Shown here: positions 1-64,000 of the stretch, piece by piece | Numbering within the stretch: the stretch's first letter is position 1 | Layout of the letters: the number at the start of each line of letters is the position of its first letter | Assembly (NCBI GenBank): GCA_958009085.1 | Contig: OY253671.1 | Span: forward strand, 186,001-250,000 | Length of the DNA: 64,000 bases | DNA from: Protoeuglena noctilucae | Taxonomy: Eukaryota | Direction: 5' to 3' | Made by a program: the position numbers and the translations under genes | The notes under the pieces: generated by a model | The model's input: only the letters and a program-made list of their open reading frames with translations | Told to the model about the DNA's origin: nothing | Databases searched by the model: none

Positions 1-46
1 GTGCAGAAGCCGCCCTCTCCTTTCACCATGCAGGCTCCACCCAGAC

Positions 47-2168
47 ATGCTTCCCATGTCATGCCAGGCTGCCATGTCTGCCGCCGCTGGTCATGGCTCC
101 AAGGCTTTGGACGGGACGGTCCATGTGTCCCCAGTCCCCGCGACCTCCCCCTCGGGCGGGACCCTCACGGCGAAAGTCCCCGCGCTCTCTGGGCCCGACG
201 CACCGATCTGCACGCATGGGGCTGCTCTCGGGACGTGCGTGGTGGAACCAGCGGACGCATCTCGGTGCCCGTCGCCCCGGGCATCGACCCTGGCGCGCAC
301 CGCGTCGTTCGACAGGGCGTCGCACACCACCCGCGCGCTCGGAGGCACGGAGACGCGAGATCACTTGGGCCTGCACCCGCCCCACAGTCCCGGGTCGGGC
401 CCCAACGTCTCTCGGGTGTCGCGCGACGCTCGCCCTCGCGTGCCCGTCCGGGCGAGCTCGGGCCCCTCCGTGCTGGACTCTCCGTGTGTTTCTCCCGGAG
501 TCCACTTGCCGGACGACAGCCCTACGCAGGCCCCTCCCAGGCCCCCTGGTACGGTCCTCACGTGCCGCGCCACGGACGTGCTGTTGTTTCCCCATGCCAC
601 GACGGTTCCAGGTTCCGGGCCCCCTGCGTCTTTGGCCGGACCCCCGCGCACCCTGGCTCTCATTCCGGCCAGCCCCGTGGCTGGCGCGATGGCTGCGGTC
701 CCGATGCGCCAGCGCACATGGAAGGAGGCGCGGGAACGGGCGTTCAAACGCGCATGGCCCACGATGGAATCGTTCGAGTTTGTCAGGGACCTCGGCAGCG
801 GGTCTTTCGGAGAAGGTGAGCGGCAGCCGAGGCCCAGGGACTCGGCATATGAGTGTCCCACAGCACGTCCCAGCATAGCACGTGTCGCATGACATGCGCC
901 AGTGTTGTCACGCCACCCGCCGTTCCTCCGCCTTAGTGCTTCTCGTCTGGCACCCCCCCTCCCGGCGCCACTACGCCCTCAAGGTGGTCGACAAAGCAGC
1001 CGCCATCGCCGCCCGCGCCACCCGCGCGCTTCGTGACGAGCGTCGGGCCCTGCTGGCCGCCGACAGCCCCTTCGTGGTCGACCTCATCGCCACCTACCAG
1101 ACGCCCCGCAGCGTCTTCTTTCTCATGGAGGCGCTCGTGGGCGGAGAGGTGTTTGAGCACCCCACGCGAGTGCCGCCCTTTCGGTTCCCTGAGGAAGCCG
1201 CCCGCGCCGTCGCTGCGCCGGGTGAGGTCGCGTGCGCTGTCAGGGCAGGTGCAGCTGGGCGCTGCTGCTGCGCATGCTGAGTGTTGCTGCCAATGCCGGG
1301 TGCTGTGGATGGCAGGTGTTAGTGCAGATGCCGAGTGCTCGGATGCTGGATGCTCGAATGCTGAGCACGTCATCAGTCATGCGTCGTTGGCCTCGCTTGC
1401 AGTAGCCCTGGCCCTGCGGCACCTCCACTCGCGAGGCATCGTGTATCGGGACCTCAAGCCCGAGAACCTCGTGCTGGACGACCGGGGGCGGCCCAAGATC
1501 GTCGACATGGGCTACGCGGTGGTCGCGGGGTCCAAGCCCCTTCGCGGCGTGGCTGGGACGTTCGAGTACATGGCGCCAGAGATGATCGCGATGCGCGACC
1601 ACGGAGCGCCCGCCGACGTGTGGGCCTTCGGGGTCTTGCTGTATGAGCTGCTATCGGGAAAGACGCCCTTCGCGTCGGATGGCCCAGAGCACGACCCGGC
1701 GCGCGCGGTGATGACGGGACATGCGGTGAGGGAGCGAAGGCGCCTGCAGCGAGCGGTGTGCTAGGCAGCAGCTCCGGCCTTGCAAGGCGCATCGTGTACC
1801 TACTCGTTCTGCAGGAGTTCCCTTCGTACTTTAGCAAAGCGGCGCGCGACCTCATTGGCCTGCTGCTGCGGAGGGACCCGGCGATGCGGATCAGATGCAA
1901 GGCGCAGCCGCAGCTTTCCGTGGTCTGGGAGGACATTATGCGGCACCCGTGGTTCGACGGGGTCGCCTGGGACGAGCTGGCGAGCGGCCCCGTGCAGGAC
2001 GACGCCTGTGTGCCCACGGGAGCGGCAGGCGGGGACGAAGACCCGGCAGCGAGGGCGAGGCTCGCGGAGCGCCTGCGCGGCATCGAGAGCGCGGCAGCGG
2101 CGCGGGAGAACTCGAGCGACGAGATGCTCGACAGGGAATCCGACAAATGCCTGTTTGGGGACTTCTAG
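47..2168 (+). CDS. AGC-group (PKA/PKG-like) Ser/Thr protein kinase; 4 exons (~47-815, 937-1221, 1403-1725, 1815-2168)
   Basis: Spliced kinase motifs DLGSGSFGEV, YALK, YRDLKPEN, DMG, GTFEYMAPE, DVWAFG, HPWFDGVAW and C-terminal LFGDF. GT-AG introns restore the frame. Start codon uncertain (low-complexity N-terminus). Confidence 0.88.
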
Positions 2169-2359
2169 GCGATGGTGTGCGATGCGCAGGTTGAACCCCC
2201 GTCTGAAACACGGGCTGCATGTGATGGCATGTGTCCTGCTGGCCCTGGAGCCCACTCTCTGTCAAACCCGTCATCTGCGACGGCGTCAAGTGCATTTACT
2301 GTCGCACAGGGCGCTCACGGACGCATCACTGCGCACAAAAAGCGTGCTAGAGGTCCAGG

Positions 2360-5300
2360 ATGCACGCTGTGGGGTCCTTGTCGCTGCTATCTGCACATAA
2401 TGCGTCGTCGTGCTTGTGTCGGCGACGCGTGCGTCCGGTTCCCCGCCCTCCCTCTGTGAGGAGCGGTGGGAAACAAGTGTGCCGTGCATCGCGCCGCCCC
2501 ACGCGCGACTCGACAGTTCGAGTGTCGTCTGAAGGTGCGGGTGGGACTCGACGATGCCGTGGAGGAGGTCACGGGGGCGCGGGCGAGCGGTTTGCATTGG
2601 CGCGCATTGACTGCCTCGCTTCGGCCCTCAAATGCTCCTTCCGTGTCCTCGAATTCAGGGAAGGTGCTCGTATCGGACAAATCGACGGAAGAGAGGTCGC
2701 TAGAGGGGGCGGAGAGGGGGCATGAGGGCGCACGGAGGGAAACGGGGGTGCAGGCACAGGAACCTCCGCGCCCGACGCGCGTGTCGGCCGACGTCGTCCG
2801 CGGCATCATGCGCGGCTTCCAATCGATGGTGAGAGTCTGCGCGACGGGGGGCATGCAGCCCTCGCTTGTTCGCGGCGCGTATGTGGCGGGCGCGTCCACA
2901 CACGGCTCCACCCGTCCTCCACGAACTCGACAGGCCTCAGTCGCCGGCGCCGGGTCTCACAGTCGTTTATAGTTATCCTCGCAGCGCGATGAGATGGATT
3001 TCTGGGTCCCAGAGGCGATGGTTACCGAGGGGCGGGTGCCTGTGGACCTGTCGGGCACGGTCTTCCGCAACGGGCCCGGTCTCTTTGAGTATGGCGACAA
3101 TCGGATCAACCAGATGTTCGACGGCGACGGTATGATCACGCGGCTGGTCTTCCGCGGCGGCCGCGTGCACTTCAAGAACCGGTACGTGCGCACGAACGAC
3201 TTTGTCGCGGAGCAGTCCGCGGGGCGCTTCCTGCGCAAGAGCGTCTTCTCCACGGGGAATCCGAGCGGAGGAGTTTTATTCAACCCCTTCGACTTCCACT
3301 TCAAGAACCCAGCCAACACGGCGGCGGTGGTGTGGGCCGGCCAGCTCCTCGCCCTGAACGAGGCCGGCCTGCCCGCCGTGCTCGATCCCCGGACCCTGGA
3401 GACGCTTCGCTGCGACGTCCGCTCCCTCGACCCGACCGACCACGCGCGCGCGGACATCCGGACGGACTACTTCCACGCGCACCACCGGGTGAGCCGCGGA
3501 TGCATGCAAAGATGATGCAGTTGCCTCCAGCCCCAAGGCGCTCCACAGGCCCAAGCCCATCTTTCAGACGGGAGGGCGACGCGCTAGCCAAAATGGTATG
3601 CCCATGTGGATTGACAGAGCTCGTTCCTTGTCACCGCGCCCCCAGGTCCTCTGGTCAGACGCGGGTTCGAAGCGCCTGGTGGGACTGGGGTCAAGCATGG
3701 CGGGCATCAACGGCCTCGAGGTCGAGTTCTACGAGTTCGGTCCCTCGGGCCACCTCCTGCACCGCAACAAGGTGCGAGGTGGCCGGGTGTCGTGCACGGG
3801 CGTGCGGCTGTATGCTTAGGAGCTTATCTGCGCACGAGTTTGTCGCCCCCCACAGTCTCGCGTACAACCATGGAGCTCCGGGTGCCCCCCTGCCATGCAC
3901 CTGCCACTTCCGCCACATATGAGCCGCTTTCGTCGTACTTCGTGCGCAGGAGTTCCTCCCTGGCGCCAACCTCGGCTTCTTCCACGATTTCGTGGTCACG
4001 GAGAACTATTATGTGCTCGTCCAGAACCCCACGGAGCTCGACATGCGCGCCTTGCTGACCGAGTATGTGGTGGGCAAGCGGAGCATGGCCGAGTGCATCG
4101 CTTTCCGAAAGGACAAGAAGGCGCGGCTGCACGTCATCCCGCGGCCCGGGGCGCACCCGGCCTGCCGCAGGCAGACGTTGGACCTGGAAGTGAGCGGCGT
4201 GAGGGCGGGAACCGTCATTATGATCGACTCGCATCGCTGGCGCGCGCTTGGTGCACGGCAACTCGCGCCCAGCGGCGCCCTCCGCGCTCGCTCGACGTCA
4301 CGAACAAACCCTCCCACGCAGACCTTCTTCGTCTTCCATTTCTTGAATGCTTTTGAGGCCCCAGGGGGTCCCTCGTCCGCACCGTCGCGCCTCGTTGTGG
4401 ACCTCATCCCTTTGCCGGAGATCAAGTTCACGTCTCACGAGGACGCCATCAGCGAGGCCTTCTACGCGAACGCGAGGAATCGATCCGAGGTGCACCGGGT
4501 GGTGGCGGACCTGGGGACGGGCGTGGCGCGGTCGGCGAGGGTCACCGATGCAGCGTGCGAGATGCCCACGGGTGAGGGAGGGCGCGGGAGACACGGTATG
4601 TAGTAGATGCTTGAAATCGCATGGTGTCATGTCATGTCATTGGCAGAGTCTTGGGTCACGGCACATGCCACATGTTACGGCCTCACTGCCGGCAGCGCCG
4701 CCACGCTCTATGCGTCACTCCGCACCCCCCCACGCTCGCCCGCAGTGGCCGGCGCCCGGGCAGGTCGGCCCCACTCGGTGGGATTCGCGCAGGCGTCTCG
4801 CGTCCGGGGCTCTCCGCACTTTGGGCCGTCTCAGGGGGTGTCGCGGTTCGCCTTCCCTGAGCCTCTCCGGGCACCCCTGCAGCCGCGGGTGGCGGAGGAC
4901 TTCTGGGACGCCGGCGAGGATCGAATCGTGACGGAGCCGCTTTTCGTGCCGCGAGACGGTGCCCAGTGGGACACCGAGGACGATGGGTACCTGGGTGAGG
5001 GCCGCGTACACTTGGGCAGTCATGCAGTACAGCACGGTGTGCATCCCTATGTTTCGGGGGGAGCGTGCAAGAGCCACTGTCATCGTCGTGGCTGCCTGTG
5101 AGGGATTCGAATTGTTTTCTGAAGGCCCATGGGGCGCTTGATTTGAGGGTCACATGTTACATGTGGAAGGCGCGTCGTACCCATGCGTGGCCCACGTGAT
5201 CAGTCGTCCTCCGCACCCCTGCAGTGGCCTCCATGTACAACTGGCGCAAGGATCGCACGGAGGTGGCCATCCTCGACGCCCGCCGCCCATCCGCGGGACC

Positions 5301-5427
5301 CGTGGCCATCGTGGAGCTCCCCTTTGTGGTTCCCTACGGTCTGCATGGGTCGTGGGATGCTCAGGACTACGGCCCAGAGGGGCGCCCCGATGACGGTGGG
5401 GTGCGCGTGCTGAGCCACATTCAGTGA
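2360..5427 (+). CDS. Carotenoid cleavage dioxygenase / apocarotenoid oxygenase (RPE65 family), multi-exon
   Basis: GRVPVDLSGTVFRNGPG, FDGDG, NPANT, EPLFVPR, EDDGYL. Four Fe-ligand His motifs present: FHAHHR, FFHDF, FVFHFLNAFE, YGLHGSW. 5' end uncertain; ATG 2360 gives a transit-peptide-like first exon ending at the GT at 2456. Confidence 0.9.
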
Positions 5428-6278
5428 GGGGCAGCGAGCAGGGACGAGAGGTGGAGCGCTGACGGCGCTGTTTTTGTCAGGACCGTCGCTGCGACGGCTT
5501 GAGTGGTCAGAACGGACCCCACGCGCCCCGCGGCGGGGGCAGTGCACTGCGCAGGCGTACTTTTGATCCATATCACCCACTGTCGTCGCGAAAAAGGGGC
5601 GCGCACCTTTTATTCCGAACCTGGACCCGGACACGTTTGCTTTGGTTACCCAAGCGTTTGCAGCAGAGCCAGGCACCCTCACGCGTTGCACAGCGGGTGT
5701 TGCAACGTCGCAACATCGCTGCTAGTCCGCAAGCTGCCTAGCCGTTTCACCACCCTCCATGCACCCTCATCAAGCGCCGTTTCAAGAGTCTGCAAGTGCT
5801 CTAAGACTGCGAAGCTTGTCTTCCTGCACAGCTGCCTCATGTCACGGACCCACACGCAGCAGGCAGTGGGCTATATGTTTGAGCCAGGTCAAGCATGGGC
5901 AAGAGCGAGGGCATCAGGGGGCTAGTGGCCATGTTGTGGGCACTGGCAGCGCTGACTGCTACAGCGGTCAGTAACCACTCACAAAGGGTCGTTGCCAAAA
6001 ACCCGCACAGCACTGCCCCCATATCCCAGACCTCAGCCGCCGATGGAAAACGTCAGGTCTCACGGGCGACACAGGTGACGCCGAAACCGATGGCCCGCAC
6101 CACCCCCCATCGCCCGGGCCAGGACGGCCTGCCATAAATCACACGTCGTCGTGGCGCCTTGGCAGCCCCGCGGACCTCCACAAAGCGCTGTGTTGGCCAA
6201 AGGCAGCACCCGAGCCGGCCTATAGCTCCATGGAGTGACCTGCCCGGCCGAGGGCGTCCAGGTTCACTCGGCTAGTGA

Positions 6279-9673
<3,395 letters not shown>

Positions 9674-10624
9674 TTATCCACTTCACGGCACGCAGGCCCG
9701 GAGCCGACGGTGAGCCTGCAAACCGCCCCTCCCGCGGGCGCGTTGAGCAGAAAAGCTGCGCATCGAGGACTTCGCGCCGCGTGATGCCCGACCGGGCGGC
9801 CGAGGAGGGCCGGGGCCTCCCGCGCCGCAAGGTGCGTGGTTCCCCCGTGCGATGCGCGGGTCCCGCGGCTCTTCGCCGGCGATGCCTCACGCGCAGGACT
9901 GGGCTTAGATGCCACGTTAGGATCAGGCGGTGAGTGTCCCGGGGCGGGCCCAGATTCGGCGAGGCACCCGCCGGGGTGAACATCTCAAGAAAATCTGAGG
10001 CCTTCCGGGACGAGGCGCACCTTTAAATTTCCAATCTGATCAAAGAAGCGGGGAATGCGCCCAACCTGCCGCCTTCCAGCGCGGCCTTGGTCACGATTCG
10101 GCCGCAGCTGCTGTCGAGATGGATGGAAAATGCACAACGAGCAGAGGATCAAAGGAGTCACCGAGAACGCTCTGACAGGGAGTCGCTTATCCCGCTCAGG
10201 TGCTGACCACAAAGTGAATTTTATCTTGCTTTTCTGGCGGCCGTCGTCGTTCGCCCCTGGTCGCGCAAAGCATACAGAAAGCAGCTTTTCAAATGGCTTC
10301 GTTCGTCTCCCATGCCATCCCCGGATAGCGCCCCCTGGATGATCGCTTCATCAATTCAATTCCGGAACCCAGCTTTCGGAATTCCGCGCCCCCCGAGCTG
10401 CTTGGCGTTCCCCACGCCCCCCGCCTCCCCTGCGCCGCTGCGGGACGACAGCGCGGATCGGGTGACGACGCGATCCGGCGCGGCGGATTGGTATCCGCGG
10501 AGATTTCTTCGCATTGAAACGTCAGAGGGTTTTTACCCGGTCGCCCGGCCCTCAAAGCCCAGCCACCCCCCTCTGTGCCGGCAAGTATCTCAGAGCTCGT
10601 CTGTGAGAGAGGCTTTCAGACACG

Positions 10625-12430
10625 ATGGCGACCTCCTTCCTCGGCACCTCCATCCGCGCCCCCGTGGCCGCTGGCAAGGTGAGCTGCCGCGCTGCCCCCA
10701 CCCCCTCCCCCGCCCCCGCGCCCCCCTCCTGCGGCGCGATGCGCGCGTTTGTGGCAAGCGAGCGCGCTGCAAGGCCCCGAGCCCCTCCCCCCGCGCTCCC
10801 CGGGGCTCGGAATGGGCAGGCCTCTGGATTCTCGGCTGCCGGCCCACCCCGGGCCCCGCGCCCCCCACCCTCGCGCTTTCGAGAGCATTTCCGCGGCGGC
10901 GAGCGGGGCTTCCGCTTTCCGGAGCCCCTGGGGCGCGAGACTTGGCCATCCAGTGCCCCCCCGATTGCCTGGGATACGCCGGCCGTTATCGCCCCGGGGG
11001 CCACTCCCCGGGCAGCGGAGGCCCGCGCCCCGCTTTATCGGCATTGGAGACGCTGTCTTCGGGCGCTGAGCTCGCGGGGACCGCTCCCGCGCCCGCCCTC
11101 GGGTCGGGATCCCGGAAGGCAGGGTGCGCCCGCGGGCCCTCGACTCCGGCCCGGGCTGCGGACCGGCCCGCCAGCGGCTTTTTGACGAGCGTAGTTGTCG
11201 CGATCATGGGCGAGCGGGCCGATCGGACGGGTGTGGCGGCAGCGCACCCCGGGTCTGGGCTCCTGTGGTCCGGACCCCGCCCCCGCCTCACCCGACCTTT
11301 CCGGCCCCTCGGTTTCCTCTCCCCCCGTGCCGTGCGTGCCAGGACGCCGTTCTGACTGCGCAATCCCGTCCCCGTCGCTGCAGGGCACCCGCCAGGTGAC
11401 CCGCGCCGCCGTCGAGTTCTACGGCCCCAACCGCGCCAAGTGGCTCGGCCCCTTCTCCGAGGGCGATGTCCCCTCCTACCTGAAGGGTGAGATGCTCAGG
11501 AGGCGCACGCATCGCGTTTGAGGCTGGTGTTGCGGCACTTGGCAATTCCCGCGCCCCGCCCCCACCCCCAGGCGAGTTCCCCGGTGACTACGGCTGGGAC
11601 ACGGCCGGCCTGTCGGCTGACCCCCAGACGTTCGCCAAGTACCGCGAGATCGAGGTCATCCACGCCCGCTGGGCCATGCTCGGCGCCCTCGGCTGCGTCG
11701 TGCCCGAGCTGATAGCCAAGAACGGCGGGTCCTTCGGCGAGGCCGTGTGGTGGAAGGCCGGTGCCCAGATCTTCCAGGAGGGCGGCCTCAACTACCTCGG
11801 CAACGAGAACCTCGTGCACGCCCAGGTGAGCCCGCCACAGCCGCCGACGCAGGCACGCCAAGCCATGCTGCAAGTGTCATGGTCGGCCAGCCACACAGGC
11901 CAACAAGCCAGATGTTCACGCCGGTGATCTCTCCTCGCCTCGCAGTCCATCATCGCGACGGTGGCCGTCCAGGTCATCCTCATGGGCCAGGCTGAGGCGT
12001 TCCGCGCCGCTGGCGAGGCGCCCGGCCTTGAGGGCCTCGACTCCCTCTACCCCGGTGGCCCCTTCGACCCCCTGAACCTGGCTGACGACCCCGACACGTT
12101 CGCCGAGCTCAAGGTCAAGGAGATCAAGAACGGCCGCCTGGCCATGTTCTCCATGTTCGGCTTCTTCGTGCAGGCCATCGTGACGGGCAAGGGCCCCATC
12201 GAGAACCTGTCCGACCACCTCGCCAACCCCGGCGTCAACAACGGTGAGCGGCGCGCTGCGAGATCATGCCTGCATGCCCGGCGCAGGCGCGCTTACACCA
12301 TGCGGATGCGCCTGAGTGTTGCAGGCAGCCCATATGGCCAGCACTCGCGATGCAGAGGTCTGACCACGACCACCCTCTACCGCTCGCAGGCTTCGCCCTC
12401 GCGACGAAGTTCACGCCCGGTGGCTTCTGA
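10625..12430 (+). CDS. LHCBM: Major LHCII chlorophyll a/b-binding protein (LhcbM-a); exons 10625-10678, 11384-11486, 11572-11825, 11946-12243, 12390-12430
   Basis: [60 protein letters not shown]. All splice phases are consistent. Confidence 0.97.
10679..11383 (+). repeat. LhcbM-a first intron, homologous to LhcbM-b first intron (25390-26020, inverted)
   Basis: 10872-10951 vs the reverse complement of 25761-25840 gives 72/80 ungapped identity. Similarity is clear over ~330 nt from the donor site and patchy beyond. Confidence 0.92.
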
Positions 12431-12661
12431 AGACCCGGACGGTGGTCTAGGGTTGCATGCCTTTAGGCTCGCTTCGTGAAGATCCTCTCTCCACTCCCAT
12501 GATTGACGAGCCCAAAACCATACCGAACAAACCATACCGAACCCGCCCGCATCGCGGCGCTGTCACTGCCACGGTCAGTTTCTTCAAATGACGGCCAGGT
12601 GGCCTCAATAATCGCCCGAGGCGCGCAACGCAGCACAGCCCCTCGAGCAGGGGGGTGCGCT

Positions 12662-15178
12662 TCACGCGCGCGCTCCCGGCGAGCTCGCCGGGAAGCGCTC
12701 GGGGACGTGCTCCTCCTCTTCCTGCTCTTCGAGGGGTGGCGGGCGCTTCTCCTGTCGCACGGGCGGCGCGTCGTGCGCCTGCATGAAGTTGGCGAAGGAC
12801 TTGGACTTTTGGAAATGGTCCAGCCCCTGACGCAGGTCCACCCGGCGGATGCCTTTGACCGGGCCCTCGTCCTCCGCCTCCTCGCTGATGGTGCCCATGG
12901 CCGTGGCACCCACGCCCATCTTCTGCGCACCACAGGCACGAGCCTGACGTCGCGTGCTCTCACATCCTCTCAAGCGCCTCCTTGGAAATGACACCCTTGG
13001 ATCTCAGGAAAGGCGCACCCCACGCTTCTACAGACAGCTGGCCCCTCTCGCCCCTCTGCCAGAGCTGACAGGGCCGCCTCGAAGCCCGCCGCAGCGCCCC
13101 GTCAGACCACAACATCCTACACCAGCACAGCATCACTCGCCTTGGACTCCTCCAGGATCTGCTTGATCTTGACGTTGCGGTGCTTCATGGCGTTCAAGAA
13201 GGCCTGCGACCGGCGCCGCTCCAGCTCTTCCTCGAGGATGTGCTGCTCCTCGTCAATGCGGTCCAGAGCTTGCTGGAAGTGCTCCGGCAGGGGTTTGGTC
13301 ATCCACGGGTGCGTCTTGACCTGCGCAAGGGCGAGAAGAACGCCGATGTGTTGGTCCATGCACCTGTTGTCGGGCGCGTGATCGACGCCGGCACGGGGCT
13401 TGCTGGCGGGAGGGGCCACGGCGGTCATGGCGGCCACGGGGCAGTGGCATGCGATGCGCCAGGTGTGCACACTCGCCTGCTCGATGGTGTACCGCTCTCG
13501 CGCGTCCGTGACGAACATGTGGTCGAGCAAGTCCTTGCATTCGGGCGACAGCATCTCCACCAGACGCCGCAGACCCGGCTGGTTGACGCACTCGCGCCAG
13601 GACGTCGTGATCTGCTGCAGCAGCACCTCCCTGGGGCCAAAGGTGCAACAAGGAGAGGCAATGAGCGCAGGCAATCCCCAACAGTCCCTCTCCCACGCAT
13701 GGCGGCATGGCTACTTCACCCCTGCATCCCCGCACCCGGTGCACCCCACGCTCAGCCAAGCCCTCCCACAGTCACACCAAGCGCACCCCACACATCGACT
13801 CGCCTCTGCGCGGCGTTGCTGTCCGGGTCGGGGTTGTTGACGTGGTCATATGGGAAGGCCCCCATGAGCATGACGAAAAGGAGCACCCCGGACGACCACA
13901 CGTCCGCGGAAGTCCCCAGGTAGGCCTTCCCGGACATGCTGGTCGAGAGCACTTCGGGAGACATGTACACAGGCGTGCCGATGATGGTGTTGGTGTTGGC
14001 GTCCTCGGGCTTGCCCCAGGACTTGGCGAATCCGAAGTCGCAGATCTTGATGTAGGGCGGGTTCGAGACGTCGAGCAGGGTGTTGTCCAGCTTGAGGTCC
14101 CGGTGCATGACGTTGTGCTGCGAGGAGAGGCGATGCAGAGGCAATGCACATTTGGGCAGTGCGCGTCTGCTGGGCGGGTGACCCACAAAGCATCTCGGAG
14201 AAGACACTACGTGGACGGTGGCACGTATACAGGAGGGTGTCGGGTGACCGCACGACGGGCCCTTCCCAGCCACGCAACGTCCATGTCGCCACAAGCGAGC
14301 AATGGAGAGGGACAGGGCAAACATGGCCCCGCGCCATTCACCTTGTGGCAGTACTCGACTGCGGAGATAAACTGCTTGAAGAAGTAGCGCGCCTCGTCCT
14401 CAGAAATGTAAAGGCCCTTGGGCGTGCCCCCCGTGGTCTCGTTAGATGCAAATTTGGACGTGATGTAGGCGGTCAGGGAGCCCCCGGACACGTACTCCAT
14501 GGAGAGGGCCAGGTGCGTGGGCGTGAGGAGGACCTCGTAAAGGCTGACGATGTTCCGGTGCCCCTCACCCAGCTGCACGGCATGGGACGGTGCGGTCATG
14601 GGAGGCCATCGGCGCCACGCGTCCCGGCGCGGCCGGGAGGATCCTCGGACACAAAGAATGAAACTTTTTGCGCGCACACACCTGCGCCTGAATCTCGATC
14701 TCGCGCTGGATGAGCTTCACCAGCTGCGCCAGGATCGGGCGCGGAATGAACTTGACCGCGACCTCGTCCCCCGTCGCCTTCTCGCGCATCTGCGACGCCC
14801 AGACGCGAGAAGCGTTCATATATAACACGTACAGGCAGCGGCGGCAGGTAACGCGGCCCCGCGCGACGCACCAGCCACGTCTCGCCCGTGCCTCCCTTGC
14901 CCAGGAACTTGATGGGCTCGTAGAGCTCCTCCAGGCCGAACGTGGGCAGATCCGGCTTGCTCTTCTTCGGCTTCTGGTCTGCACGCCCCCCGCCGTAATG
15001 CGAGCCCGCCGCTGCCCCATCCTGCGAGCGCAGGGACGCCGACCTCTTGCGTCCCGCGGGAGGCCGCGGGGAGCGCCCGCCGTGCTCTGAGCCGCCACCC
15101 GCCCACCTCTTTCTGGTTCCCATACTTGTACTTGTTCCCCGCGGGCTCCTTCGACGGCTTGCTCTCGAAGCATCCCAT
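12662..15178 (-). CDS. SnRK2-like Ser/Thr kinase with N-terminal MGC acylation motif, ~10 exons
   Basis: MGCFESK start; LGKGGTG, VAVKFIPR, HRNIVSLYEVLLTPTHLALSMEY, HRDLKLDNTLLD, KICDFGFAK, GTPVYMSPE; acidic C-terminal tail. Confidence 0.9.
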
Positions 15179-16375
15179 GGGCGACCCTGCGACCAGGGCG
15201 CGCGCCTCGGCTCGTGGGCGCGGTGCGGCCAACCTGGGCCCACGCATGCGCCATCGACTGCAAACACTCGAGGATCGCCAAAGCAGGGCGCGCAGGTGCC
15301 GCGCGGAGACGCCACGGCAGGGCGGTCGTGACGTGCGCTCGCCTGCACGCCCTCCCTCGGCCAAGGCCGACGGTTCTCCCCGTGTGCTGCCCCCTCTCCT
15401 AGTCCCTGCCGTATCGAGACCCAGCAGCGGGGCTCCGGAGGCCCGGGGGTGGCGGGCAAACAAGCGTGAGAGCCGGGTTGTTAAAGTAGACCTGCGCCGT
15501 TCTACGTCCTTGTTTGATGCGCAGATGTCGCAAATATGCGGGCCTCGTCCCGCTGCGTCGTCAGGGGAGGGAGGGCGCTCGACGTTCACCGGCGCCAGTA
15601 CACGGGTGCCGCTCTTGCTGAAAGCCGGCCCCCAGCGTGCCCATTGCACCTCAGGAGCGAAGAAATGTTAAAAGAAAAGTCGTCGGCATCACCATGATTG
15701 GCCTGCAGCGGTGGTTCGCGCCCCAGAGCCCGGCCCGCCCGGCGTCTGTCCCAGCGCACGTTATAGCAGTCCGCATCTCTTTCCAGCTCGTCTCTATCGT
15801 CACCGCACAGGTGGCCGTCCGACCAGGGCGACGGATTCGCATCTTGGACGTGTAAGGTGCGTCCTCGCCCGTGCCGCAGCCGGGTCTGCGCCGCGGCGGC
15901 AGTATCTTTGCGCCGCCGGTTCGCCGTGAGGTACTTGTGCCTTGAACTCCACCGAGGTCGACATAGCTGCTGTGACGATGCGGTCTTCCTGTCGGGGGCG
16001 TGGCCCTCATGGGCGCCCCTGAGTGCCACGCGGCTCTTCGAATACGCGACAAATATGATGCTCCCGCAGGGCTTCAGCGACGACAAATAGCATGGAGGTT
16101 CCATGACAGCCGGCCGCGTCGCGCGAAAATCTCCCGGTGAGTTACGGACGGGCGGCGAGTGTCCAGGACAGTTTAACCAAGCATGGGCTTGTGCGCCCTT
16201 GCCAAGGCGAGCCCACGTGCCAAGGGCATCGTCTCAAGGACATCTTTCTGATGGTCCCCCCTCTTTCGGCCAATGCAGGCACGAGTTTGCAAGATATGTG
16301 GAGGAATCGATAGAAGCTAGTTAGATCCCTTTCACGCAGCAAGAGACCGAGCTAGAAGCGGACTGACGGATACAT

Positions 16376-17831
16376 CTACTGCCCGTATTTGAAGGTGCAC
16401 CCCATCTTGTATGCAAGCTCGGGGACGACATGGTCGGCAAGGATGCATCCCATGCCTCCCCTGCAGCTAGCCCGAAAGGCACTGGCCGCCGTGCAGCTAT
16501 CCACGCGGATGACCCCTGCGCGCACATCGAGGTAGACGATGAAGGGGGCGTGGAGCAGCGCCCCGCAGCTGGGCGCTCATCAGCAAGGCGCAGTGCTGCT
16601 GCCCACCGGGTAGTCTCTGCAACACAAGCGCCGTCTCGTGTTCCCGGAACGACGCCACCTCGCGGCCGTGCAGGCGCTGGAAACTCTGACGAGGGCGGTA
16701 CAACCCTCCTGGCCCTCGGCAGCCCCCCAGGGCAGGCAGCCCCACGCAAGGCTGCGGATGGTACGAGGTGCTGGGCGACTCGGTGACTCGTAAAACGCGG
16801 AAAGGTCAGCGCTTGACACCCACGCTCTGCCAGCAAGCCAGGCCCCCTAAAGAGGGCATCGCACTTCACCCCACGCCAGTGCCCGTGTTCACCTTCCCTG
16901 GCTCCGCGTCCTGCCCAACAATCACGCAAAGCATCATCTCTTCTCTCGTGCCCGGGCGCTCCCAAAGCTCGCGGACCACCTCATCCGCCCAGAAAAGGGC
17001 ATCGGCTGGGCCGCCAGCCGCGCCGCGCCCCACGTGGGCCACCAGCAGGTCCCCCCGCTCGGAGCCCGCGAAGAGACCCAGCTCGCCCGCGGAATTCAGG
17101 AAGCGCCGGCCGCCGGAGAAGCCCAGCGCGGCCGCGGCGCGCGCGGCGAACTGGCCGGGGTCCGGCACGGCACGGCCCGACGGCGCGGCGCCGTCCCTGG
17201 GCGCCCCGGCCATGCACTCGTCCGCAGCCTCGAAGCCAGCCCGGCGGCCCGCGTCGCGCACGCGCGCATCCGTGCTGCAGAGCGCAGCGCGCAGTGACCG
17301 GAAAGCGCTGAAGCGCTTGCCCACGGGCTCCCACGGAGGGGCATCGTGCGCGGAGACGCCGGCCCCGTCGCGGGCGAACTCATCGCAGTACGTCAGGACC
17401 TGGGCCACCAACGATAGGTCGCCGACGCCCGCCTCCCGCACCGCCAGCAGGCCGCTGGTGCCTAGCCGCGCCGCAGCGTCTGCAAACCCGCGCGAAGGGT
17501 CGGGTTCTAGCGCTTGCAAACAATGTCAAGCCTTCATGATCCATCCAGATCGCATTTCCACGCGGAGTTCGTCACCCAGGTGCGGCGTCGGCGTCGCATC
17601 CAGAGAATTTGGCAGGACGCGCGCCCAGCCCTCCCCCGGCTCGAGGGCCTCGTTGATGTCCCCATCGACGGCCGCGATGGCTCCCTCTACGATCAAGATG
17701 AGACACTTAGGAGGCGGCTGCTGTTGCGCCGCCGCGAGGCTGTAGCTCGGGCTGGCGTCATGGCCGGTCCGGCACTCGAGGCAGTCGCAACGCGTCGAGG
17801 GACCGTACTCGCGCTTCCTCGGCCTAGGCAT
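16376..17831 (-). CDS. Conserved green-lineage protein of unknown function (resembles the Arabidopsis At5g11810-type family)
   Basis: Exons give CLILIVEG, GTSGLLAVR, KRFSAFRSLRAAL, LGFSGG, DLLVAHVG, RPRQSF. A last exon missing from the ORF track reads GVIRVD...ILADHVVPELAYKMGCTFKYGQ*, similar to the remembered family C-terminus EVAFKLWKAPKYGA. Confidence 0.7.
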
Positions 17832-18000
17832 ACGATGGTTGTGGCGAGGAACCAATATCGGCCAGAAGAAGCAGCAAATTGCATCCAAGGCACTCGTGCA
17901 ACGCCCATAAACGGATGGCGTGCCGCTGACACACTTTTCTCCTGCCTTTCAATAGCCAGCGGGGGCACGACGCCTTGCGACACGCGCGCAAATCCTCTCC

Positions 18001-20238
18001 TCACATCATGCGGACCTCGTACTCCCCCGCCGTGGTGATGTAGCGCACCCAGGGCAGCGCCTGGTAACCCGACCGCTCAATGACCTTGAGGTAGCGGACC
18101 TGCATCCCCGACACCGTGAAGTACGGGATCTCGTAGTTGACCTGGATGGGCCGCTTGGACTCGGCCACCTCCTCGCCCGACACGGTCGGCAGGCCGAACT
18201 TGACCCGCAGCAGCGCCTCGCGGCCCCCCGGCAGCGACTTGATCTTCCACATCAGCGCGCCCTGCTCCGGGTGGTACTCTGCGGGGCGAGCCGCGATAGC
18301 GGTTCCTTCCAGGACGCCCACGCGCGCATCCCGGACCCTTGCATGCCCCGCTCGCCGCACTGCCCCGTTGCGGACACCCCTGCATACGCACCCGAGTTGC
18401 CCGTGGACGCCTTGGACTCCGGGGTGGAGCAGTCGATGGGGAGGGGCACCGTGAGCGTGAGGTTGTGGGCCGTCGAGCGGGCCTTGAAGGCTGTCCGGGC
18501 GCGGATCATGTACTCGGTGCGCGAGCGGCCATGGCGCTCAATCTCGCACTCCACCTGGATCAGCGGCTTCACGCGGCCTGCGCGCCAAGAGTCACCGGGC
18601 TACGTCGACCCCGTCGGGACAAACCAGCTGGCCGCAGACCCTGCCCCACTGCAACCCTCTCGCGCGCCCTCACCGGTGATGCGGTACGTCATCAGGTCGA
18701 ACTGCCCGTCGGGCGGGATGAAGGAGATGGTGCGGTCCTTTTCAAAGTGGGCCAGGCGCACGCACTGGTGGAACTTGATGTCCTCCAACTCCACCGCCTT
18801 TTGCGCCGCGGCGCCCCGGCCTTGCGAGTCCAGGAGCACCTGCGGGGGCGAGGAGGGTGGCAGGCGTCGACGGGCGCACCCGGCACGGCGGCAGCCGGCC
18901 CGGTCACACCAGCGGGGACCGTGCATTCGGTCGCTCGCACGTGGCACGCTGTCTCGGCCAGTGCAGCCCCCGCCACCATTTGCCGGGCCCGGTCCCACTC
19001 GCCTTGTCGTTCAGGCCAAGCTTGCACTCGGGCATCCCTGACAGGAACGCCTTCATCTTGAGCGCCCCCAGCACCTCGCCCCGGATGAGCTGGCCCTGGT
19101 GGCTCATCAGCATGTTGACCTTCTCCACGACGTCCAAGAACACCTCGTTCTTCTTGTACCTGCGGGCGGGCGGCGCCGGGAGCCGTGAGGGCGACGCCCT
19201 TGCCCGCATGGTCAGCCCAGGCTCTCTGTGGCCGCTCGGTGCGAGACACACGGCACTTGATGCCATCAAGCGAGTGTCTCACTTGATGCCCTCGCTCCGC
19301 CAGCTGACGGCGTTCGTCACTGCCATGGGTGGCTTGACCATGCCCTCCAGCTTGTGCGCGTCCGTCTTGATGTACTCCTGCAGGATGGCCGCCTCCGTGA
19401 ACTGAGGGTACCCAAAGTCCATCACCTCGTCCAGCAGCTCGTAGACTGCGGGGCAGGGGGAGCAGAACCCTCTTCTCCTCCATGCCAGGGTTTGCTGGAG
19501 ACTTGGCGAACCTCCGCTGCCTCTCCAGATGCATCCTCTGGACACCCAGCACACGCGCAGGAAGCATTTGCTGCTCTAACAGCTCAGCGCTCACTGATGA
19601 CGAAGTTGTCGCGCAGGGATTCCTCCTCCAGCTCTCCGAAGTAGTTCTTAAACACGTCCACGAGCTGCGAGCGAGACCCAGGGCGCAGGCATGGCATGGA
19701 TGCGCATGAGTCGCGGTGCCCCCTGGGCCACAGCCTGGTGACAGGCGGACAGGGTGCGTACACCGCGCCAGCCGGGCCTACCAACTCCCTGCTGCTCAGG
19801 CAACGGTACCGACCGCACCGCACCCCACGGCGCGCACCTTGTGGAGGAAGGGCTGGAGAGACACGACGTTGGCGTTGGAGCTGGCTGACGCCACCACATA
19901 CAGGTTCGAGTACTGGATGTACACGAACGAGAACCCCTTGAAGAGCACCACGGGCGTCAGCTGGCCCTGCTCCTCGAGCTCGCCTGGGCACCAGGGGCGA
20001 GGCAGGGGTGCGTGAGATGGGGGCACGAGGGGTGCACACGCGAGGTGCGTAACCATGATCAACTGCGCACCAGAGCGGGTAAACACGTGCGCGGCCGCAA
20101 TCAGGGCATCGTGCCGGCTGCCTCACCCAGGTGGTGGACGAAGCGCTCGACGATGTGCGAGGGCACGTCCCCACGGTAGTCGCGGGACAGGATGACGCGC
20201 CCTGCCACATCGAGGAAGTAGATGGCCGAGGCGGGCAT
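18001..20238 (-). CDS. AP1M: AP-1 adaptor complex mu subunit
   Basis: [10 protein letters not shown]...[117 protein letters not shown]. Confidence 0.97.
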
Positions 20239-20347
20239 CGCTACGGAACTGCAGGAGACACGACGCGGGTGGCGGTGTGCAGGCGGGCGGCGAATGGCCT
20301 GGCGCTGGGCCGCAAGCGAGAGGGCCGACCCGGACGGCCAAGCACCT

Positions 20348-20871
20348 TCAAGCCTGGGCCGTGGGCCGCTTGGGGAGCTGGTCGACGTGCTTGACGATGT
20401 TCGAGAGCACGTTGGTGACGCCGCCCGGGGAGCCGTTGAGCGCAGCGAGCTGCGGGGGCCGGGTGCAGGAGTTGTTGCCGTTTGAGCCCCGCCGGCCAGG
20501 CTGGCGAGCCTGGCGGCCAGCCGGACAATCAAGGGCTAGCGGGGGAAAATGCGCGACATTTCCCGTCCGCAGGGGCGGCAACAGACGGCCGCGCGTCCCT
20601 CTCTGCCCCGCCCGCGCGGGGCGGGAGTTCACGGGCCATCCGCGGCATGCGCGCCCCGGCTGGCGCCCTGCCACCACTGGCAGCTCCGGAAACGCGTCCG
20701 TGCGGGCCTCCTGGCTGCCGGATGGGAAGCACGGGCGTCGCGGGCGCCCACCTGGAGCAGGGGCACCAGGAGGTGCTCGGGAACGTCCAGGCCGGCCAGG
20801 ATGCAGAGTTCGTGGAGGTCAGCCCTCAAGTTCTCGGATAATACAGTGAGGTTACGTTGCTGCGTGGCCAT
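20348..20871 (-). CDS. 73-aa MOZART-family microprotein (MZT2/GCP8-like); exons 20871-20752 and 20449-20348
   Basis: Spliced product MATQQRNLTVLSENLRADLHELCILAGLDVPEHLLVPLLQLAALNGSPGGVTNVLSNIVKHVDQLPKRPTAQA. The pattern VLS..L.EL...AG...LL.L..LN.SP..V...L fits the MZT2 three-helix core. Phase-0 GT-AG intron. Confidence 0.65.
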
Positions 20872-21230
20872 CATAGCCGGGGATCAGTGGAGCGGAGCTC
20901 GATCAGTCCGCGGAAGGGCCATCCGGGGACGAGAGCTGGATCTCCGCGGTTCCCTGGGCGATTCGCAAGCAAGAATACCCATCGGCACGCGAGGCTCTGG
21001 GGGAGGAAGCGCGGGGCCCTGCCAGTCAGCGAAACTTCAGCGTCCACGCCGAAAGTCCGTTGCATGTGGACCACAGCCGCGCTGTGCATTTCTCCTGTCA
21101 ACAGTTTGATTGGGAAGCTTGCAACTTGGCTACTTGCTGCAGGGAGGGGTCCACACACGACGCGCAACCCGCCATCAGCGTCCACCGTCGCGCTCGCTAG
21201 CGGCGTCCAGGCAGCTGGTGCTGAGAGGAG

Positions 21231-22747
21231 ATGGGGGATTTCGGCGGGATGGCTGGCGTGAGCCAGTTCGCTGGCGGCTTCATGCCGACCACGCAGGCCG
21301 CGGGCGGACCCTCTCCCGGCCAGCAGAGGTGATGTCCGATGCGCTCGCGTCCACGCGAAAGTTCTTTGCCTTCTTAGGGTTTCGTTGGCATGCTTCGCGG
21401 ATGCCGTCAGGCTCTGTGGACCCGGCAACGCTGCCTTGACAAGGGCACGCGAATTCGGATGGCTCGGAGCGCGCTCGATGGGGCGCAGGCGCCATATGCG
21501 CTCCCTTCCTCACCAGATGTTTCTCGGCCGCTTGGCGCGAGGCGCTTGCGGATGGGCTCCGCCCCCTGTGCCCTCGCCGGCCCGCCGCGCTGTGCATGCT
21601 GTGTGCGTCGCATTTCCCGTCCTCTGCCCCCGCGCGCGCAGGTCCGAGACGAGCAAGCAGTCCTTGCGCCCGCTGACGGTCAAGCAGCTCGCGGATGCGA
21701 ACGCGGCCTCGGGCGGGGCCGAGCTGCTGCTCGACGGTGAGCCTGTCGAGAACTTCACTCTGGTGGGGAAGATCAGGCGAGGGCAGGCCTGGCTGCCGCG
21801 GCACGCGTCAGCTTCGCTGCTTAGCTGCGCCGTGCTCTCGTTCGTCGCCGAACTCGGTCGCGCCTCGCGCAGGAGCACGCACCCGCTGCCCACGTACCTG
21901 GAAGTCAAGCTGGACGACGGCACGGGGGTGGCGGACGTGCGCCTGTGGCTCGACGAGGACGCGACGGCGTCTGCGGCGCAGGTCGCGGAGCTGCAGCCCG
22001 GCCGATACGTCCGCGTGTACGGCGCGTTCCGCAGCGTCGCAGACACCCCGAGCATTCAGGTCCGGGCCAGCGCGTGCCGTGTGGCGGTCTGCGCGCGGGA
22101 CGCGTGCCTCCGTGACACTCCGCACCTGCGCTGAACGCGCAGGGGTTCAAGGTCCGCCCGGTGACGGACTTCAACGAGGTGGTGTACCACCCACTGGACG
22201 TCATCTTCGCGCACCAGATGCTGCAGAAGAAGGCCCAAGGTGACGAGGCTGCCGGCTTGGGGACATTGTGAACACGGGGCGCACCCGGCGGCGGCAATGA
22301 CCCGGCCCCGCTGTCCCACTGTGCAGGCGTTCCCACGTCCATGACCGTGGGCCAGGGCGCGCCCGCGGGCAACTTCGGCGCGCCCGCGGCGGCTGGGTGG
22401 GGCGCACCGGCCGTCCACGCGGTGCAGACCCACGGGGGGAGCGGCATGAGCCCCGTGGCGGAGGCGTGCATGCGCGTTTTCAATGAGGACGGTGCGTGCG
22501 AGAGAGAGCGGGTGAAGCTCCCCGTTGTGCGCGTGCCTTCTCTTGGTCCCCGCCTCACGCTTATCGGCCAGCCTCGCCCGCAGTTGCTGCTCGGTCCGAC
22601 CGGGGCCTCCATGTGCACGAGCTCATGCGCAAGCTCAGCAACCGCTTCAGCGAGGGGCAGGTGAACGAGGCCCTCGACTTCCTGCTCCAGGACGCGCAGA
22701 TCTACTCGACAATCGACGACAGCCACTTCAAGTCCACGCTGTTCTGA
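21231..22747 (+). CDS. RPA2: Replication protein A 32 kDa subunit
   Basis: FAGGFMP, LRPLTVKQL, LDDGTG, YVRVYG, VRPVTDFNEVVYH; winged-helix C-terminus IYSTIDDSHFKST. Confidence 0.95.
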
Positions 22748-22830
22748 GCGGCGCACACGGGTGCCGCGTCTACTGCGGCCGGCAACCGTGGCCGTCGCGG
22801 GGCATGGCTAGCACGAGGGGAACGGGGCGA

Positions 22831-23821
22831 TTAGTGGGGGATAGCGTTGACGTTGACGGCGAGGATGGCGAAGCCCAGCGCGTGGCCCAGGGCGCCCCAC
22901 GCCATGACGTCCACCAGGTTGAAGCCAGCAGGGTCGTTGGTGGTCTGGAGGAAGGAGGCCTCGGCCGCGAGCCTGTCACCCGCCTCGAGGTGCGTCATGC
23001 CGTTCTGCTTCGGCAGACCCGCGGACGCGACCTGGGAGGGCGGTGGCAGGGAGGCAGGTTTCCGCACCGCGGGAGGGGAAAGCGCTGTGGCAGAGGGGCT
23101 GCAAGGCATGGGAGCCGAGCAGCCAGCGGCGGCTCTGGCCGGCCGAAACAGCATGCGCCGGGGCGCGGACTCACGCGGTCGCGCTGGTAGGGGAGGAAGA
23201 CGAAGCGGCCCAGGCCCAGCATCACAGCGTTGGCCCCCGAGATGACGAGCTGCGAGTCGGTGAAGAGCTCGGCCCGGGTCACCTGCGCTCAGAGCCACGC
23301 GTCCGCTGCGTCAGCGAGGGCACCGGGAAGGCGCAGGCGGCGCGAGGGGAGCGGGGCAAGGGGATGCAGGGCAGGATCCGGGCCCCGGGCGCCGCTGAGG
23401 GAGCCGGGGGGGCCCTCTCGCAGCCCGGTTTGTGCGATAGATCAAATAAGACTCATCGCGTCGCAACTCCCGTCGTCCGGTAACGAGCACGAGGAGAACG
23501 CCGCGGGCGGGAGGTTGCCTCGTATCTCAGCCCTCGCCCGCCGGCATGCCGCGATTCGGCGCCGCGATCCCACCGCGACGAGCAGATTAGCTACCGAAAA
23601 GCGCGTGGTCCCCGGCGCAAGACACCCAGGCTCGCCCGGGACCTTTTCTCCAGTGCGCTGGACCGGGGCGCCGCTCCTGGGCGACAGCGGCCCCGGCACA
23701 GCTGTCGCCGCCAGCTCTAGTGCAGATTCACCTGGCGCGAGCCGCGCTGGCCAACGGCCTGCACGGACTTGGCCACCCGCTGCTGGAGCGGGGTCCGCTG
23801 AACGAGCATGGAGGCCTGCAT
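22831..23821 (-). CDS. PSAG: Photosystem I subunit G; exons 23821-23732, 23282-23175, 23031-22831
   Basis: Transit peptide [15 protein letters not shown]...; [51 protein letters not shown]. Confidence 0.95.
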
Positions 23822-24312
23822 GGTCGCTACGGCTTCCAAATATACGATTGGGAGTGGCGGACTGATTTTTTTTTCTTTTGCCAATGAGGATTCAAAGAGA
23901 TGACTGCTAGGGCACCCTCAAAACCCTACCCGCGAGAAAACCCGAAGAAAGAGACTGATGGGTCGCGGGGGAAAACGGCGGAATTGACCCCGCCATCCGT
24001 CATAACGTGCACACCCAGTCTGACGGGGATCAGGGCGGGCCTTCGTCTTGCTTTCTTCGATGTAGCGTGCGCTGTGCACACTGCTTGCCCGCCTGCGCCC
24101 CTCAGCAGGTTGTCAAGCTGTTGAGGGTGGCGTGACGCGCCCAGTGCACAGCCTCTCACTGAGCATTGTCAAGATCAGGTCCTGATCTCTTCTCGCCACT
24201 GCGGCAAATGACTGGTTGTCTGTCAAGGGACTGGGATAGTCGAACTTAAACGAAATCTGTCACCGGGCTCGCCAATGCCTAGGCGCAGCAGGGCCAGCCA
24301 GCTTCAGCGAGT

Positions 24313-26080
24313 TTAGGCGGAGGGGGTGAAGCGGGTCGCGTAGGCCCACGCTGCGGGGGCGGAGAGGAGGAAGACGTCAGCAAGGTGCGGCCTTGGATCG
24401 ACCGCCGGGCTGACGCCACCCCCGCGAGCCTGTGCGGGTGCAAGAGCGCAGTCCCATCACGGTGCAGCGCGCCTCACCGTTGTTCGCGCCGGGGTCCGCG
24501 AGGTGCTCGTTGAGGTTCTCGATGGGGCCCTTGCCCGTCACGATGGCCTGCACGAAGAAGCCGAACATGGAGAACATGGCCAGGCGGCCGTTCTTGATCT
24601 CCTTCGTCTTGAGCTGGGCGAACGTGTCGGGGTCGTCAGCCAGGTTCAGGGGGTCGAAGGGGCCACCGGGGTAGAGGGAGTCGAGGCCCTCGATGCCGGG
24701 GGCAGAGCCGTTGGCGCGGAACGCCTCAGCCTGGCCCATGAGGATGACCTGGACGGCCACCGTCGCGACGATGGACTGCGGATACGGAGAGCGATGATCG
24801 TGTTGCGGCTGCTGGCGGATCAGCCAGGCCCAGGCTCAGCCCTGGCCGCCATCTGCGCTGGCCGCCCCGGGCATGCCGTCACCTGGGCGTGCACGATGTT
24901 CTCGTTGCCGAGGTAGTTGAGGCCGCCCTCCTGGAAGATCTGGGCACCGGCGCGGAACCACACGGGCTCGCCGAAGGACACACCGTTGCCGGCGAGGATC
25001 TCGGGGGTCACGCAGCCGAGGGCGCCGAGCATGGCCCAGCGGGCGTGGATGACCTCCAGCTGGCGGTTGCGGGCGAAGGTCTCGGGGTCAGCCGACAGGC
25101 CGGCCGTGTCCCAGCCGTAGTCACCGGGGAACTCGCCTGCGGAGACCCGACCACAGCGCCCGTCAGCACTTCCTGCCGTGTGCACCACGCATCACCGCTG
25201 CGACGAAACTGCCGTCTTGCCAAGCAGCCTCTCACCCGTCAGGTACGCCGGGGGCTCGCCCGAGAAGGGGCCCAGGAAGAGGCCGCGGTTGGGGCCGTAG
25301 CCGGTCCCGTCCGAGCCGACGACCTTGGAGGCCGGCTTCTTGGCGGCCGCGCCCTTGCCCTTGGCGACGGTGCGGCGCATGGTGGTGGCCTGCGGGCGCC
25401 GGGAGCCGAGGCGGGGTGAGGGAGGGGCGCTTGACAAGGTGCCTGGCTGGCCTGCTCCGCGGCCGTGTCCCGGGCCCGATCGCCCGCGCGACACCGAAGC
25501 GCGGCACAAACGGTAGCGACGAAAGCGAGGGGCACCACGCGAAAGCCGCAGCGGCGCTGATGAGGCCGCGCGGGCTCGCCCCCCCATGTCGGGCTTCCGA
25601 GATCCCGGTCGATCGGGACCCGGCGCGGGCGCATCCCGGGCGCCACGGACGCGACAGGCGCGGCCGGATGCGGGGATGCGGCGGGGGAAGCCGTCCCCGC
25701 CGGGAAACGGCCCTCGGGGCGATAACGGCCGGCAGATCCCATGGCAATCAGGGCCCCGATGGATGGCCGTGTCTCGCGCACCAGCGGCTCCGGAAAGCGG
25801 GTGCCCCGCTCGCGGCCGCGGAAATGCTTTCGAAAGCGCGGGGGTGAGGGGCGCCGGGCCCGGGGTGGGCGGGCAGCCGAGATTGCCTGCTCATCCCGAG
25901 CCCGGGCTCGCAGAGCGCAGGGGGGGGCACTCGGGGCCTTGCAACGCGCTCGCGAGGCGCAAACGCGCACATCGCATCGCGGGAGGGGGGGCGGGTGGGC
26001 GGGGGGCGTGCACAGCTCACCTGCTTGGAGCCGGCCTTGGCCACCGTGAGCTGGCGCGAGACGGTCTGAGCGAACGACAT
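24313..26080 (-). CDS. LHCBM: Major LHCII protein (LhcbM-b, mature N-terminus RRTV); exons 26080-26021, 25389-25236, 25136-24883, 24775-24478, 24350-24313
   Basis: MRRTVAK..., [54 protein letters not shown]. Confidence 0.97.
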
Positions 26081-26315
26081 GGTGACGGGAGTTGAACGAC
26101 TGGAAGGGATCCCAACCTTTCTCGCCCATCTGCCGCAGGCACGGGCGCAGATGAGCCCCGGGGCCCGGATCCAGGTGGGTTACCCTGCCAGCCATTCGCC
26201 AGCGAGCTGTGGACCGGTCAACAGTGCCCTGATGCCTTGGATGGTGAGCCCAGATGAACCATACAGCATCTCTGCACGCGGACGCGGCTCCGGCCCCCGG
26301 CCGGACCCGGGGAGG

Positions 26316-27205
26316 ATGGAGGAGGAGGCGTCCGACGCGTCCCTGGACTTTGCGCCTCCCGCGGCCGAGGGGATCGACGTCCACCATCACACGTGGGGTC
26401 TCCCCGATATTGGTGCGCCGATGATGCGTCGGGGGGGTGCCTGGGGTCCCGAGCGCCGCGCGCGAGCTCCGTCAAGCCCTGGCTCGCAGGGCACCTGGCC
26501 GTGTGGTCCGTCTCCAGCGCCAAGCAGGGCTGTGGGGTCGAGGTCCTCCGCGACAATCGGAAAGACACCTTCTGGCAGTCCGACGGCCACGTGCCCCACG
26601 TCATCACGGCCTCCTTCCAGCGGCGCGTGACGGTCTCCGCCGTGCAGCTCTACCTCGACTTCCAGCTCGACGAGAGCTACACGCCGACCAAGATGGCCAT
26701 CAAGGCGAGACTCGTGGGTGTCGTGCTCGCCACCCCACCGCATCCCGGCTGTTCAACGGCCAGTAAGACCTCATGTGCAGGTCAGCCCCAACGGCACACA
26801 AGGGGACATGCAGCTCTTGAGCTCCCTGAACGTGGAGGAGCCGCGGGGGTGGATCACCGTGTGGCTGCCGGACGAGGAGACCAAGGAGGGCATGCAGCTG
26901 TGGAAGCTGGCAGTCGGTGCGCGCAGCTGTGTCGCTGTTGTGTGCTCGCGTTCATGTTCATGCGCAGCACGCACGTGGAGCACATTGATGCGCTCGCGAC
27001 TTGGCAACTCCCCATGCGCTGCACGCGGCATCATGGGCCTTGCCTCGCCTGGCCCGCAGAGATCCAGCAAAACCACCAGAATGGCCGGGACTCCCACGTC
27101 AGGCTCATCTCCTTGCTCGGCGCCGCGGGCCGGCCCGATGGCAAGTCGGGGGGATTCGAGGGGGCCATGCTGTCGCTCGGTAACAACGCTTCAATGATTC
27201 GATAG
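26316..27205 (+). CDS. APC10: Anaphase-promoting complex subunit 10 (DOC1)
   Basis: IGHLAVWSVSSAKQGCGVEVLRD, TFWQSDG, LDESYTP, EPRGWI, NHQNGRDSHVR. Confidence 0.95.
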
Positions 27206-27385
27206 TCGATCGCCCTGTCAGCCAGGCATCCGCCGGGACGTAGCTTGCAGACGAGGCACAGACTGGGGACGCGTGGGGCCAATGGTGCGGCGCTTGAAGC
27301 CACGCTGCAGGGGGTGGGATGGGTGGCGCTTGCACAGCGCCGGCAAGCACCGTCGAAAACGCGGGTGGTACTCGAACGTCAGCCG

Positions 27386-30353
27386 TTACATGAAAGGGCC
27401 ACCGGGAGACAGCCCCCCCGCGCTCTGAAGCAGCTCCGGCGCCACCGGGACGAGCGTCAGGATGGCGAACTGCGGATAGAACCGAGCTATCTGCTTCGTC
27501 AAACTGCGTTGCGCGGCAAGGGCGGTCGCCCCGCAGCGCGCAGGGCAAGAGGGCTGGGGCGTGCGTAGAGCGCTTGCTCCAAAGGTGGACAGCGCCGCAA
27601 CGTGGCCCGAGCGCGGCCCTCACCGCGATGGCCACGGCCGTGACGGCACGCTTCCCTTCTGCCGCCAGCGTGACTTGGTCCTGGACGAGACGCTCGGGGT
27701 TGCGCTGCAGGATGAGCACGGCGAGGCCGTAGGGGAGAGCTGCGGGCACAGTGGAGCAGTCCGGGGTGGGCCAGGTGCACCCTGCGGCGTGGCACGGCAG
27801 GGCGGGGAACGGTGCGCAAGTGAGCGAGCAGCCTCGCACCGAGGCTGGACCCCAGGACGCCCAGGGCGAGGCCCACGTAGGTGAAGAAGGACGTGAGGTT
27901 GAGGCCATTGCGCCCGAACGTGGCCTGGGCCATGCGGCCGCCGTCCGTCTGCCCGACCGGCAGGAGGTTGAGGCAGGTGGTGACGAGGCCGCACCACCCA
28001 GCGATCGCGGCGGGGTGCAGGCCGACGGTGGTGCCCGTGAAGGCGGCGTCGCCAAGGAACGCGCGGCACATGCCGCCCAGGAGCAGAGAGCCCTGGAAGA
28101 GGGGCGTGGGCACGGGCACGAGCGCGGCGGCCGCCTCCGCGCCCGCGCTCGCGTCTGCGGCCGAGGCCGCGAGGCCGAAGAGGAAGAGCGACAGGGACAC
28201 GAGGCCGCCGGCCAGCGGTCCCGCGAAGGCCACGTCCCACAGGTCGTCGTAATTGCGGGTGACCGACTTGATCGGCGTGATGGCGCCGAAGGAGCCCAGC
28301 TGGCCGTTGGGGAGGAAGTAGGAGGCCCCGAGGCGCACGCCGCGCACGGCCGCGGCGACGCGGTGGCCCAGCTCGTGCGCCATGTTCGACCCGAACGTGA
28401 AAGCAGCAATGGGCACGGCGGAGAGGACGAAGTTGACGATGTCCTCCTCGGTCATGCCCGGGATGGGCGCGTCGGGGTTAAAGTTGTCCGGGTTGGCCAG
28501 GGCCTGGAGAGCCTCGGGCGGCAGCCGCGTCACGTTGGCCACCACCCCGAGCTGGAAGTGCGAGGCGGCCGTCAGGAGGAGCAGCTGCGGGCGTGGCCGG
28601 GCAAGGGAGCGGTGAGGGCCGCCGACGCGCGACGCGGGCGCTTGCGCACCGCAAGCGATGGCTCGCGGGCGCCTCACCACCGCTGCAAAGAAGATCTGCC
28701 ACCCCGCGGTCGGGGGCGGCTCGGCCATCTCCCGCTGCAGGATGATGAAGGCGGGGCGGTCCTCCGTGTTGGCGTCCGCTCGAGTGGCGTCCGATGGCAT
28801 CGGGTCCGGGACCATGAAAGCCACGAGGCGGTTCTGGAACACGTCCTCCATGGCTCGGTTGAGCCTCGCAAACGCCTCCTGCTTGCCCTCCCGCAGGTTG
28901 CCGCGGATGATCCAGGCCCCCGTGCCGTACAGCTCCAGGAGCTCGGGTGCTTCTGCGAGCGGGACGGTGGCAAAAGCCACAGGTCGAACCAGGGTGCAAT
29001 TGTTTGTGATACGATGCACCTGCAGTGCGTATGCTACACAAGCCCTCGACGGGTGCGCTTTGCCGACGATGGTGCGGCGATGCCCAAAGCTCCAGCCAGG
29101 ATTCTCACCCGCCTCCTCGACGGGCAGCATGTCTGTGACCCAGAAAGAGAGGGGCCCAAAGGCGGCGTCCTTGAGCTTCTTCATGTCCTCTCGCGAGATG
29201 CGCCCGACGCTCCCCAGGATGCTGATGAGCCCCTCGAAGTCCCGGCGGAGCTCGTTCTCCGTCTGGCGCGCCTGGAGCCACAGGGAGGGCAGCAGAGATG
29301 GCGGATCGGGGGAGGTGCTTGCTCTGCGGCAGGGCAGGGCGAAACCACCGGGGCGGGGCGGCAAGCGGGGAGGCGCGAAGTGCGCCGCACACCTGCAGGT
29401 CGTCCCCCGCGGTGTCGGCCAGCTGCCGCGCGCGCCGGATGATGCTCTCCATCTGCCCCTCCAACTCCTTGACCTTGTCCTCCGCTCCCGCCGGGCCTGC
29501 CGCGGCCGCCCGCTGCGCCTCCGCCTCCGCAATGGCCTTCAGTACCCGCGGATCCACGTCCACCCCGACGCCCTTGTCCTGCGAAGCCTTGGCCTGATCC
29601 TTCGCCTGCACGCACGGGGGCATCCGTCCCGTCACCCTCCGCGCCTGATCGCGCGAGCGGTCTCCCGGCTGAGATGAGTGGCAAACGACGTTTCGCAGCT
29701 TTTGCGCTCGCCTCCTGCTCCTTCTTCTTAGCCATCTCCTCGTCCTCGCTGCCGAGGAGGGCGCTCAGGTCCGCGAGCGTTTTGCGGACCCTGGGCTCGC
29801 TGCTCGCCGTGCGAACGCCTGCGAGGGAAGGAGACGCGTGTCGGAATAAGGGAGACGGGGTACGCGGCGCGTGCGCGTTCGGGGTGTCCCCGAACGTGCG
29901 AGGAAGCTCATGGCCTGGAAACCTCTGCCGCCATTGCGGGCCGTCCTCGGATCCCAAGGGGTGGGCATCGACGCGCGTAGGTGACGTAACGGAAAGGAGC
30001 ACCCGCGCAGGCGAGAGCGAGCGCGCGCGGCGATGCATCAGTGGATCGGCTACCCACACGCGCGCGGCTGGCCGAGGGAGATCTCGGCGCCGCACTCGGC
30101 GCGGCCCAACAGCCTGGGCATTTGGATCGCAAACGCAGCCGCGACATGCTCGCATAGAGATCAAGGGCTCCCGCTTGCCTCCTGCATCCTGGCCGGAGGA
30201 AGATGGCTCCTCGCCCTGGGCACGCGTGCGCGTCAGAGCGCTCCTGGTCCGCTCCAGGCCAACGAGCCGGCCGCCCCCTGGCTGCGGGCTTGGGCCCGGG
30301 GGCCGGCCAGGGCCGGCTGCCCGTGCGCAGCTCGGTTGAACAGCAGACCGCAT
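27386..30353 (-). CDS. Chloroplast M50 (site-2) zinc metalloprotease, EGY-type
   Basis: HELGH zinc motif, WIIRGNLR, PNGQLGSFGAIT, DVAFAGPLAG, LHPAAIAGWCG, NLLPVGQTDGG; transit-peptide-like N-terminus; last exon FAILTLVP...GPFM*. Confidence 0.9.
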
Positions 30354-30487
30354 CCAAGGCGCGACGTGGACAATAGACAGGGTGCAGAGACAATGCAGCA
30401 GCCAGTTGCCGCGTCGCTACCTTAGTCAAAGCCGAAACCGTAGCCAGGCGAGCGTAAGAAATGGTGCCGCGAATGTTTGTGAGTGTT

Positions 30488-31165
30488 CTACGCCGCCGCC
30501 GGGCTATCCCGACCGCAACTCCCAGCCTCCGTCTGCTTTTGCAGATGTGCTAGAAGGGCCCGGCAGCGCCGGTAGTTGGCCTCCATGTCGTGGCCGCCCA
30601 CGCGATTGCCGGATTGCACCTGAGGGTGAAGGAGAGCGAGGGGTCGTGTCTCCATTGATCATCTGCGCTCTCGTAGGGCCCCTGCTAAACCCCCAGTCAT
30701 TGCAGGAGTACCCACCTCCACCAGCGTCCCCTGGTTCAATTCCGTGGTCCGCACGAACAGGTCGTCCGCGAACCCGACGGTCTGTGGATGACAAAGTGCA
30801 GTCCTCAGTTTAAGTGAGCAGATAAGACCCGATCTTTGGGACAGGAGAGCTTCATGCCGCCCCGGGCCCGCAAGGTGGCTCACCGGCGTGACGCAGCGGG
30901 CGTGCAGATACGCCGAGTCCTTCTCAACCCGCTTTTCCAGCACAGCATTGTGGGTCTGGTTCTTGGCGGTCACCCAACTCTCCACCAACTCCACGACCTG
31001 ATCCGGCGAGGCCTTGACGGTAACAGGGCGGGACCCCCACGCCCTCCAAGACCCACGCACGGCCATGCGGCACGACCGCCACGGCGCCTTGGCCTCGAAG
31101 ACGTCATGCGGCCAGTGCTGGGCGTCGTCAGGGGAAAGCCACTCGTAGACGGGGAAGCACGTCAT
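30488..31165 (-). CDS. DUF1499-family protein, 3 exons
   Basis: YLHARCVTP|TVGFADDLFV...VE|VQSGNRVGGHDMEANYRR matches the DUF1499 pattern GFxDD / S.SRVG..D...N..R. Confidence 0.75.
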
Positions 31166-31562
31166 GGCTGCTCCCAGTCAGCGCGCTCGTACCGTGTGAC
31201 GGAAGCAGAGGCTGCGGAGAAGGTCCGGCGCGACCCATTACGCCATCCGCGTCCCAAAAGCTGCGGACCAGGTCTTCCCCAGGGGGCGCGGCCCGGCGCG
31301 CGCGACTTGGAGGCAGCGCTCGCAGCCGCGACACCGCATTGTACATGTGAAAATGATGCCTCACAAGTGGTGAACGTGTGATGAATGGGCCGTGACAATG
31401 ACACAGCGTTTACTTACTGAAGAGTGTGCAGCATAGAGTGAAGACGCTGGCTTCAGAACACTTGCTAGTGGCTTTGAAGAAGGAACTGGCGGCCAGCACG
31501 CGGGGGAGGAAGTCGGAGTGCAGGAAGGTCAAACGCCAGGTGGCGCTGCCGGAACACGCACA

Positions 31563-32796
31563 TCAGGCCATGGCCCGCACGAGGACGCGCGGGCGGCTGA
31601 ACATGCGCACGGCCTCGTCGATCTCCTTCAGCCGCTCCTCCAGCGACTGCTTTTGCTTGATCAGGGTGGGCGTCTCCACGACGAAGGGCATCTTGCGCAG
31701 CTGCGACTCGACCTGCTCCCTGTCCTGCGCCAAGAGGTCTGCGCGAAGCGGCGAGCTGCCACGGTCGGCCGTAGCGAGGAACCCAGGGCCCGGGACCCGC
31801 GCCTGCACCTGTACCGTCCGGCACCACCCCTTTGCCCTCACCCAGCGTCTCGAGCCGCTCCTGCTCCCCCAGCACCCGCATCCCCGGCGGGATCGCCTGC
31901 ATCTCCTTCTCAGCCGCCTTCATCGCCTTCTCGGCCGCGAGCTCGATCTTCCGTTCCTGGGCGCGATGGCACGGCGGGCCGCGTCGGTGGCGGAGGCCGT
32001 GCCTGTGCCTGTTCACATGCCAAGGGCGAGGCTGGCAGAAGTAACCCACCTGGAGGTACATGGGGACCTTCCCGTACGTGTCCTTGTTCAGGAACGCCTT
32101 CTCGTCGGCCTTGGTGGGCTCCGGCGCCTTCTTGGCCAAGGCGGCGTCCCGCGCGTTCTCGTTGAGGAAGTCCCGCTCCCCTGGCCTCAGCGCACGGCCT
32201 GCGTTGGCGTGCGGGGGCTCGGGCTAGAGCGCAACCGCAGCCTTGGGACGTTGAAGCAGACCGCGGACCTGCCATGTGCTGGGCAGGTCCCCAGACGGCT
32301 CGTCCCAAAGCCTCACCGGAGGGAGCTTTCCCAACCACTGGCGCCGGCCGTGCCTTGAACTGCCGCTGCCCGACGACCTGCTCCGTCTCCGCCTCCATCT
32401 CCTTCCGCACCCTGCCGGAGGGGCGACACCTGGAGGAGTTAGGCCCCCAGCGGAGGCCGCTAAGCCTGCTGCTGCGCTGACTCTGAGGCGTTCAGGACTT
32501 GGGGGCATCTGCTTCGATGCGCCCGCGGCCACGACGGAATTGGCTCCCTAACCACCGCGCCCCCACCTGTTCATCTGGCTGAGCTCCCGGATCGCCGTGC
32601 GGTTGTTCCTGGAATGGTCCGTCGGCTGCTTCCCAGACCGGGCCTGCTCGTCGCGGATGCCGCGGGAGGGGTTGAAGAACGCCTGCATTTGGCTGCTGTC
32701 CTGGTGCATGCGGAGGGGCCGACGGTGCCGGCCCAGGCCGTCCGCGGCGGCCGGTCCCGACGTGCCCGGCACGTCGTGGATGCGATCGCCCACCAT
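31563..32796 (-). CDS. Enkurin-domain (ENKD1-like) ciliary protein
   Basis: DFLNENA, YGKVPMYLQ, PPGMRVLGEQERLETL, LEERLKEIDEAVRMFSRPRVLV (enkurin C-terminal domain). Start approximate. Confidence 0.85.
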
Positions 32797-33270
32797 AGCG
32801 GCGGGCCCCGCTCCCCCCACGGCGTCCGGGGCCCCGGCGAGTGCGCGAGATTTCAAACTCGGGCTTGGCACGCCGGAGGGCAGTTGGCGCGGGGGACCGT
32901 GCTCAGCGGCGTAGTGGGATGAAGAGGAGTGCGGCGACGCGCCGGGCAGAAGGCTGCCGCGCCCGCGGCCTGCTGACTAGGGTTCCAGCTGACTGCTGGG
33001 CCGGCAGACCGCAACCGCGGAAGACCGGGCGCGCGTGCCCGGCAGCCCAGCATCTCCGGGAGAATTCTCATCGGCAAGAAACCGGGCGCTGAAGTCGCGC
33101 GGGCTCCGCCTTGCCCGGCCCAATCCACCCGATGCTCGGCAACGCGATTAGCGCGGTCCTCCTAGCGCTCGGCACGGCGGCGTGGGCGATATTTGTCGTT
33201 CAGCCGGTCCTCGCTTACGCGCGCGTGCACTAGGGAGCTCGCGTTGGGGGGAATCGGAATTGGGTGCCTC

Positions 33271-33300
33271 CCGGGCCCGATTCCGGGCCCGATTCCGGGC
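33271..33300. repeat. Tandem 12-mer (CCGGGCCCGATT) x2.5 just upstream of ATG 33330
   Basis: Directly visible in the sequence. Confidence 0.8.
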
Positions 33301-33329
33301 AAGGAGCGCGGCAAGGTCAGCTTTAAATC

Positions 33330-35960
33330 ATGAGGGGACCTAGAGTGCGCGGACTGGAGCAAAAGTTCTCCGGAGAGGGCGCCGGTGGGCCCGTCAAGCG
33401 CGCCGGGAGCCCGAGCAGCCAGGAGAGCATGCCGACGTCCGATATCTCCCAGCGCTTCAACCATGCCGAGGGTGACGTCGGCGTGTCGCCCGCCGGCACG
33501 TTCGCGCATCGCGACGACCTGGTGAGGGATGGGTCGCCCCGCCCACGCGACGCCGCGCCGCGCCCTGGGCATCGACGCCCCCCGTCGGCGACGGGACCTC
33601 TCGTGCTCCGTCCGGGATGCTGCCCCGCCGTCCGCGGCCCCGCGCGCCGTCAGGAGGGGCAACCGCCCCGCCCGCAGTTCACGACAGACCCGCTGCGGGG
33701 GGGAAGGGACGCGGGCCCCGAGGAGTACGACGTGGCCCAGACGAGCGTGACGGAGGATCTTTGGCCAGGGCGCCTCGCCCACGAGGTCCTGCGGAAACTG
33801 CGCTTGGCCCCGCAGGTGCCCCGCGGACCCCGCACCGCGGGCCCGGCCCCCGCGCCTGCGCCGCCCCGAGCGCGGGACCCGCGACGTTTCCCATCCCTGC
33901 CCCCGTCGAGAGCCCCGAAGCTGCCCGCGCACTCCCCCGCAGGCGGATCTACGCGAGGACCGCGACACCATCTTCTCGGAAGTCTTCACCGACATCACGG
34001 GCGAGTTGGACCCGAACGCGCAGGCGCGGCTGGGTGCCGCGGCCGGGACGTGCTTCTACGAGGTCCTGGCTCAGCGCTTTGAAAGGTGCGTGCGGGCGGC
34101 GGGGCGTGCCACGACGGGGCGGCCTTGCCGGGCGCTGGATGGCCGAGGCCCTCCCTCCCGGCCGCGCAGGGACGACGAAGCTGCGGAGGAACTGCTGCTG
34201 CTTTGCAAGAGTCTGTGGGCGCATGCGTTCGTGGGCCCCATCTACGCCCTCCTGCTCCACCGGTGGCTCTTCTCCCGGCCCACTGCCGGCGGCGCTTCGG
34301 AGCGCGTCAAGCACCTCCACGTGCTCGTGTGCGGGGCGCGGGACCTCTTCGTTGGGGTTAGGCCGAGAGCAGCTTTGTTTGATCCTGGTGGATGCACACT
34401 GGCGCGTTCTGGGGTGTGATGGCCACCCTCGTTGTCCCCCTCAGGATGCCCACGGGGGGTGCGAGAAGTTCCGCCCGCTCTTCCATTTCTTCTTCTACCG
34501 CGTCGCCTTCGACTCGTCGGTACTGCAGGTGACTTGAGGCGGTGGCTGGAGGGGCTGTGGTGGAGAGCGGTGGGTGCGCGCCTAACTTAGGAGCGTCCCC
34601 TACGCGCCCCTCCCTCCGCAGGGTCTCCCGACCGAGTCGCAGCCCCAAGTGCTCTCCGTCATCGCCGGCTTCGTCCCCTACTACATGCCGACGTCCACTC
34701 TCCGCACCTCCCAATCCAACTTTCCCGTCCCCCACGCCGCCGCCGCCGCCGCGCCCGCGGCCACCGACGCCCCCGAGCGCCACCGCGGCTCCGCCTTCCT
34801 CCTCGCCGAGGTCGCCCGCGTGCTGCGGGAGATGCGGTCCGAGGAGGCCCTCCTGAAGTACCTCAGGGCGCTCCAGGGGCTGGCGGGCAGCGGGGCGCTC
34901 GACGAGGTCCCGACCATGGTCCGCGTGCGACTGCAGATCGAGCTCTACTCGCTGACCACGCCCGGCGCCCCCCGATGGGCGCCCCAGAGCGTTCGGTGCG
35001 TGCCGCGCCCCCGCTGCCCCGGCTCGGGCCCCCGCCCGCCTCGCCTGCCCTGACCCCGCCTCCTCCCGCCCCTCTCTCAGGCGCGAGGCGCTCCGCACGC
35101 TCGACTGCCTCTTCCCCATGGGCCGCACGGCCCGGCGCCTCGTGTGCTTCGCCTTCCGCGTCCTGCATCCCGGGGAGGTCGCGCAGGGCTGGGCGCGGTG
35201 GGTCCAGGGCTGGGTCTCGGCGCCCCTGCGCGTCGGCCAGACGACGGCCACGTGGGCCGTGTCGCTGGTGAGTGGATTGGCCAGTGGAGCTGCCTGTGGG
35301 GTTGCCAGCGAGCGGGAGCCTCGCGCCGCTGGGCAACGCCGCGTCGTTGGAGCCACCTCTGCCTTCGTTCGGCGACCGCAGACGGGGTGGTGGGTGAGCA
35401 TGTGGATCCGGGCCGCGTCGTACGCCGTCGAGCACGCCTCGGGCACGCCGCTCCCCGAGCACATCCAGGGACTCCCGCTGGCGGCCATGGTGCTGCAGCT
35501 GATGCGCATGCGCGAGGACGCGGCGCGCGAGGGCGGCCTGGGCGCCCCGGGGGCCGCCCCATCGCCGCGCTCCCCGTCGCCCTCGACGTCGCCCCTGCCA
35601 GCTGCGGCGCTCGAGCGGCTGTCGAGCGTCAGCGGCCTCGGCGTTGTCTCCCTCCTCGCCGCCAGCCGCGCCTCCGCCTCCGGGACTCCCTACGCGTCCC
35701 TCTCCACGTCCCCGGGAGCGACGTCCTCTTGGACCCCCGCTGACGCCCGTCCACGGCCCCGCACGCCGCTCAGCTCGCGCCGGGTGTCCGAGAGCTCCCA
35801 GGGCATCCCGGGCGGCTTGGGGGGGCTGCCGCCGCGCAACTCGAGCGGGACAGAAACCATGAGGCGAGGCGGGGGGTGTAGGGAGAGTGGCTGCGGAGGG
35901 ATGAGAGAAGCGACCGGCTCTGGGTCTCACTCGTGGCCTCCTCCCGCGCCCGCAGGGTGA
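33330..35960 (+). CDS. Conserved Viridiplantae protein of unknown function, multi-exon
   Basis: Codon-biased exons CFYEVLA, LWAHAFVGPIYALLLHRWLF, LQIELYSLTTPGAPRWAP, LDCLFPMGR..RR...FAFRVLHP, joined by GT-AG introns; Ser/Pro-rich tail. Confidence 0.75.
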
Positions 35961-36403
35961 ACTCTGCAGTTCAGTTTTAGTAGATTGCGGCCGTGAGGGA
36001 TTCCTTGGCAGATGCACGCGTCTGGCAATGCGCACAGGGCTAGCCCGCCCTCCGTCTAGTTCTGCCGCAGATTGCGGCTTCCGTCTTTGTTGTCAGGCGA
36101 CGGATAGCTGGCCCGTCGCCCCTGCTCGCCCGAGTATCGATCGCCGCTCCTGAGGGCGTATCTAGGGGCACGGGTTCCCTCCCCCATGCGCCAGCCTTGC
36201 CAGAGCGCTGAATGCCGTTGTTCCCCCCCCGCGCGCGGACCTTCCCATGCCCCACGGCTGCCCAAGCAGCCTTGTGCGTACGTTTGAAGACACTTGCTCT
36301 GCTCTGTTTCACACTCTTATGGTCTAACGGGAGGTCGCCAGCCAGCCTGGCCCGCAGCTAGGCGGCTCGCAGTGGAGCACGGTCAGCCGTGCCACGCTCG
36401 GGC

Positions 36404-36496
36404 TCAGAAGATGCCGGCGGGGATGGAGTAGCCGTTCGTGGCGAAGTTCACGTCGCCGGGCGCAGCGAGGTGCGCGCCGAGGCAGGCGAGGGGGCC
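36404..36496 (-). CDS. Alternative (distal) terminal exon of the Lhca gene, encoding [30 protein letters not shown]
   Basis: GCAG acceptor at 36500-36497, phase 0, 31 open codons. The first 11 aa are identical to the proximal last exon but with synonymous differences. Confidence 0.85.
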   Translation of the reverse strand, partial: GPLACLGAHLAAPGDVNFATNGYSIPAGIF

Positions 36497-36675
36497 CTGC
36501 GCGTGCGACGTGGGCCGCGTGGCTTTGCTGGCTTCGCTCGCTCGCATTCAACACGCGATGGGGGCCCCCCTCGGCAGTGGGGAGAGGGAGGGAGGAGGCG
36601 CTAGTCCGTGCAAGCCCTGCACGACGGGAGGCAACCCAGCCCGAACATCAAAGAGGCCGGCCAAACATCCCCGAT

Positions 36676-38074
36676 CTACTGGCTGAGGGAGTTGAGCACC
36701 GTGGTGTTGCCGGGGTCGGCGAGGTGCGCACCCAGGCAGGCCAGGGGGCCCTGCGGCGCAACAAGGCAAGAGGTCACCTTCGCGGGGAACGACGCGTCGC
36801 CTCGCGACGGCGGTGGAGTACCCTGCCCCGGCCCGATAGCTCACCTTCCCCGTGGCGTGGTACTGGGCGAAGAAGCCCACCACGGCCACCATGGCCAGGC
36901 GGCCGTTCTTGATCTCCTTGACCTTGAGCACCTCGAGGTCACCGGGGATCACGGGGGCGAAGATGCCGCCGGGGTAGCCGGGCTCGTGGTCGGGGAGGCT
37001 GTTGTTGCTGAAGATGGGGTCCTGGTTGACCGAGTTGGGCTTGCGCCAGTCCTGCCACCGGCGGATCTCCACGTAGTGCATCAGCGCGAACTGGATGCCC
37101 AGGAGGGCCGGCACGGACATGGGCAGGTCCACCTTGCCACCGGCCTCGAAGAAGTTGACCGAGGGGTTGAAGATCTCCTGCGGGGAGGGCGCAAGGGACG
37201 CGCTCGATCGCCGATATCCCCGAGACGCGAGAAGAGGAGCGCGGGGAGGCCGGCGCGCGGCCTGGACGCGGCCGGGGCGCGAGATCGGGGGCTGGATCAG
37301 GCCGGGAGCGCCCCGAGGCCCGCTGCTCCGGCCCGCCGTCACCGCGAGCGCGCCATTCACGCGCCGAGGCACCGCTCGGGAGGGCCCTGGACGACAATCT
37401 CGGCTGGCAATCGCGCCCAGCAGACTCGCCTCCTACGAATCCCGCCAGAGCCCCCGGGAGGGCCCGGCGGGGGCCGCGGAGACTCCCCGAATGGCTCACC
37501 TGGCCCAGGATGCCCGCAGCGCCGGCCATGGCCCAGCGGCAGTGCTGGAGCTCGGCCTCCTTGAACCACGACAGGAGGGTGGCGTCGGAACCGAGGCCCA
37601 GGGGGTCGAAGCCGTAGTCACCTGCGCGCGAGAGGCGAGACGCGCGCGGAGATGTCGCACGGGAGGCGCGGCCAGGCCCGGGGAGCCCCGGCGCGGGGTC
37701 CCGCCCTGTTGCCGACACAAATCGGCCGGGCAGCTCTCCGCCCGCCTCCCCCGCCGCGCACGCGGGCGCAGGCTGCGAACGCCATCACAAACAACGCGGC
37801 GGAATGCGGGAGGGCCGACGATAGAGGCGCGCGGGGCCGAATCGGCCGAGATAACAGCCTCGACCCGGCCCCTGATTCGCGCCCGGGGAGCCCCGGGGCG
37901 AGGGCACGGGGGGTCGCGATGGCGCGGACACTCACCGGGGAGCGTGCCCGTGAGGTGGGCCGGCGCCGTGGAGCCCGGGAGCCACAGGGGACGGCTGGAC
38001 ATGGTCGCCTTGGCGCCGTTGGCCTTGACGGCCATACGGGCGCCCGTGGAGAAAGCAGAGCGAGACGCGATCAT
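36676..38074 (-). CDS. LHCA6: PSI antenna protein, Lhca6-type; exons 38074-37936, 37621-37500, 37177-36845, 36750-36676 (proximal last exon)
   Basis: [62 protein letters not shown]. The FAP.IPGDL loop is typical of Chlamydomonas-type Lhca6. Confidence 0.88.
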
Positions 38075-38163
38075 CTTCGAAGCTGAGCGGAGCTCCGGTG
38101 TTGCCGTTTCTGCCCTACCTCGCCGCCCCGCGCGCTGGATGAGCGCCCACTGGCAGATCCGAT

Positions 38164-38175
38164 CCTGACGTCAGG
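38164..38175. promoter_or_regulatory. Perfect palindrome CCTGACGTCAGG (C-box/CRE bZIP core) in the Lhca/PsaF bidirectional promoter
   Basis: 12-bp palindrome centred in the 191-bp gap between the two divergent ATGs. Confidence 0.5.
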
Positions 38176-38265
38176 CTTGCCCCGTCGCACTGGCGCGCCT
38201 GCAGCCCATCTGCGGGAAGCGCGGTGCCGTCGATCCAGAGATAGGCCCCCTTCCCACGCGGCAAG

Positions 38266-39566
38266 ATGGCGTGCGTGTCTGCTGCGAAGGTGGGCACCCC
38301 GGGAGCGTCCCGGCCCGCTGGCCGCGCCCGGGCCCGTTTCCCGGGCGCTGCGGGACAGATATTTGTGCCGGAAGCACGTTCGAAACACGGTCTTCGCTCC
38401 TTTCGATCCCCGGCCCGCCCGGGCGCGATTTGGATCGGCCCGAGTGCCCAGCCTGCGACCCATCCCTCCCCGCTCCCCCTCTGCCGCAGATCTCCGTGGC
38501 CACCCCGGTGGCGACGGTGCGCGCGCCCCGGGCGCAGCGCGCCGTGGCCTGCCGCGCCGAGAAGAAGGCCAACCTCGCGGGTGCCGCTGCCGCGGCTGCC
38601 CTCGCCGCTGGTGAGCGTGCGCGGGCGGTCGCGGCGTCTCATGCGATCATAAAGCGACCTGCTCGCCGCTTGCGGGGGCGCGGGGCCGGCGCAGGGGCGC
38701 AGATTTGACGTCGTTGGGTGTTCGGGCCCCCGCAGCCTTCACCTTCGGCGTGGTGGAGCCCGCTCGCGCGGACGTCGCCGGTCTGACGCCCTGCGCCGAG
38801 TCGAAGGCGTTCCAGAAGCGCCAGAAGAAGAGCGTGAAGGACCTGACGAAGAGGCAGGCCAAGGTGGGTCGATGGGGGGGCCGTGGGCTCTGCTTCCGGG
38901 CGTGCCGGTCTCCGATGGCACGTTCGTAGCGGATTCGGTGCGGTGGGACGGGCGCGGGGGGAATCCGACGCGGGAACGGGCCGCCCAGGGCCCCGGATTT
39001 CGCGAGTATCTGCGCCCCGCCCTCGCGCCGTGCTGCCGCGGCGGGCCACACGCTCGTTATGACGGGGATCCCTTTCGTCCCGGCGGGCAATTCCTCTCCG
39101 CACCACCCCTCGGCGCGCGAAGGGGCGGGATCGAACCCCCTGCTGGCCGTGTCCCCCGCAGTACGAGGCCGGCTCGGCCCCCGCCCTCGCCCTCCAGGCC
39201 ACGATCGACAAGACGAACGCGCGCTTCGAGAAGTACGCCAAGTCCGGCCTCCTGTGCGGCACGGACGGCCTCCCGCACCTGATCGCCGACCCCGGCCTGG
39301 CCCTGCGCTACGGCCACGGCGCCGAGGTCTTCGGCCCCACCTTCGGCTTCCTCTACGTCGCGGGCCTGATCGGCCACGCCGGCCGCGAGTACCTCAAGTT
39401 CGCGCGCGCCCAGGCCAAGCCCAACGACAACGAGATCATCATCAACGTCCCGGAGGCCATGAGCATCTTGGGCAAGAGCCTCGTGTGGCCCGTGGCCACC
39501 ATCGCCGAGTGGAACAACGGCACGCTCCTCGAGAAGGACGAGAACATCACCGTCTCGCCCCGCTAA
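38266..39566 (+). CDS. PSAF: Photosystem I subunit F, 4 exons
   Basis: [59 protein letters not shown]. Confidence 0.97.
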
Positions 39567-39973
39567 GCGGCTGAGCCGAGCGCGGTCACCGGGGCCGGTG
39601 GGGGCAGGCTGGGGAGCGCCGCTGGGGGGCGCGCAGGGTAGCCAACCGGGTCCTGGCGGCCGCGGGGGAGCGCGACCGGCCCGCGTTGCTGCGGGACGTC
39701 GCACTGTCTGACTCTTGTCATGAGGGGGCTCGGGGTGGGGCTGGGCCGCTGGGCAGGTGCCCTCGCCCAGCGTCTCCGGCCACGTAGCACGAGCCCTTCT
39801 TCGTAAATGCCACATCACTTCCCGTTGAACATGGCTAGCACGGTCAGGAGTTGCGCGGCAATCGAATCGGCACGCAGACGCCGCACAGCGGCGCCTGTTG
39901 ATGCCCGGGTGGTTCGCGTCAACAAGCGGAGAGGATCTCGCTCAAACAGCAGACAGCACTGAGAAATCACGTC

Positions 39974-42781
39974 TCAGTCCCCGGCAAGTACGCGCCCCAT
40001 CGCCCTGGCGTCCTCCGCCGCACCCCATGCGAGCCCCACCGCCTCAGGCCCTCGGACACCCCCTGCCTCTAAGCCCCGGCCTACATCGTCTGCCGGGTCC
40101 CCCGAGCGATCTGCTGGGGCAGGGCCCAGCCGACCGACGGTGCCCTCGGCCGACCCCGACGCCCGCAGGGCGCGCAGCGTTCCCAAGTGCCCCCGGGACG
40201 ACAGCGGGCGCCGTGGCTTCGCGACGGCCTGCGTGTCTCCGACCGGACCGGCCGGCGGCCCCGCTCCCGTCCCCCGGGCACTGGGCCGTCCCTGCCCGAG
40301 CGCTGGGGCGGCCGCAGAGGCAGAGGCAGAGGCGTCCGACGAGGCCCGGCTGACCAAGGAACGCCGTGCGTCCTGGCCGTCCTCCAGAGCGTTGCCCCAG
40401 GCGATAGGCGCGGTGCTTGCGAGGCTGCCGTCCTGGGGTAACGCCCTGACGGCCCCCGCAGGCGCATCTGCTGGGGACCCTCCCACCGTCAGCACCTCTG
40501 ATGGCCCGAAGCCCCTGCACGGCGAGGACGTAACCTTGAGTTAGTTTCTACAACAGGGGACAGCCACGGACCGGGGACGGCTCAACCCTGAATGCGACGC
40601 CCGATGCCACCCGTGCGCAAACGGGTCGCACCTGTTTGCGTGTTCGGATAAAAGTATCTCCTCGTCGGCGTCGCTCCCGGTGTCAGACCCGCTCAAGTGC
40701 CCCGACAGCAACTCCTTGGGTACGTTGCCGTCCGGGAACGACTTGGACTGTGGCAAAAGAAGAGGCTTCGAGGTCTGGCGATGGCGCCATTGCGCAGACA
40801 GGTGCAGGACTGCTGCAAGCAAGGTCATGTCACCACGACCACGCGGCGCACACATCGCCATTTCATATCTGCTGTTGGGCGCCTGGCCCGCATCTGCCCG
40901 TGCGAACTGCGCTGCGACCCACCAGGCTGATCTTGAACTGCCGCAGTTGCTCCAGCAGCCCCTCGTGCCCCAAGTCGCCGATCTCCGTGCCCTGCCGCTG
41001 AGACCCAGGCGCCCCAGTGCCGTCCCTGCGCTTGCCCCGCAGACTCTTGGCCAGACTGCCCGCCATCGCGTCGCCCTGAGTCAGCTCGGACCCAGCAGCA
41101 GTCGAGTCCTCCGCGTCACCGGCGCTCCGAATGTCCCTGCGCGCGCGTGTCGGCGTCACATGAGTCACGTGCGTCAACTCGACGCTGGCGCAGGTGTTGC
41201 TCTGGCGGGCGGCGCAGGTGCGCAGCCGTACCTGAGTCGGTTCTTGCGCCAGAACAGCCCCTCAGCTTTCAGCGGCGCCGCCAGGGGACCCGCGCCATCC
41301 CTCGCTGCCCCGGCCGTGCCCCTGTACCCCGTCGCCTCCCCCGCGACGACGCCCGTGTGCCTCGGTGGCTTCCCCGCCGCTGTGGATGGCCGCACCAGCG
41401 CGGCGCCACCCCCGCTCCGCCCCGCGCCCCAGGACCGGGAGCTCTTCGGCCGCAACACCGCCGTCTGCGGCCGCCCGCTGGGGCCCGCCCCGCCCTCGGC
41501 CTCCAGCCCGTAAGTGAGTGCGTCGATGCCGACCCTTGCGTACCGTAGCCCGTCCATGACCATGTCCATCTCCTCCAAGAGCATCGCGACGTCGTCACGC
41601 TCTGCGACCAAGCTGATCGGTGGTTTGAAACTGTGGACTCGAGCGGAGGCGCGCTGCCGGGGCGTGGGCGAGCATGCCGTCGCTCGGCACCTTGCTCCCC
41701 CGCTGCGTCTCCCTCGCCCTCCGGCGTCCTTCCCCCGCTTTGCTCACGCGCCTCCGGCACCGAGAACGCCACAGTGGGCTCCGCCCGGTCGTCCTCGGTC
41801 ACGGGCGCGTCGTCGAGTGTCTGCAGCGCCCTCACCGCCGAGCACACGTGCCGCCGGTACTGCTCCGCCCGCGACACGGGGTTCCCGACCTGCGAGCGCC
41901 GCGGCAGATGCGGAGGGTCGGCGAAAGGGCCACGGGCGGGTGGGCGGGTGCTGGGGTTCGCTGTGCACGGCACTCGCCAGGGTGAGGTTCTGCAGGCCTT
42001 GGCATAGGGACAGGAACGCAACTTCGTCGAGCGAAGACACGCAATTCCCTTCGAGGTCCGCGACCGCCAGGTACTCCAGATCTGCGGCAGGTGCACGGCT
42101 ACCATTCAAGCCATGAGCAGCTTGCAGAGTGGCACGCCTGGCCGTGTCACAGGCGGGGGCAGGGCGAGGCCCCATCGTCACGTCACTTGCCTCCGAGTGG
42201 GGAGAGATCCTGTATGTCGTTGAACGACGCGTACAGCTCCTCCAAACATGACAGCGAGCCCAAGCCCTGCAGCGTGGGGAGGGAGCACCGGCAGACCCAG
42301 AGCACGCGAAGGCGGGAGAGGCCGGAACCGATATCGCGGGGCGAAGTGAGGATGGAGCCGTTGAGGTTGAGCTCCAGGAGGCCCGGGACGTGCGAGAGAA
42401 GCGAGCTCAGGGGCAGCTCGTTCGCATCGGCCTTCAGCGTCAGCTTCGTCGCGCGCGACAGGTCCTGCGGTATCGGGATATTGCTCGTGTCACGAGCACG
42501 TGGCGGCTCGCACAAAGGGACGGGCAGGAAGCCTCGGGAAGTCGCTGAGAGCATCGGGGCGCCTTCCATCGAAAGCATGCATGCACCGTGTGGCCCGACA
42601 GCTCCCGGAGGGTCTGGACTTCGAGGTCCCGATCGGCGACATAGCCCTCCAGCTCCAGCGTGGCCTCGTCGCGCGACGCGTCGTCCCGGTCCGCCGACGC
42701 CTGCGGCAGCGTCGACGACGTGCTCCTGGCCAAGCCCGCGCCGCCCATCCCGCGGCTCGCAGGCCCCCCAGGAGATCTCAT
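39974..42781 (-). CDS. LRRC56: Leucine-rich repeat protein, LRRC56/ODA8-like (dynein arm assembly)
   Basis: LLELNLNGS, RDIGSGLSRLRVLWVCRC, LEELYASFNDIQDLSPL, DLEGN, LTL|VGNPV, YRRHV...LQTLDD. The low-complexity C-terminal exons and the exact ends are uncertain. Confidence 0.8.
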
Positions 42782-43320
42782 GATGCTCCCATCAATGCGC
42801 AAGGATCGACATTGCCTACAGCGCCTTCCGCAGGGGGGAGCGGGGGCGCATCGGCGACCAAAAAGATTTGCCACACGACAAACCGCTCTTGACCTCCACC
42901 AGAGTCACTGCCGATCATAAATGTCAAGCAGTGATCGGGGCCCCTACCGGCACCGGCAGAAGGCGCCCCAATGCGTCGCCCTGGCCGCGCTGGCAGCGCA
43001 CATGCCAGTCCAGCCCGAGGGCAACGACGCCCCCCTATTCTAGTCTGAAATCGCGCGCCAATGCGATCACCTCGTTCAGACAATGCGCCGTGACGTGTGA
43101 GAGCGCTGCTTGTCTCGCAAACATCCTGTGCACGTTCCCCGTCCTCGCTCCTGCGACTGACCTACGGGGAGTCGAGTCGCTACGTGACACTGCAAGGGCA
43201 TTTGTGAACCTCTGCGGCTTGCATGATGATGCGCTGACCGCCCACCGGGCAGGCTGAGAGCACCGCAGCGCTGGGCACGCTCTGACCGCGGGAGGGCGCA
43301 GGTCGGCGCCGTTGGTCCCC

Positions 43321-49440
<6,120 letters not shown>

Positions 49441-49704
49441 CGGGGTAAATGTGGTTGAGCTGGCACATGTGCTCTCTGGCGAGAAAGTTTACTTCGATTG
49501 AGACTCTCTGCATGTAATTGTCGAGGTTCGTGAGTCAGCGGATTGGCGTTTCACGCCAAATCTTGAAAGTGCATTGGGTTGGTCAGGGACACGCGCGAGT
49601 GGCCCCGCGCGTTGCGTGTCGGCCGTGAGGACTGCGCCTAAGAACAAATTCGCTCGTAAAGAGGCTGCACGGCTGCTTTGTTTCTTACAACATAGCTCGC
49701 AACG

Positions 49705-51737
49705 ATGGCCAGCACCTTCGTGGCGTTGGGCGATCCATCCAGCAGGGTTGCGCGACCCCGGAGGAGCGCGGGGAGCTTCTGGACGCGTTCCCGCTTGGAC
49801 AGTCGCAATGTGGTTGCTCGGGCCATCGAAGTGCGAAAGGTGCGGCGCAGATTCCGGTGCTGAGGGAGCATTCTTCCTGTGAGCCCTGGTGCCGCTCGAC
49901 CGCTGCTCCGTGAGCCGGCCCGCTGCGCAAGTGTCACGAGGTGTCCTGCGCGAATAAGGAGCGCTGTCCGTCCCGTTCCTTCGCCCCGCAGGTGCTGGAA
50001 ACCCTGGTGGAGCGAAAGGATTTGACGGCCGGGGAGACCAAGGCCACGCTGACGGCGATGCTGAATGATTTCGACACCGCGCAAGTCGCAGCATTCCTCG
50101 CGCTGCTGCGGGCCAAGGTGGGGCCACTCGACCGCAGCGAGTAGGCCAGGCCTGCGTCCCAGCTGGATGGCAGTGAATGCGGCCCGCGAGCGCCTTACAG
50201 GAAAGGCCGACCACCCGTCGCGCTCCTGTTTCGCAGGGTGAGACGGCTGACGAGGTGTTTGGACTGGCAGACGCGATGAGGGACCGGGCTGTCAAGGTGG
50301 ATTGCTCCCCGCACAGCGTGGTGGACATCGTGGGCACGGGGGGCGATGGCATCGGGTCCGTGAACATCTCCACGGGCGCCTGCATCATCGCCGCGGCCGC
50401 GGGGGCGCGCGTCGCCAAGCACGGCAGCCGGTCCTCCTCGTCGTTATGCGGGTGCGGCCACGCACGTGCAAACCCAGCCTCTCACAGAGCTGCAGCATGC
50501 ACCGACGCGGTCACAATCCCCTGATACGCAGAGCTGCGGATGTGCTCGAGGCGCTGGGGATTCCAATCGACTTGGGTCCGGATGCGGTGGCACGGTGTGT
50601 GGCGGATGCGGGCATCGGGTTCATGTTCGCGCCCGTCTACCACCCCGCAATGAAGGCCGTGCGGGTGAGCGAACGCGCCGCTGCACGTGAATTGCTGGGC
50701 CTAGCGACGTGGGACCTCCCACGTGGCGGCGCATGGAGCGCTCCCTGGCCTAGCAACGTGGATGTGAGAAGCCCCTTGCCTCGGCGCGGCGCGCGCAGGA
50801 GGTCCGCAGCTCGCTGAAGATCCGGACCGCATTCAACATCCTCGGGCCCATGCTCAACCCGGCGGGCGCCAAGTACGGTCTGGTGGGCGTCTACTCCACC
50901 AGCATTTCCGAGCTCATGGGTGATGCCCTGCAGAAGGCGAGGCGACCGCGCGTGTCGATCTCGGACGCGTCCTCGCTCAGCGCAGTGATAGGGTTCTGAC
51001 AACGACGGCCTGTTCGCGCAGATGGGGATGGAGAAGGCTCTGGTCGTCCACTCCGCGGGCCTGGACGAGCTGACGCCCATGGCGCCCGCGCACATCTACG
51101 AGGTCACGAGTCAGACAAGGCGGACGTACACGCTGGACCCCCAGGAGATGGGCATCAAGCGATGCGAGGCGAGTGGTGCCTTGCAAGCGCATGCGCGGAG
51201 GTTATGAGCTGGATCCCAGCCGCACGCTGGGTGGTTTGTCGCACCGCGTCGCCCCTGTCGCCCCTGTGACCCCTGTCGAGCGCTCTCACTGCAGGTGGAG
51301 GACCTGAAGGGTGGCGATGCGCAGCTGAATGCGACCATTCTGCGGGACGTGTTTGGCGGAGCCAAGGGCCCCGTGGCCGACGCGCTGAACCTGGTGAGGC
51401 GCCGACGGAGTCGCAGCGAAGGTCGCTGCGCCGCGACTGCTCTAAGAACGTCGTCGAGTTGATGAATTGCGCGTGCCTTGCCCTCGACTGCAGAATGCCG
51501 GGGTGGCCCTGGCGGCGTGCAAGGTCGCCAAGGATGTCAAGGAAGGGATCCGAATGGCGCAGGAGGCTCAGGTGAGGAAGAACAGCGCTGCACGCCAAAG
51601 CTGGGGGGGGATCGGCCTGGCGGACCTGGGATGCGAATGCGAGAGGCTTTCAACCGCAGGAGCAAGGCAAAGCGGGCGCGACGCTGAAGAAGTGGGTGGA
51701 CGTCGCAGCCGCGTGCAAGGCGACCGTCGCCATGTGA
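49705..51737 (+). CDS. TRPD: Anthranilate phosphoribosyltransferase, plastid
   Basis: [72 protein letters not shown]. Confidence 0.96.
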
Positions 51738-51798
51738 CCAGCCCACCGCCCACAGCGATCAACCGCAGTGCCCACGCCGTGCGCGCTTGTGAAAGTCG

Positions 51799-52274
51799 TC
51801 ACTTGCCGAAGAGCTGCAGGCGCAAGAACGACGCGAAGTCTTTGAATGAAGCGGAACTGAATGCCTCCTCCGCCATACAAAGCGCGGGCGACGGGCTGGT
51901 CCTGTCGTGCACAGAACTCGCCTTCGCGACGATGTGCAGGACGCCAACGACGAAGATGAACAGCAGGGAGGTGATGAGGACCGTCATAGGCGGCAGCTCG
52001 AACCGCGAGATCCCCCCTGCGCGGATCGGGGGCTCGGCGGCGCTGCATTGCCCGAGGGGCAGCCTGGCGCCACGCGTGTCACGAGCGGGCTGCCTCCGGC
52101 CCCGGCAAAGGCACCCACGCCGGCATGCACAAGCTCGTGCTCTCCCACGCCGGCAGATCTGCCCAGATGCGGGCGATCGGGAGCGGCGTGCACGACGGAC
52201 CCGCAGCGCAAATCTGAGACCCCTTGCGCACCTGCGGAGCCCCCCCCCCTGCCCTTCGCGTCCGCCCTCGCCAT
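51799..52274 (-). CDS. SEC61B: Sec61 beta-like tail-anchored translocon subunit (~50 aa)
   Basis: Spliced C-terminus ELPPMTVLITSLLFIFVVGVLHIVAK|LFGK*; Gly-rich basic N-terminus. First exon uncertain. Confidence 0.75.
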
Positions 52275-52931
52275 CTCTGAAGCACTCGCGTGTCAGGCCG
52301 GGTCGCGATCGGCTCCCGTGCGAGGTCCTGGGCGAGCTCTATGTTCCAGCGTGTCCTACAGACCCTCCTCCCCCAAGGCGATCAGTACCAGCGTGAATGC
52401 GCTTTGGCAGGACACCGTGGGCAGCCTGGGCGATGCGATGCCCCTCCGCCCGACGCATGAAACAGTGACCATTCGAGTTCCCTGCGCTCGCGCTTGAACC
52501 CCTCCCCGCCAACGTGACGCTTCAGCTTGTCGCGACTACTGTCAGCTTGGCGTTTCGTGTCCTGTGACCCCTGCATGCGCGGAGCTTACGTTGACGCGGC
52601 TACAGACGAGTACTGAGCGAACGCCGCGCCGCGATTCGCTTTGGAGGCACCTCGGTGACCCTCGGGGCGCTGCAGCGGGACTTTCGCCGCGTCGCTCCGC
52701 GCGCACACCACTTTCAGCGCCGGCGCATCTGTGAGGGAGCGGACACTGCGCCGTCCCGCCCGAGTCCGTGAGTCCGCGGTCAAGGCGAGTAGGAGTTGTT
52801 GATGCGCTAGCGCGTCGTGCCATCCGCAGCGCAGTTTCGGCGCTCCACGACCCATGCTTCATTCTGCACGCAGCGCTCCGCACAGCGCACGGCACGCGCC
52901 CAGGGAGCCTGGAAACGGCTTCCTGTAACGG

Positions 52932-55177
52932 ATGTCGCGTACTACTTTCCGGTACGGATTCAACAGCCTCGCTCGACTGAGGTCAGCAGATGATTGCTCC
53001 ACCAGCGAGTGCGCGGCGCCCCACGCGTTGGGCACGACGCGTGGAGGGCGGCGCGGGGGCCGAGCGCTCCCGTTCGCGTTCATCACCGGTTCTACTCCGG
53101 TTCTGGCTGGCGACAAGGGGCAACATGCGCGAGGGGTGCCGGAGCTGGCCGGCAGTGCCTCGTTGACCCTGGATGAGCTGCGCTCCTTCGCGCGCAATGC
53201 GTCTCTGGGGGAAGACTGGGCACTTGCCTTTTTCCGGGAGGCGAAGAGCGCGGTTGGCAGGGCGACGAAGACCAAGCAAGAGCCCAGGCGGCAGGAGGAG
53301 GACGCCATCGCAGTGCGCTGCCCTCGGCACAAGCAAGTAGTGCTGCAGCAGTTCGCGGCGTTCGCGTCCAGCCATGAGAAAGGTGGGAGTTTGGTTTGGG
53401 AGGCACATTACGGCTCGGCCCTTGCCTGGCCATCGCGAGACGCCTTCACACCTTTGCATACACCTTCACACCGTCACCTTTACACCGTCGCATCCGTCGC
53501 CCCTCCCCTGCAGCTCTGGAGCTCGCTTTCAAGGCAATGGATGCGGATTCCGACGGCGTCCTCTCGCGTGACGAGGCTCAGGCGGGGCTGGCTACTCTTG
53601 TGATCGCGTGCCCGATGTCTGGGTGCATTTTCAAGGCCAGCAAGGCCAACAGAGGGCGCATCCGTCGCGTCATCGAGCAGAGTCAGCCGCAGCGAGTAGC
53701 CTACGACCTCACCGCCTTCCGTGAAGCCTACCTGAATCTGCCCAAGGATGCCTACTGCCTGGCGGAGTACTTTGCGCCTCCGTCGTCGGCCGAGCGCTGC
53801 GACACGGGGTCCTGCGTCGTGAACCACCACGACGTGCAGCATAAGCGCGCCTCTCCCTGGGGCCACCTCCTGGCGGGCGCGGCCTCTGGGGCCGTCTCCC
53901 GCACCATCACGGCGCCCCTCGAGACGTTGCGACTGCACGCCATGGCGGGCTCCGGCCGGTCACTGCCCGAGGCGAGGGCAACGTCGCGCTTTGAGTGGAT
54001 GTGGCCGTCGCCCCGCAGCCATCGCGGGCCTTCGCTCGGCCCGGCGAGCCCCTGCCTGCCCGCTCGCCCTCGCAGGTTGCCAGGGGCTTGTTCGCAGAGG
54101 GCGGGTGGCGGCGCTTCTTCCGAGGCAACTTGATGAACGTGCTGCGGGCGGCGCCGCAGAAGGCTCTGGACTTCTGCGTCTACGACGCAGCGCTCGAGTG
54201 GGTCACGAGGACCGGTCGCGAACTGCAGCGGAGGCGGGGGGCAGGAGCGGTAGCATCAGTGGGGCCGGGAGCGGGGGGTGCCGTCGAGCAAGGCGAGCCC
54301 TCCGTTGGGCAGACGCTCCTCGCGGCGGGGTTGGCAGGCGCGTGCTCCAACGTCGTACTGTACCCTTTGGAGGTCATCCGGGCGCGCTTGACCGTGGGCG
54401 ACGCCGGCAAGTACGCTGGCATCATCCACGCGGCTCGGACGGTTTTTCGGGAAGAGGGCGTTCGGGGCTTTTACGCCGGCGTCGTGCCGAGCGTCGCGGC
54501 CATCCTCCCGGAGGCAGCCATCACCTACGGGGTGTTCGACCTGCTCAAGGCGAGTCACGAGGCCTCCTCAGCCGCGCCCGTCCCGCGCACCTCTTGCCGC
54601 GCTGCAGTGTGATGGCCGTCCTCCGCCGCTGTCTCGCAGCGCCAGTGGAGGGCCAGCACGGGGAGCGACGTGGGTGTGAGCCAGGCGGTGACGTTCGGAG
54701 CTGCGGCCGCCCTCACGGGACAATTTGTGGCGTACCCGCTCGAGACCATTGCGCGGAGGATGCAGGTCCAGGCGATGAGGGCAGGGCCCCACGCAGCAGG
54801 TGCGGCCGCGGTGTGCCCGCCCCTGCGTAGCTGCGTTACTGCTGCGTCGCTTGGCCGCAGCAATAACGCAGCCATGCATCTCCGCCACCGCAGAATCCTT
54901 GTGGGTCGTGGTGGCGCGCATGGTGCGGGAAGAGGGCCTGGTGTCCTTGTACCGCGGGCTGGCCCCCGCCTCCCTCCGCGTCCTCCCCATGGCGCTCGTC
55001 TCCTTTGGGACCTACGAGGTGGTGCGCAGCGCCCTGGCGGATTATGAGGCGCGCACCTCGTCACAGGCCGGGAGGCGCAGGGCAGCCCCCCGGGCGCGCG
55101 CGCCGCCCAGGCGTGGGCCCGGCCCGCAGGACGGGCTCATTCCACTGCCGCCCAGGCGCGTCGCCGTTGCTGCTTGA
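52932..55177 (+). CDS. Mitochondrial carrier family protein with N-terminal EF-hand
   Basis: EF-hand FKAMDADSDGVLSRDE; three PX[DE]XX[RK] repeats (PLETLR, PLEVIR, PLETIARR); FFRGNLMNVLRAAP. Start uncertain. Confidence 0.88.
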
Positions 55178-55373
55178 CGGGCCTGTGGGTCGCTGTGTTT
55201 CAAGAAGAAAAGGCTAGGTGCGAACGGGACATGTGAGGACCGCTCGGGGTTTTGCGGGCGCACTAGCCGGCCACGCGGGCGCATCAGGCCGCCCGCAAAC
55301 GGCAGGGAGGGCGCGCGGCGGCGGTGGCTCGCAGACCTCGTCTGTGTGGCGTGGCGTGGAAGACCTGGCCAAA

Positions 55374-56330
55374 TCAGTCAAGGTACTTCTCCAGCGTCTG
55401 CGTCAGCGTGGCCTGCGGGCCGGACGGCAGAAAGAGATGGAAAAGTCGAACCTGCTGAAACCGCAACCGGTCCCCGGGCTCTCCCGGGTGGCCCAAGGGA
55501 ACGGATCGCGCGGCGCATGCTTCCCTCACCTTGGGCACCGCGCCGATGACCGTGTCCAGCTTCTTCCCGTTCTTGAAGATCATCACCGTGGGGATGGACC
55601 GGATGCCGTACTCGGAGGCCACCTTGGGCGACTCATCCGTGTTGAGCTTGAGCTGCGGCGAAGAAACGACGCCATGGCTCCCCTGAGGCCCGTCCAGCCG
55701 CCCCGCGCGCGTCCCCGCCCCGGGATCCTCCGACACAGCAGCTCTGCTATGCGCGTGGGGCGTCTCGCGGCGAGGCGAGGGCCAGGGAAGCCCTCCCTTT
55801 CCCGTACTCACCACCCGCACCCTGTCGCCGTACTCCGTCGAAATCTCGTCCACCAGAGGAGCAATCATACGGCATGGCCCGCACCACGGCGCCCAGTAGT
55901 CCACGAGCACCGGCACAGGCGACTTGAGCACCTGCTCCTCCCACGTCTCCTCCGTCACAGTGGAGGCTGCGTGAACAATCGAAAACGAGCGTTTGGGCCT
56001 CGATCGCCGCGTCCCTGGGCCCTCCCGGCGCTCGGGGGGGCGCATCGAGGCGCCACAAATCGCTGCCCCTGTCGACGCCGCGAGGGGTCTGCCAGGTCGG
56101 ATGCGTGCCGCGTCCGGTCGAGCATCAGCGGAGCGCTCTTTCGCCGCACGCGGACGGGGCAGGAGCCCGACGCGCGCGGCCCTCCTGGAGGATTCGGGCG
56201 CCTCACCAGCGTGGGCGACCTGGAGGGATCCGCGGGCCACCTTCGACCGAACCGCGCGAGCTCGCAGCGACGCAGGAGCGGGCGCGAACGCCGGGCCCGC
56301 CGCAATTGCCATCCTTGAGCAGGTCGCCAT
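55374..56330 (-). CDS. TRXM: Thioredoxin m, chloroplast
   Basis: [47 protein letters not shown]; transit peptide. Confidence 0.95.
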
Positions 56331-56726
56331 CCTCGCCCCCTGTCGCCCGATGTGCGCGCAACTGCTCCCACACACTCTAGCGTATCGCCCGAACTCGAGA
56401 TTGACGCACTGGGGCGCCGATGTGGCCGGCTCGCGCCGGTCGGGCCCCGGTTTCCGTGCCAGAGCAGGTCCGCCAGCCAGCCGGGGATCCAGTTGAGCCC
56501 GCCTCGCCTCACCGACGTCCCTGATGTCTGCTCGGCATCCGGGGCGGGGCCACACCTAGCCCTCGCCAGCTCTTTCACATCGGGCTGCTCCGCGCAGTGA
56601 GGCGCGCTGCACGGGACGAGATCGCCACGCCTGACGCGGCCTGTCGCGCATTTTGGCGAAGCCCGCTGAGCATCACTAATCCGGGGTGGGCCGGGGCGGC
56701 CCCCTGGCACACATCTGGGTCGGGAA

Positions 56727-58339
56727 ATGGCATCCCCGCCGTGGAAGGTCCCGAGGGACGTGCTGGACGCTGACTCGCCGCTGCGCGCGGCCCTGGATGC
56801 CGCCACCCCCATGCTCGCCCACGGGGCCCTCACGGGTGAGACTGCCGCTTCCCCTGCTGCCCTAGGACCCTCCCATGGGAGGGGTCGTGATGGTAACAAC
56901 TTCGGCGTATTGCCGCCCAGCCAAAGCGACGGCTGTGCGGCGTAAAGCCCGAAGGAGATGGATGCTGAGCGAGCTGCTGCTTCGCGCGGCGCTCGCTTGC
57001 CGGACACGAGACAGGGGTGCTGCAGTCCTGCGCCCCTGCAAAGGCCCCGGCCACATCGCCCGCTGGGCCAGCCTTGCAAAGATGCCCTTTATTACAGCAG
57101 ACTCCCAACCTCCTCATATCTCTGACCCCATCTATCGCTCCGTGCCCGGGAAGCGGCGGTCTTCGGCGGCGTTGTGCTGGGGTGCCAAGCGGCGTGCTAC
57201 TCGGCCCGGGTGTCGTGCGCCATGCCCCTGGCCCCGGCGACGATCGGCGTGGCGACGGTGGGCCTCGCGTCGGCGCTCGCCGGCCAGGCCAGCAAGCAGC
57301 TCGACCGCATGGCTCGCACGGGGCGTGCCGAGCCTGCGTGGACGTGGCGCAAGTGACTACGCCTGCCGCAGCCGCACGGGCGCGCCGCCAGCCTCTTCCC
57401 CGCTCACGCGCATGTGTCCCGGTGCTTGCAGGCGCGAGAAATGGGCGGACTTTGCCGTGGATTTCGTCCTGGGGGCGTTGGCATACAAGGCCCTGGGGGG
57501 TCGCTTCCGCACCATGCTTCCCAGCGACGTGCGATACCCGGGGGCGTTCGCGAAGGAGAGCATTCCGGCCAATGGCAAGGCCTACGCGAACGAGGTCCAG
57601 CGGTGAGGGTTCCCTGTGTGAAGTGCAGGGTTCCTCGGTCGCGCAGGAAGCATTGGCAGTGCGACAGTCGGCGTGTGACATGTCTTGCCGCAGGAAGTCC
57701 ATCCTGAGCCTTTACCGGCGCTACGGGTGCCACCACTGCGGGTCCAAGCGCGGCTCACCCATCGGCGACCACATGCCTCCCAACAAGTCGACACACGGCG
57801 GCGTGGACGGGTCGCTGGGCCCCGTCAACTGGCAAGAACCGAACGAGGTCGTCTACCGCGTCCTGCGCAAGTTACCTGGCGGAGGAAACCGCTTCCCCCC
57901 GCCGAGGTGAGGGCGGCAGCGAGGCGCGTCCCTGCGCTGCCGAACCACCGCGGCGCTTTCGGAGCAGCGCTCATGGTCCATGCGTTGGCAAGGGGTTGCG
58001 TCGCCCTATCTCTCCTCCTCGTCTCCGCGCAGGCAGCGGTACTACCCCCAGTGCGAGTCGTGCTCGAGCAAGCAGAGTTACGCGCTGCGAGCGAACAAGC
58101 GTGTCGTCGTGATGCACTTCGGGGGCTGGCAGGGGGCGTACCTGGGCGCGTTCGTGCCCGCCCTGCACCACGTGGGCACCGAATCGGGAGGAGGGAACTT
58201 TTTGTCAGGGTACACGCGGCCGTGGCGCTGGAGTAACGTGACAGCCGCTGCGGATCGCGCGCGGCGGCGTCTGGACGCGGCCATCGCGGCGCCCTTCCGC
58301 GATGCAGCAGAACAGCTCAGAAAGCTTGGCGGGAGTTGA
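56727..58339 (+). CDS. Membrane-associated protein with a C-terminal HNH-like Zn-binding domain
   Basis: Hydrophobic N-terminal segments, then PGAFAKESIPA, GCHHCG, GDHMPP, QRYYPQCESCSSKQ across 5 exons. Confidence 0.7.
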
Positions 58340-58691
58340 TTTGGACCGGAGCTCCGTTCGTGCTGTTCGACTGGCAGCGATGACTGGCGCACGAGGGGCC
58401 AGCGCGGCACCCCTTGTCTACCTGCGGTTGTCGGCCGACTTTCGAATTGCATCTGGCACGGTCAGCCTCGGCACGGTGGCTGGGTTGTGTAGGGTGGCAC
58501 GGGCTTTTAGCGTGACATGTGCAACTGCTGTTGATCTCTAGACACCACCTTGCAGCCCACGCTTTCTACATCCGCAAAGCCATTGCAATCAACGAGTGAC
58601 TGTCTAGCTGGTCGCTGTCCTCTTCGCCGGAGCCGGCTGAGAATCGCTGGGGAGGCCCCCCCGGTTGACACCTCACGCGTTTGCCGTGGCC

Positions 58692-61600
58692 ATGGACGCC
58701 AGGCATCGTTACATAGCGAATAAGGTGCGTGTGGATCGGGAGGGCCGGAAGGCTGTCCTCGGCGACGGACCAGTTCTGCCGAAGGCGGAGAGCCAGGCTC
58801 CGTGGCGCCTGTGGGTCCCCAGGCGTTCCTCATTCATCTCCCGCTCCATCGATCCAAAGGCGTCGGCTATGTCGGGCAGCTAGCTTGGCACCGGAAAGCG
58901 TGCGATTGCAGCGCCCCTGCGGCCCTCACCGCGCCTCTCCGGCTCCGTAGATGCTTCGGTTTGCGGTGTAGGGTCACGGATGACCGGATCCCCGCGCTCG
59001 CGACCCCGCAGGTGGCGGAGGTTTTCGGCGTCGCGCCCAGGCGTGCGGATGCCGTCGTGTCGGCCAACAAGGCCCGCGTGGACGAGGTCCTGAAGGCCAA
59101 TGGCTCTGAACAGGTTAGCGCGCCGCCGTGGGCCCCCGGAATGTGCCCTGGCCCCCGGGACGCGCTGCGAGTCCCCGGCATGTAGGCTGTGCCCGCGCAC
59201 CCCCCGCGACCCCATTTACCAGTATTCCCGCCTCCCGCATGCGCAGGCTGCCGTTTTCACATATGAGATTCCAGAGACGAAGAACGCCGAGGGCGAGTGG
59301 GTGCCCTCGGGGACGACGCCGCACCTCGAGTATGGCATGCGTGAGGGGAGGAAGATCACGGGGAGGGTGCTGTACTTTGTCCGCTCCAACCCCAAGGGCG
59401 TCGGAGAGAAGACGGCGGAAGCGGGTGAGCCCGCGGCGGGAAGTCCTTAGACCCCCTGGCCCCTCCCGCATGCTCGCCGAACCTCATCGCCCCGCCTCGC
59501 GCGCGCAGACCTCGTCTGGGGCACGGTGGACGGCGAGACCATCGACTGCTTCCGCGCGATCGTGTCGGACGTGTTCGTCCCCGTCCTGAAGGAGCAGGCG
59601 GGCTGGGGCAAGAACACGCAGCAGGAGACCACCGAGTTCCTGCACCTGGCCACCAAGTTCTCCTCCGTGCTGAATGAGGCGGTCATGTCCATCCACTCGG
59701 GCCTGGAGCTGCCCATGCCCGACGCGCAGGTGCGCGCGCGGACCGCCGGATGCGCTCGACTGCATTTGCGCACGCAGCCCGCCGACGCGCCCCCGCCCCG
59801 GCCCCGGCCCGCAGTCCACGGACGTGGAGCTGAAGCCTTACGCGTTCACCAAGGCCGCGGACAACCCGGAGCTGGTGGCGAACCTGGAGAGCGTGCTCAA
59901 GGTCTGGTGTGACAGCATTGAGCGCCTCCTGGCGGACGAGGCGCGCGCGGGCGGCGAGAACGACGGCCCGGACACGGAGCTCGAGTACTGGCGCGCGCGC
60001 ATGGCCAAGCTCAACTCGGTGATGGAGCAGCTGAAGAAGCGGGAGGCGCGCGTCGTGCTGGGCGTGCTCATGGCGGCCCGGTCCAAGGTCTACAAGCAGT
60101 GGAAGGCCGTGGACGTGCGCATCACGGACGTGGCGAACGAGGCCAAGGACAACGTCAAGTACCTCATCACGCTGGAGAAGAGCCTGGAGCCCATGTACAG
60201 CGGGACGCCGCACAACGTGATTGACGCCATGCCGTCGCTGATGAACAACATCAAGATGATGCACACCATCGCGCGGTACTACAACACCCCCGAGCGCATG
60301 ACCACGCTCCTGTGCAAGGTCACCAACCAGCTCATCGCCAACTGCCGCCGCTTCATCGAGCACCCCGGCAAGATGTGGGACCAGGACCTGGGGTCTCTCC
60401 TCGACAACCTGGCCATCACGCTCCGGTGAGGGCCGCATCGCCGCGACCGCGCGTTGCCACGAGCCTCCCGCGCTGCCGCTGCCGATGTGGTCGCGTCGGC
60501 GCACATTCCGCGGCTGCGTGTGCCCCGCCTTATCAACGCCATCGCGTGCAACGCGTCCCGCAGGGTGCGCGAGCGTTACGAGGAGGAGTACGTCGCGACT
60601 AAGCACCGCGCCGCGGCCCAGGCGCGCGGCGGCGGGGCGTTTGCGTTTGACGAGTCGCGCATCTTCCGCAAGTTCGACCTCTTCTGCAAGCGTGTGCGCA
60701 AGCTGCAGAGCATGTTTACGACGGGTGAGGGCGGGCGGGGCTCGAAGTTGCGGGCGCGTGCTCGCAAGACGGAGCGGTGCATTGTCAGCTGCGGGGATAT
60801 CTGATGTGCTTTGCCGACACTCTCTGCCCCCGCGCGCCCCCGCAGTGCGTCAGTTCTCGTCGCTGGCGGAGCACACGCACATCGAGGGCCTCGAGGCGGT
60901 GATCCAGCGTTTCGCGGAGATTGCCGACGACATGAAGCGCAAGCCGTACGACCTGCTGGACTTCACCGACTCGAAGTTCGACCGCGACCTCATGGACTTC
61001 GAGGTCCAGATCCACGACCTGGAGACGCAGCTGCAGAGCTTCATCAACTCGGCGTTCGAGAACATCAGCTCGACCGAGCAGGCGCTCAACCTGCTGCAGC
61101 AGTTCCAGACCATCCTGCAGCGCGACACGCTGCGCGCGGATCTCCAGGACAAGTACATGGTCATCTTCCACAACTACGGCTTCGACCTGGAGAACGTGCA
61201 GGCCGTGTACGAGAAGCACAAAAACAACCCGCCCGTGCCGCGCAACGCCCCGCCGATCGCCGGCAACATCATGTGGGCTCGGCAGCTCCTGCGGCGCATC
61301 GAGGAGCCCATGCGCAAGTTCGCGAGCAACCAGGCCATCATGTCGTCGAAGGAGGCCAAGCGCGTGGTGCGCGTGTACAACCGCGTGGCGCAGACGCTCA
61401 TTAAGTTCGAGATGCTCTGGGTCAACTACTTCCTGGCCAAGATCGAGCGCGACAAGGCCGGCCTGCAGGCCACGCTCCTGGTCCGCCACCCGGAGGACGG
61501 CCGGCTGCTGGTCAACTTCGACCGCGACATCCTGCAGCTTATGCGCGAGGCCAAGTACCTGCAGCGCATGGGCATCGAGATCCCCGAGTCGGCCAAGATG

Positions 61601-64000
61601 GTGCTGCTGCAGGAGGACAAGTTCAAGTCCTACTACAACCAGCTCACGCACGTGCTCAAGGAGGCCGAGTGCATCGAGCGGTCGATCCCGGACATGCTCC
61701 AGCGGCTGATGCAGCCCCACATCGTGGACCTGGAGCAGAAGATCCAGCCGGGGCTGTACGTGCTCACGTGGACGAGCATGAACATCGACGCGTACCTGCA
61801 CCGCATCCACCACGCCATGCAGGCGCTCGACGAGCTCGTGCGCAAGGTGTCCGACATGCTCACCAACCGCGTGGAGGCCAACGTGACGCGGCTGGGGCGC
61901 ACGCGGCTCGTGCGCCTGCCCACCGACCAGACGGTCACCATCGACGACTTCAAGAGCCACCAGTCCAAGATGATCCGCGCGCGCGCAAACGTGAGGCTGC
62001 CGCTGCGACCTGCCTTGGCACCATGCAGCCGCCCCGTCCACCGCCCCCGCTCCCGCCCCCTTACCTGCAGAACCTGCGCATCAAGAACGAGGAGGTGCAG
62101 CGCGCGCTCAGCGACATCGTGGGCCTCCTCGACTCCTACCCCCGCGAGAACACCTCCACCTCGATCCCCCAGTCGGACGTCAACGAGCTCCGGCGCTTCT
62201 ACTCGCGCCAGATGTACGAGTCGGTGCTGAAGGCGACCAAGATCGCCTTCTCCGCGATGAAGGAGCGCCTGGCGGGCACGGCCTCGGCCGGTTTCCTGTT
62301 CGTGGACCGCCCGTTCTTTGACGTCGACGTCGAGCTCGCCGTGCCCAACATCACGCTCAGCCCGTCCCTGGAGGACATCCAGGTGGCCATCAACGTGACG
62401 GCCAAGGAGGTCCTGGCTTGCTCCAAGGAGATCCAGGCCTGGGGGCCCGACTACCCCCCCAACAGCGCTTTCTTTGAGAAGCTGGCCGCAGACCGCGAGA
62501 TCGTCGTCTCGGTGCTGCTGCTCACCGGCTCCGTCGAGAGCCTCAAGAAGGAGGTCAGGCGAGTGACGCGCGTGCCCTTGTGCAGTCAGCCACTGTTGTG
62601 CGGTGCGGGGGGTGCGTGGCGGTGACCGGTGCTTCCCGAGACGCTCGCTTGGGCCATGCTGCGCCCGCTCTCTCTACGCCGCCGCTTTGGGAACGTGCCG
62701 CGCTAAGGCCGCATGCTTCTGCCGGCACACGCCAGGGAGCTGCTTCACAAGCAGCTCGGTCATGCTGCCCTCGTGTTGCACCGACGCCTCGTGACGGCCC
62801 TCTCCGCTCGGCCCGCAGGAGCTACCTGTCGATGTTTGACCGCTTCTCGTTCCTGTGGAAGACGGACATGCAGGCCGAGTACGACAAGTTCATGAAGACC
62901 AACCCGTCCTTGGAGGCGGTGGAGGTGGAGCTGAAGAAGTACGACGACATTGAGCAGCAGATCACGGTCGTGGCCCCCGTCCACAACATCGGGTGCCTCT
63001 CCATCGAGACCACGCGCCTCAAGACGGCCCTCAGGTGCGGCGGCGGCAGTGTTGGCCGGCGTGCCTGCAAGTTGCGGTCCCGAGTCGGCCCGTACGCAGT
63101 GCCGGGCCGGTAGCGGCAGCCAGCGCGGTGCGTGCCTGGGTTCAAACTCAAACCCTTTCCGCTCCGCCGCTGCGTTTCGCAGGCAGGAGGCTGCGCAGTG
63201 GAAGGCCAAGTTCTCTCAGAACCTGCACGACCAGGCCCAGAAGCAGCTGGACGCGTTCATGGACTACGTGGGCCAGTCGATGAAGCAGCTGGAGAGCTAC
63301 CAGAAGAAGATCACGAAGCTCGACCTGGACGACGTGCGCAACGTCATGATGCTGCTCAACGAGGTCCGCGAGCGCGAGGCCGACATCGACAACACGATTC
63401 TGCCAATCGAGGACATGTACAACCTGCTCAACCGCTTCAACGTCCCGGTGGACAAGGAGGAGCAGGACCAGGTGGCGGACCTGAACTACTCGTGGGAGAA
63501 GCTCCGGAGGCTCGCGGGCGACGTGGCGGACCGGCTGACGGAGCTGCAGGGCGGCTACAAGCTCGACCTCATCACGCACGTGCGCGAGTTCGTAGCCGAC
63601 GTTGCCAAGTTCCGCGAGAGCTGGGAGCGCGACGGGCCCATGGTCGAGGGCCTGGACCCGATGGAGGCCAACAACAAGCTCAACCAGTTCCGCCCCATCT
63701 TCGAGGCGAAGCGGACCAAGTGGCTGCGGTACCAGCAGGGCGAGGAGGTGTTCGGGCTTCCGGTGACCAAGTACCCCGAGCTGGAGCAGACGGAGAAGGA
63801 GATCGAGAACCTGGCGAAGCTGCACGGGCTGTACGTGGAGGTGGTGGAGACGATGGAGCGGTACGGCAGCATGCTGTGGGTCGACGTGGTGGAGCGGCTG
63901 CAGGAGCTGAGCGAGACGGTGGTACTGTTCCAATCCAAGTCGAACAAGCTCCCGAAGGGGTCGCTGCGGACGTGGCCGGCGTACACGGACTGCCGGAAGC
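58692..64000 (+). CDS. ODA2: Outer-arm dynein gamma heavy chain (ODA2/DNAH5-8 type), N-terminal tail; truncated by the window end
   Basis: MDARHRYIANK start, GPDTELEYWR, EAKDNVKYL, ARYYNTPERMT, PRNAPPIAGNIMWARQL, LLVNFD, WTSMNI, GPMVEGL.P.EA. Confidence 0.93.

What the first reader, a model, noticed from the sequence alone, without database searches (positions are those of the whole stretch)
10679..26020. Conserved long first intron shared by two LhcbM paralogs whose neighbouring exons have diverged
Seen: intron 1 of LhcbM-a (10679-11383, 705 nt) and of LhcbM-b (25390-26020, 631 nt) are several times longer than typical introns here. They align from the donor for ~330 nt, with a core of 72/80 identity (10872-10951 vs 25840-25761). 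The transit-peptide exons differ ([11 protein letters not shown] vs [11 protein letters not shown]), and introns 2-4 are not obviously alignable. Two small stems keep pairing across substitutions: GCTT-TCGA-[G/A]AGC and AGCGGG-gcw-[T/C]CCGCT. Known: first introns such as Chlamydomonas RBCS2 intron 1 enhance expression. Inference: a functional cis-module or structured intronic RNA co-regulating LHCII genes; gene conversion or a shared insertion are the alternatives.
Basis: partly seen in the sequence, partly recalled or inferred. Interest (0 to 1): 0.78.

Follow-up and report, generated by a model that had tools for sequence, protein, structure and literature searches.

The report
Shared intron block, two LHCII genes
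Two neighbouring light-harvesting antenna genes of a marine green alga share about 320 bases at the start of their first intron, while the rest of their non-coding DNA no longer aligns; this may be a control element or just a patch kept alike by gene conversion, and the data here cannot decide.

Summary
Intron 1 of LHCII gene a (10679-11383) and gene b (26020-25390) align from the donor for about 330 nt: 277 of 319 aligned bases are identical, BLASTN E 1e-83, and the 72/80 core is verified. Exon 1, introns 2-4, the rest of intron 1 and both flanks align no better than shuffles. RNA contigs confirm all four introns of gene a.

It is not a hidden exon, a tRNA or an Rfam family, and it has no second copy in the window. 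As a whole it folds no better than shuffles. A larger 52-58 nt hairpin (10801-10858 / 25907-25851) ranks 2nd to 39th of 12,788 windows for stability, and the a/b differences spare its pairing (P 0.002-0.038, chosen post hoc).

Against a selected element: differences are evenly spread, A/T sites are less conserved than G/C, and the block (13% mismatch) is no more alike than silent exon sites (7%). Those silent sites look homogenised themselves (0.93 identity against a 0.67 baseline).

I give about 0.42 to a promoter-proximal intronic control element, with its likeness topped up by gene conversion, and 0.36 to a neutral conversion island. No other genome of this alga or a relative could be reached, so the dispersed-copy and ortholog tests remain undone.

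The parts
10625..12432 (+). LHCII gene a (5 exons, 4 introns)
   Evidence: Gene model and translation. PF00504 on exons 3 and 4. All four introns are seen as GT..AG joints in RNA contigs.
10679..11383 (+). Intron 1 of gene a, 705 nt
   Evidence: Joint 10676/11382 (cut +2), skips 705, GT..AG, in runs X7 and X13. Model.
10679..11011 (+). Conserved 5' block of intron 1, copy a (333 nt). It begins with a C-rich, indel-rich tract (GCCCCC x5 at 10694-10723).
   Evidence: tandem repeat.
10801..10858 (+). GC-rich hairpin or palindrome, copy a (58 nt)
   Evidence: MFE -41.1, z -2.2 sense and -2.3 antisense. Ranks 12 and 20 of 12,788 60-nt windows. Boundaries.
10978..10996 (+). Longest perfectly shared run (19 nt), holding TTATC (GATAA on the other strand), copy a
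   Evidence: Motif counts.
24313..26080 (-). LHCII gene b (5 exons, 4 introns)
   Evidence: Gene model and translation. PF00504 on exons 3 and 4.
25390..26020 (-). Intron 1 of gene b, 631 nt
   Evidence: GT..AG and reading-frame continuity. No RNA joint for it was among those shown.
25700..26020 (-). Conserved 5' block of intron 1, copy b (321 nt)
25851..25907 (-). GC-rich hairpin or palindrome, copy b (57 nt)
   Evidence: z -3.9 sense and -5.3 antisense. Ranks 39 and 2 of 12,788 windows. Boundaries.
25715..25733 (-). The same 19-nt perfect run, copy b

Best explanation
The block is ancestral intron-1 sequence that both LHCII paralogs have kept.

Most likely it is a promoter-proximal intronic control element. 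Its core would be the 52-58 nt GC-rich hairpin or palindrome about 125 nt behind the donor, with flanking sequence that includes a GATA-type motif inside the longest perfect run. It would act on the DNA or on the nascent pre-mRNA to give these very highly expressed antenna genes a common high or light-tuned output, in the manner of a first-intron enhancer or intron-mediated enhancement.

Its even ~87% identity is probably not held site by site. Occasional ectopic gene conversion between the two genes, which lie about 12 kb apart and converge (14.7 kb between the two blocks), would reset the whole island, and selection on the core would keep the island alike enough for conversion to continue.

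Shown:
- the block, its borders and its uniqueness within the window;
- splicing of intron 1 in gene a;
- absence of coding, tRNA and Rfam signals;
- the stable hairpin, and differences that spare it.

Inferred: that the hairpin or motif is selected, that it affects expression, and that conversion acts on the block.
For: 1. It is the only shared non-coding DNA. Block z = 45, while introns 2-4, exon 1 and both flanks equal shuffles; the 3' rest of intron 1 shows no significant local match (P 0.24), though the global test gave z 4.6. The duplication is therefore old at neutral sites.

2. Intron 1 interrupts the transit peptide at matching places, K|GTRQVTRA against [11 protein letters not shown], both in phase 0 (read by eye). 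Homology runs from the donor GTGAGCTG onward. This points to descent rather than insertion.

3. An island flanked on both sides by unalignable DNA has no conserved exon next to it to carry conversion into it. The short introns 2-4 lie between 89-93% identical exons (225/254 and 276/298) and were still lost. Persistence of the island is most easily explained by some constraint (inference).

4. The hairpin is stable in both copies: z -2.2 to -5.3, and ranks 2, 12, 20 and 39 of 12,788 windows. The 6-8 differences include a G-C to C-G flip at the stem base, a 6-nt indel in the loop and a bulge change. Placing the same number of changes at random keeps the stability in only 0.2-1.6% of 3000 trials, or 0.2-3.8% with strict stem-loop borders. 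In the sliding scan of 16 windows across the block, none gave a low P in both directions.

5. GATAA/TTATC occurs only 16 times in 64 kb. Four of these lie in first introns of LHC genes (0.61 expected, Poisson P 0.0035) and two more lie upstream of gene a. All six read TTATC on the gene's sense strand. The motif was chosen after seeing the data.

6. The position fits. The block begins 54 nt (a) and 60 nt (b) behind the ATG, in genes whose RNA contigs are among the deepest laid (contig depth is only a rough guide).
Against: 1. Differences are spread as evenly as chance. Dispersion equals the null at four window sizes (P 0.19-0.63), and the longest identical run (19) is shorter than the null mean of 26. 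There are no footprint-like islands.

2. A/T positions are less conserved (73-80%) than G/C positions (89-91%). This is what neutral decay in a GC-rich genome gives.

3. The block's mismatch rate is 42/319 = 13% (d about 0.15). That is not lower than at 4-fold sites of exons 3-4, 6/90 = 7% (d about 0.07; Fisher P 0.098). It is significantly higher than at third positions of same-amino-acid codons, 6/160 (P 0.001).

4. Those silent sites look homogenised themselves. Identity is 84/90 against 35/52 and 33/49 to the LHCA gene of the same genome (P 9e-5 and 9e-6), and against 0.32-0.65 to the 15 foreign LHCII sequences printed, 0.46-0.65 among those with GC3 of at least 0.95. So conversion may be active in this pair and could explain the block without any function.

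5. If held by selection alone, roughly 78% of 320 sites would have to be constrained (my estimate). That is a high share for an enhancer.

6. The block as a whole has no fold signal. Tests without choice of region are marginal.

7. The hairpin and the motif were both picked after looking. Only two sequences exist, and no ortholog was available.

8. In Chlamydomonas, enhancing introns share no conserved sequence domain (PMC7419008, passages read).
Confidence: 0.42

Rival explanations
1. Neutral conversion island. The block has no function. It is a stretch of ancestral intron that happened to stay alike enough for ectopic gene conversion between the two nearby paralogs to keep resetting it, and it is now drifting apart at about 13%.
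For: - Divergence inside the block is even.
- The 3' border is sharp: local P 0.24 beyond 11011/25700.
- A/T sites decay faster than G/C sites.
- Block divergence is in the same range as silent-site divergence of exons 3-4 (P 0.098).
- Silent sites lie far above the within-genome baseline, 0.93 against 0.67, while 24 of 184 codons differ in amino acid. That pattern is expected from conversion.
- The two genes lie about 12 kb apart, which favours intrachromosomal conversion (general knowledge).
Against: - Conversion needs homology that is already there, so it does not explain why this island survived. The short introns 2-4 lie between convertible exons, and the adjoining half of intron 1 is next to the block; none of them survived.
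- The changes in the hairpin spare its pairing more than random placement does: P 0.002-0.038, chosen post hoc.
- High silent-site identity might instead reflect site-specific codon selection in very highly expressed genes (GC3 0.95).
Confidence: 0.36
2. Intron-hosted hairpin RNA. The hairpin, read on the sense or the antisense strand, is the functional unit. It would be a small-RNA precursor or a protein-binding pre-mRNA hairpin released or read during splicing, and the rest of the block is a passenger.
For: - Hairpin stability and rank.
- Differences that spare the structure, including one compensatory flip.
- The antisense reading of copy b is an almost perfect stem with G-U pairs, z -5.3, rank 2 of 12,788.
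Against: - No Rfam family matches. The only overlapping hit is mir-H1 at 22.6 bits against a gathering score of 97, E 9.
- A stem of about 24 bp is short for a plant-type precursor (recalled).
- No target-like match to either arm exists elsewhere in the window.
- No small-RNA data were available, and contigs cannot show RNA ends or strand.
- The hairpin is no more conserved in sequence than its flanks: 8/59 differences against 42/319.
Confidence: 0.1
3. Mobile element. The block is a transposon or introner-like element that landed in, or created, intron 1 of both genes.
For: - The block has a sharp 3' border and holds an internal inverted repeat.
- Introners are common in aquatic unicellular eukaryotes (PMC9860276, passages read).
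- Only 64 kb of this genome could be searched.
Against: - There is no third copy in the window.
- No terminal inverted repeats were found at the block's ends; target-site duplications were not looked for.
- The likeness covers only the 5' 47-51% of the intron rather than its whole length.
- The intron sits at a matching position and phase in both paralogs.
- The translated open frame across the block finds only itself among 1.84 billion representative proteins, and copy b's frame finds nothing. This is weak evidence, since it depends on spurious gene calls being made.
- Exact 19- and 26-mers found no true match in the metagenome, prokaryote-genome or viral collections. Those collections seem not to hold this alga.
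Confidence: 0.05
4. Hidden coding exon or small ORF inside the 'intron'.
For: All six frames are open across copy a: 7 ORFs of at least 60 aa overlap the block. This is expected at 75% G+C.
Against: - Mismatches show no 3-base periodicity (chi-square P 0.93, 0.37, 0.14).
- In the two longer gap-free segments no frame has more synonymous than non-synonymous codon changes; only one frame of the 41-nt segment does (3 against 2).
- Indels of 1, 4, 6 and more bases break every frame.
- RNA contigs splice the whole 705 nt out.
Confidence: 0.01

Closest known systems
Expression-enhancing first introns of green algae (Chlamydomonas RBCS2 intron 1, LHCBM1 intron 2; intron-mediated enhancement, PMC7419008, passages read)
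   Same: A spliced intron near the 5' end of a very highly expressed photosynthesis gene. In that paper the effect needs the intron inside the transcribed region and is stronger close to the promoter.
   Different: That paper found no distinct motif and no conserved sequence domain among its enhancing introns, and the responsible sequence was dispersed. Here a 320-nt block is 87% alike between two genes. No expression test exists for this block.
Ectopic gene-conversion tracts between neighbouring paralogs (for example yeast ribosomal-protein duplicates, PMC2988524, abstract seen in the listing; earlier scan note e1-563719)
   Same: A patch with an even, younger-looking divergence and sharp borders inside otherwise old duplicates. 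Silent exon sites of the same pair also look homogenised.
   Different: The patch is purely intronic and is not joined to any conserved exon. Introns that lie between the homogenised exons are not converted.
Introners, intron-generating transposons (PMC9860276, passages read; the listing also names PMC4540971 and PMC3879977, not read)
   Same: Two introns with similar sequence in an aquatic unicellular eukaryote.
   Different: Introner families need at least four similar introns, and pairs whose host proteins are similar are filtered out. Here only two introns are alike, they lie in paralogs at a matching site, and the likeness covers only half the intron.
GATA / I-box light-responsive elements of plant CAB and RBCS promoters (recalled, from no call)
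   Same: A GATAA core lies inside the longest perfectly shared run and recurs at the 5' ends of three LHC genes in the window.
   Different: It lies in introns rather than upstream promoters. The motif was chosen post hoc. Nothing is known about such factors in this alga.

Membership tests
LHCII-type chlorophyll a/b-binding protein genes (hosts of the block) | Chlorophyll a/b-binding domain (Pfam PF00504) above the curated cut-off | tested here: met
   Exons 3 and 4 of both genes score 78-82 bits against a cut-off of 22.3. The nearest named relatives are LHCII type I proteins at 76% or less. 'LhcbM' is a Chlamydomonas name, and orthology to it was not tested.
Intron-mediated enhancement / first-intron enhancer | A spliced intron inside the transcribed region, close to the promoter | tested here: met
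   The intron starts 54 nt (a) and 60 nt (b) behind the ATG. Splicing of a is shown in 2 of the 4 runs laid.
Intron-mediated enhancement / first-intron enhancer | Presence of the intron raises expression of a reporter | not testable with these tools
   This needs transformation of the alga or a surrogate host.
Gene-conversion tract | A patch of even, lower divergence with sharp borders inside older duplicates | tested here: met
Gene-conversion tract | Paralogs within a species closer to each other than to their orthologs in a sister species | not testable with these tools
   No genome of this alga or a relative is held, and the collection scans found no true match.
Introner / transposon-derived intron | At least four similar introns in unrelated genes | tested here: inconclusive
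   The 64-kb window holds only these two, and they lie in paralogs. The rest of the genome was not searchable.
Introner / transposon-derived intron | Likeness from one end of the intron to the other | tested here: not met
   Only 333 of 705 nt and 321 of 631 nt are alike. The remainder gives local P 0.24.
Introner / transposon-derived intron | Terminal inverted repeats | tested here: not met
   None of the 18 and 24 short inverted pairs lies at the block's ends. Many introner families lack these marks.
Introner / transposon-derived intron | Target-site duplications | not tested
   No search for short flanking duplications at the block's ends was made.
Structured non-coding RNA (Rfam family, snoRNA, microRNA precursor) | Match to a curated covariance model | tested here: not met
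   Nine matches in 10000-27000, all far below their gathering scores. The only one in the block is mir-H1 at 22.6 bits against 97. There are no tRNA genes.
Structured non-coding RNA (Rfam family, snoRNA, microRNA precursor) | Folding energy beyond shuffles | tested here: inconclusive
   Whole block z -0.07 and -0.71. The hairpin alone gives z -2.2 to -5.3.
Structured non-coding RNA (Rfam family, snoRNA, microRNA precursor) | Covariation that supports the pairs | tested here: inconclusive
   Only two sequences exist. Of 7 double changes, 5 lie in the poorly aligned C-tract. One clean flip lies in the hairpin. Placement tests give P 0.002-0.038 for the hairpin and 0.03-0.29 for the whole block.

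The most novel reading that the evidence does not exclude
The hairpin-centred block is a regulatory RNA or DNA module private to the major antenna genes of this little-known marine green lineage. It would be read on the nascent first intron (or processed into small RNA) so that splicing or output of several LHCII genes is set together when light changes. Conversion between the genes would keep all copies of the module in step.
Probability: 0.12. Interest if true: 0.65.

Novelty: new member of a known kind. Interest (0 to 1): 0.36.

Why it matters
If the block is a control element, it would be a rare case in a green alga of a long, sequence-defined intronic module tied to antenna-gene expression. 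The one algal study read here found no conserved sequence among enhancing introns. It would also be a ready-made part (promoter plus first intron) for expressing transgenes in an alga whose nearest named relative in the one protein search made shares only 43% protein identity.

If it is only a conversion island, the pair is still a clear example of concerted evolution. It acts patchwise on exons and on one intron piece while skipping the short introns between the exons. In both cases the decisive data are the alga's full genome and that of a sister species.

Tried and rejected
Searches for further copies:
- Whole-genome search: no genome is held.
- Metagenome scan with the 19-nt perfect run: 21 loci, and none resembles either gene region by BLASTN, so all are chance hits.
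- The 26-nt core pattern: 0 hits in prokaryote genome contigs and 0 in viral contigs.
- LHCII exon 4 as a protein query: 59 loci in prokaryote assemblies. BLASTN of both gene regions against them aligned only exon parts; no block match appeared among the 40 best hits or in the L075 listing. Most are short contigs under 1.5 kb, and I take them for plant or algal contaminants. The same query found none in viral contigs.
- Spurious open frames across the block used as protein queries. Copy a finds only its own locus among 1.84 billion representatives. Its 90% cluster has 2 members that differ by one residue in the C-tract. Copy b finds nothing among proteins of 225-718 aa.
- Earlier notes of this scan: nothing by place or by sequence.

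Tests of what the block is:
- Rfam, tRNA and tandem-repeat scans gave nothing relevant.
- Coding test: negative.
- Whole-block consensus fold against column shuffles: z -1.44 sense and -2.88 antisense. Mononucleotide shuffling inflates such values.
- Likeness of the block to the first introns of PsaG/K and LHCA: no BLASTN hit better than E 0.003.

RNA depth. An unspliced contig over intron 1 of gene b has depth 777, against 29 for gene a. I rejected this as evidence of intron retention. The b contig also runs through the highly expressed exon 2, and a contig carries only one depth figure. Parts without contig cover, and the joints of gene b that were not shown, are not evidence in either direction.

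Literature. Papers holding all of 'concerted evolution', 'gene conversion', 'light-harvesting' and 'introns': 0. I searched for no paper on this particular alga.


Full report
SETTING

The window has 67% G+C and is eukaryotic. No whole genome is held for it. Near-identical DNA and RNA occur in marine metagenomes and metatranscriptomes and in runs of one coded organism.

The nearest named relative of a neighbouring M50 protease is a pedinophyte green alga at only 43% identity. An unnamed relative at 83% exists in metagenome data.

The finding lies in a 28-kb group of photosynthesis genes:
- LHCII gene a (10625-12432, + strand);
- a PsaG/K-type photosystem I subunit gene (starting at about 23830, - strand);
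- LHCII gene b (26080-24313, - strand);
- an LHCA-type gene (38074-36676, - strand).

Yes. I built both gene models from the sequence. Each has five exons, the four introns are all GT..AG at the same places, and the translations are typical LHCII proteins. Exons 3 and 4 of both genes match PF00504.

This is seen in 2 of the 4 runs laid, from two studies. They also show introns 2-4 of gene a. Joints of gene b were not among the 15 shown (27 were not shown), so intron 1 of b (631 nt) rests on the model.

The two first introns align from the donor:
- BLASTN gives E 1.4e-83 over 312 columns.
- A gapped alignment has 277 of 319 aligned bases identical.

Nothing else in the 64-kb window resembles the block.

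Exon 1, introns 2-4 and 500-600 nt of 5' flank and 400 nt of 3' flank score no better than shuffled sequence. The 3' half of intron 1 scored z 4.6 in the global test against mononucleotide shuffles, but its best local match is not significant against dinucleotide shuffles (P 0.24).

The introns are long for this region. The median of the 14 intron-sized joints shown is 151 nt. The first introns of PsaG/K (450 nt) and LHCA (314 nt) are long as well.

WHAT IT IS NOT

- Not coding. Mismatches show no 3-base periodicity, and in the two longer gap-free segments no frame favours synonymous change (only one frame of a 41-nt segment does, 3 against 2). Indels of 1, 4, 6 and more bases break all frames, and the RNA splices the stretch out.
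- Not a known RNA family and not a tRNA.
- Probably not a mobile element. There is no third copy in the window. No terminal inverted repeats were found at the block's ends; target-site duplications were not looked for. The likeness covers only the 5' 47-51% of the intron. The intron interrupts the transit peptide at matching points, K|GTRQVTRA and [11 protein letters not shown], both in phase 0 (by eye). This speaks for one ancestral intron rather than two insertions. The operational definition of introners asks for at least four similar introns and filters out pairs whose host proteins are similar (PMC9860276, passages read).
- Not a block-wide structured RNA. The block folds no better than dinucleotide shuffles (z -0.07 and -0.71). 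The rest of the intron does not either.

WHAT STANDS OUT INSIDE IT

One hairpin of 52-58 nt lies about 125 nt behind the donor (10801-10858 in a, 25907-25851 in b).
- I scanned all 12,788 overlapping 60-nt windows of the 64 kb on both strands, with energies corrected for G+C. Copy b ranks 2nd (antisense reading) and 39th (sense reading). Copy a ranks 12th and 20th.
- The tool's own shuffles give z -2.2 to -5.3.
- The two copies differ at 6-8 positions and by a 6-nt indel. The indel and one change lie in the loop, one change is in a bulge, one lengthens the stem, and two form a G-C to C-G flip at the stem base.
- I placed the same number and kind of changes at random. The hairpin kept the observed stability in 0.2-1.6% of 3000 trials per direction and strand, and in 0.2-3.8% with strict stem-loop borders.
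- In the sliding scan of 16 windows across the block, none gave a low P in both directions.
- The same test on the whole block, where nothing was chosen beforehand, is only marginal (P 0.29, 0.12, 0.053, 0.033).

Because I picked the hairpin after seeing the consensus fold, I count this as suggestive rather than established.

A second lead, also post hoc, is a motif. The longest perfectly shared run (19 nt, 10978-10996 / 25715-25733) contains TTATC, which is GATAA on the other strand. This 5-mer occurs only 16 times in the window. Four copies lie in first introns of the three LHC genes (0.61 expected, P 0.0035), although copies a and b are not independent. Two more lie about 400 nt upstream of gene a. 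All six have the same orientation relative to their gene.

SELECTION OR CONVERSION?

Four results speak against a classical, footprint-like regulatory element.
1. The differences are spread as evenly as chance, and the longest identical run is shorter than the null mean.
2. A/T positions are less conserved than G/C positions.
3. The block is not more alike than silent sites in the exons. Mismatch is 13% in the block, 7% at 4-fold sites (P 0.098) and 4% at third positions of unchanged codons (P 0.001).
4. The silent sites are not a neutral yardstick. Their identity (84/90) is far above what codon bias alone gives in this genome, which is 35/52 and 33/49 against the LHCA gene (P 9e-5 and 9e-6). 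It is also above the 0.32-0.65 seen against the 15 foreign LHCII sequences printed, 0.46-0.65 among those with GC3 of at least 0.95. At the same time 24 of 184 codons differ in amino acid.

The pair therefore shows two age classes. Silent exon sites and the intron block look young. All the other non-coding DNA is saturated. That is the signature of patchwise ectopic gene conversion between paralogs about 12 kb apart, although very strong site-specific codon selection is not excluded.

Conversion explains the level and evenness of the likeness. It does not explain why this island exists, because conversion needs homology that is already there. The island touches no conserved exon. The short introns that lie between the homogenised exons were lost, and so was the adjoining half of intron 1. 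The simplest account is a mixed one: some part of the block, with the hairpin as the best candidate, is under selection. That keeps the island alike enough for conversion, and conversion then evens out the whole stretch.

I give this 0.42. I give a purely neutral island 0.36, a hairpin-RNA reading 0.10, a mobile element 0.05, and the remainder to other causes.

COMPARISON WITH WHAT IS KNOWN

The nearest functional parallel is the enhancing first introns of Chlamydomonas. There the effect needs the intron inside the transcript and near the promoter. Deletion series of RBCS2 intron 1 and LHCBM1 intron 2 found no discrete motif, and the strongest introns share no conserved domain (PMC7419008, passages read). 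A long sequence-defined block would therefore be a different kind of intronic element, if it is functional at all.

The nearest evolutionary parallel is gene-conversion tracts between duplicates. One example is PMC2988524, of which I saw only the abstract in the listing.

WHAT COULD NOT BE DONE

No genome of this alga or of a relative could be reached.
- The single metagenome scan returned 21 chance matches.
- Scans of prokaryote and viral collections returned nothing or only short, mostly sub-1.5-kb contigs that aligned in the exons alone, which I take for contaminants.
- Using the open frames that run through the GC-rich intron as protein queries found only the locus itself, plus one variant with a single change in the C-tract.

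The genome-wide copy count, the ortholog comparison and small-RNA evidence are therefore all still open. They would settle the question.

VERDICT

The functional reading is plausible but not shown. The specific structural claim (two small stems) does not hold, while a larger hairpin deserves a test.

Noticed in passing
window 36404-36496 and 36676-36750 (- strand): The LHCA-type gene has two versions of its last exon. Each lies behind an AG, and the first 50 nt of the two are 86% alike. They encode [24 protein letters not shown] and [30 protein letters not shown]. They could be alternative 3' exons giving two C-termini, or a decaying duplicate.
   Followed up: partly
window 10625-38074: Four photosynthesis genes lie within 28 kb: two LHCII genes, a PsaG/K-type PSI subunit gene directly downstream of gene b on the same strand, and an LHCA-type gene. 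All have a long first intron: 705, 631, 450 and 314 nt.
   Followed up: partly
window 11574-12242 and 24479-25134 (exons 3-4 of both LHCII genes): Silent sites look much younger than replacement sites. Of 90 4-fold sites 84 are identical (within-genome baseline 0.67), yet 24 of 184 codons differ in amino acid. The introns between these exons are unalignable. This suggests exon-limited concerted evolution with paralog-specific residues kept.
   Followed up: partly
window 10187, 10221, 10986, 11035, 25721, 37850: Six of the window's 16 GATAA/TTATC sites lie at the 5' ends of the three LHC genes, all in the same orientation relative to the gene. The motif was chosen after seeing the data.
   Followed up: partly
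L075 4001-4223; L081 (G001:C17:364928-365071): A 375-kb contig of an assembly labelled as a marine alphaproteobacterium holds a 115-aa open frame with a chlorophyll a/b-binding domain (PF00504, 55.6 bits). It is 88% identical to gene a over 50 residues and is the only such match in that 6-Mb genome. It could be a transferred fragment, a chimeric contig or contamination.
   Followed up: partly
window 10678-10690 and 11236-11248: The donor region of intron 1 of gene a is complementary in 12 of 13 bases to a site about 135 nt before the acceptor (pair I4; see also I1). This could bring the ends of the long intron together. No equally good pair was seen in gene b.
   Followed up: no
window 10694-10726: The C-rich tract just behind the donor (GCCCCC x5) is where the two copies differ most by indels. 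It also holds the only variant seen among public copies of this locus: one residue differs between the two members of the spurious-ORF cluster.
   Followed up: no
window 54821-54880: This is the most stable 60-nt hairpin of the window after G+C correction, a 19-bp perfect stem that folds on both strands. Its context was not examined.
   Followed up: no

What the first reader, a model, noticed from the sequence alone, without database searches (positions are those of the whole stretch)
18001..20871. Probable bicistronic mRNA: MOZART-like microprotein immediately followed by AP-1 mu
Seen: the MZT2-like stop (20348) is only 109 nt from the AP1M ATG (20238) on the same strand. Nearly all of that gap looks like an intron (AG|GTGCTT at 20345 to CTCCTGCAG at 20249). 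Splicing would leave only 12 nt between TGA and ATG, with no room for a poly(A) signal plus promoter. Known: polycistronic nuclear transcripts are reported in chlorophytes. Inference: a gamma-tubulin-complex microprotein and a vesicle adaptor are translated from one mRNA by leaky scanning or reinitiation.
Basis: partly seen in the sequence, partly recalled or inferred. Interest (0 to 1): 0.72.

Follow-up and report, generated by a model that had tools for sequence, protein, structure and literature searches.

The report
Ancient MZT2–AP1 mu two-protein mRNA
In this green alga a tiny microtubule-nucleation protein (MZT2, which reviews describe as animal-only) is hidden in front of the only AP-1 vesicle-adaptor mu gene, very probably on one messenger RNA; the same pairing turns up in distantly related green algae.

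Summary
RNA contigs from 4 of 4 runs (2 studies) splice the 97-nt intron 20345-20249 and join the 74-codon ORF, stop included, to the AP-1 mu start 12 nt on; one 1,619-nt contig covers both ORFs. ORF1 misses Pfam alone, but MZT2 homologues lie just upstream of AP1M in 12 of 80 metagenome loci, from Pycnococcus-like, Prasinococcus-like and trebouxiophyte-like algae; 6 of 7 tested pass the MOZART2 cut-off. Spacers run 12-179 nt in all three frames, which argues against readthrough. Between the two starts, 11 carriers hold 1 ATG against about 43 expected: ribosomes appear to scan through MZT2 to reach AP1M, the genome's only AP-1 mu. Here MZT2 has a strong tandem ATG, so a 12-codon uORF ending 9 nt before it may provide the bypass (inferred). 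The pair is absent in the Chlorophyceae loci seen and from the published bicistron lists searched; the scan's earlier notes hold no MZT2/AP1M entry. Not shown: single molecules, start sites, translation. Verdict: a new, ancient member of a known kind, with a real surprise for gamma-tubulin evolution.

The parts
20875..20966 (-). 5' leader of the shared transcript (at least 92 nt; true start site not mapped)
   Evidence: contig ends 20966/20960/20952/20948 in four runs; fold not above shuffles, z -1.1
20884..20922 (-). 12-codon uORF; its stop ends 9 nt before the first MZT2 ATG and 246 nt (spliced) before the AP1M ATG; -3 C, +4 G
   Evidence: translation not shown
20752..20874 (-). MZT2-like ORF1, coding exon 1 (41 codons; tandem ATG 20874/20871)
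   Evidence: best six-frame hit of the window to an algal MZT2 profile built without it
20450..20751 (-). intron inside ORF1 (302 nt, GT-AG); holds the only three ATGs between the two ORF starts on the DNA
   Evidence: joint in 4 of 4 runs; ATG list
20346..20449 (-). ORF1 exon 2 (33 codons, TGA 20350-20348, 2 nt of spacer)
   Evidence: spliced 74-aa product = P0001
20249..20345 (-). spacer intron (97 nt, GT-AG) between the two ORFs
   Evidence: joint 20248|20346 in 4 of 4 runs, no intron cover
20127..20248 (-). AP1M exon 1: 10 nt of spacer, ATG 20238 (-3 G, +4 C)
18001..20238 (-). AP-1 mu (AP1M) coding region, 425 aa, 8 exons, 7 introns (one GC-AG, 19002-18840); only AP-1 mu gene found in G000
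   Evidence: joints; PF00928; 69% identical over residues 1-424 to Trebouxia P0012
17942..18000 (-). 3' UTR, at least 59 nt; poly(A) site not mapped, no TGTAA
   Evidence: contig end 17942 in X1
20967..21093 (.). untranscribed gap, probably a two-way promoter shared with RPA2
   Evidence: no contig piece listed in this stretch; RPA2 contigs begin at 21094-21114; promoter function inferred
21094..22747 (+). divergent neighbour RPA2 (RPA32), ATG 21231
   Evidence: RPA_C PF08784 E 2e-9 and OB-fold hit; contigs

Best explanation
One promoter near 20970 makes one pre-mRNA; splicing removes an intron in MZT2, the 97-nt spacer intron and seven AP1M introns, giving a mature mRNA of about 1.65 kb with two separate protein genes: MZT2 (74 aa; three helices; in animals the partner of the GCP2 N-terminus in the gamma-tubulin ring) and AP-1 mu (425 aa). 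Cap-loaded 40S subunits either start at MZT2 or pass it and scan through the ATG-free MZT2 frame and spacer to the AP1M start. Across algae the pass is most likely leaky scanning. In this alga, where MZT2 opens with a strong tandem ATG, I think a large part of the pass comes from the 12-codon uORF: ribosomes that translate it stop 9 nt before MZT2, are not yet reloaded with initiator tRNA, slide over both ATGs and restart at AP1M 246 nt on (my split for this locus: uORF bypass about 0.45, plain leak past all three ATGs about 0.35, restart after the MZT2 stop about 0.15). AP1M translation would also clear the eight splice junctions behind the MZT2 stop and so shield the mRNA from nonsense-mediated decay. 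SHOWN: ORFs, introns, joints, contig path, single-copy AP1M, conserved order, ATG depletion, unconserved frame. INFERRED: single molecules, one start site, translation of both ORFs, the route of the ribosome, NMD shielding, GCP2 binding.
For: Joints and the 1,619-nt contig over both ORFs, no intron cover, 5' ends only upstream of ORF1. AP1M starts at its canonical Met and is the only close AP-1 mu in G000; other mu genes are 29-46%. MZT2 upstream of AP1M on the same strand in 12 of 80 loci (10 distinct), 12 of the 48 with 250 nt or more of upstream DNA. L024 is a spliced contig with both ORFs, while its close relative L020 shows introns in both genes. ATGs between the starts: 1 in 3,329 nt of 11 carriers, 43 expected from each AP1M frame; the other five orders of A, T, G occur 21-44 times. 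Split for 10 carriers: out-of-frame 0 vs 6.5, in-frame Met 1 vs 18, spacer 0 vs 7.5. Vertebrate MZT2 has 3 Met in the same 45 residues. AP1M starts have a -3 purine in 11 of 11, MZT2 starts in 7 of 10. Leaky scanning was shown in vivo for algal bicistrons (PMC11291117, parts 1-2 of 11). In KSHV an 11-codon uORF lets ribosomes skip a start 16 nt on but not one 246 nt on (PMC3561293, section 9).
Against: Contigs are not molecules; two overlapping transcripts can give the same path (tool caveat). For the window alone the ATG depletion is weak (out-of-frame expectation 0.26); the carriers are related, so the P values overstate, and for the window and L059 the count starts at the later of two in-frame ATGs; for L050 a candidate intron with 4 ATGs was removed without RNA proof. 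The second MZT2 ATG is in a strong context and the AP1M ATG is not, the reverse of the published pattern. A short uORF at the MZT2 start is seen in only 5 of 10 carriers, at no fixed place, about what unselected sequence would give. 31 of 57 MZT2 homologues of unknown context do carry an internal Met. 13 green-algal loci with enough upstream DNA lack MZT2, so the link is dispensable. No shared function of the two proteins is known to me.
Confidence: 0.8

Rival explanations
1. Same bicistronic mRNA, but AP1M is made by ribosomes that finish MZT2 and restart 12 nt later (termination-reinitiation).
For: Very short spacer here (12 nt) and in L076 (26) and L053 (36); spacers are ATG-free, 0 vs 7.5 expected; strong tandem ATG on MZT2 in this locus.
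Against: It does not need an ATG-free MZT2 frame, yet that frame is cleared in 9 of 10 carriers; spacers reach 165-179 nt; reinitiation fell sharply when a uORF was lengthened from 11 to 64 codons (PMC3561293); algal reporter data point the other way (PMC11892635 passages).
Confidence: 0.1
2. Two overlapping monocistronic units: AP1M has its own start inside MZT2 exon 2, and the MZT2 mRNA ends somewhere in AP1M; the assembler merges them.
For: Logan contigs cannot show starts, ends or single molecules. In Arabidopsis most read-through loci with intergenic splicing also have a separate start for the second gene, whose ORF is rarely translated from the read-through RNA (PMC9768141 passages).
Against: No cover in either intron and no loose end listed at 20248 or in exon 2 (8 loose ends not shown). 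It gives no reason for clearing ATGs from the whole MZT2 frame or for keeping the pair over such distances.
Confidence: 0.06
3. The product is an MZT2-AP1M fusion protein, by readthrough of the TGA or by another splice.
For: In this locus uORF, MZT2 and AP1M share a frame and all end in TGA. NCBI model GHP11311.1 (Pycnococcus, P0033, 490 aa) is such a fusion, with MOZART2 and PF00928 hits.
Against: Spacer length mod 3 is 0, 1 and 2 in 5, 3 and 3 of 11 carriers; stops are TGA, TAG or TAA. The Pycnococcus-like contigs L003/L004 keep the 116 nt that the model splices out, and the separate 432-aa form is on 23 contigs against 1 for the fusion. Only 1 of 95 long proteins held hits the MZT2 profile. 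No joint that skips the stop was listed.
Confidence: 0.03
4. In this alga ORF1 is a decaying relic or a purely regulatory uORF; the peptide no longer works as MZT2.
For: No Pfam hit; no relative by phmmer among 1.84 billion proteins or in PDB sequences; 19-28% identity to syntenic homologues; model confidence moderate (pLDDT 66-67).
Against: Open frame kept across a spliced intron; 20.7 bits to a profile built without it, above all 2,001 shuffled or reversed controls (best 17.0); three helices, top three of 48,161 folds are Mozart chains (Z 5.8, 4.9, 4.8); AP1M is on a long branch too (0.42), so the whole lineage runs fast; MZT1 is a separate gene.
Confidence: 0.06

Closest known systems
Exclusively bicistronic nuclear loci of green algae (Gallaher et al. 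2021, PMC7896298; Duenas et al. 2024/2025, PMC11291117 = PMC11892635)
   Same: Short ORF1 (225 nt; published medians 291-357), long ORF2 (1,278 nt; medians 1,113-1,185), short leader (about 90 nt) and spacer, ATG-poor path to ORF2, frame not conserved, order conserved between lineages, unrelated functions.
   Different: This pair is not in their lists as far as searched; it is found in prasinophyte-grade and trebouxiophyte-like algae and was not found in the 4 chlorophycean loci seen; here ORF1 has a strong tandem ATG with a uORF in front, and the spacer is mostly an intron.
CDC26-TTM3 bicistron of plants and green algae (seen only through PMC11892635 and PMC9768141 passages; original paper not read)
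   Same: A very small subunit of a cell-division complex rides as ORF1 in front of an unrelated housekeeping gene over a very long time; ORF2 translation is thought to counter NMD.
   Different: Other genes; CDC26-TTM3 persists in land plants, whereas MZT2 was not found upstream in the 2 land-plant AP1M loci seen.
MZT2A/B (MOZART2, GCP8; Pfam PF12926; PDB 7FAD, 6X0V, 9G3Y)
   Same: The profile of ORF1 and its syntenic homologues hits vertebrate MZT2 at E 7e-12 to 5e-10 and MZT1 only at 0.013 or weaker; three helices.
   Different: 59-97 aa core-only proteins instead of 155-158 aa; Met-free; encoded in the leader of AP1M; reviews call MZT2 deuterostome-only (PMC6281477) or confined to one supergroup (10.1101/2024.01.08.573270).
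KSHV ORF35-36 mRNA (Kronstad et al. 2013, PMC3561293)
   Same: A uORF of 11-12 codons next to the first gene's start lets ribosomes skip it and restart about 250 nt downstream.
   Different: Viral; there the uORF overlaps or flanks the start in a conserved way (abstract); here its place is not conserved and its use is untested.
Arabidopsis read-through transcripts with intergenic splicing (Kurihara et al. 2022, PMC9768141)
   Same: An intron between two genes is spliced out and leaves no room for termination.
   Different: Those RNAs are minor NMD targets whose second ORF is rarely translated; here the second ORF is the only AP-1 mu gene and the pair is conserved.

Membership tests
Green-algal bicistronic loci (Gallaher 2021; Duenas 2025) | Both ORFs on one mature mRNA, by long reads | tested here: inconclusive
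   Spliced contigs join both ORFs in 4 of 4 runs, whole path in X2; contigs are not single molecules; no long reads offered
Green-algal bicistronic loci (Gallaher 2021; Duenas 2025) | Transcription starts only upstream of ORF1 (H3K4me3, cap mapping) | not testable with these tools
   Contig ends lie at 20948-20966 only, but contigs cannot show starts
Green-algal bicistronic loci (Gallaher 2021; Duenas 2025) | No poly(A) signal or tail after ORF1 | tested here: inconclusive
   No TGTAA or AATAAA in the spacer, but none after AP1M either; no cover in the spacer intron
Green-algal bicistronic loci (Gallaher 2021; Duenas 2025) | Short ORF1, longer ORF2, short inter-ORF distance | tested here: met
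   225 nt, 1,278 nt, 12 nt against published ranges
Green-algal bicistronic loci (Gallaher 2021; Duenas 2025) | ATG depletion before ORF2 | tested here: met
   0 in 231 nt here; 1 vs 43 expected in 11 carriers
Green-algal bicistronic loci (Gallaher 2021; Duenas 2025) | Weaker start context at ORF1 than at ORF2 (a statistical trend in the papers) | tested here: not met
   This locus: second ORF1 ATG A-3/G+4, AP1M G-3/C+4. Family trend is in the published direction: purine at -3 in 7 of 10 ORF1 and 11 of 11 ORF2. No consensus for this alga was built
Green-algal bicistronic loci (Gallaher 2021; Duenas 2025) | Colinear pair conserved in other algae, frame not conserved | tested here: met
   12 of 80 loci; spacers in all three frames
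Green-algal bicistronic loci (Gallaher 2021; Duenas 2025) | Both ORFs translated (ribosome profiling, peptides) | not testable with these tools
   No such data; protein-level conservation only
MZT2 / MOZART2 (PF12926) | Pfam gathering score 23.3 bits for the window protein | tested here: not met
   No family for P0001; family search of G000 found no candidate and rang in no control
MZT2 / MOZART2 (PF12926) | Homology to MZT2 through syntenic orthologues | tested here: met
   6 of 7 syntenic ORF1s over the cut-off, 28-44 bits; P0001 20.7 bits to a profile without it, 0 of 2,001 controls as high; profile A1, which includes P0001, hits vertebrate MZT2 at E 7e-12
MZT2 / MOZART2 (PF12926) | Three-helix MOZART fold | tested here: inconclusive
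   Three helices; top three VIA rows are Mozart1 chains, Z 5.8/rmsd 3.0/60 aligned; Mzt2 7fad_B Z 3.4; all under the tool's Z 8 caution; Foldseek E 6-8; Atlas 0.85-0.86, a lead
MZT2 / MOZART2 (PF12926) | Binds the N-terminal helical domain of GCP2 | not tested
   Two GCP genes found in G000; the N-terminus of the C3 gene (read as GCP2 by eye, from recall) is split over several exons, and one exon gave no GCP hit
AP-1 complex mu subunit | Full-length longin plus mu-homology protein closest to mu1 | tested here: met
   425 aa, PF00928; best named hits are Mu1-adaptin / AP-1 mu, 62-69% over the whole length

The most novel reading that the evidence does not exclude
The MZT2-AP1M bicistron dates from the root of green plants and has hidden MZT2 from annotation, so the MZT2-GCP2 module of the gamma-tubulin ring is an old eukaryotic feature, not an animal invention. 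The link is functional: it ties the supply of a microtubule-nucleation regulator to trans-Golgi clathrin traffic, and in this alga a short uORF works as a translational switch that shifts ribosomes between the two proteins as initiator-tRNA supply changes with stress or the cell cycle.
Probability: 0.2. Interest if true: 0.82.

Novelty: new member of a known kind. Interest (0 to 1): 0.66.

Why it matters
It adds a very old locus to the algal bicistron catalogue, from lineages that the long-read surveys did not cover, and with an essential, single-copy second gene, so downstream translation cannot be noise. It puts MZT2 outside animals, against statements in two papers read here, which changes the picture of the ancestral gamma-tubulin ring and gives a simple test (MZT2-GCP2 binding in algae). 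It shows how microproteins get lost: left out as a leader, or fused to the next gene as in GenBank GHP11311.1. Clearing of ATGs from a conserved ORF is a cheap sequence-only screen for more such loci. The strong-start-plus-uORF layout offers a natural test of a second route to ORF2 in algae.

Tried and rejected
Single ORF1 exons and the whole 74-aa protein against Pfam, PDB sequences and 1.84 billion representatives: nothing but itself. PF12926 search of the own genome: no candidate, and no control rang, so it says nothing; a second MZT2 copy in G000 is therefore not excluded. First metagenome scan used a wrong frame and found nothing. The reverse synteny test (start from MZT2, look for AP1M) could not be made: no hit in viral contigs, alignments not accepted elsewhere; so I cannot say what share of algal MZT2 genes lie before AP1M, and Mamiellophyceae-type MZT2 proteins with an internal Met are of unknown context. 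Many of the 80 MZT2 homologues sit on 1.6-2.1 kb contigs, the size of a two-ORF mRNA, but this is not evidence by itself. Leader hairpin: not above shuffles (z -1.1). RPA2 next to the pair in other loci: no tblastn hit in 80 loci with three window exons. TGA recoding: rejected, since AP1M itself ends at its normal place with TGA and carriers use all three stops. Spliced-leader trans-splicing: no loose end listed at the acceptor, but contigs drop rare forms. Class of the host alga: not resolved; its AP1M sits on a long branch with weak support. The three Auxenochlorella pairs of similar size are DPM3, CYP37-like and a prenyltransferase locus, not this pair.
Full report
Observation. The window lies in a 26.3-Mb eukaryotic assembly of 27 contigs; a PsaG/K gene next door and AP1M hits make it a green alga, class unresolved. 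On the - strand ORF1 opens at 20874/20871, is cut by a 302-nt GT-AG intron and stops at 20350-20348; a 97-nt GT-AG intron follows 2 nt later; the AP1M ATG is 10 nt behind the acceptor.

RNA. Fourteen runs were listed, six on record as RNA; I laid four, three samples of one study and one of another. The joints 20248|20346, 20449|20752 and 19982|20126 are in 4 of 4 runs. X2 has one contig of 1,619 nt from 20960 to 17983 through all ten exons; X1 and X4 have contigs from about 20960 to 18840; X5 has a 385-nt contig from ORF1 exon 1 to AP1M exon 2. Intron bins show exon cover only, so this is spliced RNA. Limits: contigs show no starts, ends or single molecules, 82 pieces and 8 loose ends were not displayed, and one odd joint in X4 (19159|19344, depth 4.4) probably comes from another organism.

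ORF2. The spliced frame gives 425 aa that align from residue 1 to green-algal mu1 adaptins (69% to Trebouxia P0012). In G000 only this locus matches closely; two other mu genes are 29-46% (counts are lower bounds). The alga's AP-1 complex therefore depends on this transcript.

ORF1. The 74-aa product is in the protein collection (P0001) but has no Pfam, PDB or phmmer relative. The Atlas gave MOZART1/2 at 0.85-0.86 and the three best of 48,161 folds were Mozart chains at modest Z. Six of seven such ORFs tested pass the MOZART2 cut-off; their alignment with P0001 hits vertebrate MZT2A/B at E 7e-12 to 5e-10 and MZT1 at 0.013 or weaker; 72 of 80 database hits of the alignment carry PF12926. P0001 scores 20.7 bits against a profile built without it, above 2,001 of 2,001 controls. 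A canonical MZT1 gene lies elsewhere (G000:C8, 57.5 bits). ORF1 is thus a fast-evolving MZT2 orthologue that fails the Pfam threshold on its own.

Range. In a FastTree of AP1M (113 rows, 423 columns; 11 duplicates and L029 left out; backbone weakly supported) the carriers fall in at least six places: L003/L004 with Pycnococcus; L024, whose ORF1 is 72% identical to a protein labelled Prasinococcus capsulatus cf.; L053/L067; L059/L042; L010/L031; and L050/L052 and L076 inside the group with Trebouxia and Coccomyxa. L020 shows the last MZT2 exon by eye only. Of 48 loci with at least 250 nt upstream, 12 carry MZT2; by my grouping of the tree the other 36 are 4 chlorophycean, 9 from one trebouxiophyte-like subclade (several duplicates), 2 land-plant and 21 non-green or other loci. 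Divergent or intron-split copies could be missed. The papers date the Chlamydomonas-Auxenochlorella split at about 700 million years; prasinophyte lineages branch earlier (established knowledge), so the pair is probably older than that, with later losses.

Mechanism. Spacers are 12, 26, 36, 66, 73, 88, 92, 93 (after removing a candidate intron), 106, 165 and 179 nt, in all three frames, against readthrough. From the MZT2 start to the AP1M start 11 carriers hold 1 ATG in 3,329 nt, against 43 expected and 21-44 for the other orders of the same letters. In 10 carriers with a full ORF the deficit is seen in each class: out-of-frame 0 vs 6.5, in-frame 1 vs 18, spacer 0 vs 7.5; vertebrate MZT2 has three Met in the same core. 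The carriers are related and the window alone is not significant, but an ATG-free coding frame is what scanning through ORF1 needs and what neither separate promoters nor restart after the stop needs. This matches the leaky-scanning model tested in Auxenochlorella. This locus departs from it: MZT2 has two ATGs, the second with A-3 and G+4, and AP1M has a middling context. A 12-codon uORF inside the leader ends 9 nt before MZT2 and 246 nt before AP1M, the geometry that gives bypass and restart in KSHV. Short uORFs at the MZT2 start are present in 5 of 10 carriers without a fixed place, so they are at most an optional helper. Eight junctions lie behind the MZT2 stop; for CDC26-TTM3, ORF2 translation is proposed to counter NMD, and the same may hold here (inference).

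Fusion. GenBank GHP11311.1 joins MZT2 to AP1M in Pycnococcus through a 116-nt predicted intron. Contigs L003/L004 keep this stretch and the separate 432-aa protein is far better recorded, so I read the fusion as a gene-model error; a minor splice form is not excluded.

What is in print. Seen: PMC7896298, parts 1-2 of 7, and word searches of 7 supplementary files (sd02, sd08, sd09 unreadable, sd06 cut); PMC11291117, parts 1-2 of 11, Dataset S01 parts 1-2 of 4, word searches of 6 files including the InterPro table; passages of PMC11892635, PMC12633428, 10.1101/2024.01.08.573270 (44), PMC12932783, PMC6281477, PMC10454807, PMC9768141; abstract and section 9 of PMC3561293. No MOZART, MZT, adaptin, clathrin or mu-homology entry stands in the annotated bicistron lists; unannotated rows could hide ORF1 but hardly AP1M. 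Seven library searches (listings only, open-licence papers only) showed no paper on this pair or on algal MZT2. Against full novelty: Pfam and JGI already label some algal proteins MOZART2 automatically, and one table marks MZT2 as present in Arabidopsis without detail. The scan's own notes hold none of the words MOZART2, MZT2, AP1M and nothing for this genome.

Verdict. A real and well-supported bicistronic candidate, a new and old member of a known kind. Its weight lies in the depth of conservation, the essential second gene, the clear ATG clearing, and MZT2 outside animals. Proof needs long reads and ribosome data.

Noticed in passing
window 20967-21093 and 21094-22747 +: RPA2 is transcribed head to head with the MZT2-AP1M unit across a gap of only about 130 nt, a probable two-way promoter joining a replication gene and a spindle gene; no RPA2 hit in the 80 other loci.
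   Followed up: partly
window 19002-18840 -: An AP1M intron with a GC donor (163 nt), supported by the joint in 3 of 4 runs; a second GC donor seems likely in the GCP gene at L083 near 3575.
   Followed up: partly
P0033 (GHP11311.1), P0203 (XRB06261.1): Public Pycnococcus AP1M models are fused to neighbours: one to MZT2 in front, another to a starch-synthase domain behind; probably gene-model errors in a compact genome.
   Followed up: partly
L001:1380-2430 (G000:C8 near 932,200): The canonical MZT1 gene has two introns and a TGTAA about 95 nt behind its stop; a small gene that looks YidD-like (label from recall; no Pfam hit for one exon) starts about 360 nt downstream on the same strand.
   Followed up: partly
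L050/L052:2523-2674: All four ATGs of this carrier's spacer fall inside a 152-nt GT-AG candidate intron, so a spacer intron may recur in a trebouxiophyte-like alga.
   Followed up: partly
L038, L045, L019 upstream of AP1M: About 450 nt without ATG before the AP1M start but no MZT2-like frame: long ATG-free leaders, or a remnant of the lost ORF in the two chlorophycean loci.
   Followed up: partly
window 17849 and below: Another transcribed unit reaches to 17849, only about 90 nt from the AP1M 3' end; its two long frames have no Pfam hit.
   Followed up: no
P0141-P0166, P0178 (alignment A2): A large group of MZT2 proteins, close to the named Mantoniella ones, carries a Met near the C-terminus; whether these are still linked to AP1M is unknown.
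   Followed up: no

Follow-up and report, generated by a model that had tools for sequence, protein, structure and literature searches.

The last coding exon of a photosystem I (PSI) antenna gene exists in two versions within the window, by which we mean the whole 64,000-nt stretch of DNA that was analysed, and both versions are used: in RNA, a common donor is joined to an acceptor at 36750 and to a second acceptor at 36496, and both mRNAs are present in natural populations. The account that we favour, and consider likely, is that this is a nuclear PSI antenna gene of the Lhca6-like branch in a GC-rich marine green alga, in which two competing acceptors give rise to two tail forms, probably with different neighbour contacts. 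The gene lies on the minus strand, with exons at 38074-37936, 37621-37500 and 37177-36845 followed by alternative last exon A or B, and comprises the following parts (P0004, P0005 and P0124 are database proteins and X1, X2, X5 and X7 metatranscriptome runs).

37936..38074, minus strand: exon 1, with the start codon at 38074-38072 (MIASRS...), the transit peptide and the N-terminus; all 4 runs have the joint 37621/37936, and P0004 and P0124 lie exactly within the translation of the whole exon model
37500..37621, minus strand: exon 2, region of the first membrane helix, ending ...ILGQ; joints 37621/37936 and 37177/37500 in 4 of 4 runs
36845..37177, minus strand: exon 3, beginning EIFNPS... and ending at the common donor, with GT at 36844-36843; 100% tblastn match
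36751..36844, minus strand: intron 3 of the A form, 94 nt; skipped by a joint that 3 of 4 runs contain and whose ends are CT..AC, or GT..AG when read on the minus strand
36676..36750, minus strand: alternative last coding exon A, 24 codons plus TAG; present in P0004, frameshifted in P0005; joint in X1, X2 and X5
36497..36675, minus strand: spacer, 179 nt; 3′ UTR of A-form RNA, whereas the B joint removes it within the 348-nt intron
36404..36496, minus strand: alternative last coding exon B, 30 codons plus TGA; present in P0124; joint 36496/36845 in 4 of 4 runs
36295..36403, minus strand: probably the 3′ UTR of B-form RNA; for an end close to 36295 there is a weak hint, from RNA contigs that stop at 36294 (X2) and 36297 (X5), and contigs cannot prove an RNA end
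36706..36755, minus strand: first copy of the repeat, made up of acceptor CGCAG and the opening 15 codons of exon A
36452..36501, minus strand: second copy of the repeat, made up of acceptor CGCAG and the opening 15 codons of exon B

The donor reads GGGAAG/GTGAGC, with the last base of exon 3 at 36845; acceptor A reads ...TTGCGCCGCAG/GGCCCC, with exon A starting at 36750, and acceptor B reads ...GTCGCACGCGCAG/GGCCCC, with exon B starting at 36496. Both acceptors are canonical, in phase 0 and similar to the other two acceptors of the gene (GCGCAG/G and CCGCAG/G), and the single donor, the two phase-0 acceptors and both exon translations described in the first-pass annotation are all present. 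The A-form precursor has 222 aa and the B-form precursor, with the tail ...AAPGDVNFATNGYSIPAGIF, has 228 aa; the two differ only in their last 13 or 19 residues, and all membrane helices as well as the histidine of the short lumenal helix (GAHLA) are kept in both. The open frames of the two exons, which the annotation had read as a sign of selection, are confirmed, but about half of all 30-codon frames are open at 67% G+C, so they are a weak sign taken alone. A PsaF gene in the window is arranged head-to-head with the antenna gene. The DNA runs X15-X18 contain 99% of the locus.

Evidence for the junctions came from assembled contigs of four marine metatranscriptome runs (X1, X2, X5 and X7, from three studies) placed on the window. 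The joint 36496/36845, to exon B, was observed in all four runs and the joint 36750/36845, to exon A, in three of the four, both with GT..AG ends. Contigs give no levels, starts or ends, and depth is one figure per contig that cannot rank gene parts; read in this way, the depths of the joints to exons B and A were 772.5 and 1473 in X1, 389.5 and 677.9 in X2, and 29.3 and 54.4 in X5. In X7 the joint to exon B had a depth of 83.6 and the joint to exon A was not seen, which is no proof of absence, since contigs drop rarer variants. By unitig depths, the B form makes up about 34-36% in X1, X2 and X5 (two studies), which is a rough figure only. The intron contigs of X1 have a depth of 17.5-23 vs roughly 3000 for the exons, and the signal therefore comes from mature RNA and not from DNA. 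In X1, X2 and X5, each joint has just 23 nt on its shorter side, under the 30-nt caution threshold, a concern that is lifted only by the B-joint contig of X7 (76 nt) and by the independent proteins. Specifically, tail A is found in P0004 (209 aa, from a 1115-nt contig) and tail B in P0124 (215 aa, from an 847-nt contig); these proteins are the sole two members of one 90% cluster, and both lie letter for letter within the translated exon model. Their source contigs must be spliced, being shorter than the genomic distance that separates the second Met (MAVKANG) from either stop. With both joints that the first-pass annotation had proposed to look for (36845 to 36750 and 36845 to 36496) seen in RNA contigs, and with P0004 and P0124 on record, its central proposal that one gene gives two products by choice of the last exon is borne out at the RNA level.

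LHC genes are often duplicated, and the B form could in principle come from a second gene copy, a paralogue with identical exons 1-3 and the B tail, leaving exon B of the window as an unused relic. We regard this as very unlikely, given that the B-form contig of X7 (record 23: 119 nt of exon B plus 76 nt of exon 3) agrees with the window at every base to either side of the joint and for 27 nt beyond the stop codon, that the joint falls exactly on the canonical AG at the start of the repeat, that P0124 is identical to exons 1-3 of the window over 185 residues, and that tblastn with P0124 finds within the window only two further, distant LHC genes (31% and 40-44% identity). An assembly or reverse-transcription artefact arising from the repeated 50 nt or from a conserved LHC motif would be an extremely improbable source of the B joint. 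Chimeras at conserved LHC motifs do occur, as in the database protein P0088, which changes family at KNGRLAM, and several contigs placed on 36885-36929 run into other LHC genes; here, however, the switch is at the exon boundary and not at a conserved motif, and the B joint has GT..AG ends in three studies and in an independent ENA assembly. In addition, the longest exact run common to A and B is 13 nt, so that a 31-mer graph should have been incapable of creating the joints.

We observed that A-form contigs run unbroken from 36749 across the whole spacer and into exon B, to 36469, in X1 and X2, and as far as 36535 in X5; further downstream, a 1671-nt contig of X1 continues below 36100, and the X2 and X5 contigs stop at 36294 and 36297. 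Some A-form RNA thus continues through the spacer into exon B, and it is therefore at the acceptor that the choice is made, not merely as a consequence of polyadenylation. The first-pass annotation had offered alternative last-exon choice or polyadenylation as the cause; choice of the acceptor stands, whereas polyadenylation as a simple cause does not, as A-form RNA at least partly reads into exon B. A version in which polyadenylation mainly makes the choice, with a proximal poly(A) site in the spacer rendering exon A terminal and escaping transcripts splicing to exon B as in a classical alternative last exon, is conceivable but doubtful. It would fit the X5 A-form contig, which stops at 36535 with no X5 contig crossing from the spacer into exon B, and the X2 contig of the exon B body, whose depth (308.6) is near that of the B joint (389.5) and far from the A plus B sum of about 1067; yet contig ends do not show RNA ends, contig depths cannot rank gene parts, and the X1 and X2 contigs cross the spacer without a break. 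The database contigs also differ by 268 nt (1115 vs 847), close to the 254 nt expected with common ends, a comparison of lengths alone. Competition between the two acceptors is the preferred reading. RNA structure masking the B acceptor was considered and set aside: there are 11-12-nt stretches of complementarity (I1 and I2), but the region 36440-36600 folds no more stably than shuffled sequences do (z -0.63).

Both forms score 149.2 bits with PF00504 (chlorophyll a/b-binding, LHC superfamily), whose curated cut-off is 22.3 (E 1.9e-43 over residues 24-180), and all 60 of the 60 best listed PDB sequence matches are LHCI or Lhca chains of PSI supercomplexes, that is, Lhca and not Lhcb. Among the listed solved structures, the best single-domain matches are Lhca6 of Chlamydomonas reinhardtii (6ijj chain 6 and 7dz7 chain 6) and Lhca-g of Bryopsis (6igz chain 6), at E 1.1e-84 to 3.1e-84, and in the same two Chlamydomonas entries Lhca5 follows at E 1.3e-67 to 1.6e-67 and Lhca4 at E 4.8e-58 to 6.5e-58, a ranking that upholds the Lhca6-type body of the first-pass annotation. 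Lhca1 chains are missing from the 60 best listed hits to the whole protein, and the body is not of the Lhca1 type. In our tree the body falls inside the Lhca6-type group with moderate support (SH-aLRT 82). A long (~35-residue) C-terminal extension with two Cys, ending ...PTPCFLxGLWP and carried by 55 of the 96 tree rows, is absent from both tails and equally from L002, a related metagenomic copy of the gene, and from the homologues P0006, P0007 and P0009. Since the gene lacks this Cys extension of true Lhca6, belt positions cannot simply be transferred from Chlamydomonas.

There is reportedly work on the C-terminal tryptophan of Lhca1 in heterodimer formation. Lhca1 chain 6ijj_1 ends in GANFATNGISVP plus two further residues, which confirms NFATNGxSxP as the Chlamydomonas Lhca1 C-terminus, and tail B, as a 30-residue query, aligns with this chain over residues 1-26 (E 1.6e-5) and carries the Lhca1 tail motif NFATNGxSxP. 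Across Chlamydomonas C-termini, tail B matched Lhca1 at E 1.3e-5 to 1.6e-5, Lhca7 at 1.4e-4 to 1.9e-4 and Lhca8 at 2.7e-3 to 4.4e-3. The earlier description of this tail as Lhca1-like holds for the likeness itself but not for a specificity to Lhca1, as Lhca7 and Lhca8 are nearly as good and the tails of P0007 and P0009 are similar too. From these comparisons we infer that tail A is of the Lhca6, Lhca2 and Lhca4 kind and that tail B is of the kind found in inner-belt Lhca1, Lhca7 and Lhca8. According to PMC13655171, Lhca8 forms hydrogen bonds through its C-terminal tail with lumenal helix E of Lhca7, strengthening the inner belt, and C-terminal fragments of Lhca7 and Lhca8 occupy the region where PsaN would sit. 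The inner layer is given as Lhca1-a8-a7-a3, with Lhca6 and Lhca5 in the outer belt, in PMC13655171 and PMC7889890.

Exons A and B start with a direct repeat of 50 nt (36706-36755 and 36452-36501, 86% identical, 254 nt apart), with a local-alignment score of 65 vs a shuffle mean of 20.8 and none of 2000 shuffles as high. Around this block, similarity over the 60 nt that precede the acceptors does not exceed that of shuffles (1539 of 2000 as good), and the tail parts beyond it are not clearly alike (152 of 2000 as good). The first 11 residues are identical in A and B and are encoded with four nucleotide differences, all of them synonymous (CTG/CTC twice, GGT/GGC and GCC/GCT; p about 0.007-0.010 for all four being so), and the four differing codons compare with 3.95 expected from random codon choice under the gene's own usage, at a third-position G+C of 0.95. 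Because all changes are synonymous, synonymous sites are saturated and the flanks are dissimilar, the identity of A and B appears to be held at the protein level and not to stem from recent copying. Saturated synonymous sites together with 11 identical residues point to protein-level constraint on both copies, in keeping with the first-pass annotation, which had taken synonymous-only change in the shared residues as a sign of selection. As to the origin of the second exon, the 50-nt block beats 2000 of 2000 shuffles, yet the identical residues and codon bias account for its nucleotide identity and the rest of the exons is unlike; duplication is indistinguishable here from capture of a paralogue's exon. 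Direct repeats D2 (71%) and D3 (79%), linking the tail of exon B to intron 3, were taken as chance in GC-rich DNA, as their order is swapped between the two places.

This constraint also bears on whether the difference between the two mRNAs has any function. Both could be real and yet give interchangeable proteins, or one form could be a tolerated by-product of a leftover acceptor; the related copy L002 manages without exon B, and the B share is nearly constant (about 34-36% in three runs of two studies), as constitutive acceptor competition would give. We nevertheless think this unlikely: 11 residues have stayed identical despite saturated synonymous sites, tail B retains the family motif FATNGxSxP, which a useless exon should have lost, and neither form is minor.

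The preferred reading, in which the two acceptors compete and the tails matter, can be put as a simple scheme. Use of the proximal acceptor at 36750 yields an mRNA with a reading frame that closes in exon A, and use of the distal acceptor at 36496 takes out exon A and the spacer within the 348-nt intron, so that the frame closes in exon B. Both forms are predicted to be translated, and the tails would probably give one antenna body two sets of lumenal neighbour contacts, because Lhca C-terminal tails contact lumenal neighbours in solved algal PSI-LHCI structures. A single gene supplies two antenna mRNAs whose predicted proteins are the same except for the lumenal tail; should both proteins be assembled, splicing would vary the make-up of the antenna in a manner not recognised before, and the locus would be a natural experiment on the role of the Lhca tail, the rest of the protein being identical. 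We speculate, tentatively, that one Lhca gene supplies two PSI antenna sites and that the cell shifts between them by acceptor choice, which would be antenna remodelling by alternative splicing instead of gene duplication. The A form would then bear an outer- or side-type tail and the B form an inner-belt-type tail, and the finding of B as the only form in one study and at about 35% in two others would reflect such regulation. That tail type might decide belt position is suggested solely by resemblance to Chlamydomonas subunits.

To our knowledge, the diversity of light-harvesting proteins is attributed to gene duplication, and our full-text searches of open-access papers, judged by the titles and abstract openings that were listed, revealed no LHC gene described with a comparable pair of alternative last exons. 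L002 and protein P0129 are 80-86% identical to the window gene; L002 (80% identical over residues 74-198) is the nearest tree row to it (SH-aLRT 99) and also adjoins a PsaF gene, which lies downstream on the same strand in L002 but head-to-head in the window. In L002, exon 3 is fused to an A-like tail (GNPTGTTVFDSLAQ*), the intron is absent and there is no trace of exon B, so at least one related lineage can do without the B form. The first-pass annotation had named two observations that would speak against it, loss of exon B in relatives and absence of RNA spliced to 36496; the first is seen in part, in that L002 lacks exon B and the intron, and the second is not, the B joint being present in all four runs. 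The dual-exon arrangement is thus not conserved in L002, the one related genomic copy read; in P0127, a further relative at 86% identity, an intron occupies the corresponding position. Two candidates were discarded: P0088, considered as a second alga with a swapped Lhca6 tail, turns LHCII-like inside helix A at KNGRLAM and is a chimeric assembly, not an exon choice, and the several B-like tails of locus L015, which are >1.4 kb apart or on the other strand, are probably separate genes.

The nearest homologues, P0006 and P0009 of Pedinophyceae sp. YPF-701 together with P0007, are 70-71% identical over exon 3 and are sister to the window gene and L002 in the tree (SH-aLRT 84 and 92). P0007 and P0009 have B-like tails (...NVYTNGVSLPFLN and ...NVFTNGSSVPFLAGL), and each of the three homologues has a single annotated tail. 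Because the sister clade has B-like tails only and the nearest relative an A-like tail only, the gene may preserve an intermediate state of LHC tail exchange between subfamilies, and the locus points to a possible path for the transfer of tails from one Lhca subfamily to another. Compared with Chlamydomonas Lhca6 and Bryopsis Lhca-g, the body is alike and tail A begins like Lhca6 tails (ADPFGTTIFSKA in Lhca6), but the window gene lacks the Cys extension and has a second, alternative tail. This second tail (GDVNFATNGYSIP) aligns with the C-terminus of Chlamydomonas Lhca1 given above and with HVNFATNGVSIP of Lhca7, a likeness that is limited to the tail. Tandem exon duplication with alternative or mutually exclusive use is a known general mechanism, and the gene resembles it in having two similar, putatively homologous exon starts in tandem behind one donor, of which one is translated per mRNA. 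It differs from that mechanism in that the repeated part comprises only the acceptor and 15 codons, and in that these are last exons, exon A having its own stop, so that exon B is present but untranslated in read-through A-form RNA.

The Lhca6-like photosystem I (PSI) antenna gene of the window lies on the minus strand, where a model built from RNA joints and two contained database proteins gives four exons, the last of them in two alternative versions.

38074-37936, minus strand: exon 1 of the Lhca gene (RNA joints and exact containment of two database proteins)
37621-37500, minus strand: exon 2 of the Lhca gene (same evidence)
37177-36845, minus strand: exon 3 of the Lhca gene (same evidence)
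36750-36676, minus strand: last coding exon A, 24 encoded residues
36496-36404, minus strand: last coding exon B, 30 encoded residues

The 3′ boundary of exon 3 reads GGGAAG/GTGAGC, and both candidate acceptors, each in phase 0, read CGCAG/GGCCCC. The starts of exons A and B form a 50-nt direct repeat (86% identity, spacing 254 nt) whose alignment score was reached by 0 of 2000 shuffles. This likeness is limited to the acceptor and 15 codons; between A and B, neither the intron upstream of the acceptors nor the remaining tails showed similarity above that of shuffled sequence. The coordinates, translations and synonymous differences in the first-pass annotation all proved correct.

With exon 3 as query, 990 relatives were obtained among 1234 candidates. 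The sole 100% match, P0004 (209 aa; 1115-nt contig), ends with tail A, encoded by exon A, and the one other member of its 90% cluster, P0124 (215 aa; 847-nt contig), ends with tail B, encoded by exon B. The window exons are identical to both proteins, and since the reading frame takes up more genomic sequence than either contig contains, both contigs are spliced RNA copies. Another database protein, P0005, is a frameshifted transcript that passes from exon 3 through exon A into the 3′ flank of exon A. Part of the stretch is contained in 18 of 22 listed sequencing runs, 11 of these 18 being recorded as RNA, and contigs from four marine metatranscriptome runs (three studies) were aligned to 36100-38200. 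The donor at 36845 is joined to 36496 in all four runs and to 36750 in three of them, bearing out the earlier proposal that one gene uses two last exons.

Contig (unitig) depth at the two alternative joints in four metatranscriptome runs
X1: joint 36496/36845 (to exon B), 772.5; joint 36750/36845 (to exon A), 1473
X2: joint 36496/36845 (to exon B), 389.5; joint 36750/36845 (to exon A), 677.9
X5: joint 36496/36845 (to exon B), 29.3; joint 36750/36845 (to exon A), 54.4
X7: joint 36496/36845 (to exon B), 83.6; joint 36750/36845 (to exon A), not seen

The joints to both exons have GT..AG ends, and the remaining two introns were confirmed in 4/4 runs. The shorter flank of the A and B joints is only 23 nt in X1, X2 and X5, presumably because the two forms share exon 3 and the assembly graph forks there. 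X7 has the B path only, and a single contig of that run spans 119 nt on the exon B side and 76 nt on the exon 3 side with 0 differences. The longest exact run common to exons A and B is 13 nt, so the 50-nt repeat should not be able to produce these joints in a 31-mer assembly. Intron contigs in X1 have a depth of 17.5-23 versus about 3000 for exons, which identifies the signal as mature RNA. In X1, X2 and X5, exon B accounts for ~34-36% of junctions, contig depths being a rough measure. These independent data give good support to the claim that one gene produces two Lhca mRNAs that differ in their last coding exon. Many metatranscriptome contigs match only a 40-nt stretch at 36885-36929 and then diverge (bin depth up to 48332 in X1). 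The stretch encodes a conserved LHC motif of many genes and organisms, so depth there is uninformative on the Lhca gene.

The two acceptors probably compete for the one donor, and polyadenylation may also contribute. The A-form contigs of X1 and X2 extend without a break from exon A past its stop codon and across all 179 nt of the spacer into exon B, to 36469, so that some A-form RNA, at least, has exon B as untranslated 3′ sequence, which is evidence for a decision made at the acceptor. Counting toward a proximal end for some A-form RNA, the A-form contig of X5 ends at 36535, and the exon B body of X2 has a depth (308.6) close to that of the B joint alone. Contig ends at 36294 and 36297 in two studies hint weakly at a distal RNA end, and the P0004 and P0124 contigs, judged by length alone, differ by 268 nt versus the 254 nt expected with common ends. 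With the stop codon inside the last exon in both forms, nonsense-mediated decay should spare both. A 1671-nt RNA contig of X1 (depth 263) extends from exon B (from 36498 downward) to ~1.27 kb past 36100, so the region downstream of the Lhca gene is also transcribed, by either read-through or an overlapping neighbour.

Across the 11 codons common to exons A and B there are four nucleotide differences, all synonymous, an outcome with a chance of about 0.007-0.010 under random changes. The gene's codon usage is strongly biased (third-position G+C 0.95), and the 4 differing codons observed versus 3.95 expected from a random draw of that usage indicate saturated synonymous sites. Together with the unrelated flanks and identical residues, this saturation argues that both exon starts have long been constrained at the protein level, and that neither a recent duplication nor a decaying relic is involved. 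The same pattern also makes tandem duplication indistinguishable from capture of a paralogue's last exon.

Metagenome contigs were scanned for relatives (600 stretches matched, 419 confirmed, 80 loci kept), yielding one close genomic relative, L002, with 80% identity over residues 74-198. Its exon 3 leads straight into an A-like tail (GPLACLADHLGNPTGTTVFDSLAQ, then stop) with no intron between them, and nothing resembling exon B was found in the 830 nt up to the next gene, PsaF. In P0127, a genomic-type product with 86% identity, an intron is read directly after ...HATGK, as in the window, at which point the contig stops, and exons 2 and 3 are fused; the absence of intron 3 from L002 and of intron 2 from P0127 means that intron positions vary among close relatives. 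A protein-body tree of 96 rows was built from 126 stored proteins with L002 added, after excluding 7 by choice (three exon pieces, the frameshifted P0005, and P0124-P0126) and 24 more that either lacked an identifiable tail motif or had tails shorter than 20 or longer than 75 residues. The window protein groups with L002 (SH-aLRT 99), joined next by P0007 and P0009, both with B-like tails (84), and then by P0006 (92), all within the Lhca6-type group (82). Of the two tail types, then, L002 as nearest relative carries A alone, the sister clade B-like ones alone and the window both; either the dual-tail gene is old and one tail was kept per lineage, or exon B was gained in the window's lineage. 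P0088, whose Lhca6-type body switches at the conserved KNGRLAM motif to helix A and tail of the LHCII type, was rejected as a case of exon choice and is likely a chimeric assembly in a public catalogue. A 21-kb metagenome contig (L015, 134-3752) holds three B-like LHC tails (FATNGVSLP, VATNGVSIP, FATNGVSLP), which are separated by >1.4 kb or located on the opposite strand and probably belong to a cluster of separate Lhca genes.

The window contains three antenna genes in total, and PsaF.

38265-39570, plus strand: PsaF gene, photosystem I subunit III (PF02507, E 3.4e-48 for the last exon)
about 11496-12233, plus strand: further LHC gene, matches P0124
about 24479-25137, minus strand: further LHC gene, matches P0124

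PsaF lies head-to-head with the Lhca gene, and with start codons ~190 nt apart the two probably have a common bidirectional promoter. The Lhca-PsaF neighbourhood recurs in L002 (1392-2364, compared with window 38265-39570), but there PsaF follows the Lhca gene in the same orientation; one of the two has therefore flipped with respect to its neighbour after the lineages diverged. The two further LHC genes have identities of 31% and 40-44% to P0124, and from their motifs we take them to be of LHCII type.

The mechanism is of a known kind, the alternative use of a duplicated exon start; searches of the open-access full-text literature turned up none for a light-harvesting gene. The profile of the chlorophyll a/b-binding family scores both forms at 149 bits (cut-off 22.3), and the solved structure nearest to the body is chain 6 of green-algal PSI-LHCI (6ijj_6 ‘Lhca6’, 3.1e-84), ahead of Lhca5 (1.6e-67) and Lhca4 (6.5e-58). 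A long Cys-containing extension ending ...GLWP is present in 55 of the 96 tree rows and absent from the window protein. Tail A has weak matches (best E 5.4e-3) among tails of the Lhca2, Lhca4 and Lhca6 types. Tail B alone best matches the C-terminus of Chlamydomonas Lhca1 (1.3e-5; GANFATNGISVP), followed by those of Lhca7 (1.4e-4) and Lhca8 (2.7e-3); the tail motif that the first-pass annotation had ascribed to Lhca1 does occur there but is not specific to it. In green-algal PSI-LHCI, Lhca1-a8-a7-a3 form the inner layer, and Lhca6 and Lhca5 belong to the outer belt (PMC13655171; PMC7889890). The Lhca8 C-terminal tail is described as bonding to the lumenal helix E of Lhca7 and reinforcing the inner belt, and C-terminal fragments of Lhca7 and Lhca8 as occupying the would-be binding place of PsaN (PMC13655171). 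By analogy, tails A and B may steer the same body to different neighbours.
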